From: Candidatus Dojkabacteria bacterium UBA4813
Lineage (GTDB): Bacteria > Patescibacteriota > Dojkabacteria > SC72
Direction of reading: 5' to 3'
DNA: 64,000 nucleotides
Assembly (NCBI GenBank): GCA_002402455.1
Contig: DHFX01000006.1
Location: 20,408-84,407, forward strand
Shown: one piece after another, positions 1 through 64,000 of the stretch
How the letters are laid out: each line of letters begins with the position of its first letter
Numbering within the stretch: position 1 is the stretch's first letter
The notes under the pieces: model-generated
Seen by the model: only the letters and a program-made list of their open reading frames with translations
The model's database searches: none
What the model was told of the DNA's origin: nothing
Translations under genes and position numbers: made by a program

Positions 1-1
1 T

Positions 2-2107
2 GGAGAGAAAGTCAAAGAGCCATTTACAATTATCCTTCCCCCTCCCAATGCAAACGGGAATCTACATCTAGGACATGTATGCGGATATTCCTTTCATGAT
101 GTTATTGGTAGATACATGCGAATGACAGGTCATCCTACTCTACTCCTGCCTGGGAAAGATCATGCCGGTATACAAACGGAGACAGTTTTTGTTAAACATC
201 TTAAAGAACAAGGCAAAAGTAAAGAGGACTTAGGTAGAGAAAAATTCTACGAAGAGGTATACAAATTCTGTATGAGTAATATAGAAAATGCTAGGGAACA
301 GGAGAAAAGAATAGGACTCTCTGCAGATTACAGTAGGGAATTATTTACCCTAGACCCTAAACTTACAAAAATAGTGTATGAGACTTTTTATAAAATGTTT
401 GAAGAAGGACTAATTTATAGAGACAAGAGAATTATTAACCAATGTCCTAATTGTATGACTGCACTAGCAGATATAGATGTTGAACATGAAGAGAGAAGAG
501 GTATTTTTGCTTACATAATCTATCCTTTTGTAGAGGAAGGGGATAGAAAATTAGCAAAGAAACTTTTGGGAGTCGAAGGAATAACAGTAGCCACAACAAG
601 ACCGGAAACAATGTTGGGAGACACTGCAGTTGCTGTTAATCCTCAAGATGAAAGGTACAAGGTATTTGTAGGAAAGAAAGTTTTACTACCAATTGTGGAA
701 AGAGAGATACCTGTGATAGCAGACGAAGAAACAGATATGGAAACAGGAACCGGAGCCGTGAAAGTTACTCCAGCTCACTCCCCGGTTGACTTTGAAATTG
801 GTAAAAAACATAACCTAGAAATAGTGAATGTTATTAACGAAGAAGGAAAGATGGTTGGGGACATTCCTGAGAGATTTAAGGGGATGAAGACGGTAGAGTG
901 TTCCAAAGCTTTGTGTAAAGAGCTGGATGAAAAAGGTTTGTTAGTTAAAATAGAGAATATTAAACATGAGGTAGCCGTATGCGAACGATGTAGAACCCCT
1001 ATTGAACCGATAATATCTAACCAATGGTATTTAGATGTTTCTTCTTTAGCTAAGAAAGCTCTTGAGAATATAGAAGAGGGTAAATTAAAGGTGTTTCCTA
1101 AAGGACAGCAGAAAGCTCTGGTACACTTCTTTGAAGAGATTCAACCGTGGTGTATTTCCAGACAGTTATGGTGGGGTCAAAGAATTCCTGTATGGTATAA
1201 GGGCGGAAAGAAAAAATATGACGAGGAGGGTGGGGATATATCTTTAGGTGAGAATGCTCCGGATAACAGTGGTGAGTGGGAGGCTGAAACAGATGTCTTT
1301 GACACATGGTTTAGTTCAGGGCAATGGCCATTTTCTACTCTCGGGGGTCCGGGTTCTAAAGATTACGAAAAATATTATCCAACCCAGCTTATGATCCATG
1401 CTAGAGATATTCTTTTCTGGTGGTCTGCGAGAATGGTAATGATGGGTCTGTACAGAACAGGCCAGCTACCTTTCTTTGACATATTTCTTACCGGAATGAT
1501 ACTGGCTCCGGACGGTTCTAAGATGTCCAAGTCTAAAGGGAATAGTGTTGAACCAAAGGAAATCTTTGATAAGTACGGGGCAGATTCACTAAGACTCTGG
1601 TACTACTCTGACGCTTTACCAGGATCAAACGCTCCGGTGAGAGAAGAAAAGATTAAGGGAAACAGAAACTTTGTTAACAAGATTTGGAATGCTAGCAGGT
1701 TTATCCTTATGAATGTACAAGAGAGTGAGCTAGAGGAGATCTCAAGGAGAATAGAGTCTCGTATGGAAGAAACTGAGAGAATTAAAGAAACGAAAGAACA
1801 CGTTAAAAAAGTTGGTGAATATATTGAAAAATACCAATTTAATCTAGGAGCAGAGAAAATCAGGGAGTTTTTCTGGCATAAGTTTTGTGATATCTGGATA
1901 GAACAGGTAAAGGAGAGCATAGAGGGAGAAGAAATAGGAAGTGAAAGAAGGATTCAGTATCTTTCAGAATTACTCTATCTTCTCAAGGAAAATCTTAAGA
2001 TAATTCATCCGTTTATGCCTTTTGTTACAGAATCTATTTGGCAAGAACTTGTAAGATTGGGATTAGCAAAAGGGTTGTTAATGTCCCAGCAAATGATGTC
2101 CCGTTAG
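2..2107 (+). CDS. valS: valyl-tRNA synthetase (N-terminus outside window)
   Basis: The frame is open from nt 2 (GEKVKEPFTIILPPPNANGNLHLGHVCGY...), giving a class I HIGH motif as NLHLGH. KMSKSKGN is present. ORF-track entry 116..2107 is only the portion after an internal Met. A short ValRS without a long C-terminal coiled coil. Confidence 0.85.
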   Translation, partial: GEKVKEPFTIILPPPNANGNLHLGHVCGYSFHDVIGRYMRMTGHPTLLLPGKDHAGIQTETVFVKHLKEQGKSKEDLGREKFYEEVYKFCMSNIENAREQEKRIGLSADYSRELFTLDPKLTKIVYETFYKMFEEGLIYRDKRIINQCPNCMTALADIDVEHEERRGIFAYIIYPFVEEGDRKLAKKLLGVEGITVATTRPETMLGDTAVAVNPQDERYKVFVGKKVLLPIVEREIPVIADEETDMETGTGAVKVTPAHSPVDFEIGKKHNLEIVNVINEEGKMVGDIPERFKGMKTVECSKALCKELDEKGLLVKIENIKHEVAVCERCRTPIEPIISNQWYLDVSSLAKKALENIEEGKLKVFPKGQQKALVHFFEEIQPWCISRQLWWGQRIPVWYKGGKKKYDEEGGDISLGENAPDNSGEWEAETDVFDTWFSSGQWPFSTLGGPGSKDYEKYYPTQLMIHARDILFWWSARMVMMGLYRTGQLPFFDIFLTGMILAPDGSKMSKSKGNSVEPKEIFDKYGADSLRLWYYSDALPGSNAPVREEKIKGNRNFVNKIWNASRFILMNVQESELEEISRRIESRMEETERIKETKEHVKKVGEYIEKYQFNLGAEKIREFFWHKFCDIWIEQVKESIEGEEIGSERRIQYLSELLYLLKENLKIIHPFMPFVTESIWQELVRLGLAKGLLMSQQMMSR

Positions 2108-2199
2108 GGACAAGAATTTCTCAGGATAATTAAATAGTTATATAATCACATTAGGATTATATTTTTAATCTAAATTAACAAAGAAAAGAACGAAAAAGA

Positions 2200-3645
2200 A
2201 TGGAAAAAGAAAAATTATATATTACAACTACACTACCCTATGTTAATGCGGAGCCACACATTGGGCATGCGTTGGAGTTTGTACAAGCCGATGCTATTTC
2301 CAGATATTTTAGAAAAAAACTTGGGGAAGAGAATGTGTTCTTCAATGTAGGAACAGATGAACATGGGCAGAAAATCTTGGATAAATCAAAGAAAGAGGGA
2401 ATAACAGTTCAGGAATTTGTAGATAAATATGCTCAGAGATTTAAAGATTTTTGTGAATTATTCTTTGTGAAGTATGACCATTTCTACAGAACGTCTGATC
2501 CGAAGCATCATAAAGCAGCAAGGGAATTTTGGAGAAGGTGTGAGGAAAATGGGGATATATACAAAAAGAAATACAGAGGTCTTTACTGTGTTGGGTGTGA
2601 AAGGTTTCTTTTGGAAAAAGAGTTAGTGGACGGAAAATGTCCGGATCATGGTATAGAGCCGGAGATCAAGGAAGAGGAGAATTACTTCTTTAGGCTTACA
2701 AAATATAGAGACACTCTCCTTAAATGGTTGGAAGAAAAGCCTGATGTCTTAAAGCCAAGAAGGAAGTTGGATGAACTCAAAACAATAATTAGAGAGGCAG
2801 AGGATATAAGTATTTCCAGATTAAAAGAGAATCTTCCTTGGGGAATAGAAGTTCCTAATGATCCCGACCAGGTACTCTATGTTTGGTTTGATGCTCTTAC
2901 TAACTATGTAAATGTTATTGGGTTCGGAGAAGATGAAGAAAAATTAAATAGCTGGTGGCCGGGGATACAGCTTTTTGGTCCGGATAATGTAAGATTCCAA
3001 GGAAGTATTTGGCAAGGAATGCTGGCTTCTGTAGGACTCCCACAGAGCAAGAGGCTTTTAGAGCATGGCATGATTCTCGGACCGGATGGAAGAAAAATGT
3101 CAAAAACCCTAGGGAATGTCATCTCTCCTTTTGACCAGGAAGCAAAATTCGGAGCGGAAGTGGTCAGGTTTTACCTTTTAACAGGCATTGCTACATTTGC
3201 AGATTCTGCCTATAAAGAGGAGGAGCTTAAAAACATGTACAATTCTAGATTGGCAAATAACTTCGGGAATCTGCTTAACAGGACAATACATCTAGCAAAT
3301 AGTAAGAAGGTGGAGATTAATAATGTTAAAGCAGTTGAAAAGTCTTTTAAGGAGAAGGTTGATAGGTTAGAACAGGATATAAAGAAGTTTTATGATGAGT
3401 ATGAAATTGCATTAGCCGGAGAAAAAATTGACGAACTTGCTGACTGGGGTAACAAATATATTACAGAAAAAGAGCCTTGGGAAGAAAGCAAGAAAAAAGA
3501 GGAGGTAGAAACTATATTAAACAATCTCAGCTATCTTCTTCACGTTGTTTCTGAATTTTATGAACCCATAATTCCACTAAGCGCTATTAAGGCTAGGAAA
3601 GCTTTAGAGAAGAGAGAAAAAATAATTCTCTTTGAGAAGATTTGA
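2200..3645 (+). CDS. metG: methionyl-tRNA synthetase, short form
   Basis: N-terminal PYVNAEPHIGHALEFVQAD (HIGH) and KMSKTLGN (KMSKS) motifs. At 481 aa it lacks a C-terminal tRNA-binding extension. Confidence 0.85.
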   Translation: MEKEKLYITTTLPYVNAEPHIGHALEFVQADAISRYFRKKLGEENVFFNVGTDEHGQKILDKSKKEGITVQEFVDKYAQRFKDFCELFFVKYDHFYRTSDPKHHKAAREFWRRCEENGDIYKKKYRGLYCVGCERFLLEKELVDGKCPDHGIEPEIKEEENYFFRLTKYRDTLLKWLEEKPDVLKPRRKLDELKTIIREAEDISISRLKENLPWGIEVPNDPDQVLYVWFDALTNYVNVIGFGEDEEKLNSWWPGIQLFGPDNVRFQGSIWQGMLASVGLPQSKRLLEHGMILGPDGRKMSKTLGNVISPFDQEAKFGAEVVRFYLLTGIATFADSAYKEEELKNMYNSRLANNFGNLLNRTIHLANSKKVEINNVKAVEKSFKEKVDRLEQDIKKFYDEYEIALAGEKIDELADWGNKYITEKEPWEESKKKEEVETILNNLSYLLHVVSEFYEPIIPLSAIKARKALEKREKIILFEKI

Positions 3646-3668
3646 TGAGTCTAAATATGTGCTATACT
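3642..3668 (+). promoter_or_regulatory. candidate sigma70-type promoter for the downstream membrane-protein pair (TTGATG-N15-TATACT)
   Basis: ttgatg at 3642-3647 overlaps the metG stop codon. tatact lies at 3663-3668, 28 nt upstream of the ATG at 3696. The spacer is short (15 nt). Confidence 0.25.
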
Positions 3669-3695
3669 AAAGCAATAAAATTTTAAAACTGCCAT

Positions 3696-4274
3696 ATGTT
3701 TCAGAAAGAGAAACAGCCAAAATCTATTAACTTCATGGAAACTCTCTACGATCCTAGTGATGTTTGGGATAGTGCGTATATTTGGCTTGTTAGTATAGGG
3801 AAGTATCTTCTAATAGGGGTTCAAATAATAGTTTTAATTGTCTTCTTTTCCAGATTGGTGCTAGATGGAAGAAATAATGATCTAACTGAGGAGATTAACA
3901 ACAAGGTAGTTCTTCTTTCGAACGAAACTTGGAAGAGGAATGCTTTTTTGTTTGAAAATTATCAGATACTTTTAGGAGATATAAAAAATATAAGGGAGGG
4001 GCAGACGATTAACTCTCTTCAAATTAGAGAGCTTATTAGTGGGGTTCCAAGCAATCTTGTCTTAGAGGGACTAAGTTTCAGTGAAAAGCGCGTATCTTTG
4101 CGTCTTAGTTCTAACAATCTAAACAGTGTAAAGGATTACGAATCTTCCCTAAAAAATAATCCAATGTACGAAGATGTGAAGTTTTCAATAACTAAAGAGG
4201 ATGCTGAAATAAGTGTAGGGGTATCTTTTTATTTAAGTGAAGAAGGAGAAGTAAGTGGAAGAGCGGAAAATTAA
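3696..4274 (+). CDS. bitopic membrane protein, PilN-like (type IV pilus/competence assembly) candidate
   Basis: Short cytoplasmic N-terminus, one TM helix (YIWLVSIGKYLLIGVQIIVLIVFF) and a ~140-aa periplasmic domain. Translationally coupled (20-nt overlap) to the next bitopic gene. The PilN assignment rests on topology and size only. Confidence 0.35.
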   Translation: MFQKEKQPKSINFMETLYDPSDVWDSAYIWLVSIGKYLLIGVQIIVLIVFFSRLVLDGRNNDLTEEINNKVVLLSNETWKRNAFLFENYQILLGDIKNIREGQTINSLQIRELISGVPSNLVLEGLSFSEKRVSLRLSSNNLNSVKDYESSLKNNPMYEDVKFSITKEDAEISVGVSFYLSEEGEVSGRAEN

Positions 4275-4869
4275 CACAGCAGAATATATGAAAGTAATTA
4301 AGGAATCTCCCGATAAGAAGAGATCTTATATATTCTTTGGTTTTTCTATTTTAGTATCTATTGTTTTAATATTGTTTGCTATTAGGCCTACGGTGACAAC
4401 TATTGCTAGGATAAATAAAGAAATTAAGGAAAAAGAAAGAGTTAATTCCCTACTTGAAAACAAGATAAATACCCTTAATGAGTTGGATAAGCAATATGTT
4501 CCAAATAAAGAATCTTTTGAGGATTTGGAAATGATTTTTCCTGCAGGTGAGAATTTCAGCTTGCTTCTGGCAAATATGGAGTTGGTGACTACACGCAATG
4601 GACATAAGCTCTCTTCTATAAGTTTTGATGGATATAAAGGGAAAGATTATAATATAATTACAAAGGCTCTCAAGCCCTATACTATGACCTTTAGTGCTAG
4701 GGGAAAAGAGGAAAATATTTTAAATTTCCTACAAGAGCTAGAGGATCTTCCTATGTACCCTGTGATTGAGACTTTTTCCTATTCAACAGAGACGGCGGAG
4801 GACGGAACAAATGCATTTACTATCTCTTTGAGGATATATCATGTAGATAATGTAAATTTTTATAAGTAG
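4255..4869 (+). CDS. bitopic membrane protein with post-TM coiled coil, PilO-like candidate
   Basis: TM helix (IFFGFSILVSIVLILFAI) followed by a coiled-coil segment (INKEIKEKERVNSLLENKINTLNELDKQ) and a C-terminal globular region. Overlaps the upstream gene by 20 nt. Confidence 0.35.
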   Translation: MEERKINTAEYMKVIKESPDKKRSYIFFGFSILVSIVLILFAIRPTVTTIARINKEIKEKERVNSLLENKINTLNELDKQYVPNKESFEDLEMIFPAGENFSLLLANMELVTTRNGHKLSSISFDGYKGKDYNIITKALKPYTMTFSARGKEENILNFLQELEDLPMYPVIETFSYSTETAEDGTNAFTISLRIYHVDNVNFYK

Positions 4870-4872
4870 GAT

Positions 4873-5118
4873 ATGGATATTATCAAAAAAGCAACAGTTC
4901 CTTTGATTATGCTTTTAGTTCTTGTGGTTGTTTGGGTTGGGCTTTACATTTACTATGAGAGTTCCGATATAGAGATTAATCCTCAGGCAGATTCTTATAT
5001 ATCGCAATTACAAAACAGTTTTGACTTAGAAGAATTGGAGGAAGTTAGTAAGAGAACAAAGGATCATTTTCCTGTTCTTCCTGAAGTATTCTTTACTCTT
5101 GTAGGAAGAAGAGATTAG
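4873..5118 (+). CDS. small single-TM membrane protein (81 aa)
   Basis: ATG 3 nt after the upstream stop, with a hydrophobic helix ([20 protein letters not shown]). Its stop overlaps the rpoD stop by 4 nt (convergent). Confidence 0.3.
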
Positions 5119-6194
5119 TCAATATAATCATCTAACTTCTGTTGTGCAGATTTCTCCTTGAGTTTCTTTAGAGCCTTAGCCTCAATCTGTCTAATTCTTT
5201 CTCTCGTAACTCCAAACTCTTTCCCGACTTCCTCTAATGTTCTTGAGACTCCGTCGTCTAAACCAAATCTTAGTGAGAGTACTCGTCTTTCTCTATCTTG
5301 GAGACTATCTAAGATGTCTCTAAGTTGGTTCTTTAAGTATTCTCCGGTTGCGTAATCCTCGGGTGATTGGGACCAGTCATCTGGGATAATATCTTGTAAT
5401 TTGCTGTCCTTCTCTTCGCCTATTGGTGTTGCAAGGGATGTCGGGTTTTGTTTTATTTTTCTTATCTCTGCGATTTTTTCTATCTCAATATCCATCTCTT
5501 TTGCAATTTCTTCATCTGTGGCAGGGCGACCAAGCTTTGTAGCAAGGATATTGCTTGTTTTATTAAACTTGTTTATAGTTTCTATCATGTGGACCGGGAT
5601 ACGAATGGTTCTTGCCTGATCTGCGATGGCTCTTGTAATCGCCTGTCTTATCCACCAAGTAGCATATGTAGAGAATTTAAATCCTTTTGTGTAGTCAAAC
5701 TTTTCTACAGCCCTCATTAGGCCGATGTTTCCTTCTTGAATAAGATCTAGTAATTCTAAATTGCTCTTACTATATTTCTTAGCGATACTAACAACTAATC
5801 TAAGGTTTGCAGTAATTAGGAGTTGAGTTGCCTCTTTGTCTCCATTTTCTATCCTTTTTGCTAAAATAACCTCTTCTTCGCCTGTTAGTAAGGGAATTCT
5901 TCCGATTTCGTAGAGGTAGGATCTTATTGCATCTGTAGAGATATTTGTTTGAATGTTCTTGAGTATTCTAATTTTCTTCTCTAGGGTTAGTTCCTCTTTC
6001 TCTTGTGGTTCTATATCTTCCTCGGGTTCGAGGACTTCAATTTCGTTTTTTTGGAGTTTCTCAAAGATTTCATCTAAAAGGTCTATATCTTCTTCTATTG
6101 TAGGAAAAACATCAAGAAGATCTTCTTGGGTTAGAAAGCCCTGGTCTTTCCCTTTCTTAATAAGGTATTTGATGGATTTACTTTTATCTGACAT
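5115..6194 (-). CDS. rpoD: RNA polymerase sigma-70 factor
   Basis: Region 2 ([44 protein letters not shown]), region 3 and region 4 ([31 protein letters not shown]) are clearly recognisable. Confidence 0.9.
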
Positions 6195-6204
6195 TCAGGG
6201 TATA

Positions 6205-6213
6205 TGGTATAAT
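6205..6213 (+). promoter_or_regulatory. extended -10 element (TGGTATAAT) driving a nearly leaderless downstream ORF
   Basis: tggtataat at 6205-6213 matches TGnTATAAT. The ATG at 6223 is ~9 nt downstream. The element lies 11 bp from the divergent rpoD start codon (6192-6194). Confidence 0.35.
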
Positions 6214-6222
6214 ATTTTATAT

Positions 6223-6561
6223 ATGAACAAGAAAGATAATAACACATTCGGAGATAAGGAGTTCTTTCTGGATGCTCTGTCGAAGTTTTGTGATAAGTGT
6301 GGCACTGAGTATCGTCCCGAAGATATTAATATCGTTCAAAACACTGGTGTTTCGGCTATTATACACTTTTCTTGTCATAATTGTAAATCACAGAACCTTG
6401 CTACATACATTTTTCCAATAGGTATGAGTAGTAGATCTCCTTTAAATGTAGATCTTAGCTTTGAGGAACTAAAGAAATTTGCTTCCCAAAACAAGGTTTC
6501 TTTGGATGAGATTCTCGAAGTTTATACACAATTAAAAAAGAAGTCAAAAATCTCTGTTTAA
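6223..6561 (+). CDS. small zinc-ribbon protein (CxxC-x22-CxxC)
   Basis: In-frame ATG at 6223 within track ORF 5953..6561; the upstream part of that ORF is antisense to rpoD and is discarded. CDKCGTEYRPEDINIVQNTGVSAIIHFSCHNCKS forms a four-Cys ribbon. Confidence 0.5.
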   Translation: MNKKDNNTFGDKEFFLDALSKFCDKCGTEYRPEDINIVQNTGVSAIIHFSCHNCKSQNLATYIFPIGMSSRSPLNVDLSFEELKKFASQNKVSLDEILEVYTQLKKKSKISV

Positions 6562-6572
6562 TGGGAAAAGTG

Positions 6573-9569
6573 CTAATTAGGAATTCTCCAAATTACTGGA
6601 AACTCAAGATCCTTGTTGAGTTCAAATCTCCCTGAGAGTTGGTTACTTATACTATTTAATCCGGGAGAACTCTCCAAATTCCATGTGGATGGGTACGTGA
6701 TATCCAGTTTGTAAGCGTACTTCTTTTCTCCGGGTTGTTTAAAGAGGTTTATATCAAAGAATGCATTCTGTTCCTGTATCACAATTGGAAAGTTAGAATC
6801 TCCCTCTTCTCTCTCTATTCTGTAGGAGATATCTAGGGTCTTTATTGACTTAATAGGTGTGTTAAACCAACCACCAATCACTTTAAAACCACTCTCCCTG
6901 TAAACGGAATATTCATTATCTTCAATTCCACTAATTCTTAATATTTTTGCCTGAGGAGGAATGTATATCCTTTGGTAATTTATATAATCTCCTTGTGGGT
7001 AAACATTTTCAGTAGAAGAATTCTCTACAGTTATGGAATATATATAATCTATGGTGTTTTCATCTTTTATATTTATTGTTAGGGAGTAATTTTTATCCAA
7101 ATATAAGTTAGCTTTATTTCCCCCCCAGTTCCAATCTATTGATATTGGGGCATCATTGTATTTATTACTCATGGAATTTGCCCAGTCTTTGGAACTAAAG
7201 AAGTTGTAGGCATCTTTATTTTTAAATGTAGCCTGAAGATGCTTTTCGTTTAAAGTTTTCTCAAAGATGTCTGCTATTTCCATGAGGTCTGTGACATCCA
7301 TAGAAAGTAGCTTTTTAACTATCTCATTTGCGAGATTAGCTAGGAAGGTTGTTTTTTGAGTTGAACCGGGGACAAACTCTTCATGCATTTGGAAAATTTT
7401 ACTGTTGAGATTCTCACTAGTGACAAGTTCTGTCTCTCCGGGGACTTCTATGCCACCCCATCTTTCTAAGAGCTCTTCAATAAAGGAGACATCTATTGTT
7501 ATTACCCCCTCAAGAGAACTACCCTTACCAAGTTCGTAAATAAACGGTTCTGCCTCTGTGAGTGTGTCGGACAGATCGGGATACCAGTTTACCAAAGAGA
7601 ATGGCCAATCAGTTATCTCTAATGCATTAGACATGCTTCTGGGAGGTGTGAATCTTTTGTTCTGAACCTTCAGAGTCCCATCTGCATTGTATATATCGTC
7701 AACGAAAAGTTCTCTTATTTGACCTCCTTCTATGCCTATAATTCCGTAACTTGTTAGCCAACCACCCGTACTTCTAATCTCTCCTTCGTTTTGGAAGAGA
7801 ACAAGGTATCTTTTCCTTTCATCTACTCCGAGGAGGTCTGGGAGGAAAGAGTTCACTGCTTTAAAGGATTCGGTTCCTTCTTCAATCTGAGAGATAATTT
7901 CTTTGAACTCTACTATCTTGTCTTGTAAAACCTTTGGAAAGACTGTTGTATTAAGGTTTGTTATTATCTCAGAGGCTAGGGAGATTCTGTAATCAGCCTC
8001 TTCTAGTTTATAACTGTTTTTCTCCATCTCCTCTAAGTAACTCCTATATTCTCTTGTTGTTGTGGGAGTGGAAGTTTGGAAATCCAGAGCGGGTTCAAAA
8101 TCCTGCATATATTGTGTTAAGGGGTATATAGCATCTACTAATTGTCTAGCTCCTTGTGTGGTGTATTGAGCTCCGAGAATTAACTGCGTAGTGTTGTCAT
8201 ACAGTTCGTCTTTTCCTAATAGTTGAAACATCCAGTACATCTGGTCTACGCTCCGTCCTACTCTGTCAACATTTTTCTCTAAGGGTTCTATTTCCTGAGA
8301 GCTTTGTATTTGACCAATGTCTAAGATTGAAATTGAAAGGTTTTTAACAGAGGAATTAATTAAAAGCAACCCTATCAATGTCCCAACTATTGGATATATT
8401 ACAAAATAAGTCACTGCTATTAGTAAGATAGTTGTTAGAAAAATTTTTATTGTCTTTTTTGTATCTATCTTTTTTTCTTTCGTTTTCTCGGAGACTTTTT
8501 TAAATGGAGAAAGAATGGAAAAAAGGAATTCTCCAAGCTTGGTTTTTCCTACTTTAACGGTCTTTTTTTGTTTTATCTTTTGTGGAGTTTTATTTATGTC
8601 CCATGTCTTATTAGTTGCCTCGTAGTACTTCTGTATCTGTTCTACAAGGGCTTCTTCAAGATCTACCTGTTGACTCCAACCATAGTTTGAAGCATGAGGT
8701 GCTGGAACATAAAGATCTTGAATAAGAAATTGTTCTTGGGGATTCTCTACAAAACGGATAGTCTGCGCCTCTGTGTTAAGTTCCAAAAGTTTGTAAGCTA
8801 ATGAAAGGGTTGTATAATTATTCTTATTAGCCAAAGATATTACTTCTCCTTTGGTGTTGTCCGAGAAAGATAATTTTAATATCCCATAGGTAGCGTCTGC
8901 CTCATGTATCAAGGAGTGTAGATCTAGCCCTTCCCCTTTTATAGTGATCTGATTTCTCTGGACGGAGTCAGTAAGAAGGTTGTCTAAAATTTCATTGTTT
9001 ACTTTCTCTATTCCCCTGCCAATAATGGTTCCGAGTCTAATGATTCTAAGGTTAATATTAGATTTATCTCTAAACTCTGCAACTAGCGTCTCGCAATATT
9101 TTTGAAGTTCCATTGCAGAGTAAGGAGATGGTGTGGACAGTTGTTCGTTGTTTACCCTATTTGCTAATTCTCTGTTTAGTGCGAGGGAGGTAATTAAAGA
9201 GAATTTCCCATTGTTTTTTCTAGTGTTAGTAAGTGTTTCCTCTAGAATTTTAGTTTCATTTAGGAACTCTTTGCTGTCAAATTCTTTTTTATCTAGTCTC
9301 TCATTTAGAAAATAGAAAAGGTAATCAAACCTTTTAACGTTTTTAAAGAGGGAATTAAATCCCTTAAAATCAAAAAAATCAAAAAGTTCAGATTTTTTAA
9401 GTTCTGAGAGATATCTCCTGGTTTTACTGTTAAATTTGTCTATTATAACAACATAACAACCTTGGTCTATAAGAGTTTTGGCTGTTAAATAACCTACCCT
9501 GTTTCCACCATGAATTATTATGGCTATCGGTGTTTGTGGACTTATTTTGTTTAATCGTAAATTACTCAT
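6573..9569 (-). CDS. 998-aa envelope protein: N-terminal NAD(P)-binding Rossmann-like domain, TM segment, large extracytoplasmic domain
   Basis: IAIIIHGGNRVGYLTAKTLIDQGCYVVIID is a GxxGxxG Rossmann signature. A hydrophobic stretch (IKIFLTTILLIAVTYFVIYPIVGTLIGLLLI) lies near residue 375. A ~600-aa C-terminal region contains a GGWLTSYG motif and, from memory only, resembles the DUF4012-type domain seen in cell-wall polysaccharide loci (unverified). Confidence 0.55.
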   Translation of the reverse strand: MSNLRLNKISPQTPIAIIIHGGNRVGYLTAKTLIDQGCYVVIIDKFNSKTRRYLSELKKSELFDFFDFKGFNSLFKNVKRFDYLFYFLNERLDKKEFDSKEFLNETKILEETLTNTRKNNGKFSLITSLALNRELANRVNNEQLSTPSPYSAMELQKYCETLVAEFRDKSNINLRIIRLGTIIGRGIEKVNNEILDNLLTDSVQRNQITIKGEGLDLHSLIHEADATYGILKLSFSDNTKGEVISLANKNNYTTLSLAYKLLELNTEAQTIRFVENPQEQFLIQDLYVPAPHASNYGWSQQVDLEEALVEQIQKYYEATNKTWDINKTPQKIKQKKTVKVGKTKLGEFLFSILSPFKKVSEKTKEKKIDTKKTIKIFLTTILLIAVTYFVIYPIVGTLIGLLLINSSVKNLSISILDIGQIQSSQEIEPLEKNVDRVGRSVDQMYWMFQLLGKDELYDNTTQLILGAQYTTQGARQLVDAIYPLTQYMQDFEPALDFQTSTPTTTREYRSYLEEMEKNSYKLEEADYRISLASEIITNLNTTVFPKVLQDKIVEFKEIISQIEEGTESFKAVNSFLPDLLGVDERKRYLVLFQNEGEIRSTGGWLTSYGIIGIEGGQIRELFVDDIYNADGTLKVQNKRFTPPRSMSNALEITDWPFSLVNWYPDLSDTLTEAEPFIYELGKGSSLEGVITIDVSFIEELLERWGGIEVPGETELVTSENLNSKIFQMHEEFVPGSTQKTTFLANLANEIVKKLLSMDVTDLMEIADIFEKTLNEKHLQATFKNKDAYNFFSSKDWANSMSNKYNDAPISIDWNWGGNKANLYLDKNYSLTINIKDENTIDYIYSITVENSSTENVYPQGDYINYQRIYIPPQAKILRISGIEDNEYSVYRESGFKVIGGWFNTPIKSIKTLDISYRIEREEGDSNFPIVIQEQNAFFDINLFKQPGEKKYAYKLDITYPSTWNLESSPGLNSISNQLSGRFELNKDLEFPVIWRIPN

Positions 9570-10212
9570 CTTTTATTTCTACTGATTCAAAATGTACAGG
9601 TATGGGGAAAAGAAAAGTTTTAAGGTTAAGAACATAATTGTTTTGTAGTAGCACTGGGACTTCTACTTCCTCATGTCCGGGTGCCAATACCTTTATCTCA
9701 TATTGTCCTTCTCTCAATCCGAGGTTTGTGATTGGGCTAACTTTTAAAAATTCTCCATCCAAGAAGATTCTTGAATTATCGACATTACTTATTACAGTCA
9801 GAAATCCTTCATCAGAGGTTGTCCTGATAGGGGTATAATAAAGAATAACACCATGCAAGAGATCCTCTGGACCCATTTCTAGATCTATTCTTGCTGAAGT
9901 GTTTCTTATCAGTTCTATTTGAAACGAATGCTTCTTGTAAAAAGCTTCCTCGTCAGCTATTTTCTGCAACTCTATTAGGTAAGATCCTTCTGGGAGGTCT
10001 TCAATACTTGCAGGAGTTTCCCCATAATCTTCTCCATTAATCCAGATCTTAGCAACTCCTGCTTTGGTGCTAATTTCTAAGGTTGTATTGTTGTAAAAAC
10101 GATTAACAAAAGGGAGTTTCCCTATTAGTTGATTAATTGGGATGAAGTAGAGTAAAACAGAGACAGCTAGTATTAAAAAAATCGTTATTAGGGCAATTTT
10201 ATTCTTTTTCAT
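9562..10212 (-). CDS. PEGA-domain membrane-anchored protein
   Basis: N-terminal signal anchor (IALITIFLILAVSVLLYF). Two PEGA-like beta-sandwich motifs (GETPASIEDLPEGSYLIEL and SPITNLGLREGQYEIKVLAPGHEE). Overlaps the downstream gene by 8 nt. Confidence 0.55.
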   Translation of the reverse strand: MKKNKIALITIFLILAVSVLLYFIPINQLIGKLPFVNRFYNNTTLEISTKAGVAKIWINGEDYGETPASIEDLPEGSYLIELQKIADEEAFYKKHSFQIELIRNTSARIDLEMGPEDLLHGVILYYTPIRTTSDEGFLTVISNVDNSRIFLDGEFLKVSPITNLGLREGQYEIKVLAPGHEEVEVPVLLQNNYVLNLKTFLFPIPVHFESVEIKDE

Positions 10213-10268
10213 AACTCTCTATTATATGTTCTAAACAGTTGAGCTTCCAGAACCTATAGTTTTTGTTC

Positions 10269-11477
10269 CTAGTAGGAATATTTAGATTCTGGGCTTTCTT
10301 TCTTCTCCTGCTCCTCCTTTTTTTTAGATGCTCTTATGTTTATGTAAACAATGAAAGCAATTCCTAGTGCGAAGGAGATTATGAGTGTAAAGTATCTGAG
10401 AGCACCTGTTGTTAAAATGGCAAACGATCCGAGGAAGAGAGTTGCAGACATTTCTATTAGGACAAGTTGTGATCTAGATACGTTTAAATTCATTAATTGG
10501 TGATGTAGATGATCCGGACCACTTATCTTCATTAACTCCCATATATTCTTAGGTTTGTGTGTTAAAAGCCTTTTTATTATTACATAAATAAAGTCTATTA
10601 AAGGTAACATTAGAAGCATCATGGTTGTTGAAATTTTTGCATCTGCCACGATAGCAAGAATACAGATAAGAAAACCGTAAACAGATTTTCCTGCAGAACC
10701 GGTCATTATCTTTTGAGGAGGAAAAGCAAATATTAAAAACGCAAGTAATCCCCCGGCAATTAAAATACTTACTGTAGAAGAGAAAGTAGACATATCTCTC
10801 ATAGCAATAATGAATATTAATGAAAAGATTACAAAGGAGTTAGCCTCAATTATCCCAGGAGAACCCGCTGTCCATTTTACTGCGTTTATACAAACAAGTA
10901 TCCAGAAGAAAAGAAAGATGTCTCCCGGTAGAGCAAGAGATTGTTCTATTCCAAAAATTGAGAAATTATATGTGAGCGAGCTTAGATCTAAATTAAGGAG
11001 AGGAATAGAGGAGATATTTAGTACTGAAAAAGCAATTATTCCTGCAGCAACAATCTGGTAGATAAGTTGAACCCTTGCAGGGAGGTTGAATATGTCATCT
11101 AAAGTGGCGCCCACCATAAGAACAAAAAGAGATATTACAATAGGTAGTGTAAAGCTATCCATTTTGAAAAATACCAGTATTGCAATAAATGCCGGTAATG
11201 TTATTGCTAATCCTCCTAAGGAAGGTGTTATGCCTTCATGAAGGGCTTTAAGAGGGTTGTCAAACTCTTTCTCTCCTCTCCCTTTTTGGGGAATATAGGT
11301 AATATTAAATTTTAAGGCAATGTGTCCGAGTATTGGCGTTAGGAAGAAAGATATAAGAAAACCTATCAGAAATATTGGCCAATATTCCACATACTTTTCA
11401 TATGCAGTATCCTGTATGAACTGAGGAACTCTGCTAAGTAATCCTGTCAGGAAAGCCGTTGTTGTAGATAAGTCCAT
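10269..11477 (-). CDS. polyprenyl-phosphate N-acetylhexosamine-1-phosphate transferase (GT4; MraY/WecA/TagO family)
   Basis: About ten TM helices, a DD-containing loop (GATLDDIFNLPARVQL) and a C-terminal HLHHQL motif typical of the PNPT superfamily. Sits with PEGA/LCP-type envelope genes, not a dcw cluster. Confidence 0.65.
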   Translation of the reverse strand: MDLSTTTAFLTGLLSRVPQFIQDTAYEKYVEYWPIFLIGFLISFFLTPILGHIALKFNITYIPQKGRGEKEFDNPLKALHEGITPSLGGLAITLPAFIAILVFFKMDSFTLPIVISLFVLMVGATLDDIFNLPARVQLIYQIVAAGIIAFSVLNISSIPLLNLDLSSLTYNFSIFGIEQSLALPGDIFLFFWILVCINAVKWTAGSPGIIEANSFVIFSLIFIIAMRDMSTFSSTVSILIAGGLLAFLIFAFPPQKIMTGSAGKSVYGFLICILAIVADAKISTTMMLLMLPLIDFIYVIIKRLLTHKPKNIWELMKISGPDHLHHQLMNLNVSRSQLVLIEMSATLFLGSFAILTTGALRYFTLIISFALGIAFIVYINIRASKKKEEQEKKESPESKYSY

Positions 11478-11478
11478 A

Positions 11479-11949
11479 TTAAAAAAGGTTTACTATGTCA
11501 ATTAAAATAAGACTCTGTGAGATGCTAGATAGCAAGGAGGAGAAAAGAAGAAGTCTGGTTAGTTTCTTTTCGTTATTATAATATCTGGAAGTAAAAAAGA
11601 GGGAGAGCAACAATGCTATTAGGGAAATCAAAGGAAATATAAATATATAATCTTTTTGTGTAAGTTTCGCTTCTGCGGATAAGAGATATCTAAATATTGG
11701 AACATACCTCGGCAGGTTCGAAAGATTTACAAAAATAAGGTAGATTTGTTGAGCTATCAAGACAAGGCCTATGGTAAGTGTTGCCCAAACAAGAGGATCC
11801 TTCAAGAACTTTCTAACTTCAAACCTCAATACCGCAAAGTCTACGGATCTCTTTATTTTGAAAAATCTGTTCTTAAAGGGTTCTTTTATGCCTAAGTTCA
11901 ATTGTTTAGACTCTTCTTGAGGTTCCTTCTTACTCTTTTCCCTTTTCAT
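11479..11949 (-). CDS. hypothetical polytopic membrane protein
   Basis: Basic N-terminus followed by three hydrophobic helices. No recognisable motif. Confidence 0.35.
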   Translation of the reverse strand: MKREKSKKEPQEESKQLNLGIKEPFKNRFFKIKRSVDFAVLRFEVRKFLKDPLVWATLTIGLVLIAQQIYLIFVNLSNLPRYVPIFRYLLSAEAKLTQKDYIFIFPLISLIALLLSLFFTSRYYNNEKKLTRLLLFSSLLSSISQSLILIDIVNLF

Positions 11950-11968
11950 TCTTTCATTATATCAAAAC

Positions 11969-12709
11969 CTACACCACATTATTGAAAAGGTATAGATATT
12001 GCTCTAGAGAGAGGTGCTGAGGTCTTTTTTGTAGAAGTGGTAAAATCTCTTCGTTGGTAAAAAGATAACTTTTCGCAAAATTATTCTTCAGTGTCTTCTT
12101 GGGTTGTCTAAAGGCGGTATGTAAGAATTTTTCGAAATCTTCTGCATTTTTTAACAGAACAGTTTTAGGTGTAAATTGTATAAATGTACTCTCTACGTTG
12201 GGTCTTGGCTTAAAAGACTCGGGAGAAATATTGAAAAGTTTGTTTGTGTCTGCATATAAAGCAGTGCTTAGAGAAAGGAAATTATTATTGGGCTCCTTAC
12301 TACAGTATTTCTCTGCCACTTCCTTTTGAATTATAAGAAAACTTGAAGAATTGAAGAACTCCGAAGTTATTATCTTTTTAATAATCTTTTTACTTACATT
12401 GTATGGTAGAGATCCAAAGAAGGTAATTTTTTTCTTCTTAAAAGATTCTAAACCATGAAAATCCCAATCTAAGAAGTCTATATTTTTAATAGTTACGGAA
12501 GGGTAGAGATTTTTAAGCTTCAAAGAGAGATCGTTGTCTTTTTCAATGGCAAGAATTTCAATATTTTTTTCTGTAAAGAATTGGGTAAATGCCCCTAACC
12601 CTGGGCCTATTTCTACTATTAAACTGGGATCTTCCTTTAATACTATCTCTGCTATCTGCTTGGAGAGATTTTTGTTAACGAAAAAATTTTGTCCTAGTGA
12701 TTTTTTCAT
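11969..12709 (-). CDS. rsmA: 16S rRNA (adenine1518/1519-N6)-dimethyltransferase
   Basis: N-terminal LGQNFF hallmark and SAM-binding motif VEIGPGLGAFT. Confidence 0.85.
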   Translation of the reverse strand: MKKSLGQNFFVNKNLSKQIAEIVLKEDPSLIVEIGPGLGAFTQFFTEKNIEILAIEKDNDLSLKLKNLYPSVTIKNIDFLDWDFHGLESFKKKKITFFGSLPYNVSKKIIKKIITSEFFNSSSFLIIQKEVAEKYCSKEPNNNFLSLSTALYADTNKLFNISPESFKPRPNVESTFIQFTPKTVLLKNAEDFEKFLHTAFRQPKKTLKNNFAKSYLFTNEEILPLLQKRPQHLSLEQYLYLFNNVV

Positions 12710-13647
12710 TACTCTATCCTGAAATCCCAGATATCATCTTTTTTAAAGAATTTTAGATTGCATTTCTTACATTCTGCATAACCTTCTTTTTCAAAAGAGA
12801 GTTCTCCTTTACAGGAAGGACAGGCAAGAATATCCTTTAAATCAGAGCTTTGTTCTGTTTCCTCTCTTATTTCTTTTTTCTGCAGGGTTGTTTCAAAAAA
12901 GATACTTGGAGGGATATTGGTCCAAGAAAGTGTCTTTTGAAGTATTTTCTCAATAAAAACCATAAGATCAGTTCCTAAAAATTTCTTAATGGTTTGAGAT
13001 CTTAAAAAAGAACAACCAAATTTTCGCTCAATAACAAACGAATTCTTCTCTAATAAGGATTTTATATAAGATGGGTGGTAATTAAAGAATATTCCACCTT
13101 CTTCTTTCTTAGAACCTTCCAAATTCTTTCCAATTGGTTGCTTGTACGGTTCTTCTGAAAAGAATTCAAAATCTTTTCTAAATAAAGCTTCTATCTTGGC
13201 TTTAATGTGCACTTTATTAGGGAACTCTTGAACATATTTAGCATCTTTTTTAAAAACTCTTTTTGCTTCTTTGAAATATTCTTCGGGTTTTTCTATATGG
13301 TGTAGAACTCTGACCATTAATCCTCCCTCGAAGGAACTTTCTTTAAAGGGCATTCTGTAAGCATTTGCTGCTATCAAGGTTACTTTAGGATATCTGTTTT
13401 TAATAATCTCTTTGTTTTTAATCAGGGTGTTAAGAGAATAATCTAGAATGACAGGGTTTTTGTAAGAGTTGTAATAGGTGGAAGTAATTCTCCCATATGA
13501 CCCTCCCACGTCTAGAAACCAATTTCCCTTGTCATTTTCAAAGAGCTTGTTTAGAAGGTTTTTTTCTGCAAGGTTTTCATAAAGCCTCTCTTGCCAGTAT
13601 CGGGAGTAGTCGTAGTTTAATTTGTCATAATCAGATATATCAGGCAC
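12709..13647 (-). CDS. class I SAM-dependent methyltransferase fused to a C-terminal Trm112-like zinc ribbon
   Basis: Motif I (WFLDVGGSYGRIT). The C-terminus carries CPSCKGEL...CKKCNLKF, which matches the Trm112/YcaR-type ribbon pattern. Confidence 0.55.
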   Translation of the reverse strand: MPDISDYDKLNYDYSRYWQERLYENLAEKNLLNKLFENDKGNWFLDVGGSYGRITSTYYNSYKNPVILDYSLNTLIKNKEIIKNRYPKVTLIAANAYRMPFKESSFEGGLMVRVLHHIEKPEEYFKEAKRVFKKDAKYVQEFPNKVHIKAKIEALFRKDFEFFSEEPYKQPIGKNLEGSKKEEGGIFFNYHPSYIKSLLEKNSFVIERKFGCSFLRSQTIKKFLGTDLMVFIEKILQKTLSWTNIPPSIFFETTLQKKEIREETEQSSDLKDILACPSCKGELSFEKEGYAECKKCNLKFFKKDDIWDFRIE

Positions 13648-13648
13648 C

Positions 13649-15370
13649 TTAATTCTCTTGTAAAAGTTTATTTATTTTCGCAAGTTTCTTTAAATACTCT
13701 TCTGCATTTTTAGTATCTCTTTTTTCTTCTGCAATGGCGATCTTTTGGCTAAGTATTTTTTGTTGCTCTTTTAAGTATAGGGACTGGAGCCTCTTTGAGA
13801 GTTTCTCTAATTCTTCTTTTATCTCTTCTTCCTGTTTTGGAATAGTTGTTAAGTCAAAGATAATATCCTCAAAAGTTTCGGTGATTTCGGTTGTTTCGTG
13901 CAATATGGAATACAATTCCTCTTTCCCTTTTCTGTAGTTTTTAAGGATTTCTAGATAAAGTTGTTGGAGAGTAGTGGGTAGTATATACTTTTTGTCAACA
14001 AGAAATTTCTTGTCGATTTGATCCTGCAGGAGAAGTAATCGTAAGTACTCCCTATAGACTTCATTATAGGCCATGTTCACGTGGACTTTTTGGATATGCC
14101 CTTTTTTGCCTTTCTTATAGGGTTTTTCGCCATCTGTTTCAAAAAGGGCGAGTTTACTTAGTTTTATACTCTTCGATTTGTAAAGGTTTAACAAGGTTTT
14201 GTCGCGCACTGGAAAAATTAGAGAGCCTATAAAATTTTTTACTTCCTGAACGTCCTCAAGCCTATTAAGGTTCTTATTCTCCAAATAAGTGGATAGTATA
14301 AAGGAAAATGCCTCTATTTTGTTAGTTATATGCTTTCTCATAAGCTTTTCTTCCTTTTGAAGAAGTTCGTCAATATCTTTATATGGCTCAGGGCTTGCTG
14401 CATAGGGAACAAGGCCGAGTTGCGAAGCAATCTTAAAACCTCTTATTAGTGCATTTCGACCAGCTTCGTCACTGTCAAAGAAAAACAGTATATTCTTTGT
14501 TGTTTTTGAAAGTTTTTCCAGTTGTTCCTTTGTTAATCCCGTCCCTAGGGGAGCTACGATATTTTTAATTCCATGTTGATGCGCACTTATTACATCAGTA
14601 GAGCCTTCACATATTATTGCAAGGTCTTTTTTCCTTATTTCTTGGCGAGATTCATATTGTCCGAAGAGGTTTTCTCTTTTATGGTAGATTGGTGTATCTG
14701 GAGTGTTCATATATTTAGGTCCCCAGTCGTTTCCGGGAAGAACCCTTCCTGTGAAGCCAATAACCTTCCCTCTGGTCGATCTAATTGGGAACATGATTCG
14801 ATCATAGAACTTCTCTTTTATTCCCTTGTCTTTAAGTGTAAAGAGGCCGGAATCTAATAACTGTCTTTGAGAATAATCTTTGGTTCTAAGTAAATATTTT
14901 TTAAGTTCTGGTTTTTTAGGTGCATACCCTATTCCGAAGTTTTTAATAGATTCCTTATTAAAACCCCTTCCTTTAAGGTAATCCATTGCCTTCTTGCTTT
15001 CTTTTAACTGATTGTAGTAGTAACGAGTAGCTTTGTAATTGATTTCTTCCAATACTTTATATTTTGAAAATCCTTCCTGTTTTTTAAGTTCTACTCCGGC
15101 TTCTTTAGCTAACTTTTCCAGAGCTTCAGGAAAATCTATATTTTCTATTTTTTGTAGAAAATTAAATATATCTCCGGATTCTAAGCAACCGAAGCATTTA
15201 TATCTTTGGATATCAGGGCTTACAACAAAAGAAGGAGTTTTTTCGTTATGAAAGGGACAAAGACCAACATAATTCTTTCCTGCTTGTTTTAATTTGACAT
15301 ATTTGCTAACTACATTAACAATGTCTAGCCTATTTTTTATCTCTTCAATTTGATTGTCAGAAGAAGTCAT
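13649..15370 (-). CDS. dnaG: DNA primase
   Basis: CHC2 zinc finger (CPFHNEKTPSF...CFGC), TOPRIM (ICEGSTDV, FFFDSDEAGRNA). Start placed at internal Met 39 (cat at 15368-15370), which removes a 76-nt overlap with the upstream gene. The track ORF extends to 15484 with an Arg-rich N-terminal extension. Confidence 0.8.
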   Translation of the reverse strand: MTSSDNQIEEIKNRLDIVNVVSKYVKLKQAGKNYVGLCPFHNEKTPSFVVSPDIQRYKCFGCLESGDIFNFLQKIENIDFPEALEKLAKEAGVELKKQEGFSKYKVLEEINYKATRYYYNQLKESKKAMDYLKGRGFNKESIKNFGIGYAPKKPELKKYLLRTKDYSQRQLLDSGLFTLKDKGIKEKFYDRIMFPIRSTRGKVIGFTGRVLPGNDWGPKYMNTPDTPIYHKRENLFGQYESRQEIRKKDLAIICEGSTDVISAHQHGIKNIVAPLGTGLTKEQLEKLSKTTKNILFFFDSDEAGRNALIRGFKIASQLGLVPYAASPEPYKDIDELLQKEEKLMRKHITNKIEAFSFILSTYLENKNLNRLEDVQEVKNFIGSLIFPVRDKTLLNLYKSKSIKLSKLALFETDGEKPYKKGKKGHIQKVHVNMAYNEVYREYLRLLLLQDQIDKKFLVDKKYILPTTLQQLYLEILKNYRKGKEELYSILHETTEITETFEDIIFDLTTIPKQEEEIKEELEKLSKRLQSLYLKEQQKILSQKIAIAEEKRDTKNAEEYLKKLAKINKLLQEN

Positions 15371-15408
15371 AGATGCCAGTATTATACCATTTTGGGGAAA
15401 TTGAGGTT

Positions 15409-16356
15409 TTATTGACAGAGAAGTTGTCCTTCTTCTATTTTGCAGGTTAGTTCTGCGACCCCAGTTGTCTGGTTTGTTTGCCATTCTATGGGAGCGTTGT
15501 TGAAGTAGATTCTTGTGTTTTTTATTCTCCCGGTAATGATGTAGAGATTCTCTTTAATGGCGAATTCTTCTTCCATAGGTTCTAGTACTTGTGAAATTTT
15601 ATTCTCCCCATCTATATCCAATCTTACCCATGCGGGGGAGTCAAAGACTTCTAGCTTGATAATATTTTCTTTCACTTCTTTGTTTTGTTCTTCCTCTTCT
15701 AATTGTGTCTTCGCAGAATATGTTATGTTAAGGGTTTCAATTTTCTCCAAAGCGTTGTTTTTTCTCGCTTTAATGGTTATCGTGTTAAGTCCTTCTTTTA
15801 GAGTGATTTTGTAACTAAATTCTCCCTTTTCATTTGTTTCTACAGTTGTTCCATTTATTTCGATAATACTCTCTAGGTCGGTTTTTCCATTTACCGTAAT
15901 ATCTTCGGTTTGTACTTTGCTATCTGGAATGGGGCTCGATATTTCTAATGATGGTGGTCTCTGGAATTTGTATATTTGAGAGCCTATATAAGCAAAGATT
16001 CCCAGAAGAAATATTGTGAGTAGGATTGTTATTATTAATTTCGGTTCAACGGTTATTTTCTGTTTTAATTTCTTAGAAGATATCGGTTCTACGTTCTTGT
16101 TAGAGATATCTCTTGGAGTTTTATTAGGGTTACTTCTTCTGTATAGGGCGAGTACTTTGCTTGTGTCTAACTCTAGGTATTTTGCGTATATCTTAATAAA
16201 GCCGGTTAGAAAGACCTCTGAATCGAAATATTCAAATTGATTATTTTCGATATATTTAAGAAACCGCTTCTGGACTTTAGTGTCAGCGGAAACTTTTTCT
16301 AGTGTTTTTCCAAGTAACTCTCTCTTATTTTTTAAGACTTCTCCTGCGGTAATCAT
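15409..16356 (-). CDS. RodZ-like cytoskeletal membrane protein (N-terminal HTH, single TM, C-terminal beta domain)
   Basis: N-terminal XRE-type HTH (GEVLKNKRELLGKTLEKVSADTKVQKRFLKYIEN). TM segment (LIITILLTIFLLGIFAYIG). Extracytoplasmic C-terminal domain. Confidence 0.5.
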   Translation of the reverse strand: MITAGEVLKNKRELLGKTLEKVSADTKVQKRFLKYIENNQFEYFDSEVFLTGFIKIYAKYLELDTSKVLALYRRSNPNKTPRDISNKNVEPISSKKLKQKITVEPKLIITILLTIFLLGIFAYIGSQIYKFQRPPSLEISSPIPDSKVQTEDITVNGKTDLESIIEINGTTVETNEKGEFSYKITLKEGLNTITIKARKNNALEKIETLNITYSAKTQLEEEEQNKEVKENIIKLEVFDSPAWVRLDIDGENKISQVLEPMEEEFAIKENLYIITGRIKNTRIYFNNAPIEWQTNQTTGVAELTCKIEEGQLLCQ

Positions 16357-16365
16357 CTCCCTATT

Positions 16366-18618
16366 CTACTCCTCTATGGTTTCAGAGTCATCCTTTTTGA
16401 GTTTGTCGGAGATTTGATCTGGCGATGTAATGAGGACTTTTCTGGGTTTGGAACCGTCTTGAGGACCTATTGCTCCTGCTTGTTGTAACTGGTCAATGAG
16501 ACGGGCAGCCTTGTTGTAGCCTATGCGCATCTTTCTTTGAAGGAATGAAGCCGATGCTTTTTGACTTGAGATTACGACTGCTAGAGCTTTTTCAAATTCA
16601 GGATCTCTCTCTTTTAGACTTCCTTTTATATCTTCCTGTGGACCTTTTTCAATTGCTTCTGCTAGATCATTGGAATAGGAAGGCTCCTCTTCTGTCAATT
16701 GGTCCTTTATGGAGGCTATTATTGCCTCGGAGTCCTCTGTAGTGGTGTTAGTACCCTGTATTCTTAGTGCTTTTGGTGTGGTCTGGTCTTTATACAGCAT
16801 ATCTCCATTTCCCAAGAGAGTTTCTGCCCCAGATTCATCTAAGATGACTCTGGAGTCCATATTTGTAGCTACTGCAAATGCCATTCTTCCCGGGATGTTG
16901 GATTTAATGAGACCCGTAATAACATTCACAGTAGGCTTTTGCGTAGCAAGGATTAAGTGTATTCCTACAGCTCTTCCCATCTGTGCCAGTCTTTGAATTT
17001 TGGTTTCTACATCTGCTCCTGAGGTTAGCATTAAGTCAGCCATCTCGTCTATCACTACTATTATATACGGCATCGCAAGATAACCAACTTTATTGTTATA
17101 TTCTGTGAGCTTTTTAACACGAAGTTGCTTGAGCTGTCTGTATCTTCGCATCATTTCATCAATTGTCCATTGTAGGGCATTTACTACTGCTTCAGGGTCT
17201 GTTATTACCGGATTGAGAAGATGTGGAATTCCATTATATATTGCCATCTCTACTCCCATCTTGGGGTCTATCATGATGAATTTAACCTCATCTGGGGTTT
17301 TTGTCATAAGAAGCCCTGCTAGAAGGGAATTTATAGCAACAGACTTTCCTGTTCCGGTAGCTCCTGCTACTAGTAGATGTGGAATTTTTGCCAAGTCTTT
17401 AATTTGTGTTTTTGCCGTAATGTCTTTTCCTAGTATTAAAGGTAGCTCATATTTATCTTGCTCCTTCCTGAGTCTTTTTATCATTTCTCTGGCATATACA
17501 TAATTAGGAGTTGGGTTCGGTATTTCAATCCCCACGTAAGAAGTTCCAGGGATGGGAGCTTCGATCCTTACGGAGGAGCTTTGTGAAGCTAATGCTAGGG
17601 CGAGGTCATTGCTAAGGTTTTTAATTCTAGATACTTTTACTCCAACACTTATACCTAGGGAAAATCTTAGTACCGTTGGTCCGATCGCAACTGCAACGAC
17701 CTTGGCGTCTATTCCAAAGTTTTTGAGAGTTGCCTCTATTACTTTTGCTTTCTCCTTGTAAACTTCTTTATCTTGTTCTTTTATTTCTGGTTTTTGTAGA
17801 ATTTCTACATCGGGAAATTGCCAATTTGTAAATTTCGGTCTCTCTGGTTCTCTATCTTGTATATCTTTAGTAACGGGAACTTGCTTTACAAGCCCTTCTT
17901 TTGTTCTTGTCTCTTCTTCTATTTGTCTCTCTTCCTCAGCTTCGTCTTCTGCAAGTATTTTGTCCAGCCTCCGTTGAACCTCCTCTTCACTTTCTATTTT
18001 AATGTTATCTCTTCCCTCTTCTTCGTTTTCTATCTTCACATCATCAGGTAATTTAGGAGAGCTAAGCTTCTTGAGAAAGCCTTTTATTCCTGTGCCTTCT
18101 TTTTCTTTCTCCTCCGGAACGGAATTTTCTAGAAATTCGAAAATTTGCTGCAGTGGAGTTGCTGTTATTAGTGAGAAGGAAACCATGAGAATAATCAAGA
18201 TTATTATTATCTCTATGAAGCTCCCGACAAAACCGTTTAAAGAAATATGGAGAATTTTCCCAATCTGTCCTCCTGCTACTTTCAACGCTTCTTCATCTTG
18301 AAGTTGCTCTTCTATTAACCAGAAGGAAAGAAGAATGTTTAAACAGATAGAAAAAAATAACAATCCGACAGATTGTTTGGCTGAAAAGAATTTTCTTTTT
18401 TTAGTTAGTAGTGCTAGGGAGAGGTATATTATTAACGCACCCCAAGCGAAAGAGGCATATCCTAGTGCTAGGGTTATCTGGTCAAATAGTGGGGAGTGAT
18501 CTTGCATAAATGGGGAAACTAGCACTATTAGACCGAATATAAATAGTATTAAACCAAACAAAACTTTTGTTTCGGTACTCTCTATAGTTATTTCTTTTTT
18601 CTTCTTTTTCCTGGGCAT
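16366..18618 (-). CDS. ftsK: DNA translocase FtsK/SpoIIIE
   Basis: Four N-terminal TM helices. Walker A GATGTGKSVAINS and Walker B IVVIDEMADL. C-terminal gamma winged-helix domain (ASASFLQRKMRIGYNKAARLIDQL). Confidence 0.9.
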   Translation of the reverse strand: MPRKKKKKEITIESTETKVLFGLILFIFGLIVLVSPFMQDHSPLFDQITLALGYASFAWGALIIYLSLALLTKKRKFFSAKQSVGLLFFSICLNILLSFWLIEEQLQDEEALKVAGGQIGKILHISLNGFVGSFIEIIIILIILMVSFSLITATPLQQIFEFLENSVPEEKEKEGTGIKGFLKKLSSPKLPDDVKIENEEEGRDNIKIESEEEVQRRLDKILAEDEAEEERQIEEETRTKEGLVKQVPVTKDIQDREPERPKFTNWQFPDVEILQKPEIKEQDKEVYKEKAKVIEATLKNFGIDAKVVAVAIGPTVLRFSLGISVGVKVSRIKNLSNDLALALASQSSSVRIEAPIPGTSYVGIEIPNPTPNYVYAREMIKRLRKEQDKYELPLILGKDITAKTQIKDLAKIPHLLVAGATGTGKSVAINSLLAGLLMTKTPDEVKFIMIDPKMGVEMAIYNGIPHLLNPVITDPEAVVNALQWTIDEMMRRYRQLKQLRVKKLTEYNNKVGYLAMPYIIVVIDEMADLMLTSGADVETKIQRLAQMGRAVGIHLILATQKPTVNVITGLIKSNIPGRMAFAVATNMDSRVILDESGAETLLGNGDMLYKDQTTPKALRIQGTNTTTEDSEAIIASIKDQLTEEEPSYSNDLAEAIEKGPQEDIKGSLKERDPEFEKALAVVISSQKASASFLQRKMRIGYNKAARLIDQLQQAGAIGPQDGSKPRKVLITSPDQISDKLKKDDSETIEE

Positions 18619-18745
18619 GTTATGGTATATAATACGATATTAAAGGTGTTTTTACAAAATCGACCCTAAAGTATATAATAAATTTGTCAAAAAGGAACGA
18701 AAAGAGAGATATTTAATGTAAAGCTCTGAAGTGCAACGAAAAGCT

Positions 18746-18774
18746 TTGACTATTACATATAAATATGATAACAT
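18746..18774 (+). promoter_or_regulatory. candidate rpoB promoter (TTGACT-N17-TAACAT) with a ~110-nt leader
   Basis: ttgact at 18746-18751 and taacat at 18769-18774 inside the 271-nt ftsK/rpoB divergent intergenic region. The -10 is weak. Confidence 0.2.
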
Positions 18775-18889
18775 CCTTCGAGTCGAGTCTTTAATTTCGC
18801 CTTTAAGGGCGGTGTAGCTTGATTTCTGGATCAGGCGTTTATACTGCCCGTATTTGTAATACCTTATAATATTACTAACAATATATCCT

Positions 18890-21800
18890 ATGGTAAAACC
18901 CAAGCGCAATAGATCCGGAAGAATAAATCTGGGATTAGGTTATTCCGGCGATGTAGAATTTCCTAATCTAATAGAAGCACAGAGAACTTCGTTTGCAGAT
19001 TTTCTGGAGAATGGGTTCCAAAGGTTGTTCTCTGAGATCAATCCCGTTAAGGATACGATGGAGAGAATGTGGACCTTGGAATTCAAAGATTTTAAATTTG
19101 GTGATCCCTACAGAAGTATAGATGAAGCAATTGCAAAGGGACTCTCTTACGAAGTCCCCGTTTATGCTAAAGTCCAGCTTCTTAATAATAAAACCGGAGA
19201 GATAAAGGAGCAGGAGATTTTCGTGACAGATATTCCAGTAATGACAGATGACGGAGTCTTTGTTTTCAATGGCGTAAGAAGAGTTGTGACTCATCAGATT
19301 GTTAGATCCGAGGGAGTATTATATGAGGTATCTAGTAAACTACCTCTTCGGACCCTATATAAAGTAAGACTTATGCCTGGAAGAGGTCCTTGGTACGAGA
19401 TTGATACAAACAAGCACAATGTTATCTCCATGAGGATTTTGCCTAAGAGGCCTAAGGTTTTGATAACAGAACTTTTAAGAGTTTTCGGATGGGAGAGTGA
19501 CGATGATATTAGGAAGTTATTCAGGGATGTGGATACAAACGAAGAGAACAAATATATAGAGGCTACCCTTGCTAGAGATTTTACTAACAATAAAGAAGAA
19601 GCAATCATTAGCATTTACAATAAGCTTAGACCGGACGAGTCTGTTACATTGGAGAGTGCTGAGAGGTATATAAAGAGCAACTTCTTTAATTCCAGAAAAT
19701 TTGACTTAGGAAGAATTGGCAGATACCAGTTGAACAGAAAACTTGGTACGGACTACGATATTAACGACCCTGATCAGGTAAGGCTTTACCCTTCTGATAT
19801 TACATTGATAGTAAGGAGATTGATCCAAATGAATAATGGGGAAGTTGAGCCCGACGATATTGACCATCTAAGTAATAGGAGAATTAGAAGTGTTGGAGAA
19901 ATTTTAGAAAGACAACTTAATAATGGAATAGGGAGACTTGAGAAAAATATCCGAGATAAAATGAGTTTGTATGGTCAAGATGCGAAGGTTACTCCTTCTA
20001 TGTTGGTGAGTACGAAGCCAATATCTGCTTCAATTCAGTCATTTTTTGGTTCTAACGCACTTTCTAGCTTCATGGATCAGACCAATATATTGTCCGAGAT
20101 GGAGAACAAGAGAAAGGTTACTGCAGGGGGGCCTGGAGGAATTGCAAAACAGAGAGCGACATTCTCAATTCGAGAGGTTCATAACTCTCACTATTCCAAA
20201 TTTGATCCGGTAACAAGTCCGGAGAGTTCAAATATTGGTGTTGTTGTCCAGCTTGCGATGTTAGCAAGGATTAATGAATTCGGATTTTTAGAGGCACCAT
20301 ATAGGAGGGTTGAAAACGAGGTTAATAATAATAAGGTAAATTTAATAAACAGAATACTTGGAGAGACTGTGAGAGATGGTAAAGAATTGGTTGCAAGAAA
20401 AGGCGAGAAAGTGGATGAAAAATTAGCAGAGAAGATAGCAAAGATAAAGGACCTAAAGAAAGTGAAGGTAAAACCATTCATAACTGATGATATAGAGTAT
20501 CTTGATGCAATGGACGAGGAGAAGCACTACATCTCTACAGCAACTATTACGACTGATGAGAACAACAATATTATGGATTCCTTGATTCCTGTTAGGCATG
20601 GGGGCGACTTCATGATTGAGGATGCGAACATTGTCAAGTTTGTAGATGTTTTAGCCGGCCAACAAGCTGGTCTTGGTATGGCCCTAATTCCTTTTGTTTC
20701 TCATAATGATGCTATGCGTGCTTTGACAGGATCAAACATGCAAAGGCAGGCTGTTCCTTTAGTGAAGCAGGAGGCTCCAATTATTGGAACAGGTATGGAG
20801 GAAGTTGTCGGAAGGCAATCTTCATGGGGTATCTTTGCAGAAGATAATGGGGAAGTTCTTTATGTAGATGCTAAAAAACTGTCTGTTAAATATAAAAAGG
20901 ACGGGTTAAAGGATTATAATCTTACAACTTTTTACAGAAGTAATGGTGACACAAGTTTTTCCCAAATTCCTGTGGTTAATGTTGGAGACAAATTTAAGAA
21001 AGGAGACGTGCTTGTAGATGGTCCTACAATGAGAAACGGGGAACTTGCAATAGGTACGAACCTTAAAGCAGCATTAATGTTCTATGAAGGGTATAACTAT
21101 GAGGACTCAGTCATTATTTCTGAAAGAATAGTTAGAAAAGATCTGTTGACTTCTATACACATTAGAGAATACACAGTATCTGTTAGAGATACGGAGTTAG
21201 GTCCTGAGGTAATAACCGCGGATATTCCCCATGTTAATGAAAGAATCCTCAGAAAACTAGATGACAGAGGAATAATAAGAAATGGTGTTAAAGTTAAGTC
21301 AGGAGATATTCTTGTGGGAGTTGTTGCCCCTCGTGGAGAGAAAGAACTCACTGCAGAAGAGAGACTTCTTAGGGCAATCTTTGGAGAGTCTGCTAGTGAT
21401 GTAAGAGACAACTCTCTAAGAATTCCTCATGGAGAGGAAGGAATAGTTATTAGGAGTCAGGTATTGTCTGTAGAGAAGGGAGACAAACTGAGACCGGGAG
21501 TCCTGCATGAGGTAAGAGTATGGGTTGCAAATACAAAGAAAATTGACTTCGGAGATAAAATTGCGGGAAGACATGGAGACAAAAATACTGTTGCGGCAAT
21601 TAGGCCTGTAGAAGATATGCCATTTGCCGAAGATGGAGAACCGGTAGATATTGTTTTGACTCCAACATTCTTAAAGAGAATGAATATGGGGCAGGCAGAA
21701 GAGGTTCATTTCGGTAAATATGCGAAGATATTAAATGAAAAATTGGCATTTCCGATCTTTGAGGGAGAAAATTTGAAATGGTTGAAGGAAGAACTGGGCA

Positions 21801-22267
21801 AGGTAGGTGCGGATATGTCTGAAAAAGAAGATCTTTACGATGGAAGAACTGGAAATAAGTTCCCAAGAAAGATTACTGTTGGAACAAAGTATGTTCTTAA
21901 GTTACATCATATAGCCGACGAGAAAGTGCATGCCAGATCTACCGGACCATACACCGCCGTATCTCAACAGCCCCTTGGTGGAAAAGCACAAATGGGAGGT
22001 CAGAGATTTGGGGAGATGGAAGTCTGGGCATTAGAGGCACATGCTGCCCCTTATGCTCTTCAAGAAATGTTGACCATAAAGTCGGATGACATTAAGGGTA
22101 GATCAGCTGCATATAAGGCAATAATACAGGGAGATAAAATAGAAAACGTAAATATCCCTGAATCGTTTAAAGTTCTGGTAAAGGAGTTAAATGCTCTTTG
22201 CCTGAATTTGGATTTAATTTCAACTCAGCCAATCCAAGAGGAGGTTAAAGAAGATGGAGAAAAATAA
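18890..22267 (+). CDS. rpoB: DNA-directed RNA polymerase subunit beta
   Basis: 1125 aa with conserved beta-subunit blocks (e.g. GEMEVWALEAHAAPYALQEMLTIKSDD; rifampicin-cluster region FFGSNALSSFMDQTN). Overlaps rpoC by 14 nt. Confidence 0.95.
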   Translation: MVKPKRNRSGRINLGLGYSGDVEFPNLIEAQRTSFADFLENGFQRLFSEINPVKDTMERMWTLEFKDFKFGDPYRSIDEAIAKGLSYEVPVYAKVQLLNNKTGEIKEQEIFVTDIPVMTDDGVFVFNGVRRVVTHQIVRSEGVLYEVSSKLPLRTLYKVRLMPGRGPWYEIDTNKHNVISMRILPKRPKVLITELLRVFGWESDDDIRKLFRDVDTNEENKYIEATLARDFTNNKEEAIISIYNKLRPDESVTLESAERYIKSNFFNSRKFDLGRIGRYQLNRKLGTDYDINDPDQVRLYPSDITLIVRRLIQMNNGEVEPDDIDHLSNRRIRSVGEILERQLNNGIGRLEKNIRDKMSLYGQDAKVTPSMLVSTKPISASIQSFFGSNALSSFMDQTNILSEMENKRKVTAGGPGGIAKQRATFSIREVHNSHYSKFDPVTSPESSNIGVVVQLAMLARINEFGFLEAPYRRVENEVNNNKVNLINRILGETVRDGKELVARKGEKVDEKLAEKIAKIKDLKKVKVKPFITDDIEYLDAMDEEKHYISTATITTDENNNIMDSLIPVRHGGDFMIEDANIVKFVDVLAGQQAGLGMALIPFVSHNDAMRALTGSNMQRQAVPLVKQEAPIIGTGMEEVVGRQSSWGIFAEDNGEVLYVDAKKLSVKYKKDGLKDYNLTTFYRSNGDTSFSQIPVVNVGDKFKKGDVLVDGPTMRNGELAIGTNLKAALMFYEGYNYEDSVIISERIVRKDLLTSIHIREYTVSVRDTELGPEVITADIPHVNERILRKLDDRGIIRNGVKVKSGDILVGVVAPRGEKELTAEERLLRAIFGESASDVRDNSLRIPHGEEGIVIRSQVLSVEKGDKLRPGVLHEVRVWVANTKKIDFGDKIAGRHGDKNTVAAIRPVEDMPFAEDGEPVDIVLTPTFLKRMNMGQAEEVHFGKYAKILNEKLAFPIFEGENLKWLKEELGKVGADMSEKEDLYDGRTGNKFPRKITVGTKYVLKLHHIADEKVHARSTGPYTAVSQQPLGGKAQMGGQRFGEMEVWALEAHAAPYALQEMLTIKSDDIKGRSAAYKAIIQGDKIENVNIPESFKVLVKELNALCLNLDLISTQPIQEEVKEDGEK

Positions 22268-25200
22268 AAACGGTTTTGAAAATTTTGATGTCCTGCAATT
22301 AACTCTTGCATCTCCAGACCAGATCTTAGAATGGTCTTATGGAGAGGTGACAAAGGCAGAGACTATTAACTATAGAACATTCAGGTCTGAACCAGACGGA
22401 TTATTCTGTGAAAAAATCTTTGGTCCAACAAAGAACTATGAATGTTACTGTGGTAAATATAAAAAGATTAGATACAAGGGAATAGTTTGTGACAAATGTG
22501 GAGTAGAGGTTACAACAAAGGATGTCAGAAGGGAGAGGATGGGACATATAAACCTTGTTGTTCCCGTTTCTCATGTTTGGTTTGCATATGGAATTCCTAA
22601 CAAAATGTCCATTGTTTTAGACATTCCTCACAAAAAGCTTCTTTCTGTTATCTACTACACCAGATACATGGTTATAGAAATAGAGAAAAAGAAGAGGTTG
22701 GAAATGATTGAGAAAGCAGAGACTCTTAAGGAAGAGGAAATTACAGCATTAGAAGAAGAACTCAAGGAAGAGCTTAAGCTTACGGAAGCGGAATATAACG
22801 AACAGCTTAAAGAAATTAAGAAATCTAAAGATAAGGGAAAAGATTTTAAAATTAGCCAAGTTGAGCACAAGAGGAACCAGGCTCTTGCTAAGGTAAGAAG
22901 AGAATTCGCAGAAAAAGAGGAGGAGATAGATTCTTTCTATGAGAGAATTAACCAAATAATTAGAAGAGTTAAGGTAGGAAGTGTTATTTCAGAAGATGAA
23001 TATTCCGATCTTATGGAGAGAGACTTAGTCTTCTTTGAAGCAATGATGGGTGCAGAAGCAATCAAGAAGCTTTTAGAGAAATTGGATTTAGATAAAGAAA
23101 TAAGGAAATTAAGGATAAAGGCGGACAAAGAAAGGGGGGAGAAAAGAGCTAAAGCAACAAGAAGAATACAATACTTGGAAGGTTTTAAAAATAATGAAAT
23201 TAGTCCTACATGGATGGTTTTAGATATACTGCCAGTTTTGCCACCAGAGTTAAGGCCAATTATTCCTCTATCTGGAGGGAAGTTTGCAACAGCAGATCTA
23301 AACGATCTTTATAGAAGGGTTATTAACAGAAATAATAGACTCTCCAAATTAATAGAAATAGGTGCACCAGAGGTTATCTTGAGAAATGAAAAGAGAATGT
23401 TACAGGAATCTGTGGATGCTCTAATCGATAACTCTCATAGGCCCTCCAAGCCAATGATGAATGGTAAGAGATTACCTTACCAGTCATTAACAGATGACCT
23501 AAGAGGAAAGAAGGGGATCTTTAGAAAGAATCTTCTTGGAAAGAGAGTAGACTATTCAGGGAGAGCTGTTATTGATGGTGACCCAAGTTTGAGATTTGAT
23601 CAGTGTGGTCTGCCAAAATCTATCGCTTTAGAGATGTTTAAACCTTTTGTAATATTCCAACTTTTGGATCAAGAACTTGCTCCGAATGTAAGAGTTGCAA
23701 AGGAAATGGTTGAAGAGGAGTCAGATGTTATCTGGGATATTCTAGAAAAGGTTATCAAGAATAGACCGGTACTATTGAATAGAGCTCCAACTTTGCATAA
23801 ATATAGCATACAGGCGTTCTATCCCAAGTTAGTAGAGGGTGAGGCAATTAGAATTCATCCATTGGTATGTAAAGCATTTAATGCGGACTTTGACGGAGAC
23901 CAGATGGCTGTACATATTCTTCTGACAGAAGAGGCTGAAGAAGAGGCAAAGAGGGAGATGATGTCTTCGAAGAATATCGTAAATATTTCTAATGGTCAGG
24001 TTTTAGCAACTCCTGCAAAAGATATGGTCATTGGTTTCTTCCTTATGACAGACCTTAAGAAAGTAGAGAAACCGAAGCTTTTCCCAAACGAAAATACAGT
24101 AATTAGGGCATATGAGGGGGGAGAGATAAGCATCTGGGAAGAAATAATTGTAAAAGTTAAAGGTCAGACATATCACACATCTCCGGGAAGGGTTATATTC
24201 AACAGTATTCTTCCTCCAAAATATCCTTTCATCAATGAGCAGATAAATATAAAAACTGTTAATAATATAATTACTGATATTAAGAAAGACAATCCACTAG
24301 AAGTAGTTGTCCAAATCTTAGATGACCTCAAGCTATTAGGGTTTAAATATGCTACAGATTTAGGGTTCTCATTTGCAATGGGAGATTCTGAAGTAGACTT
24401 TGATTTTGATAGTGAAATAAAGAAGATGGAGGAGAAGGACGAGCAATTGCAAGAGAACTACTCGCAGGGATTGATGACTAAAGAAGAAAAAATTAACATT
24501 TCCACTAATATGTGGGATGACTTTGCTGGTGAATTAGCGGACAAAGCTTGGGAAAAGCTGGACAAAGATAATCCTATTTACCAAATGGTTGAATCTGGGG
24601 GAAATGGGGGTAAAATCCAAGCAAGGCAAGTCCTTACAATTAAAGGTGTTGTAAGAGATTCTAGAGGAAACTGGGTCCCGATGCCAATCAAGAGCAACTA
24701 TAGAAATGGTTTGAGTGCCTTAGAGTACTTTGTAGCAGCAAATGGGGGAAGAAAAGGTATTGCCGACAGATCTCTTAAGACTTCCTCTTCTGGTTATTTA
24801 ACCAGAAAATTAGTAGATGTTGCTCATGATGTAATCATAAGGTCAGACGACTGTGGTTACGAAGGAGAGGGATTTGTTATGAGGAAGAGTGATAATAGGA
24901 GAGAAGATTATGGAGATAGAATATATGGAAGAGTTTTAGCTCAGGATGTAAAGAAAGGAAATAAGGTTATTGTTAAGAAAAATGAAACGATTACAAAGAA
25001 AATTGCTGATGAAATTGTTGCCGAGGGAATTGAAGAGATTTATGTAAGAAGCCCAATCCTTTGTGAAGCACCCCTTGGGATTTGTAAGAAATGTTATGGA
25101 TTGAACTTGGAGAATGATCAGGAAATCGAAATGGGAAAGGCTGTTGGGGTTATTGCTGCACAGTCTATTGGAGAGCCTGGGACACAGATGACCATGCAGA

Positions 25201-26135
25201 CCTTTCATAAAGGAGGAGTTGCAAAAGTTGATATAACTCAGGGTCTTCCTAGAATTGAAGAGCTTTTTGAAGCAAGGACACCCAAAGCTGAAGGAGAGAT
25301 AGCCTCAATAGACGGAAAGGCAAACATAGAAGTTGCTGAAGATGAGTCTGCTGTAATTACAATCGTTGGACAGAAGAAGATGACAAGATATTATGTTGTG
25401 GATAAGGCAAAGAAAGTCCTTGTAGAAGATGGTCAAGATGTCAAATCAGGGCAGATAATGTATATAGATATGGAAGAGATAGAGAGACAAGCTGCTTTTG
25501 ACGGAACTGTATCTTTAGAAGGAGGAATTCTCATAGTTAAAGGAAAAGTTAAAGCAGAAGAAACGATCTCTGTTCTTCCGGGAATTGAAATTTTAATAAA
25601 GAATGGGCAAGAAGTTAAAGCAGGAGACCAATTAACAGAAGGTTCTATAGACCCCAAGAAATTGGCGGAAGTTGCAGGTATGGTTCCTGCTCAGAAATAT
25701 ATCCTGGATAGCGTTCAGAAAGTATTTAACGAGCAAGGAGTGACAATAGACGACTTACACTTGGAGATTATCTTAAGACAGATGGCTAGGTTAGGAAAGG
25801 TGTATGGTTCTGGAGACTCTGACTACTTGGTCGGATCTTTGGTAAACAGATTCCTTGCAGAGGCTAAGAATGAACTCCTTTTGGAAGAAGTAAAGAACAA
25901 GGCCTTGATTATCCCTAAGATCCTTGGTATAAAGACATCAGCTTTGTACACAGAGAGTTTCCTTTCCGCTATATCGTTCCAGGAACAGGTAAGAGTACTT
26001 ACAAGTACCGCTATCCTTGGGAGGAAAGATTATCTCAGAGGTATGAAAGAGAATGTAATTATTGGGAGACCTATTCCGGTTGGTGAAAAAGCCAGAATAG
26101 AAGATATAAGAAAGATTCCGGAGCTTAATTTTTAG
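22254..26135 (+). CDS. rpoC: DNA-directed RNA polymerase subunit beta'
   Basis: N-terminal zinc-binding motif (CYCGKYKKIRYKGIVCDKCGVEV) and catalytic NADFDGDQMAVH. A GAGGAGG Shine-Dalgarno precedes the start. Confidence 0.95.
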   Translation: MEKNKNGFENFDVLQLTLASPDQILEWSYGEVTKAETINYRTFRSEPDGLFCEKIFGPTKNYECYCGKYKKIRYKGIVCDKCGVEVTTKDVRRERMGHINLVVPVSHVWFAYGIPNKMSIVLDIPHKKLLSVIYYTRYMVIEIEKKKRLEMIEKAETLKEEEITALEEELKEELKLTEAEYNEQLKEIKKSKDKGKDFKISQVEHKRNQALAKVRREFAEKEEEIDSFYERINQIIRRVKVGSVISEDEYSDLMERDLVFFEAMMGAEAIKKLLEKLDLDKEIRKLRIKADKERGEKRAKATRRIQYLEGFKNNEISPTWMVLDILPVLPPELRPIIPLSGGKFATADLNDLYRRVINRNNRLSKLIEIGAPEVILRNEKRMLQESVDALIDNSHRPSKPMMNGKRLPYQSLTDDLRGKKGIFRKNLLGKRVDYSGRAVIDGDPSLRFDQCGLPKSIALEMFKPFVIFQLLDQELAPNVRVAKEMVEEESDVIWDILEKVIKNRPVLLNRAPTLHKYSIQAFYPKLVEGEAIRIHPLVCKAFNADFDGDQMAVHILLTEEAEEEAKREMMSSKNIVNISNGQVLATPAKDMVIGFFLMTDLKKVEKPKLFPNENTVIRAYEGGEISIWEEIIVKVKGQTYHTSPGRVIFNSILPPKYPFINEQINIKTVNNIITDIKKDNPLEVVVQILDDLKLLGFKYATDLGFSFAMGDSEVDFDFDSEIKKMEEKDEQLQENYSQGLMTKEEKINISTNMWDDFAGELADKAWEKLDKDNPIYQMVESGGNGGKIQARQVLTIKGVVRDSRGNWVPMPIKSNYRNGLSALEYFVAANGGRKGIADRSLKTSSSGYLTRKLVDVAHDVIIRSDDCGYEGEGFVMRKSDNRREDYGDRIYGRVLAQDVKKGNKVIVKKNETITKKIADEIVAEGIEEIYVRSPILCEAPLGICKKCYGLNLENDQEIEMGKAVGVIAAQSIGEPGTQMTMQTFHKGGVAKVDITQGLPRIEELFEARTPKAEGEIASIDGKANIEVAEDESAVITIVGQKKMTRYYVVDKAKKVLVEDGQDVKSGQIMYIDMEEIERQAAFDGTVSLEGGILIVKGKVKAEETISVLPGIEILIKNGQEVKAGDQLTEGSIDPKKLAEVAGMVPAQKYILDSVQKVFNEQGVTIDDLHLEIILRQMARLGKVYGSGDSDYLVGSLVNRFLAEAKNELLLEEVKNKALIIPKILGIKTSALYTESFLSAISFQEQVRVLTSTAILGRKDYLRGMKENVIIGRPIPVGEKARIEDIRKIPELNF

Positions 26136-26161
26136 ACTGTTTTAATATATAATACGACGTT

Positions 26162-26581
26162 ATGCCAACGATAAATCAATTAATTAGAAAACCTAGGAAA
26201 TCCAAATCTAAAAAAGCGAAACATATACAGCTTGCTAGGGATTTCAATCCTCTAAAAAATAGATATAAGAAAGTACCGAATCCTTTTAAGAGGGGAGTAT
26301 GTCTTCAGGTTAAGACAATGACACCTAAGAAACCTAACTCAGCCTTGAGAAAAGTTGCTAGGGTAAGACTCTCTAATGGGATGGAGGTTACAGCATACAT
26401 CCCTGGTGAGGGGCACAACCTACAGGAGCACTCTGTTGTTCTTGTCAAGGCAGGGAGGAAGAGAGACCTTCCTGGAGTTAAATATATCGTTGTAAGAGGA
26501 AAGTATGATACTGCTGGTGTAAAGGGTAGAAGAAAGGCTAGATCTAAGTATGGTGTTAAGATTGAGGATATAGAGGAATAA
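26162..26581 (+). CDS. rpsL: 30S ribosomal protein S12
   Basis: [10 protein letters not shown]...[11 protein letters not shown] matches the S12 consensus. Confidence 0.95.
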
Positions 26582-26605
26582 GGTTTTTAGTTTAAAGAAA
26601 TTACT

Positions 26606-27076
26606 ATGAGAGGAAAAAGAGCAAAGAAAAGAGAACAAAAGAAGGATAGAAAATACAAAAATGGGATAATTGGGAGACTCATAAATAAGGTTATGCAAGG
26701 TGGGAAGAAGTCTCTTGCCGAGAGAATGGTTTATACGGCTTTGGAAAAAGGAGCAGAGCAGGTTAAAGAAAAGGACGTTATTACATTTATTGAAAGAGCT
26801 GTAGATAATGTAAGGCCAGCTCTGGAGATTAAGGCTAGGAGAGTGGGAGGTGCTAATTACCAGGTTCCTGTTCCGGTAACACCTAGAAGGCAAGAAGCTT
26901 TGGCAATTAGGTGGATTGTAGATGCTGCCAGGAATAAATCAGGGAAGTCATTTGAAGATATTCTAATGAATGAATTAATATCTGCCCACAATGGAGAAGG
27001 AGATGCAGTTAAGAAGAAGTTAGATACTGAAAGAATGGCAGAAGCTAATAAGGCCTTTGCACACTTTAGGTGGTAA
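26606..27076 (+). CDS. rpsG: 30S ribosomal protein S7
   Basis: S7 consensus (KKSLAERMVYTALE...ANYQVPVPV...ARNK). Confidence 0.95.
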   Translation: MRGKRAKKREQKKDRKYKNGIIGRLINKVMQGGKKSLAERMVYTALEKGAEQVKEKDVITFIERAVDNVRPALEIKARRVGGANYQVPVPVTPRRQEALAIRWIVDAARNKSGKSFEDILMNELISAHNGEGDAVKKKLDTERMAEANKAFAHFRW

Positions 27077-27082
27077 TCCCTG

Positions 27083-28030
27083 TTATTTTGTACTCTCTAT
27101 CCTCTCCCACCCTCCTTCAGGCATTCCCTTCTTGAGAATATCCATCTCCCAAAATATTTTAATCCAAGTAATCAACCTAACAGGGAATAACAATATGGAC
27201 CAGAAAAATTCTTTAATATTAGATGCATACCTAAGAACAAAAAATGTATATGGTAATTCAATTAAAAAACTCCTACTCTGTTTATCTCTTTGAAAGACAC
27301 CCATCCTCTTTAATTGCTTAAATCCCCCAAGAGATCTAACCTTCTGTTTGTAATAATCTGTTAAATTTGTCGGGTATTTAACGTAACATACTGCTTTTGG
27401 AGCATAAGCAATATCTAAATTCATATTTCTTAGAGAATAGGAAATATATGCATCGTCGGATAAAACATCTTCAGGAATGTCAAAATCAATATTCCTTATA
27501 GCCATAATATACCCACTCATTGGGAAAAAGGAATCTTTTCCTACATAATAATCTTCACCCTCAACTTTCTTCATAGTTTTTTTTCTTCTATGATCTGCAG
27601 AATCTGACAAAAGATGTCCCCAGTATCCAAAACAATTATCCTTTTTATCTTGTGATTTAGGCCTACCACTCACACCTCCCACAGTTTCTTCTTTAAATGG
27701 TTTAAGAAGTTTTCTAACAGCATCTTTTTCAAAATACACATCACCATCTGTGAGAATTATGATATCTCCTTTGACTTTCTTAAGAGCCATCTTAAGAGCA
27801 AAAGGTTTTCCCTTCTTAGGATCTCTTACTTGTATATATTGATTCTTGTTTAGACCAAGTTTATTGGCCTCTTTCTTCCCTTGTTTAAGAGTTAGTTCAT
27901 CGGGAGATACTTGTATGATTTCAAATGGGGTAGATATTCCGGAATATTTTCTATCTGCGATTGAGGAAATACATTTCCTAATTGTTTGAGGTTCTTTAAA
28001 AGATGTTATGATAACCGATATCATAAGCAA
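27083..28030 (-). CDS. family 2 glycosyltransferase
   Basis: N-terminal ISVIITSFKEPQTIRKCISSI GT-A motif. A DxD-like IILTDGDVYF is present. Its stop lies 6 nt from the convergent rpsG stop. Confidence 0.7.
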   Translation of the reverse strand: MLMISVIITSFKEPQTIRKCISSIADRKYSGISTPFEIIQVSPDELTLKQGKKEANKLGLNKNQYIQVRDPKKGKPFALKMALKKVKGDIIILTDGDVYFEKDAVRKLLKPFKEETVGGVSGRPKSQDKKDNCFGYWGHLLSDSADHRRKKTMKKVEGEDYYVGKDSFFPMSGYIMAIRNIDFDIPEDVLSDDAYISYSLRNMNLDIAYAPKAVCYVKYPTNLTDYYKQKVRSLGGFKQLKRMGVFQRDKQSRSFLIELPYTFFVLRYASNIKEFFWSILLFPVRLITWIKIFWEMDILKKGMPEGGWERIESTK

Positions 28031-28062
28031 TTATATAAACAATGACATAACTTTGAAAGAGA

Positions 28063-28734
28063 TTACTTTTCTTTTGCTTCTACTTCTTCTTCTCCCTCCT
28101 TAATTTCTTCACCTTCGACCCCTTCTCCTTCTTCACCCTCCTCTTCCTTTTCTGCTTCAGCTTCTTCAACAACAAGCTCTTCTTGTAGTTCAGTAATTGT
28201 AACTACTGTAGCTTTTGCAAGATCTTCATTAATCAATTTAAGAGATTTTGGAAACTCTAATTCATCCAAGGAGATTGATTGACCCGGGTGCTCTAGTTTT
28301 GTTACATCTATTTCAATAAATGGAACCAGATCCGAAAGCTTTCCTCTAACATCTATAGAAGGAAGAACCTCAACTAAGATACCGAGGTTATTCTTAACAG
28401 CAGGTGCAACACCAACAATCTTGAATGGAATGGTAAATGTTATCTCCTGTTTCTCGTCTATTTCAAAGAAAGCAATGTGTCTAACCCTTTCAGAGAGGGG
28501 ATTTACATCTATTTCCTTCACAATTACCTTCATGTCTTTCCCTTCATACTCTGCATCTAAGACGGTAGCCGAAGTAACTTCTGACACAATTTTACTAGCA
28601 AGGGATTCTGTAATTTTTATGTTTGTGGAATCTCCTTTGGAATTATAAACGACTGCAGGGATATACCCCTCGTCGAAGAGCCTCTTACTCTTTTTGCCGA
28701 TGATCTCTCTTTTTTCAAATGTAACTTTCTCCAT
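28063..28734 (-). CDS. rplY: 50S ribosomal protein L25 / general stress protein Ctc form with acidic tail
   Basis: MEKVTFEKREIIGKKSKRLFDEGYIPAVVYN is the L25 N-terminal domain. The C-terminal beta domain and E/G-rich tail are present. Start chosen at Met 14 of the track ORF. Confidence 0.7.
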   Translation of the reverse strand: MEKVTFEKREIIGKKSKRLFDEGYIPAVVYNSKGDSTNIKITESLASKIVSEVTSATVLDAEYEGKDMKVIVKEIDVNPLSERVRHIAFFEIDEKQEITFTIPFKIVGVAPAVKNNLGILVEVLPSIDVRGKLSDLVPFIEIDVTKLEHPGQSISLDELEFPKSLKLINEDLAKATVVTITELQEELVVEEAEAEKEEEGEEGEGVEGEEIKEGEEEVEAKEK

Positions 28735-28816
28735 AACGACTAGGAGTATAGCAGAAAAGAATATAGGGAGCAACAGTTTTTACAATATTGACAGTAAGCC
28801 AGTGATACATTATACT

Positions 28817-28843
28817 TTAGCAGTTAATTTACTCATTTGCTAA
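28817..28843 (+). promoter_or_regulatory. degenerate CIRCE-like HrcA operator (TTAGCAGTT-N9-ATTTGCTAA)
   Basis: The outer hexamers TTAGCA and TGCTAA are perfect and separated by 15 nt, the same geometry as canonical CIRCE (TTAGCACTC-N9-GAGTGCTAA). It ends 2 nt before the hrcA ATG. A sibling site of identical geometry precedes groES. Confidence 0.45.
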
Positions 28844-28844
28844 T

Positions 28845-29570
28845 ATGGAGTTGACGGAAAGGCAGAAGGCGATACTAATGGCAGTAATAAATGAGTTCAT
28901 GGAAGAAGCTTCTGAAGTAGGATCTTTAGCTCTTTTAGAAAAATATAATCTTGGTGTAAGTTCAGCTACTGTTAGGAACGAAATGGTTAAACTTATGAGA
29001 TTAGGACTTTTAGAAAAAAGTCACATTTCCTCTGGACGATTACCAACGGATCAGGCATTGAGGCTTTATGTCACAAAATTCTTAGATAGAAACAGCCTCA
29101 ACCCTCTTATTACGGTAGAAATAAGGCAAGGGATTTTTAGAGAGAGATTCTCTAAAGATTCTGTTACAAAAGCTATATTAGGGATTTTAGCTAAGGAAAC
29201 TGAATCGTTAGTGTTTTTGATTTTAGATAACGATATCAGGGGGTATGGTTATTCCAATCTCCTTAAGTATGAGGAGTTTAAGGATATTGAAGCGATAAAG
29301 ACAATATTTAACATCTTGGAGGATGATATATTCTTACCGAACTTGGTAGAGAAATATGCAAGTTCCGAGGTTTCTCTATTAATAGGAGAGGAAACAGGGA
29401 TAGAAGGTCTGGAAAACTGTGCGTTAGCCTTTACAAGGATCCCTTTCTGGGAGAAGGAAAATTCCTATGTAGGAGTAATTGGATCCAAGAGAATGGAGTA
29501 TGCAAAAGTTATTCAATCTCTAAAGGAGGTAAAGAACGCTTTAGAAAATTCCATGTCAGGATGGAGATAA
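28845..29570 (+). CDS. hrcA: heat-inducible transcription repressor
   Basis: N-terminal winged helix (LTERQKAILMAVINEFMEEASEVGSLAL...VSSATVRNEMVKL) typical of HrcA. Lies directly upstream of grpE-dnaK. Confidence 0.85.
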   Translation: MELTERQKAILMAVINEFMEEASEVGSLALLEKYNLGVSSATVRNEMVKLMRLGLLEKSHISSGRLPTDQALRLYVTKFLDRNSLNPLITVEIRQGIFRERFSKDSVTKAILGILAKETESLVFLILDNDIRGYGYSNLLKYEEFKDIEAIKTIFNILEDDIFLPNLVEKYASSEVSLLIGEETGIEGLENCALAFTRIPFWEKENSYVGVIGSKRMEYAKVIQSLKEVKNALENSMSGWR

Positions 29571-29591
29571 AATAAATAACGGAAAATTTCA

Positions 29592-30122
29592 ATGAAGAAG
29601 AACAAAACAGAAAACAAAAGCAAGGATTTAAGTGCAGATCAATTAGAAAAAAGAATCCAAGAGTTGGCACTTACTATTGACAGAGTGGAAGATGAGAAAT
29701 TAAAGGTAGAAAATCAGTTAAAGAGAGCCTTAGCAGATTACCATAATCTTTTGAAGAACTCTGAGAAGAGAGATAAGCTTAGATTACACCAGATAAAGAG
29801 AAATTTGTACGATACAATAATTCCAACTCTAGATGCTTTAATGTTAGCTGTGGTTGCTAGTAAGGATATAAAGATGGACGAGAGAGGGCAATCTTGGTTA
29901 CAAGGGATATTAGCTACTATTGAAGAGATGAAAAAGGGTTTGAAAGGGATTGGATTTGAACAATATATCCCAGAGAAGGGGGATGATTTTGACAGTAATA
30001 TGCATGAGGCAATAGCAACAGTCCAAGAAGGAGAAAAAGGGAAAATATATGATACTGTTCAACCGGGATATATATTAGATGGGTCAGTAATGCGACCTGC
30101 AAGGGTCGTAGTATCTAAATAG
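29592..30122 (+). CDS. grpE: nucleotide exchange factor GrpE
   Basis: Coiled-coil N-terminus plus C-terminal beta domain with a GrpE-like profile. Positioned between hrcA and dnaK. Confidence 0.85.
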   Translation: MKKNKTENKSKDLSADQLEKRIQELALTIDRVEDEKLKVENQLKRALADYHNLLKNSEKRDKLRLHQIKRNLYDTIIPTLDALMLAVVASKDIKMDERGQSWLQGILATIEEMKKGLKGIGFEQYIPEKGDDFDSNMHEAIATVQEGEKGKIYDTVQPGYILDGSVMRPARVVVSK

Positions 30123-30147
30123 AAATTAAATTTTAACAGATAATATT

Positions 30148-32058
30148 ATGTCAAAAGTAATAGGAATAGATCTAGGAACAACCAATTCGGTCATGGCCTA
30201 TATGGAGGGTGGGAAGCCCAATGTAATTCCAAATGCGCAAGGAGGGAGGTTAACTCCTTCTGTTGTCGCAGAGGATAACAAAGGAGAGATCTTAGTTGGA
30301 GCTCCTGCAAAAAATCAAGCTATAACAAATCCTGAAGGAACTATATATTCAGTTAAAAGATTGATCGGGAGATCTTGGGATGACCCTGAAGTGAAGAAAG
30401 ATAAAGAATTACTTCCTTTTGAAATGAGAAAGTCAGATAGTGGGGGCGTTGAAGTTAAGATGGGAAGTAAGTGGTATACACCTCAGGAAATTTCTGCAAA
30501 AATTCTGTCAAAAATGAAGAAAGATGCGGAGGAATTCTTAGGAGAGGAAGTAGAAGAAGCTGTAATTACAGTTCCCGCCTACTTTGATGACTCACAGAGG
30601 CAGGCTACAAAAGATGCTGGAAAAATAGCAGGTCTTAAAGTTAAAAGAATTGTTAATGAGCCAACCGCGGCTGCATTGGCATACGGTTTAGACAAGGGGA
30701 AGGACGAGAAGGTTGCAATCTTCGACTTGGGAGGAGGAACTTTTGATATCTCAATTCTCGAAATAGGAGACGGAGTTTTTGAAGTTCTCTCTACAAATGG
30801 TGATACTCACTTAGGTGGAGATGACTTTGACCAAGTAATAATAGATTACCTAGCAGATGAATTTAAAGCGAAAGAGGGTTTTGATCTTAGAGAAGATAGA
30901 ACAGCACTACAAAGATTGAGGGAGGCTGCAGAGAAGGCCAAGATGGAGCTTTCTACTTCTGAGGAAACTGAGATAAATATCCCTTACATTACAGCAACCG
31001 ACAAGGGACCAAAACACCTGAATGAGAAGTTGAGTAGAGCCAAACTTGAGCAGTTAACCTCAGATCTAATTGACAAAACAGTAAAACCTTGTGAAAAGGC
31101 TCTTAAAGATGCGAACATTAAAAAAGAAGACGTGGACCAAATTCTCTTGGTCGGTGGTATGACAAGAATGCCTGCAATTGTTAAGAAGGTAAAGGAGATC
31201 TTCGGTAAAGAACCAAACAAGAGTGTAAATCCGGATGAAATAGTAGGAGTTGGAGCAGCAATTCAGGCTGGAGTTTTAGCAGGGGATGTTAAAGATATTA
31301 CCTTACTGGATGTAACACCACTATCTTTGGGTTTAGAGACACTAGGAGGGGTTATGACAAGACTTATAGATAGGAATACGACAATTCCCGTAGAGAAGAA
31401 ACAGATCTTTTCAACAGCTGCAGATAACCAACCTGCAGTAGAGATTCATGTCCTCCAGGGGGAGAGAGAAATGGCACAAGATAATAAAACCTTAGGCAGA
31501 TTCATCTTGGATGGAATTCCACCAGCTCCTAGAGGTGTTCCCCAAATTGAAGTTACATTCTCAATAGATGCAAATGGAATTCTTAATGTTAAAGCCGTAG
31601 ATCTTGCTACCAAGAAAGAACAGAAGATAACGATTACTGCATCGACTGGTCTAAAGGAAGAAGAGATAGACGAGATGGTTAAGGAAGCTGAGAAGCATGC
31701 TGAGGAAGACAAGAAGAAGAGGGAAAGGGCAGAGGTAAGAAATAACGCTGATACTCTTTGCTTTAGTGTTGAAAAGCTACTTAAGGAAAACAAAGATAAA
31801 ATTGATGAGAAACAGAGGGAAGAAATGGAAAAGCTCTCAAATGAACTAAAGAAATTAATAGAAAAGGAGGATTTTGACAAAGAAGAGGTAGAGAAGAAAA
31901 CAGAAGAGCTCTCAGAGAAGATGCAGGAAGTTGGGAAAAGGATGTACGAACAGGCAAGTAAGGAACAATCACCTAAAGAAAAGGAAGAAGAGGACGCAAA
32001 AGGAGGAGATGGTAAGGAAGAGGAGGTTAAAGAAGGAGAGGTTGTAGACGAAAAGTAG
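30148..32058 (+). CDS. dnaK: chaperone DnaK (Hsp70)
   Basis: [18 protein letters not shown], the [15 protein letters not shown] region (the GAAIQAG hinge motif) and an acidic C-terminal tail. Confidence 0.95.
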
Positions 32059-32067
32059 GTGTGAAAG

Positions 32068-32103
32068 ACGTTGGGAAAGTCATTGGACTTTTCCAACGTT
32101 TAT
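32068..32103 (+). terminator. rho-independent terminator after dnaK (14-bp stem with one mismatch, loop ATTG, then TTAT)
   Basis: acgttgggaaagtc / gacttttccaacgt hairpin at 32068-32099 followed by ttat. Confidence 0.5.
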
Positions 32104-32162
32104 GGTAGCATTTACTATTAATGTGTTGGTTAGTATATCTTTAATATCTTTACTGCCCTAGT

Positions 32163-34493
32163 ATGTTACAAGAATCCACGCAAAATTCTAGAGAAGGAAT
32201 AAATATCTCAACCATACAGAAGTTTCTATTCAAAGGGCTATTATTTTTGCTCCCTCTAACTATTTTCCCCTTCCCTTGGGATTGGACAGAAAGAGGAATG
32301 TCTCTGTTGATACTCTTTGTTTCAACAGTAATCTTGGGTTTAGAGGTTATAAAGCTTCTCTGGGGAGGTACTTTCAGTATTCTAAAGAGTTCAATAGATA
32401 TAGGTTTTTTTCTAATCTTGTTCTCATATTTGTTGTCAACAATCTTCTCAGTAGATATAAACACTAGTCTATGGGGAATCGATGGAAGGTTGGGAAGTGG
32501 ATTAATTGTGTTTATTGCTGTTTTATTAGTAAGTATAGTCGCAAGAGGATTTATAAAAGGGGAAAAAGATGTTCGTTCTCTCATATTTATTTTTTTAATT
32601 GGCTTCTTTATTAATAACGTGTTGAGCTTGTTCTCTTTCTTCGGGTTTAATGTTTGGGGATTTATTCCTGTTTATAAAGACTTATATCAAGCAGGATTGC
32701 CTCTGTTAAGATTTGGAGGTGTCCATCTTCTTGTAAATTTTGTTAGTCTAATTCTTTCTCTAGGACTAATAGGTGAATATCTAATAAGTCAGAAAAGAAA
32801 GGTAGAATTTATAATGTCCATAATTTTTGGACTTTTTTCTGCAATAAATGTCTGGGTATTTTCTATCAATGAGGGTTTGGTAACAATCTCCGTTCTATTA
32901 GTTCTATTGATAGGATTATTGATCCCAGTGCTGAAATTTATAAAAATAGATAAAGAAACCTCGCGTCAGGTATTTCTTCTCTCTTTAATAACTGTTTTTA
33001 TAGTCATTATTCCCGTAATTTTCTTGCAAATTCCGAACATTAGGGAATCTATTTTACCTAAAGATTTAGAGGTAGTTTCCGAGCTTTCTCTCGGATTTGA
33101 CCTTTCTTGGAAGATTTTTGCTTCTACTATTGTTAATGGATTTGTACCGGGATTCTTAGGATATGGTTTGGGAACATATCCGATTGCATATAATAAATTC
33201 AAACCGTTAGATACAGGGCTTCTTTCTTTAGGGGACTCTACTTTTCAAATGGGGGTAAGCGAGGTTCTTACAAAAATTACTACTGGGGGATTTCTGTGGT
33301 TTTTTGTTTGGCTCTTTGTAGGGTTTTTAATAATCAAGTCTTTCATAAAGGATCTTAAGGATGCAAGAGAAATAAATGACACTAGTGGAGCTTGGAGATT
33401 TTTAATAATAGATGTTACATTACTGGTATTATTCGTTGCCTCTTTCTTCTTTTCATTTACTGTTTTAATAACTTTCTTACTACTAACTTTGGTTTCCATC
33501 CGGTCAATAATAAGAGAATATTTAAAGGGTTCTCCTGGGGATAAATTCATATTAAAGTTCTGGGCTGTTAATTTGGATAGTCTATCTAGTGGAAATAAGT
33601 CTTTATACAACTTTAATATTTTTCTGACGGTTATTGTCGCTATCATATCCGTATTTTTACTCGGAGTCTGTTTCACAAAAACAGTATCAAGCTTCCATGT
33701 TTTAGGGGCTGAGGCATACTCGATTAGAGAAAATAGAAAATATCAGGACGATCCGGAGGCTCAGCCAACACTTGAGGAAAGAGAGAAATTTGCGCTAGAG
33801 GTAGATAACTATTATTCTAAGGCTTTAGCTCTAGATGAGGATAACCCTTTTTACAATAGAAAGAAGGCGCTTATTCTACTAGAACAGTTGGGTGTTGTTG
33901 CAGAGGCATACTCTAAGATACCCGAAGAAGATACGGAACAGAGAGACCAATATCTACAAGCAATTATGACTCTTAAGAACAATGCCGTGGAATTCGCAAG
34001 AAAAGCAACAGATATCTCTCCGGCTGTTTATGCTAATTGGCTGACAAGATCAACAGTTTATACTGGTCTGGTGGGAGCAGGTTTTGATGAGCATATATCT
34101 GATGCTATAAATTCATTAGAGATGGCAATAACTCTCAATCCTCTTAACTACCAACTTTACAATACACTTGCCCAAGTTTATATAGTAAAAGGGGATCAAG
34201 CAGTTGCACTACAGTATCTATTAGAAGTTCTTCGTATTAATCCGAGACATATTCCTTCTATACTTCTAGCTGCAGACTTAAGTAAAGAAGCAGAAGATAT
34301 GGAGTCATATGTAGCTTACCTAGAGGCAGCAAAATTGATCCTTGAACAGGAAGAAGCTACGGAACTGGACCTTTACCAAGAAGTACTTACTGCTCTTGAG
34401 GAAGCTGATGCTGGGGATGTAGAATTACCAAAGGAACCTGAAGAAGGTGGGGAGGTAGGGGTACCAGAGCCGGATTCGGAGGTTTCTGAATAG
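32163..34493 (+). CDS. polytopic membrane protein with C-terminal TPR repeats (O-antigen ligase/Wzy_C-like architecture)
   Basis: About 12 TM helices in the first ~500 aa, then TPR-like helical repeats and an acidic tail (EEADAGDVELPKEPEEGGEVGVPEPDSEVSE). The family call is by architecture only. Confidence 0.45.
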   Translation: MLQESTQNSREGINISTIQKFLFKGLLFLLPLTIFPFPWDWTERGMSLLILFVSTVILGLEVIKLLWGGTFSILKSSIDIGFFLILFSYLLSTIFSVDINTSLWGIDGRLGSGLIVFIAVLLVSIVARGFIKGEKDVRSLIFIFLIGFFINNVLSLFSFFGFNVWGFIPVYKDLYQAGLPLLRFGGVHLLVNFVSLILSLGLIGEYLISQKRKVEFIMSIIFGLFSAINVWVFSINEGLVTISVLLVLLIGLLIPVLKFIKIDKETSRQVFLLSLITVFIVIIPVIFLQIPNIRESILPKDLEVVSELSLGFDLSWKIFASTIVNGFVPGFLGYGLGTYPIAYNKFKPLDTGLLSLGDSTFQMGVSEVLTKITTGGFLWFFVWLFVGFLIIKSFIKDLKDAREINDTSGAWRFLIIDVTLLVLFVASFFFSFTVLITFLLLTLVSIRSIIREYLKGSPGDKFILKFWAVNLDSLSSGNKSLYNFNIFLTVIVAIISVFLLGVCFTKTVSSFHVLGAEAYSIRENRKYQDDPEAQPTLEEREKFALEVDNYYSKALALDEDNPFYNRKKALILLEQLGVVAEAYSKIPEEDTEQRDQYLQAIMTLKNNAVEFARKATDISPAVYANWLTRSTVYTGLVGAGFDEHISDAINSLEMAITLNPLNYQLYNTLAQVYIVKGDQAVALQYLLEVLRINPRHIPSILLAADLSKEAEDMESYVAYLEAAKLILEQEEATELDLYQEVLTALEEADAGDVELPKEPEEGGEVGVPEPDSEVSE

Positions 34494-35197
34494 TACGGTC
34501 TTCCTCTGAACAGACACAAGGCATTTATTTCAGTATCTTTGCTAACATTCTTTCTGAGTACTAATGAGATGGCTTCTAATGTTGCTCCCGTTGTTATTAC
34601 ATCATCCAGTATTGTTATACTTGAAAATTCGTCTAGGGAGAGACTATTTCTAAGAGTGAAAGTTCCCTCTTTAATCTCTTTCCTCTCATCTTTGTCTCTT
34701 AGAGATTGATGACCATAACTATCTTTTCTTATTATTTGATCTTCAAGAAATGGAATATTGAAAACTTCTGCCACCCTTTTTGCTATTTCAGTCGTTTGGT
34801 TAAACCCCCTCTCATGTAATCTATCTTTTGCCAAAGGGACATTTGTTAAAAGTGTTCCCTTTAGCTTTTTATCAAAAGTAGAGTTTTTAATACTCTCAAT
34901 AAAGATTTCTATTAACGTATGCGAAATACTCTGGACGTAATTATATTTATATTTTTTTAAAAGAATGGAGGATAGAGAATTATATTCCCAAGCAACAAAG
35001 ACATGATTGAGAGAATTCTCTTTTCTTTCCTCCTTACACTCATAATGTGTTTTGTAATCAGGGGAAATCTTTCTACAAATATAACATTCCGGAAGAGCTC
35101 TTTTAAAAAGTTTTTTGCAATGGTTACAGAGATAAGAGCCTTTCTTCCCACATATAGCACAGCTTTTTGGGAAAATGGTGTCTAGGAAATTGGCCAT
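34373..35197 (-). CDS. comF: ComF-family competence protein / phosphoribosyltransferase
   Basis: N-terminal Cys4 zinc finger (CAICGKKGSYLCNHC...CYIC) and PRTase motif ITILDDVITTGATL. The 3' end overlaps the convergent TPR gene by 121 nt and encodes an S/T/P-rich tail that may be an annotation artefact. Confidence 0.65.
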   Translation of the reverse strand: MANFLDTIFPKSCAICGKKGSYLCNHCKKLFKRALPECYICRKISPDYKTHYECKEERKENSLNHVFVAWEYNSLSSILLKKYKYNYVQSISHTLIEIFIESIKNSTFDKKLKGTLLTNVPLAKDRLHERGFNQTTEIAKRVAEVFNIPFLEDQIIRKDSYGHQSLRDKDERKEIKEGTFTLRNSLSLDEFSSITILDDVITTGATLEAISLVLRKNVSKDTEINALCLFRGRPYYSETSESGSGTPTSPPSSGSFGNSTSPASASSRAVSTSW

Positions 35198-35310
35198 CCT
35201 AAATCTTTGCAGAAGAAGATTAAAATTAGGTTAAGCCTTTTCTGTTGTATATCTCATTGATAAAAATATTAGATTAAATTATCATATACCCATACTCAAT
35301 ACTCTAGATT

Positions 35311-37110
35311 ATGTTAAAAATTCTTAAACAAAAAAATAGCATCTCGTTTGTAATGCTTCTTTTGCTTATTACAAAAATCCTCGGATTCTTAAAGCTAAGA
35401 ACAATAGCCCAGCTGTTTGGAGTCTCTCATGAATTAGATATCTTTTGGGCGGCTTTTACGATTCCAGATATGTTATTCATGCTCTTAGTGGCGGGTTCTA
35501 TAAACGCAGCAATCATTCCTACTCTTTCAGAAATATTTAGAAAGGAAGGAAAGGATTCCTTAGACAAATTCTTTAACCACTTAATGGTTATAGTTTCCTC
35601 ACTCCTTATTTTTATTGCCCTTATCCTCTTTATTTTTACTCCTCAATTGGCAACACTATTAACAGAGTCAGAGGTATTGCAGGATTTTCTGAAATTTGGA
35701 CAAAGAGTAGGTTCTGGGGATTTTGATTTATTTGTTTCTTTGACAAGAATTATGATGCTCTCTCCAGTACTCCTGGGGATTAGTGGTCTAGTCACAGGAT
35801 ATTTACAGGTAAGGAAGCAATTCTTTGTTACCTCTCTTGCACCTCTCTTCTACAATTTAGCGATGATTCTTGGATCAGTGGTTTTGGTTGTAGGATTCAA
35901 TATGGGTGTTGAGGGAGTTGCCATTTCTGCAGTATTAGGTTCTCTCGTACATCTTCTTGTTCAGATCCCTAAATTTAAAGAATATTTTGACAGTCCCATT
36001 GAGTTCGGGATATCACCCTTAATTGAGGGATTAAAACACAACAAGACAATGCAAGCTGTCAGACTAGCTTTACCCAGAACAATCGCAGTTTTAGGAGAAC
36101 AAATAAATACCATAGTTAATACCCTAATAAGTTTTTCACTTGCAGCAGGTGCTCTTAGCGCCTATAAATTTGCTGTAAGTTTGCATCTGTTTCCTATAAA
36201 TATCATTGGGAGTGCAATTGCCCAAGTTGCTCTACCTAGTCTTGAGGAGAGTTGCGAAGATGAAGATAAATATTGTAAGGTTTTGAACAGTTCCATACAG
36301 AAAGCTCTTTTTTTGGTCTTACCAATAGTTTCTATTTTGATAATTTTAAGACTACCCATAGTCCGACTTGCTTATGGAGTTGGAGCATTTGACTGGAGAG
36401 CTACAATCTTAACGGCATGGTGTCTGCTTCTCCTTAGTTTCTCTGTTATTGGTCAGAGCATAGATCAGATCTTACTAAGAGCATTTTATGCTCTTAAAGA
36501 GACGTGGCTCCCCTTAATAGCCGTTACGGTTGGGATTATTGTTAATATCGGTTTCGCAATTTTTCTGACTAACTTTCTAAGTCACTACTATGACTGGAGG
36601 CCAATTCTTGAACAAATGTTTATGCAGATTAAAGATTCTAATGGTGCAGGATTAGGTCCTGTTCTTGGTTCTTTCATAAAAGATTCCGTAAGGTGGGCAA
36701 CTACAAGAGGGACTTCAGATCTTGCTGTCGGAGGTTTGTCTCTTAGCTTAAGTATCTCTTACTTAGTAGAAATGGTTGTTTTATCCCTCCTTTTGAATTT
36801 AAAAGTAAAAGTTATTACTTGGAAGAAGACAATTATTCCGTCTTTAATGAAACTAATGAATGCCTTTCTAATGAGTTTGGGAATGTATTTTGTTTTTAAG
36901 CTTTTCGACTTCCAGCTAGATACTACAAGGACAATATCTATTGTTATCTTAACTGTGGTAACTACAGCGTATGGTTTTCTCTCCTATTTTGTTGGTTGCA
37001 AAGTCTTTGGAATTCAAGAAGTTAACTTATTGGATGAAATAATTGAAGATATTAAAAAGAATTTATTTAAAAGAAAGAAAAGGAAAGTCGATGTTCAAGA
37101 AGGTATTTAG
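35311..37110 (+). CDS. murJ: lipid II flippase MurJ (MviN family)
   Basis: N-terminus KILGFLKLRTIAQLFGVSHELDIFWAAFTIPDMLF is MurJ-typical. About 14 TM helices. Confidence 0.8.
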   Translation: MLKILKQKNSISFVMLLLLITKILGFLKLRTIAQLFGVSHELDIFWAAFTIPDMLFMLLVAGSINAAIIPTLSEIFRKEGKDSLDKFFNHLMVIVSSLLIFIALILFIFTPQLATLLTESEVLQDFLKFGQRVGSGDFDLFVSLTRIMMLSPVLLGISGLVTGYLQVRKQFFVTSLAPLFYNLAMILGSVVLVVGFNMGVEGVAISAVLGSLVHLLVQIPKFKEYFDSPIEFGISPLIEGLKHNKTMQAVRLALPRTIAVLGEQINTIVNTLISFSLAAGALSAYKFAVSLHLFPINIIGSAIAQVALPSLEESCEDEDKYCKVLNSSIQKALFLVLPIVSILIILRLPIVRLAYGVGAFDWRATILTAWCLLLLSFSVIGQSIDQILLRAFYALKETWLPLIAVTVGIIVNIGFAIFLTNFLSHYYDWRPILEQMFMQIKDSNGAGLGPVLGSFIKDSVRWATTRGTSDLAVGGLSLSLSISYLVEMVVLSLLLNLKVKVITWKKTIIPSLMKLMNAFLMSLGMYFVFKLFDFQLDTTRTISIVILTVVTTAYGFLSYFVGCKVFGIQEVNLLDEIIEDIKKNLFKRKKRKVDVQEGI

Positions 37111-37696
37111 AATTCTCTTATTAGTATTTCTTTTTGTAACTATTGCTTTAGTGGCTGTAGACTTTGTTTCTTATCTTGGATATTCTAAATGGGAAGAGGA
37201 AGAACTATCTAAACAAGATATAACCTGTATGTCAGATATTACGGTGGAATCTTCCATCGTAGAAGATAAAATAAAGAAATTTACACTCTCGGATACCAGA
37301 ACAGACTTTATTGTTTTAACTGAATCAGAGATGCTTTATCTGCTTGGGGAAAACTTTACAGAGGAGGGGGGAGATATATCTGTTGAAGATATTTGTCTTA
37401 AACCATCTCAAGGATTATGGCAGCTGTATCTAAAAAGCGAGTACAAAGGGATATCTATTCCATGGTTGGTTTTAGATATAGCAAAGGACAATATTGAAAC
37501 TGCAGAGGTATATGTTAGAAAAGTGTACATAGGAAACTTGAATCTTCCGGAGTTTTTAGAAGCTAGATTGAAGGGAGATTTAAATAAGGGAATATCTGAT
37601 GGCATTATAATGCTTAATGAAAATAATTTCCTAGGGAGAAGAATAGACAATATAGAATTACTTGAGGACAGGGTTGTATTCAAAGGAACAAGGTAG
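37091..37696 (+). CDS. hypothetical signal-anchored exported protein
   Basis: Start placed at an internal Met (MFKKVFRILLLVFLFVTIALVAV). The track ORF starts at 37043, inside murJ. No recognisable domain. Confidence 0.4.
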   Translation: MFKKVFRILLLVFLFVTIALVAVDFVSYLGYSKWEEEELSKQDITCMSDITVESSIVEDKIKKFTLSDTRTDFIVLTESEMLYLLGENFTEEGGDISVEDICLKPSQGLWQLYLKSEYKGISIPWLVLDIAKDNIETAEVYVRKVYIGNLNLPEFLEARLKGDLNKGISDGIIMLNENNFLGRRIDNIELLEDRVVFKGTR

Positions 37697-37782
37697 ATCC
37701 CTTAATGTCCTTTATTTAACCTATATCTTTATTTAATTACAATTAAGACTTGAAGAAAGTCAACCCTCTGTGATACAATTCT

Positions 37783-37809
37783 TTGGCAATCATTAAATTA
37801 ATCTGCTAA
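37783..37809 (+). promoter_or_regulatory. degenerate CIRCE-like HrcA operator (TTGGCAATC-N9-ATCTGCTAA)
   Basis: Same TTRGCA-N15-TGCTAA geometry as the site upstream of hrcA. Ends 6 nt before the groES ATG. Confidence 0.45.
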
Positions 37810-37815
37810 AAATCT

Positions 37816-38115
37816 ATGGCAAAAAGTATAAAAATACAACCAATAGGAAACAGAGTTTTAGTAAAACCTGATGAAATAGAGGAAAAAACATCAGGAGGAT
37901 TGGTTCTCCCACCTAGTGCAAGCGAGGATCAGAAGCCCGAAACAGGCACTATTATTAAGCTGGGAAAAGGCAAAATTGACGGGAAGGAAGTTTCCTTTGA
38001 AGTTTCTGTAGGAGACAGAATTTATTTTAAGAAATATTCTCCGGATGAAATTTTAATAGACGGAGATAAATACCTTTTACTCAACGAAGAAGATATTCTT
38101 GCAATCATTAAATAG
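37816..38115 (+). CDS. groES: co-chaperonin GroES
   Basis: IQPIGNRVLVKPDEIEEKTSGGLVLP matches the mobile-loop region of the GroES consensus. Confidence 0.9.
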   Translation: MAKSIKIQPIGNRVLVKPDEIEEKTSGGLVLPPSASEDQKPETGTIIKLGKGKIDGKEVSFEVSVGDRIYFKKYSPDEILIDGDKYLLLNEEDILAIIK

Positions 38116-38128
38116 TTAAATTTATTAG

Positions 38129-39769
<1,641 letters not shown>

Positions 39770-39781
39770 TCTCTTTTTCTA

Positions 39782-39833
39782 AAATAAATCTTCTATAAAA
39801 TAAGTCTTCTAGAACAAATCTTCTAAAATAAAT
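39782..39833. repeat. three degenerate ~17-nt tandem repeats (AAAATAARTCTTCTA-like) between the groEL stop and its terminator
   Basis: aaataaatcttctat / aaaataagtcttctag / aacaaatcttctaaaataaat, read directly from the sequence. Confidence 0.3.
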
Positions 39834-39835
39834 AA

Positions 39836-39857
39836 GGGAGGCAAAAGCCTCCCCTTT
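39836..39857. terminator. bidirectional rho-independent terminator (GGGAGGC-AAAA-GCCTCCC)
   Basis: Perfect 7-bp GC-rich stem. A T-run follows on the plus side (cttt) and a longer one on the minus side (ttatttatttt). Serves convergent groEL and the minus-strand metallohydrolase gene. Confidence 0.6.
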
Positions 39858-39875
39858 ACGTCTTTTATATCTTTT

Positions 39876-40340
39876 TTATTTTTTACTAGAGATAATGTCT
39901 ATCCAATTATCCTTTAGCCAAGTATCTGCTTTCTCTTGTTCCTCTAACAACCCTCTCTTTGCTAATTCCTTATCTATAACATTCCCTTGATGGGGATTCT
40001 TAAACCTCTTCTGAAGAGGGGAACTAAAACCATGTGTGTAATGACATAGTTCATGAGCAATAGTTGCTCTAATAACAAACTCAGGAATATTCTCATCTTG
40101 GAAATATCTTGTAATGGTTATTACAGTAATACTCTTGTCATCTTGTATTTCATAATCTTCTCTCATTCTTCTTAGCAATCCCTTGATTCTAGTTCTTTCT
40201 GTTGCGAGCTTAATACTTCCTAATTGTCTTTGGGAATATTTCCCATACTTGATTAGAACTAAATTCCTCCTAGGAACATCACAGAAATGATTCTCCCAGA
40301 GTTCATACAATAAATTTTCTAAAAATTTCTCATTTCTCAT
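39876..40340 (-). CDS. putative zinc metallohydrolase (DUF45/YgjP/WLM-like, HExxH)
   Basis: IAHELCHYTHG is an HExxH motif in a ~150-aa protein with the conserved basic N-terminal region seen in YgjP-type proteins. Confidence 0.55.
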   Translation of the reverse strand: MRNEKFLENLLYELWENHFCDVPRRNLVLIKYGKYSQRQLGSIKLATERTRIKGLLRRMREDYEIQDDKSITVITITRYFQDENIPEFVIRATIAHELCHYTHGFSSPLQKRFKNPHQGNVIDKELAKRGLLEEQEKADTWLKDNWIDIISSKK

Positions 40341-40374
40341 TTTCCTACCTCTTTAAGCATGCTATCATATTCTA

Positions 40375-42189
40375 ATGATTGTACAAAAATTCAAGGATAA
40401 AATGTTTGTTTTAAGGAAAACTTTAGGGTTCATATATTCACATTACACCTTTGCGGCAATAGGAAGAGATATCCTGTTTATACTGTCTACGGGTGCGGAA
40501 ATTTATGGAATTACGGTTTTTGGTAGATTTATAGACGAAACAGCGAAGATCCTCTTAAATTGGAATGAGTTTGATCTGAATTCTTACTTAGGGACAGAGT
40601 CCTTCTATTATCTCCTTATGTTACTTCTTCTTTGGGTTGTACTACAGATATGTATACAAGGGAGAGAGTATCTTTATCATGTAATAAACGAGAATGTTTG
40701 GAAAGATTCCCAAAAGGAAATGTTAGCCAAGGTGTCTAGTGCAAACTTAGAGGATGTTGAAAAAGAGGAGTTTCAAGATTATTTAGTGTTTGTTCCCTCA
40801 TATTCTATAGCTAGAATAACCTCTGCATATGATAACTTCTCAACGATATTGAGTAATATAATTAGGTTTGCAAGTGCTTTTGTAATACTATTCGGAACGA
40901 TGGGTTGGACAGCCTTACTGTTATTCCTTTTCGTAATCCCCGAGACAATAGCTGTGCATATGAGGAGAAAAGAACTTAAAGCCTACAGGGATGAAGAGGT
41001 TGGCAGACTGAAGTTTCTTAATTATATCCAGAACTTAGGACTAGGGATTCCTAATTTTGCAGAATTGAGAGTTAATAATATATATTCCTACCTAAGAAGA
41101 AAATACAAAGAAGAATACCAAGAATTTGTACAGGGTTTGTTAAAAAAGTTGTTTGGCTTTTATACGGATAAAATATCTTTTTCAATCGTGGGTCAGTTCA
41201 TGAAATATGGTTATATAATTTATGTTCTGTCCATGGCTGTAGTCAAGAGATTATCTATAGGTACTTTTAAAGCACTTTATGACTATGTAGAAGTTATTTA
41301 TACCAGTACATTTAGAATCATAAACGCACTTTCTTTAATGTCCAACAATCTCGAATATGTAGATGAGTATTTTAAGCTAATTGACTACGAGGGTTTTGGA
41401 GATTACAAACATGGAGATATTAAATTAAAGAATGGAACACCATCCCTGGAATTCAAGAATCTAACCTTTGCATACCCAGATGATCCTGATACAAAGATTT
41501 TAAAGAATTTGAATATTAAGATAGAGCCCGGAGAAAAAGTTGCTTTCTTCGGTGGGGATGGTTCCGGAAAGACAACAACCGTAAAAATCTTAACAGGCCT
41601 ATACAGGGTTAAGGAAGACCAGTATTTGATAGATGGGTATGGGATACAAGATTTAGATAGGACGCAGTTAAAGCAAAAACTTTCGGTTATGTTCCAAGAT
41701 TTCATTCATTACCACTTTAGTCTAATGGAAAATGTTGTTATCTCAGGACAGAGAAAGAATGTAAATAAAGATCTTTATAAAGAGGTAATTGAAATTACTG
41801 GTGTTAAGAAGTTCAAAAAAGAGATTAACCTTGAAGATAAGAGTGTTCTAGGAAAGACATTCCCTTCGGGAAAAGAACTTTCTCCCGGATATTGGCAAAG
41901 ACTTTCCATAGCAAGAACACTTTACAGAAGTAAAAACGTATTTATTATGGATGAGCCATTTACCTTTATAGATGATATGTCTGCAAGAGAGATTCTTAAT
42001 GGGATTTTTGGATTTCTTGGAGAGGACAGATCCATGATCTATATTACTAGAAGCGTAAATCTTTTGAAAAACTTCGACCGTATATATTATTTTAACAAAG
42101 GTAGGGTTGTGGAATCCGGATCTTGGGATGAACTTATGAAAAAGAAAGGTAGGCTTTACTCGGAAATTAAAAACAAAGATGGTAAATAG
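40375..42189 (+). CDS. ABC exporter, fused permease/ATPase
   Basis: Six predicted N-terminal TM helices. Walker A GGDGSGKTT, signature LSPGYWQRLSIAR, Walker B IFIMDEPFT. Confidence 0.8.
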   Translation: MIVQKFKDKMFVLRKTLGFIYSHYTFAAIGRDILFILSTGAEIYGITVFGRFIDETAKILLNWNEFDLNSYLGTESFYYLLMLLLLWVVLQICIQGREYLYHVINENVWKDSQKEMLAKVSSANLEDVEKEEFQDYLVFVPSYSIARITSAYDNFSTILSNIIRFASAFVILFGTMGWTALLLFLFVIPETIAVHMRRKELKAYRDEEVGRLKFLNYIQNLGLGIPNFAELRVNNIYSYLRRKYKEEYQEFVQGLLKKLFGFYTDKISFSIVGQFMKYGYIIYVLSMAVVKRLSIGTFKALYDYVEVIYTSTFRIINALSLMSNNLEYVDEYFKLIDYEGFGDYKHGDIKLKNGTPSLEFKNLTFAYPDDPDTKILKNLNIKIEPGEKVAFFGGDGSGKTTTVKILTGLYRVKEDQYLIDGYGIQDLDRTQLKQKLSVMFQDFIHYHFSLMENVVISGQRKNVNKDLYKEVIEITGVKKFKKEINLEDKSVLGKTFPSGKELSPGYWQRLSIARTLYRSKNVFIMDEPFTFIDDMSAREILNGIFGFLGEDRSMIYITRSVNLLKNFDRIYYFNKGRVVESGSWDELMKKKGRLYSEIKNKDGK

Positions 42190-42245
42190 TTAAAGAAGCC
42201 CAATCTGTAGTTTTCCTTAATATAATGGTAAAATACGAGGCATAA

Positions 42246-43100
42246 ATGAAGATCATAGATGGAAAACGCACATCACAGAAGATACTAGATAATATCTCCT
42301 CAAAGATTGAGAGGGTTGTTTTAGACGGAGAAAAAGTCCCCAGATTGGACCTGATTTTAGTAGGAGATGATTTTGCAAGTGTTAAGTATGTTCAAATTAA
42401 AGAACAAAGGGCAAGAGAGTTAGGAATAGATTGTCAGACACATCACTTGAAGGAGGATTCAACAACTGAGGAAGTTGTAAATCTTGTTAAAACTCTAAAT
42501 GCCTTTAATGAAGTAGACGGTTTTATGGTTCAATTACCTCTACCTAGTCATATAGATACAAACGTTGTTTTGGAAAGTATAGAGCCGAGAAAGGATGTAG
42601 ACGGATTAACCTCAGTTAATTTAGGCAGACTCTTTCAGAATGACCCAAAAGCTATTCCTCCGGCAACTCCTCTTGGGATAATGAAACTCCTAGATGAATA
42701 CAAAATAGATGTATTCGGCAAAAGGGTTGTTATCCTCGGAGCTAGTAACATAGTAGGAGTTCCCCTAAGTGCCATGTTATTAAGAAGAGATGCTACGGTA
42801 ACTATATGTAACTCTAAGACTGCTAATATACAAGAAATTGCAAAGACAGCAGATATTCTAATATCCGCAACAGGAGTTCCTCTTTTAGTTAATTCGGAAT
42901 TTCTTAAAGAAGGGGTTGTTGTTATTGATGTGGGTTCAAACAAGCATCCAAAGACAGGGAAATTAGTAGGAGATGTGGATTGGGAAGATGTACAAGGGAT
43001 TCCTTCGTACATAACACCCGTTCCCGGTGGGGTTGGACCGATGACGGTAGCTTCTTTAATGCTAAACTTAATGAACTGCTATGAACAAAATAAAAGATAA
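42246..43100 (+). CDS. folD: bifunctional methylenetetrahydrofolate dehydrogenase/cyclohydrolase
   Basis: IIDGKRTSQKIL...LILVGDDFASVKYVQIKEQ and the GASNIVGVPLSAMLL Rossmann region. Confidence 0.85.
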   Translation: MKIIDGKRTSQKILDNISSKIERVVLDGEKVPRLDLILVGDDFASVKYVQIKEQRARELGIDCQTHHLKEDSTTEEVVNLVKTLNAFNEVDGFMVQLPLPSHIDTNVVLESIEPRKDVDGLTSVNLGRLFQNDPKAIPPATPLGIMKLLDEYKIDVFGKRVVILGASNIVGVPLSAMLLRRDATVTICNSKTANIQEIAKTADILISATGVPLLVNSEFLKEGVVVIDVGSNKHPKTGKLVGDVDWEDVQGIPSYITPVPGGVGPMTVASLMLNLMNCYEQNKR

Positions 43101-44334
43101 AGAGATATTTACATACCTAGAGGAAGAGAAAAAAAGGCAATTGGAAGGTTTAGAGCTAATAGCTTCAGAGAACTATGTGTCTGAGGATGTCCTTGCATGT
43201 ATGGGTTCCATTCTAACAAATAAATATTCCGAGGGTTATGTCGGAAAGAGATATTACAAAGGAAATCAGTATGTAGATGAAATAGAAAAATTAGCAATAG
43301 AAAGGGCTAAAGAACTTTTTAAGGCAGAGCATGTAAATGTACAACCATACTCTGGTTCTCCTGCTAATCTGGCTGTTTACTTTGCATTATTGCAACCAGG
43401 AGATAGGACTTTGGGAATGTCCTTAGATGCAGGTGGTCATTTAACCCATGGATTTAAGGTTTCCATATCCGGTAAATATTACAACTCTGCAAGTTATGGA
43501 GTTGACGACAGTGGTTACATAGATTACGACCAGGTAAGAAAATTAGCGAAAGAGCACAAACCAAAATTAATATGGGCAGGTTTTTCTGCGTATTCAAGAA
43601 TAATAGATTGGTCAGAATTTAGAAAAATAGCAGATGAAGTCGGAGCGTTTCTTGTTGCAGACATAGCCCATGTGGCCGGTCTAATCGCAGCAGGTGATTA
43701 TCCGTCTCCTGTAGGGATAGCAGATGTGGTTACTACAACCACTCATAAGACTCTAAGAGGTCCTAGAGGGGCTATGATTATGTCAAAGGAAGAATTCGGG
43801 GAGAAGATAGATAAAGCGGTCTTCCCAGGCCTTCAGGGAGGTCCTCACAACCATATAACAGCCGCCATAGCAGTTGCTCTAAAAGAAGCATCAACAAAGG
43901 AATTCAAACAGTATTCTAAGCAAGTTATTAAAAACGCAAAGGTTCTATCAGAGGAACTTATGAAAAGAGGTTACAAAATTGTTTCTGGAGGAACAGATAA
44001 CCATCTTTTCTTAGTAGATTTATCTAATTCAAAAGGTTTGAAAGACCTCGGAGGAGAGGAAGCATCTACCTTGTTAGAAGAAGCAAACATTACATTAAAC
44101 AAGAACGCTATCCCCAATGATCCCAGAAAACCATGGAATCCTTCCGGACTTAGAATTGGGACTCCTGCGTTAACGACTAGGGGAATGAAAGAGAAGGAGA
44201 TGTTTAAGGTAGCGGAATATATAGATACTGTATTAAAAAACAGAGATGATAAATCCCTAATTAAGAAAATAAGAAAAGACGTTAAACAGTTTGCCTCTAA
44301 GTTCCCAATTCCAGGGATAAATAGTAGAAATTAA
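43081..44334 (+). CDS. glyA: serine hydroxymethyltransferase
   Basis: LELIASENYVSEDVLACMGSILTNKYSEGY and the PLP-binding TTTTHKTLRGPRG. Confidence 0.9.
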   Translation: MNKIKDKEIFTYLEEEKKRQLEGLELIASENYVSEDVLACMGSILTNKYSEGYVGKRYYKGNQYVDEIEKLAIERAKELFKAEHVNVQPYSGSPANLAVYFALLQPGDRTLGMSLDAGGHLTHGFKVSISGKYYNSASYGVDDSGYIDYDQVRKLAKEHKPKLIWAGFSAYSRIIDWSEFRKIADEVGAFLVADIAHVAGLIAAGDYPSPVGIADVVTTTTHKTLRGPRGAMIMSKEEFGEKIDKAVFPGLQGGPHNHITAAIAVALKEASTKEFKQYSKQVIKNAKVLSEELMKRGYKIVSGGTDNHLFLVDLSNSKGLKDLGGEEASTLLEEANITLNKNAIPNDPRKPWNPSGLRIGTPALTTRGMKEKEMFKVAEYIDTVLKNRDDKSLIKKIRKDVKQFASKFPIPGINSRN

Positions 44335-44364
44335 ACTTTTAATAATAAACTTTCAATAACAAAA

Positions 44365-45960
44365 ATGAAGTTAAGCTTTAGAAAGGATTTACATATTGCT
44401 ACTTTAAGATCTGAATCTTCTTGGAATAGATTTAGGGTACAGACGTTGCTTCAAGATACAGAGAGAAAACAGCCATCTATTAATGCTTATCTGGGAGCAA
44501 GATATAGTAGGTCTGCGGATTCCATTTTAGATATAGCCTCTGAGATTATGAGGGAGAGTACGGATGCAGCGGAGAAGTTAGAAAAAATATTCGCAGGTTA
44601 TGGTCACAAATCTGTAGGAGATATGGCAGATCTTTTTGTCTGTTTAGAAAATGTACCAATATATCTTGAAACAAAAATGTTTTATTCTTGTCCGGTAATA
44701 TCTGGGCAAGGTAGGTCTACTAGATACCAGAACTTTCAAGATCCTAACTTCGTCAAAATTCCTAATGAGGTTTGTGATAACCACGAAGTTAGTAGAGAGT
44801 ATGAGAGGATAATGCTAAAGCAGATTAAAGATTACAGGGAGATGCTAGGTCCTACTAGAGATGCCCTTAAAAAATACTTTAGGATAAATGAGGAGAGTAG
44901 TCAGGAGGTTTCTGCTCTAAAGGCAAGGGCATTCGATACTACTAGGTATTTTTTACCGTATGGTTTGAGTACAAGTAGTGCTTATTTAATGTCAGCAAGA
45001 AGTTGGTCTGATGCCATCAGCTTTATGTGTGCAAGTGATACTGTGGTAGAAAATGAGGTTGCAAGTATGCTTCTTAATCTTCTAGGTGAATCTAAACTTA
45101 ATGCAAGGGGTTATATCAGAGAAGCAGATGGACTAATTAGGCATACGGATGCAAATTGTTGTAGAAAAAACTCAACAGAAAGAATTATTGAGTATATGAA
45201 AGAAAGTTTCTCTTCAGAGCAAAAGAGGGAGATTCCTGAGAGTGAAAGTTATTCTGTCAAGGTATCTTATTCTCCCGATTGTATGGAGTCTTTGGTCTCC
45301 CATTATGAATATTTAATAAACCCATTGGGTTCTAAAGAGGAGTTTGAATTCTCTGAGGAGGATCAGGAGAGATTTGGGGAAATAATATTTGAATTACATG
45401 ACCATCATAGCCAGCTTGGGAATATTGGTCAGTCTGGAGCAATAAAGATAGAGGGGTTTGCTTCACTTGGAACGCTAAAAGATCTTAATAGGCATAGGAG
45501 TTTTGAGAGGTTTATTCCTTTTCTACATGAGCAAGTGGATATGGATAAAGAGTTAGACAGGAGGAGTGACCAGTGTTTCTATCTTTGTAATTATTTGGAT
45601 ATAGGGTCTCTTTCTAAGGTTAAGAAGGAGTATATAAAGAGATTATCTGATACGTACGACAGGATAAAGGGTTGGAGGGAGATGGCAAAGCAACATCTTT
45701 CCAAAGAGGTGTGCGATGAATTTACAAAGTATTTGTTACCTCATGCGCATGCAACTAAGTATATATTTTACGGATCGTTCGATGATTTACAATATCTGAT
45801 AAACTTAAGAAGTAGAAATGGTGGACATATCTCTTATAGGGTTTTAGTCTACGAATGGTTAAGGAATCTCAACTATATTGATCCTATTTGGAGACCATTA
45901 TTAAGAAAGATTATAGAGCCAAGAATAGATGACAAGCATCAGTTTGTAGATAGGAGTTAA
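44365..45960 (+). CDS. thyX: flavin-dependent thymidylate synthase-like protein, apparent tandem (double) ThyX domain
   Basis: The first half carries GYGHKSVGDMADLFV...STRYQ, which aligns to the ThyX HGHETPFEH...SGRYS block but lacks the RHR motif. The second half carries NRHRSFERF (RHR) without the S-x-RY block. At 531 aa it is about twice the canonical ThyX length. Confidence 0.5.
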   Translation: MKLSFRKDLHIATLRSESSWNRFRVQTLLQDTERKQPSINAYLGARYSRSADSILDIASEIMRESTDAAEKLEKIFAGYGHKSVGDMADLFVCLENVPIYLETKMFYSCPVISGQGRSTRYQNFQDPNFVKIPNEVCDNHEVSREYERIMLKQIKDYREMLGPTRDALKKYFRINEESSQEVSALKARAFDTTRYFLPYGLSTSSAYLMSARSWSDAISFMCASDTVVENEVASMLLNLLGESKLNARGYIREADGLIRHTDANCCRKNSTERIIEYMKESFSSEQKREIPESESYSVKVSYSPDCMESLVSHYEYLINPLGSKEEFEFSEEDQERFGEIIFELHDHHSQLGNIGQSGAIKIEGFASLGTLKDLNRHRSFERFIPFLHEQVDMDKELDRRSDQCFYLCNYLDIGSLSKVKKEYIKRLSDTYDRIKGWREMAKQHLSKEVCDEFTKYLLPHAHATKYIFYGSFDDLQYLINLRSRNGGHISYRVLVYEWLRNLNYIDPIWRPLLRKIIEPRIDDKHQFVDRS

Positions 45961-46000
45961 GGTAGAGAATAACAACAAATTAAGTTTTTATGTGTAAGAT

Positions 46001-46564
46001 ATGATTCTTTCGGATAGGACAATAAAAGCCAAATTAAAGAGCAAGGAGATTGTAATAGAGCCTTTTTCGGAAGAGTTTTTACAGCCCGCATCTTATGATT
46101 TGCATCTAGATAAGTTCTTTCTTATTTTTAATAAGGAGAGTGTGGGGATAGTGGATGTTAAAGATAAGCCTAAAAATCTGATGAAGGAGATAGAGGTTGA
46201 TGAAAAGGAGGGTTTTATTATTCATCCAAGTGAATTTGTTTTAGCTAATGTTAAGGAGATTACGGGTGTTGACTCCAAGCATGTTGGTCGTTTAGAAGGA
46301 AAGAGCTCTTTGGGAAGATTGGGACTAATAGTGCACGCCACTGCAGGATTTTTAGACCCCGGTAACAAATTAAGGTTAACTCTTGAATTGGCAAATGTTT
46401 CTCCAATTCCAATAAAAATATATCCTGGAATGAAGATTGCACAGATAGCCTTTGAGACCTTAGACAAAGAGTGTGAGAGGCCATATGGCAGTAAAGATCT
46501 TAATAGTAAGTACCTAGGAGATCTTAGGGTTAAAGGTAGTGAAATATGGAGGAACTTTGAGTAA
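46001..46564 (+). CDS. dcd: dCTP deaminase
   Basis: MILSDRTIKAKL...IEPFSEEFLQPASYDLHL matches the Dcd/dUTPase-fold N-terminus, and the GRSSLGRLGL-type block is present as GKSSLGRLGL. Confidence 0.8.
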   Translation: MILSDRTIKAKLKSKEIVIEPFSEEFLQPASYDLHLDKFFLIFNKESVGIVDVKDKPKNLMKEIEVDEKEGFIIHPSEFVLANVKEITGVDSKHVGRLEGKSSLGRLGLIVHATAGFLDPGNKLRLTLELANVSPIPIKIYPGMKIAQIAFETLDKECERPYGSKDLNSKYLGDLRVKGSEIWRNFE

Positions 46565-46587
46565 TTCCTCCACACTTTCCATATTAA

Positions 46588-47730
46588 TTACATTGTTGGA
46601 GGTACGGGAGGGATCTCCTCTGGAGTATTATCTGTATCTTGGTTTTGTTGTGATGTTATTGGTGGCATATGTGGTTGTGGGCGTTCAGGCATGATATTCT
46701 CAGGGGTTTCCTGTTGTGGTGAAACAGAAAATCCTGTAGAGAAAGGAACATTCTGGTTAGGTTGTGGAGCCTGCGGAGTGCTATCTCCCATAGCTGTTGG
46801 AATAGAGGATTCCCTTTGAAGAATTTCCTGCAAATCCTCTTCTTGAGAGGCACTCGAAATTGGGGGGGTATTTTGTTGTGGAGGTGTGTATATGGGTTGT
46901 TCTGGTGTCGGTTGTGTATTTTGACTCATTGGTGTTGGGGGAGTCACTTCTGCTGGTGGTGGTGTGGTCTGTGTCGGTGCACTATTAGGATTATTTACCA
47001 TATCTCTGAGAAATGTTTCACTCTGTTGCTCCGGTTGTATTACGGGAGGAATCTGGTTTTGTTCTGCTTTCTTTACCTTAGGCTGTTTTGGTTCTTTGTC
47101 CTTCCTGAGCAGTAGAACCACTATGCTAATAAGTAAGATTACGGATCCTGCAATTAATATGTATGGTAAGTAGTTAGTTATACTGTCTAGTAAACTTGTT
47201 TTTGTTGTTGTAGTTGGTTGTTCTGTTGTTACAGCTGGAGTCTCCTGTACAGTTGGAGTTTCAGTAGCTGTCGGTTGTGTATCTTCTGTCGTGGATACAG
47301 TATTTGTTTGTTCAAAACTGACGGTTTCTCCCAGAGTAAGGGTACCAAGATCTAAATCGTCGGATTCAACCACTTCAAAAGTTGTAGGGGTATCTCCCGT
47401 GGAGGTAAATGCAATATTAGCCAGTACTCCATTTAGTGCTGTTGCTGAGTCCAATTTACATGTTACCAGTATGGTGTTTACAGTCCCTTGGGATTCGGTA
47501 TAACTTAACTCTGAACAAGCAACATCTCCGTCTGTAACATCCGTTATTTCAACACCGTCTGAATAGCTTATTGGAAGGGTAACACTTTCTAGGGTATCAG
47601 TCTCTGTATCTATCCCAATTGCTACATTCCCAGTTTCACCTTCTCTAAGTGTTATATTTACGGCAGCATATGTTGCGAACGGGAACATAAAGACAATAAA
47701 AGAGACCAAAAGGGAATATATTTTTTTCAT
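46588..47730 (-). CDS. single-pass surface protein: signal peptide, beta-rich ectodomain, Thr/Pro stalk, TM, Pro/Gln-rich cytoplasmic tail
   Basis: MKKIYSLLVSFIVFMFPFATYA signal peptide. A TTEDTQPTATETPTVQETPAVTTEQPTTTT stalk. TM helix LPYILIAGSVILLISIVVLLL. A ~170-aa P/Q/T-rich C-terminus. Confidence 0.5.
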   Translation of the reverse strand: MKKIYSLLVSFIVFMFPFATYAAVNITLREGETGNVAIGIDTETDTLESVTLPISYSDGVEITDVTDGDVACSELSYTESQGTVNTILVTCKLDSATALNGVLANIAFTSTGDTPTTFEVVESDDLDLGTLTLGETVSFEQTNTVSTTEDTQPTATETPTVQETPAVTTEQPTTTTKTSLLDSITNYLPYILIAGSVILLISIVVLLLRKDKEPKQPKVKKAEQNQIPPVIQPEQQSETFLRDMVNNPNSAPTQTTPPPAEVTPPTPMSQNTQPTPEQPIYTPPQQNTPPISSASQEEDLQEILQRESSIPTAMGDSTPQAPQPNQNVPFSTGFSVSPQQETPENIMPERPQPHMPPITSQQNQDTDNTPEEIPPVPPTM

Positions 47731-47860
47731 ATTAAAGGCAGTTTATATTATCTATCTTAAGGTTATCATGCAAAGTTTCTAATATCAATAGTGTGTGGTA
47801 AAAGTTTGACTTAATCGTGTTATAAAGATACACTTTACAAGTATATTAAACTGCCTAAAT

Positions 47861-49093
47861 ATGGAATATTCTAATAATTATAACCAAACAAATCACCCTG
47901 TTGTTAATGACAGTCTTGAGGAGAGTTTAATGGAGGTTAAGGCACTTGAGGTAAAGTTATCCTCTACAAATCTTCCGGAAAAGTTGAGAGAAGAGACAAT
48001 GGTGAGGGTGTCGAGGCTTGGAAGAATGTTTAAATTGGGTGGATATAGTGCAGAATTTGAAACAGTCAGTAAATATATAGACTGGATCACAAGGATTCCT
48101 TGGGGTGTAGTAAGTGAAGACAATTTGGATATCCATAGGGCAAGGGAGGTTATGGATGAAACTCATCATGGAATGGAAACTATTAAGGATTTGATTCTGG
48201 ATTATATTGCAACCATGCAATTACAAAGTGTTGGGGGAGTGGAAAGATTAAGAGGAGACGTTATCCCTTCGCAAGTGCAATATCAGAATAGTATCTCCCA
48301 AGTACCCCATAACAGACCAATTGGGCAAGGAGTTCAAATGGGAGTACTAAAAAGTCATGTGGCTAATGCTCCTGTCTTTCTTTTTCTGGGCTTGCAGGGT
48401 GTAGGAAAGACCTCTATTGCAAGGTCTATAGCTCAGTCTATGGGTAGGAAGTTTTCCCGTATATCTTTAGGGGCTATTGGGGATGTTAGAACACTAAGGG
48501 GAGCACCCCGGTATTCTCCGGATGCTGAACCTGGTCAAATAATTAAGTCTTTGGTTAGGTGCGGAACCATGAATCCGGTGATATTATTGGATGAGATAGA
48601 GAAAGCTAGTGGAAATAAAGGACTTCTTAGTGATATTATGGCTGCACTTCTTGAAATATTAGACCCTGAGCAAAACTCTACATTTGTAGATCACTATATT
48701 GATTATCCGGTAGACCTCTCTAATGTCTTCTTCATATGTACAGCGAATAATTTAGGTGGTCTTTCTGCAGCACTATTGGATCGTGTGGAAGTTATTCGTT
48801 TTACCAGTTACTCTGATCAGGAGAAGGAAGTAATTGGTAAGGAATATATCCTACCCAGAGTTCTTGAAGATCTTAACATATCTCCTGAATATATAAGGAT
48901 AGAGGAGGAGGTGTGGCCGTTGATAATTAGACCTGTTGGGTTTGATGCTGGTATTAGACAGTTAGAAAGGAATATTACAACGATTGTAAGAAGTGCAGCT
49001 AGAATGATTGTTGAAGGGAAGCCACTTCCTATCGTCATAAATAGCTCCAACCTAACCGATTATGTCCTAGCTGATCAGGGACCACTAAGTTAG
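47861..49093 (+). CDS. Lon-family AAA+ ATPase module lacking both the N-terminal substrate domain and the S16 peptidase domain
   Basis: It aligns by eye to E. coli Lon residues ~250-600: YIDWITRIPW, DETHHGMETIKDLILDYIA, Walker A GLQGVGKTS, Walker B ILLDEIEK, LDPEQN, LLDRVEVIRF. The ORF stops exactly where the Lon protease domain would begin, and a convergent gene follows. Confidence 0.7.
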   Translation: MEYSNNYNQTNHPVVNDSLEESLMEVKALEVKLSSTNLPEKLREETMVRVSRLGRMFKLGGYSAEFETVSKYIDWITRIPWGVVSEDNLDIHRAREVMDETHHGMETIKDLILDYIATMQLQSVGGVERLRGDVIPSQVQYQNSISQVPHNRPIGQGVQMGVLKSHVANAPVFLFLGLQGVGKTSIARSIAQSMGRKFSRISLGAIGDVRTLRGAPRYSPDAEPGQIIKSLVRCGTMNPVILLDEIEKASGNKGLLSDIMAALLEILDPEQNSTFVDHYIDYPVDLSNVFFICTANNLGGLSAALLDRVEVIRFTSYSDQEKEVIGKEYILPRVLEDLNISPEYIRIEEEVWPLIIRPVGFDAGIRQLERNITTIVRSAARMIVEGKPLPIVINSSNLTDYVLADQGPLS

Positions 49094-49123
49094 TTATTTT
49101 CTAGCAAGTTGATGATGAGAGGA

Positions 49124-49381
49124 TTATATTCCTCTAAATGGATTTGAAAGTCTCAGAGAGTCGGCAGCTTTTCTGACTTTAGAGCTCTCCATCCTTCTAG
49201 GAGTAGTTGATCTGTTTTGTTGCTTCTCTTCCGCTTTTGATAATAGGTAAAGGTCCATTCCTTTCTGGATTGGGTCTATCTTTTGAGGATTAACAGCTTC
49301 TGTTACTAGATAATTAGAGACTTCGACATTGTTATTGTTCGTATTAGAGTTGCTCATTCTTATCCTCCGGATAACTTTCAA
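49124..49381 (-). CDS. small Asn-rich hypothetical protein (85 aa), doubtful
   Basis: Overlaps the 3' end of the VirB4 gene by 38 nt in another frame and is low-complexity (NSNTNNNN). It may not be a real gene. Confidence 0.2.
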   Translation of the reverse strand: MKVIRRIRMSNSNTNNNNVEVSNYLVTEAVNPQKIDPIQKGMDLYLLSKAEEKQQNRSTTPRRMESSKVRKAADSLRLSNPFRGI

Positions 49382-51818
49382 TTAAACCTTGTGGAGTCAG
49401 ATGTTCTTTCCCCTTCTGGATATCTTTGCGAGATTGCACTGCCTGACCGGAGAGGGTGTTACTCTTAATTCTATCTAAGATTCCCTTTTCCATTTCGGTT
49501 TTATCAGGACTTAATTGTTCTTCTTGTTCTTTTAATCTCTTTTCTAGTTCTTTTTGGTATTCTGCTCTCTCCATCTGTATGGTGCTTCTTTGTCCCTGTG
49601 TTCGTTTTACAGCTTCTTCAATAATTTCTTCCTGTCTTGCCATTTCTTCTCCATTTTTCATTGGTCTTTGTTCTGTCGGAGGTTCATATATTTCAGATAA
49701 TTGTTCTAAAGTTCTGGTATCTGGCTGACCCTCTCTTGTTTTAAGCTTTTCTAAATCTCTAGGGTCAGAAGTTATTAATTCATGTTCTGATACGCTGGAC
49801 AGTACTTGAATTCCCACGTGGTTTGAGCCTGCAAAGAAGAGTCCTTGTCCTTGATCACAGTTAAGGAGGAAGTTTTTTTCTCCATCTGAGAGATTAAAGA
49901 CCTCTTGTAGTTTTTCTACTGCTGTTGGACTTTGCATCATGAGCATTTGTATGGAAGAGTTTGAAATTATTGCCTTACCCATGTCATTGTTTAGGAAGTC
50001 CGCAACATCCTGAGTTATTGTGGACAGACCAAGGTAGTATTTCCTTGCTCTTTTTGCTATAGAGTACATAAATTTAGCAGAGTCTTCGGACTGCATCATA
50101 TACCAAGCCTCATCTACTATGAGTAGTCTTCTTTTTCTCTCCTTTCTAATCTTAGTCCAAATGAAGTCTAGCATTAGATACATAGCAAGGGGTTTTAATT
50201 CTTCCTGCAGGTCTCTAACACTAAAGACTGTAAATGGATTGTCTATCTCAAAGTTGCTTGCCTCATTGAAAACTCCGGCACCACTACCAATAATATATTT
50301 TTCCAATCTTCTTGCCAGACCATGTGCTTCTGTTTCTGCCATTCCCTTTAAGACTTTATATAAATCTTCAAGGAGTGGAGGAGTTTTAGTTTGAGTGTTA
50401 GGGTCGAATGTTATTCCTTTCTCACGATATGTGAGTATGAGAGCTCGATCCAGAATAGAGCTCTCAATATTGCTAAGTTCTCCAAGCATAACTTTGAAGA
50501 AACCTTGTAAAGCCAAGAGTTTCATTCTTAATTCATCATCTCCTTCTTCTGTCACACCGGAGAGTTCGAAAGGATTCATTTTATTTCCTTTGTCTTGTGA
50601 GAAGGAGATGTAGGCACCATTAACGGCTTTAGCTAAACTCTCGTACTCCCTTTCTGGGTCAATTATTAATATTTCTGTTCCCAACATTAGACTTCTTACG
50701 GCCTCGAGCTTAACGAAATAGCTCTTACCCGCACCGGATTTTGCAAAGACTACTGTGTTAGCATTTTCTAGTTCAAAGCGATCGAAGATTACCAAACTTC
50801 TGTTGTGTAGGTTTAATCCGTACATAATTCCATGATCCATGGTAAGTTCAGATGTAACAAAGGGAAAAGTTGTTGCGAGAGAAGTAGTATCCATATTTCT
50901 AGTTATGTACATACTATCTAGTCCGAGGGGTTGGCAACTTATGAATCCCTGCTCCTGTTGTAAGGTTGCAGGTTTTGCAGTTACGTTTATTGCGGCTAGA
51001 GTTGATGTGACATTCCTGGAAATTCTCTCAAGAGTATCTTTGTCTTTTGCATAGAGGGTTATATACATTGAGAAGTGGAAAAATTTTTCTGTTCCCTCTG
51101 CAATAGAATCCTGTAACTGCTGAGCATCTGCGAGTGCCACTTTTAGTGAAGGGTCTATAACTTTCCTTTCTTCCATTTGAGAATAAAGGGTAGCTTCCAT
51201 CTCTCCGATTTTCTTTTTGAGTTTTTCTAAAATAGTTTTGTTGTCTACCGGATAATAGAAGGTACTGATTCTTAATGAGTGTTCGAAGTTGATTATGGGG
51301 GAGAGCCAATTAGGACCAACAAATCTTGGGTATCCACTCACAAATAATGTTTTGAAGAAGTAATCTCCTATTTGTAAGTTGTTAAAATCCACTTCTAGGT
51401 CTATTGGGGCAATGATGTCTTGTATAGACATATCCGAAGGAATTAATTTCCTAACACTATGTGGGTCGTTATTTACATATCTGGTTTCCCAAGAACTTTC
51501 TTCTTCAGTTGTTTCTTCTTTAGATTTTTTCTTGTTAGAGTGCCCGAGTAGTTCGGTAACGTTATCCATGACATTTGTGATAATATTCCCTTTTTTCTTT
51601 TTTTCCTCCTCTTCTAGAGATTTTGTATCATTGTATCTGTCCTCCTTTCCCTCGGGGATGTTTTTAGCTTCCTCTTTAAGTTTTGAAACTTCCTGTCGGA
51701 ATGAGGCATACTTTTCACCGGTTGTTTTAAACTTTTCGGTTTGCTGTTCCAACTTTTGAGTTGTCTTTGTTTCCAGTTGTTTGTTGTAGTTGTTGTAGTT
51801 ATTATTTATGCCATCCAT
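49344..51818 (-). CDS. virB4: VirB4/TrbE/CagE-family type IV secretion ATPase
   Basis: Walker A FAKSGAGKSYFVK and Walker B LLIVDEAWYMM. A Gram-positive-type VirB4 N-domain block (GDYFFKTLFVSGYPRFVGPNWLSPIINFEHSLRISTFYYPVD). Preceded by a ~120-aa charged low-complexity N-terminal extension. Confidence 0.85.
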   Translation of the reverse strand: MDGINNNYNNYNKQLETKTTQKLEQQTEKFKTTGEKYASFRQEVSKLKEEAKNIPEGKEDRYNDTKSLEEEEKKKKGNIITNVMDNVTELLGHSNKKKSKEETTEEESSWETRYVNNDPHSVRKLIPSDMSIQDIIAPIDLEVDFNNLQIGDYFFKTLFVSGYPRFVGPNWLSPIINFEHSLRISTFYYPVDNKTILEKLKKKIGEMEATLYSQMEERKVIDPSLKVALADAQQLQDSIAEGTEKFFHFSMYITLYAKDKDTLERISRNVTSTLAAINVTAKPATLQQEQGFISCQPLGLDSMYITRNMDTTSLATTFPFVTSELTMDHGIMYGLNLHNRSLVIFDRFELENANTVVFAKSGAGKSYFVKLEAVRSLMLGTEILIIDPEREYESLAKAVNGAYISFSQDKGNKMNPFELSGVTEEGDDELRMKLLALQGFFKVMLGELSNIESSILDRALILTYREKGITFDPNTQTKTPPLLEDLYKVLKGMAETEAHGLARRLEKYIIGSGAGVFNEASNFEIDNPFTVFSVRDLQEELKPLAMYLMLDFIWTKIRKERKRRLLIVDEAWYMMQSEDSAKFMYSIAKRARKYYLGLSTITQDVADFLNNDMGKAIISNSSIQMLMMQSPTAVEKLQEVFNLSDGEKNFLLNCDQGQGLFFAGSNHVGIQVLSSVSEHELITSDPRDLEKLKTREGQPDTRTLEQLSEIYEPPTEQRPMKNGEEMARQEEIIEEAVKRTQGQRSTIQMERAEYQKELEKRLKEQEEQLSPDKTEMEKGILDRIKSNTLSGQAVQSRKDIQKGKEHLTPQGLIESYPEDKNEQL

Positions 51819-52456
51819 TATTCTTCGTCAGGGTTATATATTGTATAGAATTCAGATAATAATTCTTTAGTTGTTAACTGGTGGCCGAAGAGTCCCATTC
51901 TACTAAGTTGCTTAAGAATATGGTCTCTCTTTGGAAATAGGAAGATTTTAGCCTTTTCTACTAATTGGTCCGTTTTCATCTGGTTCATTTGCTCCTGTTC
52001 TTCTTTTTTCTTTTTGGAATCCAATATGTTTGTTCCCGGTATAGGTGCTCCCGGACTGTAAGGAATCACTATAAAGAAGTTCTTATCTAGGACATCATTT
52101 TGAATAATTAGTTTCTGAACAAAATTCGTGTATATATCTAACTGTTTTCTGAGTCCTTCACTCATCTGTTTTCTATCCATGCTGGTCGTTAGGTAATCTA
52201 TATAGTTAGAAATATCTATTCTTTTTGTCCTAATAAGGATTTGAATCCTGAAATTTAGGGAGTTTAGAAGTCCAGCGAATGCATATATTTTATTGTCTTG
52301 TTCGTACTCTGCAAGAAGGTCAAAGTTAATGGAGGAGGTTTGTATGACCATTGCCACACTCCCTTGTGTGGTTATTATTAAATCATCTTGGATATCTTTT
52401 ATCCCTAGATGGTCCTGTGTTGACGCTGTCGCTCTTGCTCTCGCTTTTTTATCCAC
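51818..52456 (-). CDS. hypothetical soluble protein between the PrgI-like and VirB4 genes, possible T4SS accessory or split-off VirB4 N-terminal piece
   Basis: No TM segment and no motif recognised. Its start overlaps the PrgI-like stop and its stop overlaps the virB4 start, which suggests translational coupling. Confidence 0.4.
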   Translation of the reverse strand: MDKKARARATASTQDHLGIKDIQDDLIITTQGSVAMVIQTSSINFDLLAEYEQDNKIYAFAGLLNSLNFRIQILIRTKRIDISNYIDYLTTSMDRKQMSEGLRKQLDIYTNFVQKLIIQNDVLDKNFFIVIPYSPGAPIPGTNILDSKKKKEEQEQMNQMKTDQLVEKAKIFLFPKRDHILKQLSRMGLFGHQLTTKELLSEFYTIYNPDEE

Positions 52457-52457
52457 C

Positions 52458-53279
52458 TTATATATTGTTAATTTTAATTGGCAACTTACTTCTTTTCTCT
52501 GTTACTTCTAGTTGAACTTTTGGAAATTCATATGTAGGATGTTGAAATTCTAACATATATGTACCTGGTTCCCATAATTTATTTGTTAAGAAATAGCCAC
52601 TTTCTCTAGTCTTATTTGCATAGAGGATTTTTCCGTCTGCAGACTTTAAGTATACAATAACATTTGGAATAGGCTTTGAATCTTTTGTAGATAACCATGC
52701 ATTTATATTCCCAGGGAGTTTGTCTGCATTAGCTATGTTGAATTGGTACTTAGATATATTATCCTCAGTAAGAATCATGGTATTAGGAATAAGTCGAGGA
52801 TCTACATTAAGTTCCTCATCTAACATATCTTTAGGGTCATTCTCTTCAGGTTCAATAGGGTTGCCTGTAGCGGGAAGGCTCTCTCCAATAATTTTCTTCT
52901 TTTTAATTTTAACGTCCTTCGGAATTAGTCTACCTTCTTCATCCGGTTTAAGTTCTGGTTTAGCTCCTTTCTCCTTTAATTCTTCATTTAACCATACCCT
53001 TTGTGTTGGATTTGTTATTGCTGTAATATAATTTTTTATGAAGACATCCGCATCTTGCTCATTTATTGGAACCAGACCCAGGAAAGCTCCTAGTCCAGAG
53101 GATACGATAAAGATTGGTATCCCAAGTAAAGCAGGAATAATATTTGAGACCACTAGGTATATCATGATTCCTCCAATACCCAAACCTATTGCTAAGTAGG
53201 CAAATTCCTTAAGAGTAAACTTCGTAAAGAGTTTAAACTCAATATCTAATATATTTTGCGGAATCGCATGTTGTCTCAT
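52458..53279 (-). CDS. PrgI/VirB3-like T4SS membrane protein with a C-terminal beta-sandwich extension
   Basis: The N-terminus IPQNILDIEFKLFTKFTLKEFAYLAIGLGIGGIMIYL plus a second TM helix matches the PrgI-family hairpin pattern from memory. A ~190-aa C-terminal region has carboxypeptidase-regulatory-like strands (VIVYLKSADGKILYANKTRESGYF). Confidence 0.45.
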   Translation of the reverse strand: MRQHAIPQNILDIEFKLFTKFTLKEFAYLAIGLGIGGIMIYLVVSNIIPALLGIPIFIVSSGLGAFLGLVPINEQDADVFIKNYITAITNPTQRVWLNEELKEKGAKPELKPDEEGRLIPKDVKIKKKKIIGESLPATGNPIEPEENDPKDMLDEELNVDPRLIPNTMILTEDNISKYQFNIANADKLPGNINAWLSTKDSKPIPNVIVYLKSADGKILYANKTRESGYFLTNKLWEPGTYMLEFQHPTYEFPKVQLEVTEKRSKLPIKINNI

Positions 53280-53326
53280 ATGTAGGCAGATTTTACTATT
53301 TTCTTCATATAAAGTTTACCAGAATA

Positions 53327-54154
53327 TTGAATATACTTACAATGTTTGGTTCTTTTAAGTTGTATTATAATGATTATATGGTAACGAGGTATGAAAAATT
53401 TAAAGATCTTCTCAAATTCAGAAAAACCATGGATCTGGGTCTTTCTAAAGATAAGGTAAGATATATATGGGGTAGAAGGTTTCTTAGGGAGTTGGAGGGA
53501 GAGGATATTAAGGACGACGGAGATTTAGGCCATGCATCTTTAGAAAAATTGGAAATAGCAAAAAAAGAGCTTCCTAAACTTAAGGTCTTTGATTGGGTCA
53601 GATTTGTGGGAGTATCCGGTTCAGTTGCTGCGGGTTTTGCAAATGAGAGTGATGACATTGATATATTCGTCGTAGTAAGGAATGGGACCATGTGGATTTA
53701 TAGGGCTATTGTCGCGTTTAGAAACGTCTTTCATAATAAGATTCGAGCAAAAAGACATAAAGATGTAAGAAATAAATTGTGTGTGAATTTAATTTGTGAG
53801 GAACGTGGTCTGGAATTTCCGAATGATATTTTTAATATGCATGAGCTTCTCTTCATGATTCCTCTATATAATGAAGAGTATAAAAGATATATTTTTTCTG
53901 TAAATCCGTGGTTGGAAAAGGACTTCTGTGTTAAAAAGGAGTTACTTAAATCAAGAACAATTCCAAAGGAAAGGGTGTTTTTCCCCCTTAGAGTTCTCAA
54001 TTTTCTTGCGTTTGTCGGGCAGTTAATCTTCATGTTTATTTCCGGTCATAATCCTGAGATGAAGAGATTAGTAGAGAATTACAAAAAGGGCAGAATAGAA
54101 TTCTTTGAATATAGTTTTCGTATAGAGAAATTGGAGAAATATCTTAATGGGTAG
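53327..54154 (+). CDS. nucleotidyltransferase-fold protein (Pol-beta superfamily), function unknown
   Basis: GVSGSVAAGFANESDDIDIFVVV matches the hG[GS]x9-13DhD NTase signature, and a later acidic pair (LICEE) is present. The first ~90 aa and the last ~120 aa show no recognisable family. It is the only plus-strand gene between minus-strand blocks. Confidence 0.5.
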   Translation: MNILTMFGSFKLYYNDYMVTRYEKFKDLLKFRKTMDLGLSKDKVRYIWGRRFLRELEGEDIKDDGDLGHASLEKLEIAKKELPKLKVFDWVRFVGVSGSVAAGFANESDDIDIFVVVRNGTMWIYRAIVAFRNVFHNKIRAKRHKDVRNKLCVNLICEERGLEFPNDIFNMHELLFMIPLYNEEYKRYIFSVNPWLEKDFCVKKELLKSRTIPKERVFFPLRVLNFLAFVGQLIFMFISGHNPEMKRLVENYKKGRIEFFEYSFRIEKLEKYLNG

Positions 54155-55201
54155 TTATTTAAAGGAGTTTAGATTTATCAATTGTGCTTTTTCTATAACT
54201 TCTCTGGGGAGATTTTTGTAGTCAATTGTTGTTATAAAGGTTTGTTGTTTAGAAAGAAAATTTTTATTAAATATTTTTTTGGTGTTTTCCTTATCTAATT
54301 CTGAGGAGATATCATCTAGCAAGAGTATAGGGTAGAAACCCAGTTTTTTCGCCACTAATTCTTGTTTACTAAATAGTAATTGCCCAATAGATAGCCTTTT
54401 TTCTCCTCTTGATCCGAATTTTTTAATATCCATTCCGTTTATTAAGTTCCAATCGTCTCTGTGTGGTCCTATGTTTGTGTATCCTGTTGCGATGTCTCTT
54501 TTTTTAGACATTTCAATTTTTTCTTCGAGAGGCGTTTCTCCATTTGATTTTATATATTCCATTCGAATATATTCCGAACTGATTTCACGGCACAGCTGAA
54601 TTCTTTTTTTTTGTATCTCCTCTGCGAGCTTTGTAAACTTTTCCGTCCAGAAATTAAGTTGGGTATCGTTTATTGCTATGGTTCCCCTTTCATAAAAATC
54701 CTTAGAAAGTCTTTTAAGATAGGAGTTTCTTTGTCTCAATGTTTTCTTGAAAGTTTTAAGAGTATCGGAGTAGTCGTAATTTATTAGGGAAATCGTTTCG
54801 TCTAGGAACTCTCTTCTTTTGCTTGGAGAGATCATTAATATCTCAATTTGTTCAGGATTAAAAGTTGTAGAGGCGGTTTCTTCAAAGAACTTTTTTGGTG
54901 TGGTCCTTTTGGAGTCTATTTGGAATACTCGTTTAGTATTATCCTTAAAAAAGGAGAATATTTTCCCATCTATGTTTATCTCTATTCTAGTATATTTTTT
55001 ATTATCCTCTTGGTTGGTGTAGATATATTCGTCCGAGGAAGCCCATGGAGAGAAGCCGTTTGTTATTAGCATAATGGATTCTAGGATTGTGCTTTTACCC
55101 TGTGCGTTATCTCCATATAGGATTACTATTTCTTTGTTAATAGGGATTTCTATTTCCCCAAATTTCCTAAAATTTGATAGTTTTATATTTCTAATAATCA
55201 T
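54155..55201 (-). CDS. recF: DNA replication and repair protein RecF
   Basis: Walker A GDNAQGKSTILE, the RecF blocks SKRREFLDE and LRQRNSYLK, GPHRDDW, signature SRGEKRLSIGQLLF and D-loop LLLDDISSELD. Confidence 0.8.
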   Translation of the reverse strand: MIIRNIKLSNFRKFGEIEIPINKEIVILYGDNAQGKSTILESIMLITNGFSPWASSDEYIYTNQEDNKKYTRIEINIDGKIFSFFKDNTKRVFQIDSKRTTPKKFFEETASTTFNPEQIEILMISPSKRREFLDETISLINYDYSDTLKTFKKTLRQRNSYLKRLSKDFYERGTIAINDTQLNFWTEKFTKLAEEIQKKRIQLCREISSEYIRMEYIKSNGETPLEEKIEMSKKRDIATGYTNIGPHRDDWNLINGMDIKKFGSRGEKRLSIGQLLFSKQELVAKKLGFYPILLLDDISSELDKENTKKIFNKNFLSKQQTFITTIDYKNLPREVIEKAQLINLNSFK

Positions 55202-57015
55202 TATGTCTTAAGAATTGCTAAAAAGGCTTCCTGAGGTATAGTTACCTGACCAATTTCTTTTAATCTCTTCTTCCCTTTCTTCTGTTTTTCCAAGAGCTTT
55301 TTCTTTCTGGAGTAGTCTCCTCCGTACAGTTTTTCTGTCACATTTTTTCTATATCCTTGGACATCTTCTCTTGCAATTATCTTTGCTCCTATTGATGCTT
55401 GTAGTGGGATAGGGAACTGTTGTTTAGGAATTACTTTCTTCATCTCCTTTAAGAGGGTAACAGCCTTTAATCTTGCTTTCTCTTTTACCTCCAAGAAGCT
55501 AAGTGCTTCCACCTCCTCATGATTTACTAGTACTGAAACTTTTACAATATCTGCAGGAAAGAAGTCTATTATTTCGTATTCCATTGAAGCATATCCACTC
55601 GTAATATTCTTCATGAGGTCAAAGAAGTTGGATATAAGAGATGCTAATGGCATATCATACTCCAAGGTTATATATTGCTCTCTTAGAAGAATCTCTTTTT
55701 CAGCGGAGAGATATTTTGTATTTACGTATTCTCCCCTTTTTAATTGGCATAACTTCATAAGGTCACCCAGATATTTCTCAGGAGTCATAATTGCAATCCT
55801 GGCCCATGGTTCTCTTATTTCTTTTATTTCTGAAGGGTCGGGAAGTTCGTTTGGAGTCTGTATCTCAAGTTCTGCTCCGTTCGTTTTTATGACTCTGTAT
55901 TCTACTGTTGGAGCGGTTACTACGAGGTTAACTCCATATTCTCTCTCCAATCGTTCCTGAATAATTTCCATATGTAGAAGGCCTAAGAAACCACATCTGA
56001 AACCAGAGCCTAATAATGGAGATCTCTGTTCTGTAAATGAGAGGGAAGAGTCATTCAGGGAAAGTTTTTTGAGAGCGATCTTGAGATTTTCGTATTCTTC
56101 TGGATCTGTAGGAAAGAAAGTTGCAAACATATTGGGTTTTGGAACTTTATATCCCGAGAGAGGCTTTGTTCCCTTTTTATCTGACACAGTATCTCCGACT
56201 GTAAAGTAGCTGGTATCTTTAAGTCCGGTAGCTATGTAACCGACCTCTCCTGTTTTTAATATGCCTGTTTCTAAAAGATTAGGATTGAAGACTCCTATTT
56301 CTGCTGGTTTAAAAGATTCTTTTCTTTGCATCATGTAAAGCTCTTCGGCTTTTCCATGGATGTATTCTATTTTCCCATCAAAGACTCTAACTGCAATTAC
56401 CACTCCCCTATGTTCGTCATAGAAGGAGTCAAAGACTAATGCTTTTAAAGGTTTGTTAGGATCTCCCTTTGGAGAAGGGGATCTTTTTACAATTTCATCT
56501 AATAATCTGTCCACATTCTCGCCTGTTTTTGCAGAGACTTTTATGATCTCTTCTTTTTTAAATCCCAAGAGGCTTCTGATCTCTCTTTCTCTCTCTGTTA
56601 TATCTAGATTAGGCAGATCTATCTTGTTGAGGACTGGAATTATTTTTAGACCTAAATCTAAAGCCTTCTTCGTGTTAGATATTGTTTGAGCTTGAATTCC
56701 TTGGCTGGCATCTATTAAAAGTATTGCGGATTCACATGCGGCTAACGATCTGGAAACCTCGTAGGAGAAATCTACATGGCCGGGAGTGTCTATTAGGTTT
56801 AATTGGTATCCTTTCCAACTCATTCTACAAGCCTGTAGCTTTATGGTAATTCCTTTTTCTTGTTCTAAATCTAGTCTATCTAAAACTCTCTCTTTTCTTT
56901 TTTCTCTAGAGAGATCTGTCTTAACTGCTTCTAAAATTCTGTCCGCTAGGGTGGATTTCCCATGGTCTATATGTGCAATTATTGAGAAATTGCGAATCCT
57001 GTCTAAATCTTGCAT
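55201..57015 (-). CDS. lepA: elongation factor 4 (LepA)
   Basis: IRNFSIIAHIDHGKSTLADR and the DTPGHVDF G domain, plus the LepA-specific C-terminal domain. Confidence 0.95.
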   Translation of the reverse strand: MQDLDRIRNFSIIAHIDHGKSTLADRILEAVKTDLSREKRKERVLDRLDLEQEKGITIKLQACRMSWKGYQLNLIDTPGHVDFSYEVSRSLAACESAILLIDASQGIQAQTISNTKKALDLGLKIIPVLNKIDLPNLDITEREREIRSLLGFKKEEIIKVSAKTGENVDRLLDEIVKRSPSPKGDPNKPLKALVFDSFYDEHRGVVIAVRVFDGKIEYIHGKAEELYMMQRKESFKPAEIGVFNPNLLETGILKTGEVGYIATGLKDTSYFTVGDTVSDKKGTKPLSGYKVPKPNMFATFFPTDPEEYENLKIALKKLSLNDSSLSFTEQRSPLLGSGFRCGFLGLLHMEIIQERLEREYGVNLVVTAPTVEYRVIKTNGAELEIQTPNELPDPSEIKEIREPWARIAIMTPEKYLGDLMKLCQLKRGEYVNTKYLSAEKEILLREQYITLEYDMPLASLISNFFDLMKNITSGYASMEYEIIDFFPADIVKVSVLVNHEEVEALSFLEVKEKARLKAVTLLKEMKKVIPKQQFPIPLQASIGAKIIAREDVQGYRKNVTEKLYGGDYSRKKKLLEKQKKGKKRLKEIGQVTIPQEAFLAILKT

Positions 57016-57056
57016 ACGAGGAATTATAACACGAGAAAGGAGGGGAGATTGCTTAT

Positions 57057-57611
57057 CTATTCGATAGTTATTGTCATGTCGAATAATTCAGAAAACTGAA
57101 CACCGGATAGATTCTCTAAAGCCAGGAAGATAATTAATTTCTCTGAAGGAAGAATACTAATTTTTTGTTCGTATGTCTCTCCTGTATTATCTTGTAGAAG
57201 ATATGGAATTTCTTTCTCCTGTAAATATATTTTTGATCTTGTGTTACTAAGGGTCTGACCCCAGAAAGTGAGAACCTTCTTCTCTTCTGTATTATTTTGT
57301 ATTTCTAGAATTGGCTTTGAGTAGGAGTCTGCACCTCTTTTGCCAATTCTTGCAGAGTAGGAATATTCGGTTTCGTCTATTTTAGTAAGATTCTCCCCAG
57401 AGAATATCTCATGTTGGCCAGCCACCAACCTTATAACTAGTTCATCCTGAGTAGTTACTCCCAATACGTCTATTTTTTTAATTTGCCTAGTTATTGGTGT
57501 TAGATTCATTACGGTTACAATTGGTAATATGAAGAAAAGGGCTAGTAAGCCAAGTGCAAAGGGTTCTAGTATCTGTGAGAATGTCTTTTTAAATTCTTCT
57601 TTTTTCCCCAT
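57057..57611 (-). CDS. hypothetical signal-anchored exported protein
   Basis: N-terminal TM (ILEPFALGLLALFFILPIVTV). No motif. Confidence 0.35.
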   Translation of the reverse strand: MGKKEEFKKTFSQILEPFALGLLALFFILPIVTVMNLTPITRQIKKIDVLGVTTQDELVIRLVAGQHEIFSGENLTKIDETEYSYSARIGKRGADSYSKPILEIQNNTEEKKVLTFWGQTLSNTRSKIYLQEKEIPYLLQDNTGETYEQKISILPSEKLIIFLALENLSGVQFSELFDMTITIE

Positions 57612-57629
57612 TTGGTATCTTTAAGGTGA

Positions 57630-58178
57630 TTAATAATAACTGTTTTCTTTAGGATATATCTTATCAGTTTCTAATTCAAATGTCTTTATTGTTCCCCATA
57701 CAGAAAGGAGTGAAGTTACTCCAGCTCCTACACCTATCCAGGTATATGTTTGACCCTGTAGTGTGTGGGTTATTGCAATAATCGAGGCTATTGTTAGAAA
57801 TGTAGTCCATATGAATATGTGTAAAAATGTTACGTCTTTTCTAGTTATCCATTTTAGAAGATTGAATCTTGTCACCTTTACCAAAGTTCTAGGATTCTGG
57901 AGTGTTGTTTGGTATAGAGAGGTCTTTATTATGAAGTAAAATGTGGGAACTGCTAGAAACAGAAGCATGGTTAGGTTTGAAATAGAGTTGACAAAGAGAG
58001 TGACATTGCTATCTGTAAAAACGATTTGTATGGAGGTGAACCCCTCTATGTCATTTTCAATGAAAAATTCGAGATCATAGATCACTGTTGGCAAGATTAT
58101 CCCGATTGCTTTTCCTGCTATCATTAATATCGCAGGAGCGAGGGATATTTTAAGTGCTTTTTTTAGCAATTTTGACAT
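57630..58178 (-). CDS. hypothetical polytopic membrane protein
   Basis: Four predicted TM helices. The track start overlaps the rpsT stop by 29 nt, so an internal Met (MIAGKAIG) may be the true start. Confidence 0.35.
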   Translation of the reverse strand: MSKLLKKALKISLAPAILMIAGKAIGIILPTVIYDLEFFIENDIEGFTSIQIVFTDSNVTLFVNSISNLTMLLFLAVPTFYFIIKTSLYQTTLQNPRTLVKVTRFNLLKWITRKDVTFLHIFIWTTFLTIASIIAITHTLQGQTYTWIGVGAGVTSLLSVWGTIKTFELETDKIYPKENSYY

Positions 58179-58446
58179 TATTTTGGGACAGTTCGTTTAA
58201 ATTTTTAGTAAGGCGAGATTTAATTCTATCTGCCTTTCCTTTCTTTATAACATTTTTTCTGGCTGCTTTGTCAAGAACCTTATAAGCATTTTTTATGTTT
58301 TTAGTAGCTCTTTCGATTTCCCCCTCGTTAATTAGGGTATTTTGTTTTTTAACTGCTCTCTTTATTCTGTTTCTTAACCTGTCATTGACGGTTTTTCTTT
58401 TCTTATTTTGTCTAAGATCTTTAATAGATGTCTTAAGATTTGGCAT
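58150..58446 (-). CDS. rpsT: 30S ribosomal protein S20
   Basis: MPNLKTSIKDLRQNKKRKTVNDRLRNRIKRAVKK is a typical S20 sequence. Confidence 0.8.
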   Translation of the reverse strand: MPNLKTSIKDLRQNKKRKTVNDRLRNRIKRAVKKQNTLINEGEIERATKNIKNAYKVLDKAARKNVIKKGKADRIKSRLTKNLNELSQNNVKIAKKST

Positions 58447-58534
58447 TTTAATTAGATATGTTATATATGTAAAGTAAGTAACTCGTAAGTCAGGGTATTA
58501 TATATATTATGTCTTTGTTTGTAAACATTCCTAT

Positions 58535-58981
58535 TTGTGTTACACTGTTTTTATGAGGAGGAGTAGGTTCTTAAAGTTTTTTTCATTTCTATTTTTTGTA
58601 TTTTCCGTTGCTTCGGCAGTTTCTATTTATGTCGTTTATTACCAGGAAGATACAGAGGATGTTTCTGAGAATGTTCTTGGAGTGAGGAATCCTACCGGAG
58701 TCCCATATATTATTAACCTTCCTCCGTTGGTTATTCAGGAGGGAGAAATGTACGAGTATAGGGTGAGGGCTTTGGATGGCGACACAGTAGCAGAAAATTT
58801 GGAATTGGAATATGTAGAAGGTCCTGAATGGCTCAAGTTAGAAGACTTTGTTCTCAAGGGTGTTGCTCCTAGTAGAAGTAAGGGTACATACAAAATTGTT
58901 TTGAAGGTTTCAGACGGGTATAATAGCTCTACTAAAGAGGATTATATATTAGTAGAGGGGAGTTTAGATAATGCCGAATAA
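58535..58981 (+). CDS. small exported protein with Ig/cadherin-like domain
   Basis: N-terminal hydrophobic anchor, then a beta-rich ~100-aa domain (YEYRVRALDGDTVAENLELEYVEGPEWL...GTYKIVLKVSDGYN). Confidence 0.4.
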   Translation: MCYTVFMRRSRFLKFFSFLFFVFSVASAVSIYVVYYQEDTEDVSENVLGVRNPTGVPYIINLPPLVIQEGEMYEYRVRALDGDTVAENLELEYVEGPEWLKLEDFVLKGVAPSRSKGTYKIVLKVSDGYNSSTKEDYILVEGSLDNAE

Positions 58982-59384
58982 AAAAAAGAAAGTTTACATC
59001 TTATCTGTTATGGCACTTTTGTTTCTAGCCTCTGGTCTTTTTTTGTTGTTTTCAAAGGGTGCTGATGAGTTAGAGGTGAAGGGTATAGCTGAAAAGGATT
59101 GTGTCCCATATAATATTTTTGTTATGCCGGGTGAGAATGATTATTCGGTTGATATATCTTGGAAGACGAGGTCTGAATGTCTAGGTTTTGTACTCTATGG
59201 TCAGAATAGAGGTAATTTAGATATGGTCGGGGTTGATCTTGTGAATAAGAGTAGTGCGAGGGATCATAGTGTGACAATTGATGGTCTTCTTAGGAAAGAG
59301 AGATATTATTTCTTAGTAAATTCACAGGATCAAGCTTATGGAGATAATGGCTCGCCTCTAGAATTTGTTATAGAGGATCTTTAA
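58971..59384 (+). CDS. small exported protein with FN3-like domain
   Basis: N-terminal anchor (VYILSVMALLFLASGLFLLF). The FN3-like strand pattern has a conserved W (DISWKTRSE) and Y (ERYYFLVNS). Overlaps the upstream gene by 11 nt. Confidence 0.4.
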   Translation: MPNKKKKVYILSVMALLFLASGLFLLFSKGADELEVKGIAEKDCVPYNIFVMPGENDYSVDISWKTRSECLGFVLYGQNRGNLDMVGVDLVNKSSARDHSVTIDGLLRKERYYFLVNSQDQAYGDNGSPLEFVIEDL

Positions 59385-61174
59385 GATTTCTTTTTCTTGT
59401 TTTTAGATACTTTTCTTACTAGTTTTGTTTCAAAGTACTTTTTGGGTTTGAATATTCTCCATGAGAACACCTCTGCTTCTTTGTAAGGTTGAGAGTTTAT
59501 TAACTTTACCATCATTGCTTGACCCATAGGTCTTGAGTAAATGTACCAACCGACTAGTACGGTAATAATCCCTAAGAGTATTCTTCCGATTACAGAATCG
59601 AAGATTCCTGTCTCGGGTGTTGTTTCAGAATCTGGTTCTTCAACAACTGGAGGAGTTTCCTCACTTGGTTGAGTACAACTTTGTGCTACATTTAGGACAA
59701 GTTCGGCTCTAAGTGTTTCTGGATCAGTTGGTATCTCTGCAGGTGTTATTACCACTTCATTCTGATTTTCTCCTGTTATTGCATCTTCACCTGCTTCCGA
59801 CATAAAGAGTATTGTTAATGATTGACCACTATTTACAGACCAACCTCCCGTTTTCTCCCAAACTATTTCCTGAGTATCTCCAATGTCTGTTATTGTTACA
59901 AATTCCGTGTCTTCTACTTTAACCCCATTTATCTTTGTCGAATCTGCTACGTATGTAAAACCGAGTGGTAGTTTGTCCTTAACTGAATAGATTATTTGAG
60001 CTGTGGTGCTGTCATTAACTGTTTTTAAAGTAAATTCTGCGACATTATTGGGTGTTACTCTTTCAACACAAGTTACATTCGAGGTCTTAGAAACCCTAAA
60101 TTTAGATTCTTGTGCTTGTTGTAATTCTTCGGAGGTAGGCTCTATTTGTGGGAAGTTAAAGGAGGTACTTACAGTACCTATAACTTCTGTGTCTGATCTG
60201 ACTTCCGCTGTTATTTCTATGTTTCCGACTTTTTTATCAAGTTGAGAAAAATTTAGATCGGTACTGAAGTTTTCACTATTATAAAGATCTTGCTCCAGTA
60301 TGGATATCTCACCCTTAGCACTATCTATTGTAAAACCATCTGTCATTGAAAGATCACCAGCCTCTGAATCCTCTAGTTTAAAGGAGAATCTTATTGTTAA
60401 TTGTGTACTATCTTCAATGTTTCCGATTCCTATTTTAATTGTAGAAACTTTGTAAGTGTCTTCAGCCTTTCTAGTTTGGACTTGTATGCTACTAACACTT
60501 GCAGAAGTTGTTTGTTCCACCTCTATAAGTCTTCTACAGATAGGGGAGTTTATTTGATTTGCACTGGCATCTGACGCTGTTGCAAAGATCTCTATGGTTG
60601 AGGTATCTAATTCGGTGTATGTTTTTGTTATGGTTAAGGAGTCTGGGGATATCGAGTCCGGTTGCACCTCTTGATTATTGATTACAAATTTGTGGTCCGT
60701 ATAGACATCGTCGAATTTCGCCTCAATAGTAAGCTCTTTCTCGTTTAGCGGAATTTTCCCTGTAACAATCTTCCCAGAGCTATCCTTTATTGTCATTTCG
60801 GTACATCTGCTATCTTGTACCACTGGTATAGTACAGATCTGGTAGAGGGCTTGCTGTGTTGTGCTGTTCAGTAGATTTGTTGAAAGGTTGTCAACAGAAC
60901 AAGGTGCACTACAAGTTTGGTCGCTAGGGACAGTATTTAATTCGAAGGAAAAACCTCTTCTAGGATCTCCACATTCTGGTACAACTTCTGGATCGATGTA
61001 ATAACAGGCACAGGTTGTCTCTGTTACGATTTGTTCTTTTGCTGGTTCTTCAAGGGTATAAAAATAAACTGCTGAGACAATAAGCCCTATGCCTAGAATA
61101 GCGGCGATTATGATTAATAAAGTAGTACTTTTTTTCTTTTCACTTGTGGTGGGAATCCTTCTAACTTCTTCCAT
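59381..61174 (-). CDS. large surface protein with N- and C-terminal TM anchors, Cys-rich module and DUF11-like repeat
   Basis: N-terminal signal anchor, a Cys-rich stretch (TTCACYYIDPEVVPECGDP...CSAPCS) and a DUF11-type motif (KDKLPLGFTYVADSTKINGV). A C-terminal TM helix is followed by a basic tail (KVSKNKKKKS). Confidence 0.5.
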   Translation of the reverse strand: MEEVRRIPTTSEKKKSTTLLIIIAAILGIGLIVSAVYFYTLEEPAKEQIVTETTCACYYIDPEVVPECGDPRRGFSFELNTVPSDQTCSAPCSVDNLSTNLLNSTTQQALYQICTIPVVQDSRCTEMTIKDSSGKIVTGKIPLNEKELTIEAKFDDVYTDHKFVINNQEVQPDSISPDSLTITKTYTELDTSTIEIFATASDASANQINSPICRRLIEVEQTTSASVSSIQVQTRKAEDTYKVSTIKIGIGNIEDSTQLTIRFSFKLEDSEAGDLSMTDGFTIDSAKGEISILEQDLYNSENFSTDLNFSQLDKKVGNIEITAEVRSDTEVIGTVSTSFNFPQIEPTSEELQQAQESKFRVSKTSNVTCVERVTPNNVAEFTLKTVNDSTTAQIIYSVKDKLPLGFTYVADSTKINGVKVEDTEFVTITDIGDTQEIVWEKTGGWSVNSGQSLTILFMSEAGEDAITGENQNEVVITPAEIPTDPETLRAELVLNVAQSCTQPSEETPPVVEEPDSETTPETGIFDSVIGRILLGIITVLVGWYIYSRPMGQAMMVKLINSQPYKEAEVFSWRIFKPKKYFETKLVRKVSKNKKKKS

Positions 61175-61275
61175 TAAGAGCAGTAAAAACTTATCTTCCC
61201 CTAAAGTTTAGTTTAATGTGGTAAGAGTGTCAACTCGAAAGGATATGCAATTTGTTTCTGAAAGGAGAAGGGTTT

Positions 61276-62217
61276 TCACAAAAATTGGCAAATTAAAGTA
61301 AGTCCTAGATTGGGTTCAATCTTTCCTGTCTTAATTTGGTAATCTAAGTTAGAAAGTTTAGAGTAGAGTAGTTTTATTTTCTCTTCAGAGTACTGCTTGG
61401 AAGCCCTTATTAGGGAAGGTGTTGTGAATGGGGGTATCTTTAGTAGCGAGGAGATTTCTCTATATCCCTTTCCATCTTCGTCCAACGTTTTAGTTAAGTA
61501 GAGTAGTCTTAGATTTCTTGCCAACATCGAGAGTATGTAATTTGCGTCTGTTTGTTGTAATGCGAGGTCCTCTAGGATTGTGATGCTTTTTTCTTTGTCT
61601 TGGATATTTATAGAGTCTGTCAGATCCCAGATTTTTTCTTCTAAAGTATCTGCCGTAAGCTCTTCGATATCTTTTTCTCTAATTATCTTGTTTTGGTTGT
61701 ATAACCTGAGTTTTTCTATCTCATTTTTGCATCTCTCTGGATCGTAGTTTGTTCTTTCCGCGAGCTTCTTTATAACGCTTTGGTCTATTTTGAGTTCATG
61801 TTTCTCTAGTTCTTTTCTTAGCCAAGTGAAGAAGGTTTTCTTATTAAGTTCGTTTAATTCCTCTATAGCTCTGTTTTTCTGGAAGAATTTGTAATATTTT
61901 GTATTTGATCTTATTTTTTGGTCTTCCCAGATTATTATGTGGTCATTACTTTTTCCTTCTTGAAGGATTTTTATAAGTACTTCTACTAAAAGATTTTTTT
62001 CTTTGTTTCTATATAGTCTTTTTATTAATATAGTCCTCTTTGTAGAGAAGAGGGATGGGGAAGCTAGAAAGTCAACTATTTCTTTTGAATCTTTTAAGTC
62101 TGCTTCTAGAATATCTATGCTAGTTAGGGTACTCTCCTTTTTTAGCTTGTCTATATGGGAGTGAACCGCCTCCAAAGAGAGATATGTTGAATTTCCATGG
62201 TAAAGTTTGTATTCCAC
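61276..62217 (-). CDS. holA: DNA polymerase III delta subunit
   Basis: HolA-like N-terminus (YKLYHGNSTYL...FLASPSLFSTKRTILIKRL) and overall length. Family assigned by pattern only. Confidence 0.55.
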   Translation of the reverse strand: MEYKLYHGNSTYLSLEAVHSHIDKLKKESTLTSIDILEADLKDSKEIVDFLASPSLFSTKRTILIKRLYRNKEKNLLVEVLIKILQEGKSNDHIIIWEDQKIRSNTKYYKFFQKNRAIEELNELNKKTFFTWLRKELEKHELKIDQSVIKKLAERTNYDPERCKNEIEKLRLYNQNKIIREKDIEELTADTLEEKIWDLTDSINIQDKEKSITILEDLALQQTDANYILSMLARNLRLLYLTKTLDEDGKGYREISSLLKIPPFTTPSLIRASKQYSEEKIKLLYSKLSNLDYQIKTGKIEPNLGLTLICQFL

Positions 62218-62219
62218 TT

Positions 62220-63665
62220 TTATTCTTCCTCGATTGTAATGTTACTTCCTACTAGTATTGTAACATCTTCACCGTTTAAGTTGGTTGTAATGTAATCGGG
62301 TGCAGTTTTTAAGTCTGTTTTGAGGTATTTGGAAAACTCTTGAACCGTACTGTTATTTTTGCCGTCTTCGTGGGAATAGACTATCACTTCCTCCTTATCA
62401 TCTCTTAATGTTCCTGCAAAAGAAATATTTAGGTATGGATAATCCTGGTTTATCTTCTCTGTTAGTTCCAAAACTGTTTTGTATCCAGCACCCGTGTCGT
62501 ATACGAGGACTCTGGCATTCTCTTCATAGAGAGCTGGTGTGTCCATTATTAGATGAATAAATTCATGTATATCCGTGTAATTCCCGTATCCTGCCTTAGG
62601 ACCTATTGCGTAGGCTCCACTCTCCATAGATTTGTTCTCAACTAAGGAGTAATTTCCAACGGATGGATCCAAAACGAATGAATAAGTCTTACCGGAGTTT
62701 TCATCAAATTTTTTAAGAAGTTCTAATCCAGCTTCTATATCATTTGTGGAAAATTCCGAAACTCTAATATTTCCATCTATGGAAGAGAGAATCCCAAAGA
62801 TTGTTTTTGGATTCGTTAGAGACTCGGAAGATAACAATTTATCCTTAAGTGCAATTATTACTTTCTGTTGTCTTTTTGCTCTGGCAAAGTCACTTCCTTC
62901 ATTGTTTTGTAGAGAGCGTCTGGATCTCGAATATATTAATGCTGTTTCTCCATCCATAGTCTGTGGACCCGCCTCAAAAGATATTGTTTGGTAACCGTCT
63001 CCTAGAGGATATAAATAATCTGTAAAGCTGTTTTCGACATTTATATCTATGCCTCCTATTGTGTCTATTATCTCCACAAAGGCCTTAAAGTCCACTATCG
63101 CGTAATACTGGATTTCCTGTCCTGTAACCCTCTCAACGGTGTCTTGAAGGGCTGTTATTCCAGTTCCTTCTTCCTTCTGTTCGGCAGTACTATATATGCT
63201 GTTGATTCTGTTGTACCAAGGTACTTCTCCCTCCACTTCAACATGGAAGTCTCTGGGTATAGAAAGTAGTGTTATGTTATTAGTCTCATAGTTGTAAGAG
63301 GCCATTATGATGGTATCTGTGTTTAGTAATCCACTATTTTCTCTAGTATCTAATCCTACTAGTAAAACATTTGTAAATTTCCCCGTAGGATCTTTTTTCA
63401 AAGTTTTCTCTTCTCTTCCTAATAATTCTTCTGGTTTCAATCTAAAACCAAAATCATGGGAGAATATGTACCCTTTGTAAATTAAAAATCCAAGACCTAG
63501 GAGAAGAAGGGTGACAATTGTTAGAATTACTGTTTTTTTCTTTTTACTTTTCTTTGTGCCTTTCTCCTTTGGGGAAAGGTTTTCTTCTTTGATTCCTTTA
63601 GCCTTTTTCTTAGGGTTGTTTGGGATATTCAGGCTACTATCTTTTAAATCTATATCTATAGTCAT
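62220..63665 (-). CDS. LytR-CpsA-Psr (LCP) family cell-wall polymer transferase
   Basis: N-terminal TM helix, an LCP core (LLVGLDTRENSGLLNTDTIIMASYN...LLSIPRDFHVEV...YYAIVDFKAFVEIIDTIGGIDINVE) and an extra C-terminal domain. Confidence 0.8.
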   Translation of the reverse strand: MTIDIDLKDSSLNIPNNPKKKAKGIKEENLSPKEKGTKKSKKKKTVILTIVTLLLLGLGFLIYKGYIFSHDFGFRLKPEELLGREEKTLKKDPTGKFTNVLLVGLDTRENSGLLNTDTIIMASYNYETNNITLLSIPRDFHVEVEGEVPWYNRINSIYSTAEQKEEGTGITALQDTVERVTGQEIQYYAIVDFKAFVEIIDTIGGIDINVENSFTDYLYPLGDGYQTISFEAGPQTMDGETALIYSRSRRSLQNNEGSDFARAKRQQKVIIALKDKLLSSESLTNPKTIFGILSSIDGNIRVSEFSTNDIEAGLELLKKFDENSGKTYSFVLDPSVGNYSLVENKSMESGAYAIGPKAGYGNYTDIHEFIHLIMDTPALYEENARVLVYDTGAGYKTVLELTEKINQDYPYLNISFAGTLRDDKEEVIVYSHEDGKNNSTVQEFSKYLKTDLKTAPDYITTNLNGEDVTILVGSNITIEEE

Positions 63666-63677
63666 TTAAACAGATTA

Positions 63678-64000
63678 TTACTTTAGGTATTTATTAATAT
63701 TCTCGTTGTGTTCATCCAAAGTTTCAGCATAATGGGCATTCCCATCGGTGTCATGGATGTAATAGTAGTAGTTAGTTTCTACTGGGTTCCAAATTGCTTC
63801 TATTGATTGTAATCCCGGATTACAGATTGGGGTGGGAGGAAGTCCGATGTTTTTATAAGTATTGTAAGGATTGTTATTCTCTTTTACCTCCTGTGTTATT
63901 GGGTGTTTCCAATCTTTTAAAGGATAAAGTAGAGTGGCATCTGTCTGTAATAACCAGCCTTCTTTAAATCTCTTAAGAATTATACCAGCTATGATTGGTC
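63678..64000 (-). CDS. mltG: endolytic murein transglycosylase MltG/YceG (C-terminal part; 5' end outside window)
   Basis: The reverse frame reads ...NPYNTYKNIGLPPTPICNPGLQSIEAIWNPVETNYYYYIHDTDGNAHYAETLDEHNENINKYLK*, which matches the conserved YceG C-terminal block. Not listed in the ORF track because it is truncated. Confidence 0.6.
   Translation of the reverse strand, partial: PIIAGIILKRFKEGWLLQTDATLLYPLKDWKHPITQEVKENNNPYNTYKNIGLPPTPICNPGLQSIEAIWNPVETNYYYYIHDTDGNAHYAETLDEHNENINKYLK

What the first reader, a model, noticed from the sequence alone, without database searches (positions are those of the whole stretch)
49124..53279. Minimal type IV secretion-like cluster (PrgI-like, unknown 212-aa protein, VirB4) with no VirB6/VirD4/relaxase nearby
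Three to four tightly coupled minus-strand genes encode a VirB3/PrgI-like membrane hairpin, a soluble unknown and a VirB4 ATPase. No coupling protein, relaxase, VirB6-like channel or integrase is present within ~5 kb on either side. Such stripped-down VirB4 systems resemble DNA-uptake or pilus-like machines (CPR T4SS-like or archaeal Ced/Ted-type) rather than conjugation modules. This is the most system-like accessory block in the window.
Basis: partly seen in the sequence, partly recalled or inferred. Interest (0 to 1): 0.6.

Follow-up and report, generated by a model that had tools for sequence, protein, structure and literature searches.

The report
Patescibacterial type IV secretion core operon
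This is a real, strongly conserved four-gene operon encoding the ATPase core of the chromosomal type IV secretion system already described in ultra-small Patescibacteria (CPR), here in a Dojkabacteria genome, so it is a confirmed member of a known system rather than a new one.

Summary
On the minus strand at 49124-53279 lie four translationally coupled genes:
- a PrgI/VirB3-like membrane hairpin (273 aa);
- the "unknown" 212-aa protein;
- a VirB4 ATPase (824 aa, NCBIfam CD1110 family, above the curated cutoff);
- a small conserved protein whose true start is 49357 (77 aa).

No relaxase, VirD4, VirB6, pilin or integrase was detected in the 64-kb window or within 10 kb beyond either end.

The window is a Candidatus Dojkabacteria (WS6, Patescibacteria) chromosome. 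The cluster and about 22 kb of housekeeping flanks are syntenic in most of the roughly 45 long loci among 80 related species' loci. dN/dS is 0.01-0.14, so this is vertical core genome, not a mobile element.

This matches the published Patescibacteria T4SS (VirB4 + TrsD + VirB3, no relaxase; essential in Southlakia epibionticum). The Ced/Ted alternative fails.

Lineage details that the papers read here do not mention:
- a transthyretin-like domain on PrgI;
- the small protein with an invariant C-terminal NPF[KR]G motif;
- no channel or pilin genes nearby.

Interest is low to moderate.

The parts
52458..53279 (-). PrgI/VirB3-like membrane anchor (273 aa). It has a TM hairpin at about 23-44 and 50-69, conserved helices at 74-104, a conserved basic motif (KP..KP...G.L..K...KKIIG, about 107-132), a variable acidic linker (about 133-165), and a C-terminal transthyretin/CnaB-like beta-sandwich (166-273).
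   Evidence: Pfam PrgI 30.1 bits, above the gathering score of 27; sub-threshold CarboxypepD_reg, EMC7 and SdrD_B hits on residues 199-265. AF2 model m3375b6589661: hairpin and beta-sandwich at pLDDT about 90, residues 126-164 disordered. Foldseek matches CnaB2, the carboxypeptidase D transthyretin-like domain and SdrD at E about 1e-4. Conserved across 33 relatives. Found in 72 of 80 loci.
51818..52456 (-). TrsD-like protein (212 aa): the split-off N-terminal domain of VirB4. No TM segment predicted.
49344..51818 (-). VirB4 ATPase (824 aa). Residues 1-125 are variable and charged. The conserved core spans about 130-690, with Walker A G362-x-G364-K365-S366 and Walker B D569-E570. The C-terminal tail is variable and ends in a conserved H806-x-TPQG811 motif.
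   Evidence: NF045971 393.5 bits, above the cutoff of 325; Pfam P-loop_TraG 6e-27, AAA_10, DUF87, TraC_F_IV. The profile hits PDB 4AG5, a VirB4 C-terminal domain, at E 1.8e-60. Invariant motif residues come from 29 orthologs. dN/dS 0.025-0.039.
49124..49357 (-). Small conserved protein (77 aa; no TM segment predicted). Motifs are YLVT, DL..L.KAE and an invariant C-terminal NPF[KR]G. It is the fourth gene of the operon. Its role is unknown.
   Evidence: The ATG at 49357 has a GGAGGA 7 nt upstream and overlaps the virB4 stop by 14 nt. Present at the same position in at least 53 loci. Alignment A1 shows invariant D35, L68, N72, P73, F74 and G76. A profile search found 106 clusters; those that carry an organism name are Dojkabacteria or unclassified bacteria, all unnamed hypotheticals with no Pfam domain. 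P0288 is an identical 77-aa public gene call. dN/dS 0.09-0.13.
53280..53341 (.). Short divergent intergenic region between prgI and the nucleotidyltransferase gene. It is the presumed promoter region of the operon (inferred only).
   Evidence: The sequence shows no Shine-Dalgarno before the prgI ATG and a TAAAAT about 13 nt upstream. Promoter-like matches in the region are no more frequent than in shuffles, 13 against 12.4, so this is not evidence of function. The public gene call for the neighbour is 270 aa, which places its start near 53342.

Best explanation
The four genes form one operon. It encodes the cytoplasmic-membrane ATPase module of the Patescibacteria-type type IV secretion system, in a Candidatus Dojkabacteria chromosome.

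Proposed mechanism:
- The PrgI/VirB3-like protein inserts as a helical hairpin and docks the motor at the membrane.
- The 212-aa TrsD-like protein supplies the N-terminal VirB4 domain, which many relatives carry covalently.
- With the 824-aa VirB4 (intact Walker A and B) it reconstitutes a full-length VirB4, which presumably forms the hexameric motor that powers assembly and transport through a T4SS channel or pilus.
- The 77-aa protein is a lineage-specific accessory subunit or substrate of unknown role.
- The module is inherited vertically as core genome and is not part of a conjugative element.
- By analogy with Saccharibacteria, where the homologous system is essential for epibiotic growth, it most likely serves interaction with a host cell rather than plasmid or ICE conjugation. 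That would mean export of proteins or import of host macromolecules.
- The channel (VirB6-like), pilin (VirB2-like) and cell-wall hydrolase genes are expected elsewhere in the genome.

Shown here: gene identities, the split-domain relationship, operon coupling, conservation and selection, the chromosomal context, and the absence of detectable partner genes nearby.

Inferred: complex formation, hexameric motor action, what is transported and in which direction, and partner genes lying elsewhere.
For: Identity:
- VirB4 scores above the NCBIfam curated cutoff, with its C-terminal domain matching PDB 4AG5 at E 1.8e-60.
- PrgI scores above the Pfam gathering score.

TrsD as the VirB4 N-terminal domain:
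- All 29 orthologs hit the TrsD family and the N-terminal part of the Mbov_0397 VirB4 model.
- hhalign matches pSK41 TrsD and the Pontibacillus protein upstream of VirB4.
- Sixty of the 150 best VirB4 representatives carry the domain fused. Examples are P0348, a 787-aa 'Patescibacteria group bacterium' protein seen at that length in four cluster members, and P0363 from Colwellbacteria.
- There is no similarity to the part of VirB4 encoded by the 824-aa gene itself. That fits a split rather than a duplication.
- The gene order equals trsC-trsD-trsE of pSK41.

Operon: 1-nt gap, 1-nt overlap and 14-nt overlap at the three junctions.

Taxon and vertical inheritance:
- VirB4 is 57-90% identical in 80 loci, most titled Dojkabacteria or WS6 and many generically as uncultured Saccharibacteria.
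- The roughly 22-kb order holA...LepA-RecF-NTase | PrgI-TrsD-VirB4-orf77 | Lon-AAA...dcd-thyX-glyA-folD is kept in most long loci, with lineage-specific insertions or losses in some.
- dN/dS is 0.01-0.14 for all four genes.

Clade: NJ bipartition support is 100% for Dojkabacteria. It is 90% for Dojkabacteria plus CPR-labelled sequences against all labelled non-CPR VirB4s. Core identity is 45-56% to CPR and 26-39% to non-CPR sequences.

Literature:
- PMC12102498 reports VirB4, TrsD and VirB3 adjacent, with relaxase absent, in 18 of 20 Patescibacteria classes. Its dataset includes class Dojkabacteria, and the preprint names Dojkabacteria.
- PMC10633639 reports that the T4SS genes are essential in Southlakia epibionticum.
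Against: - No VirB6, VirB2-like pilin, VirB8 or VirB1-like hydrolase was found in the window, in 10 kb beyond each end, or in the syntenic block of related species. 'Partners are elsewhere' is therefore an assumption.
- TrsD scores far below NCBIfam's curated cutoff, 25.8 against 200 bits.
- The clade test is a small NJ tree in which only two non-Dojkabacteria CPR sequences carry taxon names.
- No experiment exists for any Dojkabacteria, and no cultured representative was encountered in the literature read here.
- The direction and nature of transport are unknown even in Saccharibacteria.
- The cluster is not near dnaA or dnaN, unlike many published CPR loci.
Confidence: 0.82

Rival explanations
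1. A genuinely minimal machine. Dojkabacteria would run only VirB3-TrsD-VirB4 plus the 77-aa protein, without a VirB6 channel or VirB2 pilus. The ATPase module would work with another envelope structure, such as the type IV pilus, a Sec-dependent surface protein, or the neighbouring conserved membrane and surface proteins.
For: No channel, pilin or hydrolase gene was detected within 64 kb plus 20 kb, or in the conserved 22-kb block of related species. PMC12102498 notes that VirB6 is scarce or absent in some classes. Conserved unassigned membrane and surface proteins lie in the same syntenic block. Type IV pilus assembly genes sit at the window's left edge.
Against: No VirB4-dependent system encountered here works without a polytopic channel subunit. 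Absence by profile search is weak for fast-evolving CPR membrane proteins. The nearest non-Dojkabacteria CPR locus (L084) and Pontibacillus keep a large M23 hydrolase and other genes next to virB4. The rest of the genome could not be searched here.
Confidence: 0.1
2. A decayed remnant of an integrated conjugative element of the monoderm (MPF_FATA) type that has lost its relaxase, coupling protein and channel genes and is no longer functional.
For: VirB4 belongs to the conjugative CD1110 family. The gene order equals the trsC-trsD-trsE core of pSK41. The other conjugation genes are missing.
Against: All four genes are under strong purifying selection, with dN/dS 0.01-0.14. The Walker motifs are invariant. 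The cluster keeps the same position between housekeeping genes in most of the long loci, at VirB4 identity 57-90%. No integrase, repeats or composition shift were seen; GC is 0.34-0.39 here as in the flanks.
Confidence: 0.03
3. A DNA-import machine of the archaeal Ced/Ted type.
For: VirB4-family ATPases drive DNA import in Sulfolobales, as cited in PMC12102498. Import of host nucleic acids has been proposed for CPR T4SS.
Against: The CedB model scores 58.9 bits against a cutoff of 700, and CedD scores 19 bits against 600. No CedA-like genes were seen, and the closest relatives are bacterial monoderm VirB4s. In Southlakia the comEC mutation that abolishes DNA uptake did not affect viability, while the T4SS genes are essential.
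Confidence: 0.04

Closest known systems
Patescibacteria-clade T4SS (Quinonero-Coronel et al. 2025, PMC12102498; Southlakia epibionticum SEML1_0006-0019, Wang et al. 2023, PMC10633639)
   Same: Chromosomal location. VirB4 sits in a CPR-specific branch next to MPF_FATA. TrsD and PrgI/VirB3 lie adjacent to virB4. There is no relaxase and no nearby coupling protein. The host is a Patescibacteria class (Dojkabacteria) that is covered by that study's dataset.
   Different: No VirB2-like pilin array, VirB6 or hydrolase within 20 CDS. The locus is not near dnaA or dnaN. PrgI carries a C-terminal transthyretin-like domain. An extra 77-aa NPF[KR]G protein follows virB4. The papers read here mention neither of the last two.
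pGO1/pSK41 trs conjugation operon of Staphylococcus (MPF_FATA, TrsC-TrsD-TrsE)
   Same: Same gene order: VirB3-like, TrsD, VirB4. TrsD is homologous over nearly its full length (hhalign E 3.7e-6).
   Different: pSK41 continues with TrsF and TrsL (VirB6-like), a CHAP hydrolase, the VirD4-like TrsK and relaxases, on a plasmid. None of these is present here. VirB4 core identity is only 26%.
R388 TrwM/TrwK (VirB3/VirB4) inner-membrane complex (PDB 7O41-7O43, 8RTB, 8RTD)
   Same: TrwK is the best structural match of the TrsD model by two methods. The VirB3 hairpin plus VirB4 motor logic is the same.
   Different: TrwK is a single chain. Here its N-terminal domain is a separate polypeptide. R388 is a diderm conjugative system with outer-membrane core and pilus genes.
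Full-length CD1110 / Mbov_0397-type VirB4 with a fused N-terminal domain (Clostridium, Mycoplasma ICE, many CPR)
   Same: TrsD aligns to the N-terminal roughly 200 residues: model positions 99-233 of NF045975, and weakly to residues 24-200 of the C. botulinum pCDC3875 VirB4 (E 0.003). Sixty of 150 relatives are fused.
   Different: In Dojkabacteria the domain is a separate gene joined by a TAATG overlap, and VirB4 starts with a roughly 125-residue disordered stretch.
Archaeal Ced DNA-import system (CedA/CedB)
   Same: Uses a VirB4/HerA-type ATPase without a relaxase.
   Different: The CedB and CedD models are far below threshold. No CedA was seen. The lineage and partners differ.

Membership tests
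Patescibacteria-clade T4SS (PMC12102498) | VirB4 belongs to the Patescibacteria-specific VirB4 clade nested in MPF_FATA | tested here: met
   By proxy. In an NJ tree on 558 columns, 90% bipartition support separates Dojkabacteria, P0348 (Patescibacteria group) and P0363 (Colwellbacteria) from all labelled non-CPR VirB4s. Core identity is 45-56% against 26-39%. A full ML tree with the published reference set was not run.
Patescibacteria-clade T4SS (PMC12102498) | TrsD homologue encoded next to virB4 | tested here: met
   The gene is immediately upstream with a TAATG overlap.
Patescibacteria-clade T4SS (PMC12102498) | VirB3/PrgI homologue encoded next to virB4 | tested here: met
   Pfam PrgI scores 30.1 bits, above the gathering score of 27. 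The gene is the first of the operon.
Patescibacteria-clade T4SS (PMC12102498) | Chromosomal, in a Patescibacteria genome, with no relaxase near virB4 | tested here: met
   Dojkabacteria assignment. Housekeeping flanks with no relaxase, T4CP or integrase in 64 kb plus 10 kb each side.
Patescibacteria-clade T4SS (PMC12102498) | VirB2-like pilin genes and/or VirB6 near virB4 (frequent but not universal in the published set) | tested here: not met
   No Pfam or NCBIfam hit in the window. hhalign of neighbouring unassigned membrane proteins against pilin, VirB6 and Trs references gave nothing above 20% probability. The rest of the genome was not searchable.
Patescibacteria-clade T4SS (PMC12102498) | Location near the replication origin (dnaA/dnaN), reported for several classes | tested here: not met
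   No dnaA or dnaN in the window or 10 kb beyond. The related CPR locus L084 does have dnaN and dnaA 4 kb away.
Conjugative MPF_FATA T4SS (pGO1/pSK41, pCF10, CTn2 types) | VirB4 of the monoderm CD1110 type with a VirB3-like partner | tested here: met
   NF045971 scores 393.5 bits, above the cutoff of 325. PrgI is present.
Conjugative MPF_FATA T4SS (pGO1/pSK41, pCF10, CTn2 types) | Coupling protein (VirD4/TcpA) and relaxase with the locus, on a mobile element | tested here: not met
   None was detected. The context is conserved housekeeping chromosome in most of the long related loci.
Conjugative MPF_FATA T4SS (pGO1/pSK41, pCF10, CTn2 types) | VirB6-like channel and VirB1-like cell-wall hydrolase in the operon | tested here: not met
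   Absent here. Present in pSK41, C. botulinum pCDC3875 and Pontibacillus.
NCBIfam NF041427 TrsD/TraD family (the 212-aa protein) | Score at or above the curated cutoff of 200 bits | tested here: not met
   The score is 25.8 bits, E 8e-6. It is a distant homologue: hhalign to pSK41 TrsD gives 87% probability over 180 columns. It is not a curated family member.
VirB4 N-terminal domain (the 212-aa protein) | Fold and sequence correspond to the N-terminal part of full-length VirB4 | tested here: met
Archaeal Ced/Ted DNA import | CedB-type ATPase at equivalog level, with CedA-type membrane partners | tested here: not met
   CedB scores 58.9 bits against 700. CedD scores 19.3 against 600. No CedA-like hit was found.

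The most novel reading that the evidence does not exclude
Dojkabacteria may use a truly reduced VirB4 machine: a VirB3 with a transthyretin-like domain, a split VirB4, and a lineage-specific 77-aa NPF[KR]G protein. It would lack any VirB6 channel or VirB2 pilus. The ATPase module would have been re-wired to another envelope apparatus, with the small protein acting as its adaptor or substrate.
Probability: 0.1. Interest if true: 0.6.

Novelty: already known. Interest (0 to 1): 0.25.

Why it matters
The homologous system is one of the few envelope machines shown to be essential for the epibiotic life of a cultivated patescibacterium, and its substrate is still unknown. This locus adds no new kind of system.

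It does show that the ATPase core is kept under strong purifying selection at a fixed chromosomal site throughout Dojkabacteria. It also gives a concrete reading of TrsD, which PMC12102498 calls the most abundant T4SS component in the phylum and says has no assigned function. Here TrsD is the detachable N-terminal domain of VirB4, fused in many relatives.

Two further features could guide structural or interaction studies of how the motor is anchored and regulated: the extra domain on VirB3 and the small NPF[KR]G protein. Neither has a predicted role.

Tried and rejected
- **TrsD as an internal paralogue of the neighbouring VirB4.** hhalign of A2 against A3 found nothing. I read this as a split, not a duplication.
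- **TrsD profile against PDB sequences.** No hit, even at E 10. Only the fold comparison worked.
- **Structure prediction of TrsD with locus-derived orthologs.** I redid it with fused VirB4 relatives as the alignment.
- **Small ORF against the 92-aa ORF after virB4 in C. botulinum pCDC3875.** No similarity. NCBIfam and Pfam also gave nothing.
- **Neighbouring unassigned proteins as hidden T4SS parts.** I tested 57057-58178, 58535-59384, 59381-61174, 46588-47730 and the nucleotidyltransferase gene. NCBIfam found none. hhalign against Pontibacillus, pSK41, C. botulinum and CPR L084 cluster proteins gave nothing above 20% probability. This is a weak negative, because the templates were single sequences.
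- **Insertions between virB4 and the Lon-like gene in deeper Dojkabacteria (L069, L071).** They hold an ABC transporter, or GalE plus an ABC-F protein, not T4SS genes.
- **Taxon names for unlabelled VirB4 representatives.** The cluster look-ups gave almost no organism names, so the tree has few labelled CPR tips.
- **First tree attempts.** One timed out, two failed with script errors (in both the window sequence was missing or empty), and one used a support routine unsuited to unrooted trees. Only the bipartition count is used.
- **Promoter and terminator scan.** Matches were no more frequent than in shuffles.
- **Supplementary Table S3 of PMC12102498.** It is truncated before the Dojkabacteria entries, so that study's component calls for this class could not be read.
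- **tRNA and Rfam scans of the window.** Both were empty.

Full report
**What is there**

The minus strand between 49124 and 53279 carries four consecutive ORFs.

- The first, 52458-53279 (273 aa), matches Pfam PrgI above the gathering score: 30.1 against 27 bits, residues 6-95.
- The third, 49344-51818 (824 aa), is a VirB4 ATPase.
  - It matches NCBIfam NF045971, 'VirB4-like conjugal transfer ATPase, CD1110 family', at 393.5 bits against a curated cutoff of 325.
  - It also matches Pfam P-loop_TraG, AAA_10, DUF87 and TraC_F_IV.
  - A profile of 29 orthologs hits the solved VirB4 C-terminal domain 4AG5 at E 1.8e-60.
  - Walker A (G362, G364, K365, S366) and Walker B (D569, E570) are invariant.
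- The junctions show translational coupling.
  - The PrgI stop is followed by one base and then the GTG of the 212-aa gene.
  - That gene and virB4 overlap as TAATG.
  - The last ORF overlaps the virB4 stop.
- The last ORF starts at the ATG at 49357, not at the TTG at 49381. This ATG has a GGAGGA 7 nt upstream and gives a 77-aa product. An identical 77-aa gene call exists in public data (P0288).

**Organism and context**

The VirB4 is 90% identical to proteins of Candidatus Dojkabacteria (candidate division WS6) metagenome-assembled genomes. It is 57-90% identical to the VirB4 in 80 loci from distinct species, most of them titled Dojkabacteria or WS6 and many generically as uncultured Saccharibacteria. 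P0121 and P0288 are 100% identical to the window's PrgI-like and small proteins and lie on an 85-kb public contig.

The rest of the window is housekeeping. It includes LeuRS, MetRS, sigma-70, DnaG, FtsK, RpoB, S12/S7, HrcA-GrpE-DnaK, MurJ, GroEL, FolD, GlyA, ThyX, Dcd, RecF, LepA, S20 and HolA.

In most of the roughly 45 long loci among the 80, the block is kept in the same order and orientation. Some lineages show insertions or losses. The order is: holA ... S20 - two small membrane proteins - LepA - RecF - nucleotidyltransferase | PrgI - 212 aa - VirB4 - small ORF | Lon-like AAA ... dcd - thyX - glyA - folD - ABC.

Against the three closest species, dN/dS is:

| Gene | dN/dS |
|---|---|
| PrgI | 0.08-0.14 |
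| 212-aa protein | 0.013-0.02 |
| VirB4 | 0.025-0.039 |
| small ORF | 0.09-0.13 |

dS is near saturation, so these values are only qualitative. GC content does not differ from the flanks. The cluster is therefore vertically inherited core genome, not a mobile element or a decaying remnant.

**Absence of partner genes**

I found no relaxase, VirD4/TcpA coupling protein, VirB6, VirB2-like pilin, VirB8, VirB1-like hydrolase or integrase among the window's large ORFs that I scanned.

The only FtsK/HerA-type ATPase besides VirB4 is a canonical FtsK with 4TM, alpha and gamma domains.

Public contigs carrying identical copies of the window's end genes extend 10 kb further on each side and again hold only housekeeping genes. 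On one side these are YceG, RuvX, AlaRS, a solute-binding protein, sortase, DnaJ and NusA. On the other they are LeuRS, RNase J and PilM.

Unassigned membrane and surface proteins of the syntenic block gave no profile-profile similarity to pilin, VirB6 or Trs proteins from four reference clusters. That is a weak negative.

**The 'unknown' 212-aa protein**

- All 29 Dojkabacteria orthologs match two NCBIfam models at E<=1e-3: the TrsD/TraD family, and the N-terminal part (positions 99-233 of 894) of the Mbov_0397 full-length VirB4 model. Both scores are far below the curated cutoffs.
- Profile comparison with pSK41 TrsD gives 87% probability, E 3.7e-6, over 180 columns.
- Comparison with the protein directly upstream of VirB4 in a Pontibacillus megaplasmid gives 99.6%, E 2.9e-24.
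- The protein shows no similarity to the neighbouring 824-aa VirB4.
- Of the 150 best-scoring VirB4 representatives from a 1.8-billion-protein library, 60 carry this domain fused to the N-terminus of the VirB4 core.
  - P0348 is a 787-aa 'Patescibacteria group bacterium' protein. Four members of its cluster have this length, and hhalign gives 99.95%, E 2.9e-38.
  - P0363 is from Candidatus Colwellbacteria.
- An AlphaFold2 model built with these fused relatives is confident: pLDDT 88.3, pTM 0.79.
- Its 14 best Foldseek matches in the PDB are all TrwK/VirB4 chains of the R388 system. The next hit drops to probability 0.23.

The 212-aa protein is therefore the split-off N-terminal domain of VirB4. 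[quoted passage not shown]

The order VirB3-like, TrsD, VirB4 is the same as trsC-trsD-trsE of the staphylococcal conjugative plasmid pSK41.

**Placement of VirB4**

On 558 well-aligned core columns, the window's VirB4 compares as follows:

| Compared with | Core identity |
|---|---|
| Labelled and unlabelled CPR-type relatives | 45-56% |
| Pontibacillus, Streptomyces, Embleya | 37-39% |
| Plasmid VirB4s of Clostridium, Bacillus, Enterococcus, Lacticaseibacillus, Staphylococcus | 26-31% |

An NJ tree with 200 bootstrap replicates, counted as bipartitions, gives:

- 100% support for Dojkabacteria;
- 100% for Dojkabacteria plus P0347, P0348, P0353 and P0354;
- 90% for the split that separates these, the Colwellbacteria sequence and four unlabelled relatives from all labelled non-CPR sequences.

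This agrees with the published monophyletic Patescibacteria VirB4 clade next to MPF_FATA. It is a small proxy test, not a replacement for that phylogeny.

The archaeal CedB and CedD models score 58.9 and 19 bits against cutoffs of 700 and 600. The Ced/Ted reading is not supported.

**Comparison with the literature**

- Quinonero-Coronel et al. 2025 (PMC12102498) found VirB4 in 2,417 of 3,035 Patescibacteria genomes. TrsD was the most abundant partner and VirB3/PrgI was usually adjacent. Relaxases were almost always absent, and the system is chromosomal.
- Their dataset contains class Dojkabacteria genomes scored VirB4-positive. The preprint version lists Dojkabacteria among the lineages with the system.
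- Wang et al. 2023 (PMC10633639) showed by Tn-seq that the T4SS cluster SEML1_0006-0019 of Southlakia epibionticum is essential for epibiotic growth. They noted that it lacks coupling and relaxase proteins and contains pilins.
- A 2025 review (PMC12857230) treats these as a new branch of the T4SS superfamily.
- A 2026 preprint reports T4SS-pilus-like tubes at a parasite-host interface.

The finding is therefore a member of an already described system.

**What is particular here**

1. The locus holds only the ATPase module.
   - The nearest non-Dojkabacteria CPR locus (L084) continues with an 890-aa M23 peptidase and lies next to dnaN and dnaA.
   - Pontibacillus has a pilin-like gene, a 780-aa protein and an M23 peptidase around the same core.
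2. PrgI is extended by a conserved basic motif, a variable acidic linker and a confidently predicted C-terminal beta-sandwich at residues 166-273, pLDDT about 90.
   - The beta-sandwich resembles CnaB2, transthyretin-like carboxypeptidase-regulatory domains and SdrD B domains.
   - The same 273-aa architecture occurs in L084.
   - If the established VirB3 topology applies, this domain is cytoplasmic, which is unusual for the fold. That topology, with both termini in the cytoplasm, is consistent with natural VirB3-VirB4 fusions; it rests on outside knowledge and was not tested here.
3. The 77-aa protein is found at the same position in at least 53 loci.
   - It has an invariant C-terminal NPF[KR]G plus YLVT and DL..L.KAE motifs.
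   - It has no detectable relatives other than the 106 clusters found, whose named members are Dojkabacteria or unclassified bacteria, and it has no family assignment.

The papers read here mention none of these three points. All are incremental.

**Mechanism**

Best-supported reading, with shown and inferred steps marked:

- PrgI anchors the motor through its hairpin. The hairpin is shown; the docking is inferred from VirB3-VirB4 structures.
- TrsD and VirB4, made in fixed proportion through overlapping stop and start codons, assemble into the equivalent of a full-length VirB4. The split and fusion relationship is shown; the complex is inferred.
- The ATPase powers assembly of, or transport through, a channel or pilus whose genes are elsewhere. 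This step is inferred.
- The system serves host interaction rather than conjugation. The absence of a relaxase and coupling protein and the chromosomal core status are shown. The function is inferred from Saccharibacteria.

**Verdict**

Novelty: already known. Interest: about 0.25. The only reading with more interest is that Dojkabacteria truly lack channel and pilin genes, which I put at about 10%.

Noticed in passing
window 44365-45960 (+): ThyX is 531 aa with two Thy1 stretches. It looks like a tandem-duplicated (pseudo-dimeric) flavin-dependent thymidylate synthase. It is conserved in 42 of 80 related loci.
   Followed up: no
window 47861-49093 (+): A Lon-like protein that consists only of the AAA+ module and lid (TIGR00763 positions 255-567 of 795), with no protease domain. 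It is convergent with the T4SS operon and is its neighbour in 70 of 80 loci. In some lineages it is separated from the operon by unrelated insertions.
   Followed up: partly
window 53327-54154 (+): A nucleotidyltransferase-domain protein (NTP_transf_2, 22.9 bits against a cutoff of 21) is transcribed divergently from prgI, only 47-62 bp away. It is a neighbour in 55 of 80 loci and missing in one subclade: L042, L046, L056, L058, L061, L063 and L066.
   Followed up: partly
window 3696-4869 (+) and L088:1934-3166: Type IV pilus assembly genes sit at the left edge of the window. They are a PilN-like protein (192 aa) and a ComGE/GspM-faint protein (204 aa). PilM_2 lies just outside the window.
   Followed up: no
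window 34373-35197 (-): A ComFC-like protein (double zinc ribbon plus phosphoribosyltransferase domain) lies about 14 kb from the T4SS operon. PMC12102498 notes comF near virB4 in class ABY1.
   Followed up: no
window 57057-58178 (-), 58535-59384 (+), 59381-61174 (-), 46588-47730 (-): A set of conserved, unassigned envelope proteins lies in the same syntenic block. They are a 4-TM 182-aa protein, a 1-TM 184-aa protein, two small Ig/fn3-like proteins, a 597-aa protein with a DUF11-type repeat and a C-terminal TM, and a 380-aa protein with a signal peptide, a TM and a Pro/Gln-rich tail. None matched T4SS models.
   Followed up: partly
window 49344-51818 (-), VirB4 residues 1-125 and 690-824: VirB4 has a variable, charged N-terminal stretch where fused relatives have the TrsD domain. 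It also has a variable C-terminal tail that ends in a conserved H806-x-T-P-Q-G811 motif of unknown role.
   Followed up: no
P0348, P0363 and 58 other representatives; L084:7477-9840: TrsD::VirB4 fusion proteins are common among the nearest VirB4 relatives, 60 of 150. The 2025 survey reports no VirB3-VirB4 fusions. In the sections read here it does not mention TrsD-VirB4 fusions.
   Followed up: yes
L081 (Pontibacillus NZ_CP062975), L083 (Streptomyces), L093 (Embleya): The closest non-CPR VirB4s (37-39% core identity) sit on large replicons typed non-mobilizable. The Pontibacillus cluster holds a pilin-like Mbov_0395 gene, a 780-aa protein, a 117-aa protein, TrsD-like, VirB4 and a 1051-aa M23 peptidase, and lies beside flagellar genes. 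Embleya has an extended 349-aa PrgI plus T4CP and relaxase-like genes.
   Followed up: partly
window 6573-9569 (-): A 998-aa protein combines an epimerase-like N-terminus with DUF4012. It is followed by a PEGA-domain protein and a glycosyltransferase-4, a probable envelope polysaccharide locus.
   Followed up: no
window 1-64000: No tRNA gene and no Rfam family at gathering threshold were found in 64 kb. GC skew is strongly positive over plus-strand genes and near zero over minus-strand genes, so it tracks the coding strand.
   Followed up: no

Follow-up and report, generated by a model that had tools for sequence, protein, structure and literature searches.

In Patescibacteria, 2,272 TrsD homologues have been reported, 1,664 of which adjoin VirB4, the ATPase of the type IV secretion system (T4SS) (Quinonero-Coronel et al. 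2025, PMC12102498). The TrsD gene is essential in Ca. Southlakia epibionticum ML1, the link between TrsD and VirB4 has been termed "remote homology", and no TrsD has an experimentally assigned function (PMC12102498). In Gracilibacteria, the TrsD homologues are located away from virB4 (PMC12102498), which leaves room for a function that is not strictly tied to VirB4. The main texts of a pIP501 review and of Guglielmini 2014 are silent on the function of TraD/TrsD. On plasmids, the family is represented by TrsD of pGO1 and TraD of pSK41 and of the pIP501 type (NCBIfam NF041427), whose genes lie between a VirB3-like gene and virB4. For example, the Bacillus subtilis plasmid CP120574 carries, in this order, genes for a CagC-like protein, a PrgI-like protein of 132 aa, a TrsD of 199 aa annotated by PGAP, and a VirB4 of 656 aa. 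The "TraD" of the pELF linear plasmids was considered as a further relative and was rejected, being an unrelated VirD4-like ATPase. Published work already covers the TrsD family, its place beside virB4, its link with the N-terminus of VirB4 and its abundance in Patescibacteria, and a Pfam family exists.

In this study, we analysed a window of 64,000 nucleotides (64 kb) of contig DHFX01000006.1 from Candidatus Dojkabacteria bacterium UBA4813. The sequence-only reading had pointed to an unknown soluble protein of 212 aa at 51818-52456, and an ORF of 212 aa with a GTG start is present on the minus strand at exactly these coordinates. A total of 930 homologues of the ORF were retrieved, the closest with 73-93% identity. 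The N-terminus MDKKARARxxxSTQ is kept across the homologues from residue 1-2, the C-terminal end YNP(D/E)EE is conserved, and identity is high along the whole length of the alignment, with a mean column identity of 79%. The GTG start is used in 23 of 76 relatives. The number of homologues, the conserved N-terminus and the use of GTG in relatives indicate that the ORF is a real gene. The protein has no TM-like segment, and its 19-residue Kyte-Doolittle mean peaks at only 1.31, which is consistent with the predicted solubility.

The protein does not stand outside described families. It matched NF041427 (TrsD/TraD) with 25.8 bits (E 8.3e-6), its residues 11-131 aligning with positions 13-142 of the 201-position profile. 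Although significant, this score lies far below the curated cut-off of 200 bits, so the protein is a distant relative of plasmid TrsD rather than an equivalog or a member that PGAP would name. BLASTP to an annotated TrsD gave E 2e-9 and 28% identity over 141 columns, with the common motif NFDLLAEYEQ. A second profile, the VirB4 of the Mbov_0397-family ICE of Mycoplasma (NCBIfam NF045975), can be used as a ruler. The 212-aa ORF aligned to its positions 99-233 and the VirB4 encoded next to it in the window to positions 179-879, so that the two window proteins tile one full-length VirB4 model, although both are distant relatives that score far below the equivalog cut-off of 590 bits. Most homologues in the list, among them P0001 with 93% identity, carry a precomputed match to the Pfam family PF26593 (TraC-like), as does the N-terminus of fused VirB4 proteins; among related loci, the match bears the tag "weak" in L004 and no such tag in L006 and L088. 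Its assignment to the window protein runs through these precomputed matches on homologues, since the local Pfam scan returned no such model even for homologues that carry one. A PHROGs search with the protein gave nothing meaningful, sequence searches of the PDB, run with the protein as well as a profile of 59 sequences, produced chance matches only (ribosomal S17, E 0.95; Mcr beta, E 0.7), and the literature search found no paper on PF26593. On these alignments, we assign the protein to the TrsD/TraD family (Pfam TraC-like), as a distant relative.

Upstream of this gene, on the same minus strand, lies a gene for a PrgI/VirB3-like membrane protein of 273 aa (52458-53279; Pfam PF12666 PrgI at residues 6-95, E 7.2e-7, 30.1 bits against a gathering threshold of 27). 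By hydropathy, this protein has two TM-like helices at approximately 26-70, followed by a charged linker. Its C-terminus at approximately 199-265 resembles a CarboxypepD_reg-like beta-sandwich, for which the Pfam matches are sub-threshold, and this domain is covered in 76 of 77 related loci. Downstream, at 49344-51818 (minus strand), lies the VirB4 ATPase of 824 aa without the TrsD-like subdomain (NCBIfam NF045971 conju_CD1110, 393.5 bits against a cut-off of 325; PF19044, PF12846 and PF01935). It matched the VirB4 C-terminal domain in PDB 4ag5 with E 4.6e-49. A K/E/N-rich extension at 1-~130 is followed by the second half of the N-terminal domain (NTD) at ~136-350. Walker A spans 359-366 and Walker B 565-570, and the E/Q/K-rich tail covers 690-824.

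The junctions were read directly on the minus strand. The gene had been described as overlapping both neighbours by start and stop codons. On the VirB4 side this is correct: the TrsD stop (51820-51818) and the VirB4 ATG (51818-51816) have one base in common in a TAATG junction (51816-51820). On the PrgI side, however, the PrgI-like stop (52460-52458) and the GTG (52456-52454) are separated by the single G at 52457, giving TAA-G-GTG (52454-52460), a 1-nt spacer that is still tight enough for translational coupling. In related loci, the TrsD/VirB4 junction is -1 nt in 26 and between -14 and +4 nt in most of the others, and the PrgI-like/TrsD junction is mostly -1 nt (26 loci), +1 nt (28 loci) or +2 nt (10 loci). 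A small conserved ORF of 77 aa, starting from the ATG at 49357 (49124-49357, minus strand), shares 14 nt with the 3' end of VirB4. This ORF has the motifs YL(V/I)TEAV and LSNPF(R/K)G in common with a 72-aa gene at the equivalent place in L004, tblastn found it in 46 of the 65 related loci with room for it, and the Pfam scan gave no match for it. It is probably a fourth gene of the operon.

The gene order was compared in 80 related loci, all from Patescibacteria MAGs and gathered with a Dojkabacteria-only alignment. Wherever the flank was readable, PrgI was upstream (68/68) and VirB4 downstream (71/71) of the TrsD-like gene, so the order PrgI, TrsD, VirB4 is invariant in the homologous clusters. 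The assumption that VirB4 normally comes straight after PrgI does not apply to Patescibacteria or to the pGO1-type monoderm class. The three-gene set is flanked by housekeeping genes (RecF, LepA, S20, HolA, Dcd, ThyX and SHMT), and its GC content is that of the window. Among the scanned ORFs of the 64-kb window, in which ORFs with no Pfam match at all remain, none had a Pfam match to a relaxase, a coupling protein (T4CP), VirB6 or a pilin. With such flanks, and with a weak sub-threshold Pfam match to IF-2B (E 0.17), the protein might be taken for a housekeeping one, unrelated to the two T4SS genes that happen to enclose it. When the ORF and three homologues were scanned against the local Pfam copy, IF-2B matches stayed sub-threshold throughout (E 0.017-0.17) and were rejected as chance. 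Sequence and profile searches gave no significant match to any housekeeping family, whereas different methods agree on significant links with TrsD and with the N-terminus of VirB4. Together with the invariant synteny, this homology refutes the housekeeping reading, to which we give practically no weight.

The sequence-only reading had weighed a novel accessory subunit against a split-off N-terminal segment of VirB4, and natural fusions bear directly on this choice. In the fused VirB4 P0286 (MEK7091100.1, Patescibacteria, 787 aa), residues 7-199 align to the 212-aa ORF (E 1e-43) and residues 213-767 to residues 136-689 of the window VirB4 with 58% identity; a sequence of the same length occurs in several independent assemblies. 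In a fused VirB4 from a Brevibacillus plasmid, residues 40-104 match the 212-aa ORF and residues 228-811 align with residues 153-706 of the window VirB4. In the alignments to both fused proteins, the window VirB4 lacks exactly the segment that the 212-aa ORF supplies. Comparison of the ORF profile with the fused VirB4 profile by hhalign gave a probability of 100% (E 3.8e-40, positions 13-211). Fused VirB4s (~790-840 aa) and unfused VirB4s (~600 aa) with 82-88% identity in the common region occur together among the matches, those with a named source being from Amesbacteria. In one syntenic pair, L087 encodes PrgI and a fused VirB4, and L088 encodes PrgI, CarboxypepD_reg, a TraC-like protein and VirB4.

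The existence of fused versions elsewhere, and the fact that the two window ORFs are adjacent, in different frames and have one base in common, could suggest that a frameshift or an assembly error broke a single VirB4 gene in this genome, leaving an artefact or a pseudogene. Against this, the split is seen in 71 of 71 related species-level genomes, both the start of the 212-aa ORF and its C-terminal end, noted above, are conserved, its homologues are highly similar throughout, and VirB4 has its own ATG and an extension of ~130 residues without a counterpart in the fused proteins. The conservation of the split refutes a frameshift, and we consider an artefact extremely improbable.

The structural comparison pointed to the same part of VirB4. 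The AF2 model of the 212-aa ORF had a pLDDT of 76, and in a Foldseek search of the PDB its top 12 matches were all TrwK/VirB4, the VirB4 of R388, although the TM-scores of the isolated domain were modest (0.33-0.47). The check by structure prediction and Foldseek thus bore out a similarity of fold to the solved VirB4 NTD. The model of the fused P0286 aligned 680 residues to TrwK. Sequence identity to the NTD of R388 TrwK (PDB 7O42/7O41/8RTB, residues 15-400) is only ~10-13%. The NTD is covalently part of VirB4 in R388, whereas in the window its first half is a separate gene and its second half stays in VirB4. VirB3 of R388 wraps around the NTD of VirB4, and NTDs alone form the dimer interface (PMC9259494). 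An internal duplication, with the TrsD-like part resembling the second half of the VirB4 NTD, was also considered. The order of secondary structures is similar, yet the hhalign probability was just 0.6-7.5%, so a duplication has no support in sequence.

The colinear fusions, the profile match and the structural match favour a split-off VirB4 N-terminus over a novel accessory subunit. Novelty is also contradicted by the family itself, which is known from conjugative plasmids of Firmicutes and has been published as the most abundant T4SS component beside virB4 in Patescibacteria (PMC12102498). The protein neither belongs to an unrelated housekeeping family nor is absent from homologous VirB4 clusters. 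The evidence supports the view that it is the detached first ~200 residues, that is, the first subdomain, of the VirB4 NTD with a gene of its own. On the homology, the colinearity with fused VirB4, the fold similarity to R388 VirB4 and the invariant synteny, we are highly confident that this TrsD/TraD-family protein is this part of the NTD as a separate polypeptide, co-translated with the PrgI/VirB3-like protein and an N-terminally truncated VirB4. It probably also serves as a structural subunit of the ATPase.

The PrgI/VirB3-like, TrsD-like and truncated VirB4 proteins come from one tightly packed chromosomal operon of this Dojkabacteria-like Patescibacterium. The TrsD-like protein would bind the VirB4 core non-covalently at a ratio of about 1:1, as the fusions, the synteny and the R388 structure suggest, and would thereby rebuild the complete NTD. 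In R388, the corresponding domain is the one that VirB3 wraps around and that VirB4 protomers use to dimerise and to sit on the membrane. The subunit would couple the motor to the PrgI-like anchor of a monoderm-type T4SS. In our analysis, the 212-aa protein most likely completes the VirB4 NTD that docks onto VirB3/PrgI.

A descendant of the VirB4 N-terminus could also act outside the ATPase body, with transient binding or another stoichiometry. It would then be an independent factor with an accessory or regulatory role, such as that of a substrate adaptor or a chaperone for assembly. The disordered Q/P/T-rich tails of 100-500 residues on most homologues in other Patescibacteria are compatible with such a role, as are the Gracilibacteria TrsD genes away from virB4 (PMC12102498). 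However, chaperone-like structural matches extend over just ~80-90 residues, in an alpha/beta fold that is common, and their scores stay under that of TrwK (141 residues), and the partner VirB4 lacks exactly the TrsD segment. Fused and split forms also alternate between close relatives with the same neighbours, a pattern to be expected only if the piece has one and the same working position, whether fused or split. We therefore regard an independent factor as unlikely and prefer the structural subunit. It is conceivable, though doubtful, that the split is not neutral. With a free TrsD, the cell might be able to dose the half of the NTD responsible for membrane docking and dimerisation independently of the motor; subunits consisting of TrsD alone could take the place of the "outer" VirB4 ring of R388 or gate the assembly of the ATPase on the PrgI-like anchor; and the disordered segment, on either side of the break according to lineage, might be a tether or a platform for cargo or host factors.

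Compared with plasmid TrsD/TraD, the window protein is likewise ~200 aa long, without an enzymatic motif and encoded in the same place, but has just 28% identity over the first ~130 residues, and its gene is chromosomal, in housekeeping surroundings, with no relaxase or coupling protein detected in the 64 kb. It agrees with the TrsD of Patescibacteria T4SS (PMC12102498) in its PrgI/VirB3-like and VirB4 neighbours, its chromosomal site and the lack of a relaxase, and is one more member of that set. In the single cultivated Patescibacterium that has been tested, this secretion system is essential for epibiotic growth. Within Patescibacteria, the disordered segment forms the N-terminus of VirB4 in the Dojkabacteria type, whereas most other lineages carry it as a long tail at the C-terminus of TrsD. 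Our addition is small. Where PMC12102498 described remote homology, the direct fusions inside Patescibacteria show a plain split and fusion relation, with TrsD and the truncated VirB4 as the two halves of a single protein, and this gives a TrsD protein of no assigned function a concrete, testable role.

The sequence-only reading had placed a soluble 212-aa protein at 51818-52456, between a PrgI-like gene and VirB4; an ORF of that length occupies exactly these coordinates on the minus strand, no TM-like segment was found in the ORF, and both neighbours had been rightly noticed. The PrgI-like ORF (52458-53279, minus strand, 273 aa) lies directly upstream; its residues 1-95 match Pfam PrgI over the gathering score, and its final ~70 residues match CarboxypepD_reg-like beta-sandwich models of Pfam below threshold. 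VirB4 (49344-51818, minus strand, 824 aa) lies directly downstream. It scored 393 bits (cut-off 325) with the NCBIfam CD1110-family VirB4 model, was also matched by P-loop_TraG, AAA_10 and DUF87, and aligned with PDB 4ag5, a VirB4 C-terminal domain (E = 4.6e-49). Start/stop overlaps had been described on both sides; the VirB4 side does overlap by 1 nt (TAATG), but the PrgI side has a 1-nt spacer (TAA-G-GTG). Judging from the homologues, the GTG start of the ORF is secure: MDKKARARxxxSTQ is kept from the first residues onward in 24 of them, and no alternative start codon was found between the PrgI-like stop and the invariant Q14.

The G+C content of the three genes was 34-38%, equal to that of the window (36.5%). 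Their surroundings are housekeeping genes: RecF, LepA, S20, HolA and an LCP protein lie to one side, a Lon-like AAA protein, Dcd, ThyX, SHMT and FolD to the other, and RpoB/C, DnaK, GroEL, DnaG, FtsK and sigma-70 farther out. Pfam matches to a relaxase, coupling protein, VirB6 or pilin were absent from those window ORFs that were scanned.

The flagged ORF matched nothing in the local Pfam copy or PHROGs. The NCBIfam TrsD/TraD conjugative transfer protein model gave a significant, sub-threshold match (E = 8.3e-6); because the curated TrsD cut-off was failed, we filed the protein, on sequence grounds, as a distant TrsD/TraC-like superfamily member rather than an equivalog of plasmid TrsD. In the 894-position Mycoplasma ICE VirB4 model of NCBIfam, the ORF fell on positions 99-233 (E = 2.7e-8, sub-threshold), and the window VirB4 covered positions 179-879. 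Among 5.8 billion proteins searched, 930 homologues were found; the 120 nearest (~211 aa, 73-93% identity) nearly all carried precomputed PF26593 ('TraC-like'), and those with a source name came mainly from Candidatus Dojkabacteria/WS6 MAGs, with one from Microgenomates.

When 1.84 billion cluster representatives were scanned in full with HMMER for the TrsD-like domain, 1,550 matched. Among the best 150, the domain was almost always N-terminal (about residues 5-205) in proteins of 205-787 aa, and the longer ones mostly carried Q/P/T/S-rich low-complexity tails behind a YTTPLV-like motif. One match is a true TrsD-VirB4 fusion: P0286 (MEK7091100.1, 'Patescibacteria group bacterium'), of 787 aa; several independent assemblies contain a sequence of the same length. 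Its residues 7-199 match the flagged ORF (40% identity, E = 1e-43), and residues 213-767 match residues 136-689 of the window VirB4 (58% identity). With P0286 as query, we recovered many fused VirB4s of ~790-840 aa with PF26593 plus P-loop_TraG, as well as unfused ~600-aa VirB4s that were 82-88% identical across the common part; source-named matches were Candidatus Amesbacteria or Microgenomates. Two Amesbacteria loci with the same neighbours, L087 and L088, are in the fused and split state, respectively: PrgI (259 aa) followed by a fused VirB4 (794 aa), and PrgI (172 aa), CarboxypepD_reg (110 aa), TraC-like (217 aa) and VirB4 (641 aa).

In a profile-profile comparison, the free-standing family matched the VirB4 alignment with 100% probability (E = 3.8e-40), falling on positions 13-211 of the fused proteins. 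By this homology, the flagged ORF is a homologue of the first ~200 VirB4 residues, and the window VirB4 is without exactly that part, having a ~130-residue K/E/N-rich extension instead. The sequence-only suggestion of a split-off VirB4 N-terminal segment was thus right, the fusions being colinear. Beside this match, an unrelated housekeeping protein, as the flanking genes might suggest, has next to no probability.

Several features of these proteins were observed in passing. Long charged low-complexity stretches extend the window VirB4 at both ends (residues 1-130 and 690-824). In most other Patescibacteria (P0183-P0331), it is instead the TrsD-like protein that carries the disordered segment, as a Q/P/T/S-rich C-terminal tail of 100-500 residues behind the YTTPLV-like motif; the natural fusions are without such a linker. 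Inteins and LAGLIDADG homing-endonuclease domains (PF14890, PF14528) interrupt several Patescibacteria VirB4 homologues of 1,160-1,215 aa (P0382, P0383, P0386, P0392, P0393, P0434, P0436, P0445 and P0461).

The AF2 model of the flagged ORF (59-sequence alignment; mean pLDDT 76, pTM 0.67) showed an alpha/beta fold that includes a single long helix. In a Foldseek search of the PDB, each of the first 12 matches was a TrwK/VirB4 chain of R388 (probability up to 0.99, E = 5e-3, TM 0.33-0.47). The first 200 residues of the P0286 model (pLDDT 77.5) had the same element order. Strand and helix order was also similar between its TrsD-like part (residues 16-198) and the next half of the N-terminal domain (218-360); the old internal duplication hinted at by this order was unsupported by hhalign (probability only 0.6-7.5%).

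In R388, the VirB4 N-terminal domain (residues 15-400) is wrapped by VirB3, and the VirB4 dimer interface is formed by these domains only (PMC9259494). We believe that the flagged protein would re-associate with the VirB4 core and complete its N-terminal domain, which would then offer a surface where the VirB3/PrgI anchor could dock and where VirB4 molecules could contact each other at the membrane. Its identity as a VirB4 N-terminal piece with a general role in the ATPase is highly probable, and a 1:1 structural subunit with the VirB4 core is somewhat favoured. Set beside the fusions and the R388 matches, it is improbable that this soluble, separately encoded protein is a diverged accessory or chaperone.

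One genome per species was scanned for gene order, giving 104 relatives and 80 kept loci, all in Patescibacteria MAGs (Dojkabacteria, or submitter-labelled 'Saccharibacteria' or 'Microgenomates'). A PrgI-like gene adjoined the TrsD-like gene upstream in all 68 loci with room, and VirB4 adjoined it downstream in 71 of 71. The PrgI-to-TrsD spacing was mainly -1, +1 or +2 nt; the TrsD-to-VirB4 spacing was -1 (TAATG) in 26 loci and mainly -14 to +4 in the remainder. Of the TrsD start codons, 51 were ATG and 23 GTG. A 724-kb Dojkabacteria contig had a wider neighbourhood identical in order to the window's: S20, two small membrane proteins, LepA, RecF, a nucleotidyltransferase-like gene, the operon, the Lon-like AAA protein and Dcd. 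Fused relatives exist, yet against this recurrence a frameshift artefact as the origin of the split is vanishingly unlikely.

TrsD has been reported as the most abundant T4SS component in Patescibacteria, with 2,272 homologues, 1,664 of them adjoining VirB4; the homologue of Ca. S. epibionticum ML1 is essential, and TrsD was left without an assigned function (Quinonero-Coronel et al. 2025, PMC12102498). Patescibacteria T4SS are also treated in a 2025 nomenclature review (PMC12857230). The TrsD-like gene beside VirB4 is real and ordinary for this lineage, and the finding is already published; the proposal of a novel accessory subunit does not hold as to novelty.

Other genes were also observed in passing. 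At 273 aa, the PrgI/VirB3-like protein of the window has roughly double the usual length of ~117 aa. Its C-terminal CarboxypepD_reg-like beta-sandwich comes after a charged linker and is kept in 76 of 77 related loci; in L088 the domain is a separate 110-aa gene (PrgI-like genes with or beside the domain: L087 4229-5008, L088 3385-4337). If the usual VirB3 topology applies, the domain would be cytoplasmic, an unusual place for this fold. A small ORF at 49124-49357 (minus strand) encodes 77 aa when read from the ATG at 49357, and it has 14 nt in common with the 3' end of VirB4. It shares YL(V/I)TEAV and LSNPF(R/K)G with a 72-aa gene called at the equivalent position on a Dojkabacteria contig, was detected by tblastn in 46 of 65 related loci, had no Pfam match, and is possibly a fourth operon gene. 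Divergent from the PrgI-like gene lies a nucleotidyltransferase-fold gene (53327-54154, plus strand; NTP_transf_2, E = 1e-4). The matching position holds a 265-aa gene in the Dojkabacteria locus L004 (6286-7083) and a HepT/MNT (NTP_transf_2) toxin-antitoxin pair upstream in L087 (1889-2739) and L088 (2457-3303); such neighbours may be a coincidence. A 776-aa ORF (32163-34493, plus strand) with some 13 TM-like segments and a helical-repeat-like region at its C-terminus had no Pfam match; its product may be a membrane protein of glycosyltransferase or ligase type, or perhaps a divergent T4SS membrane component.

By tblastn, the flagged ORF matched 126 plasmid records; most came from Firmicutes such as Bacillus, Paenibacillus, Clostridium and their relatives, and 17 were from Spiroplasma. 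In pIP501, traD presumably lies between traC and traE. The nomenclature review calls pIP501 traC 'immediately adjacent' to traE(VirB4) (PMC12857230). On B. subtilis plasmid CP120574, the only annotated-trsD plasmid inspected, the TrsD/TraD gene separates the VirB3-like gene from VirB4, in the order CagC-like, PrgI-like (132 aa), TrsD (199 aa) and VirB4 (656 aa); this PGAP-annotated TrsD matched the flagged ORF (E = 2e-9), with NFDLLAEYEQ common to both. Similarly, a Pontibacillus plasmid has a PrgI-like gene (119 aa), a 281-aa homologue matching the flagged ORF over its full length (BLASTP E = 5e-23) and a CD1110-family VirB4 (621 aa). In contrast, Brevibacillus pBbsI has a 114-aa small protein followed by a single 816-aa 'TraC family' VirB4, of which residues 40-104 match the flagged ORF (E = 5e-10) and residues 228-811 match residues 153-706 of the window VirB4 (E = 3e-47).
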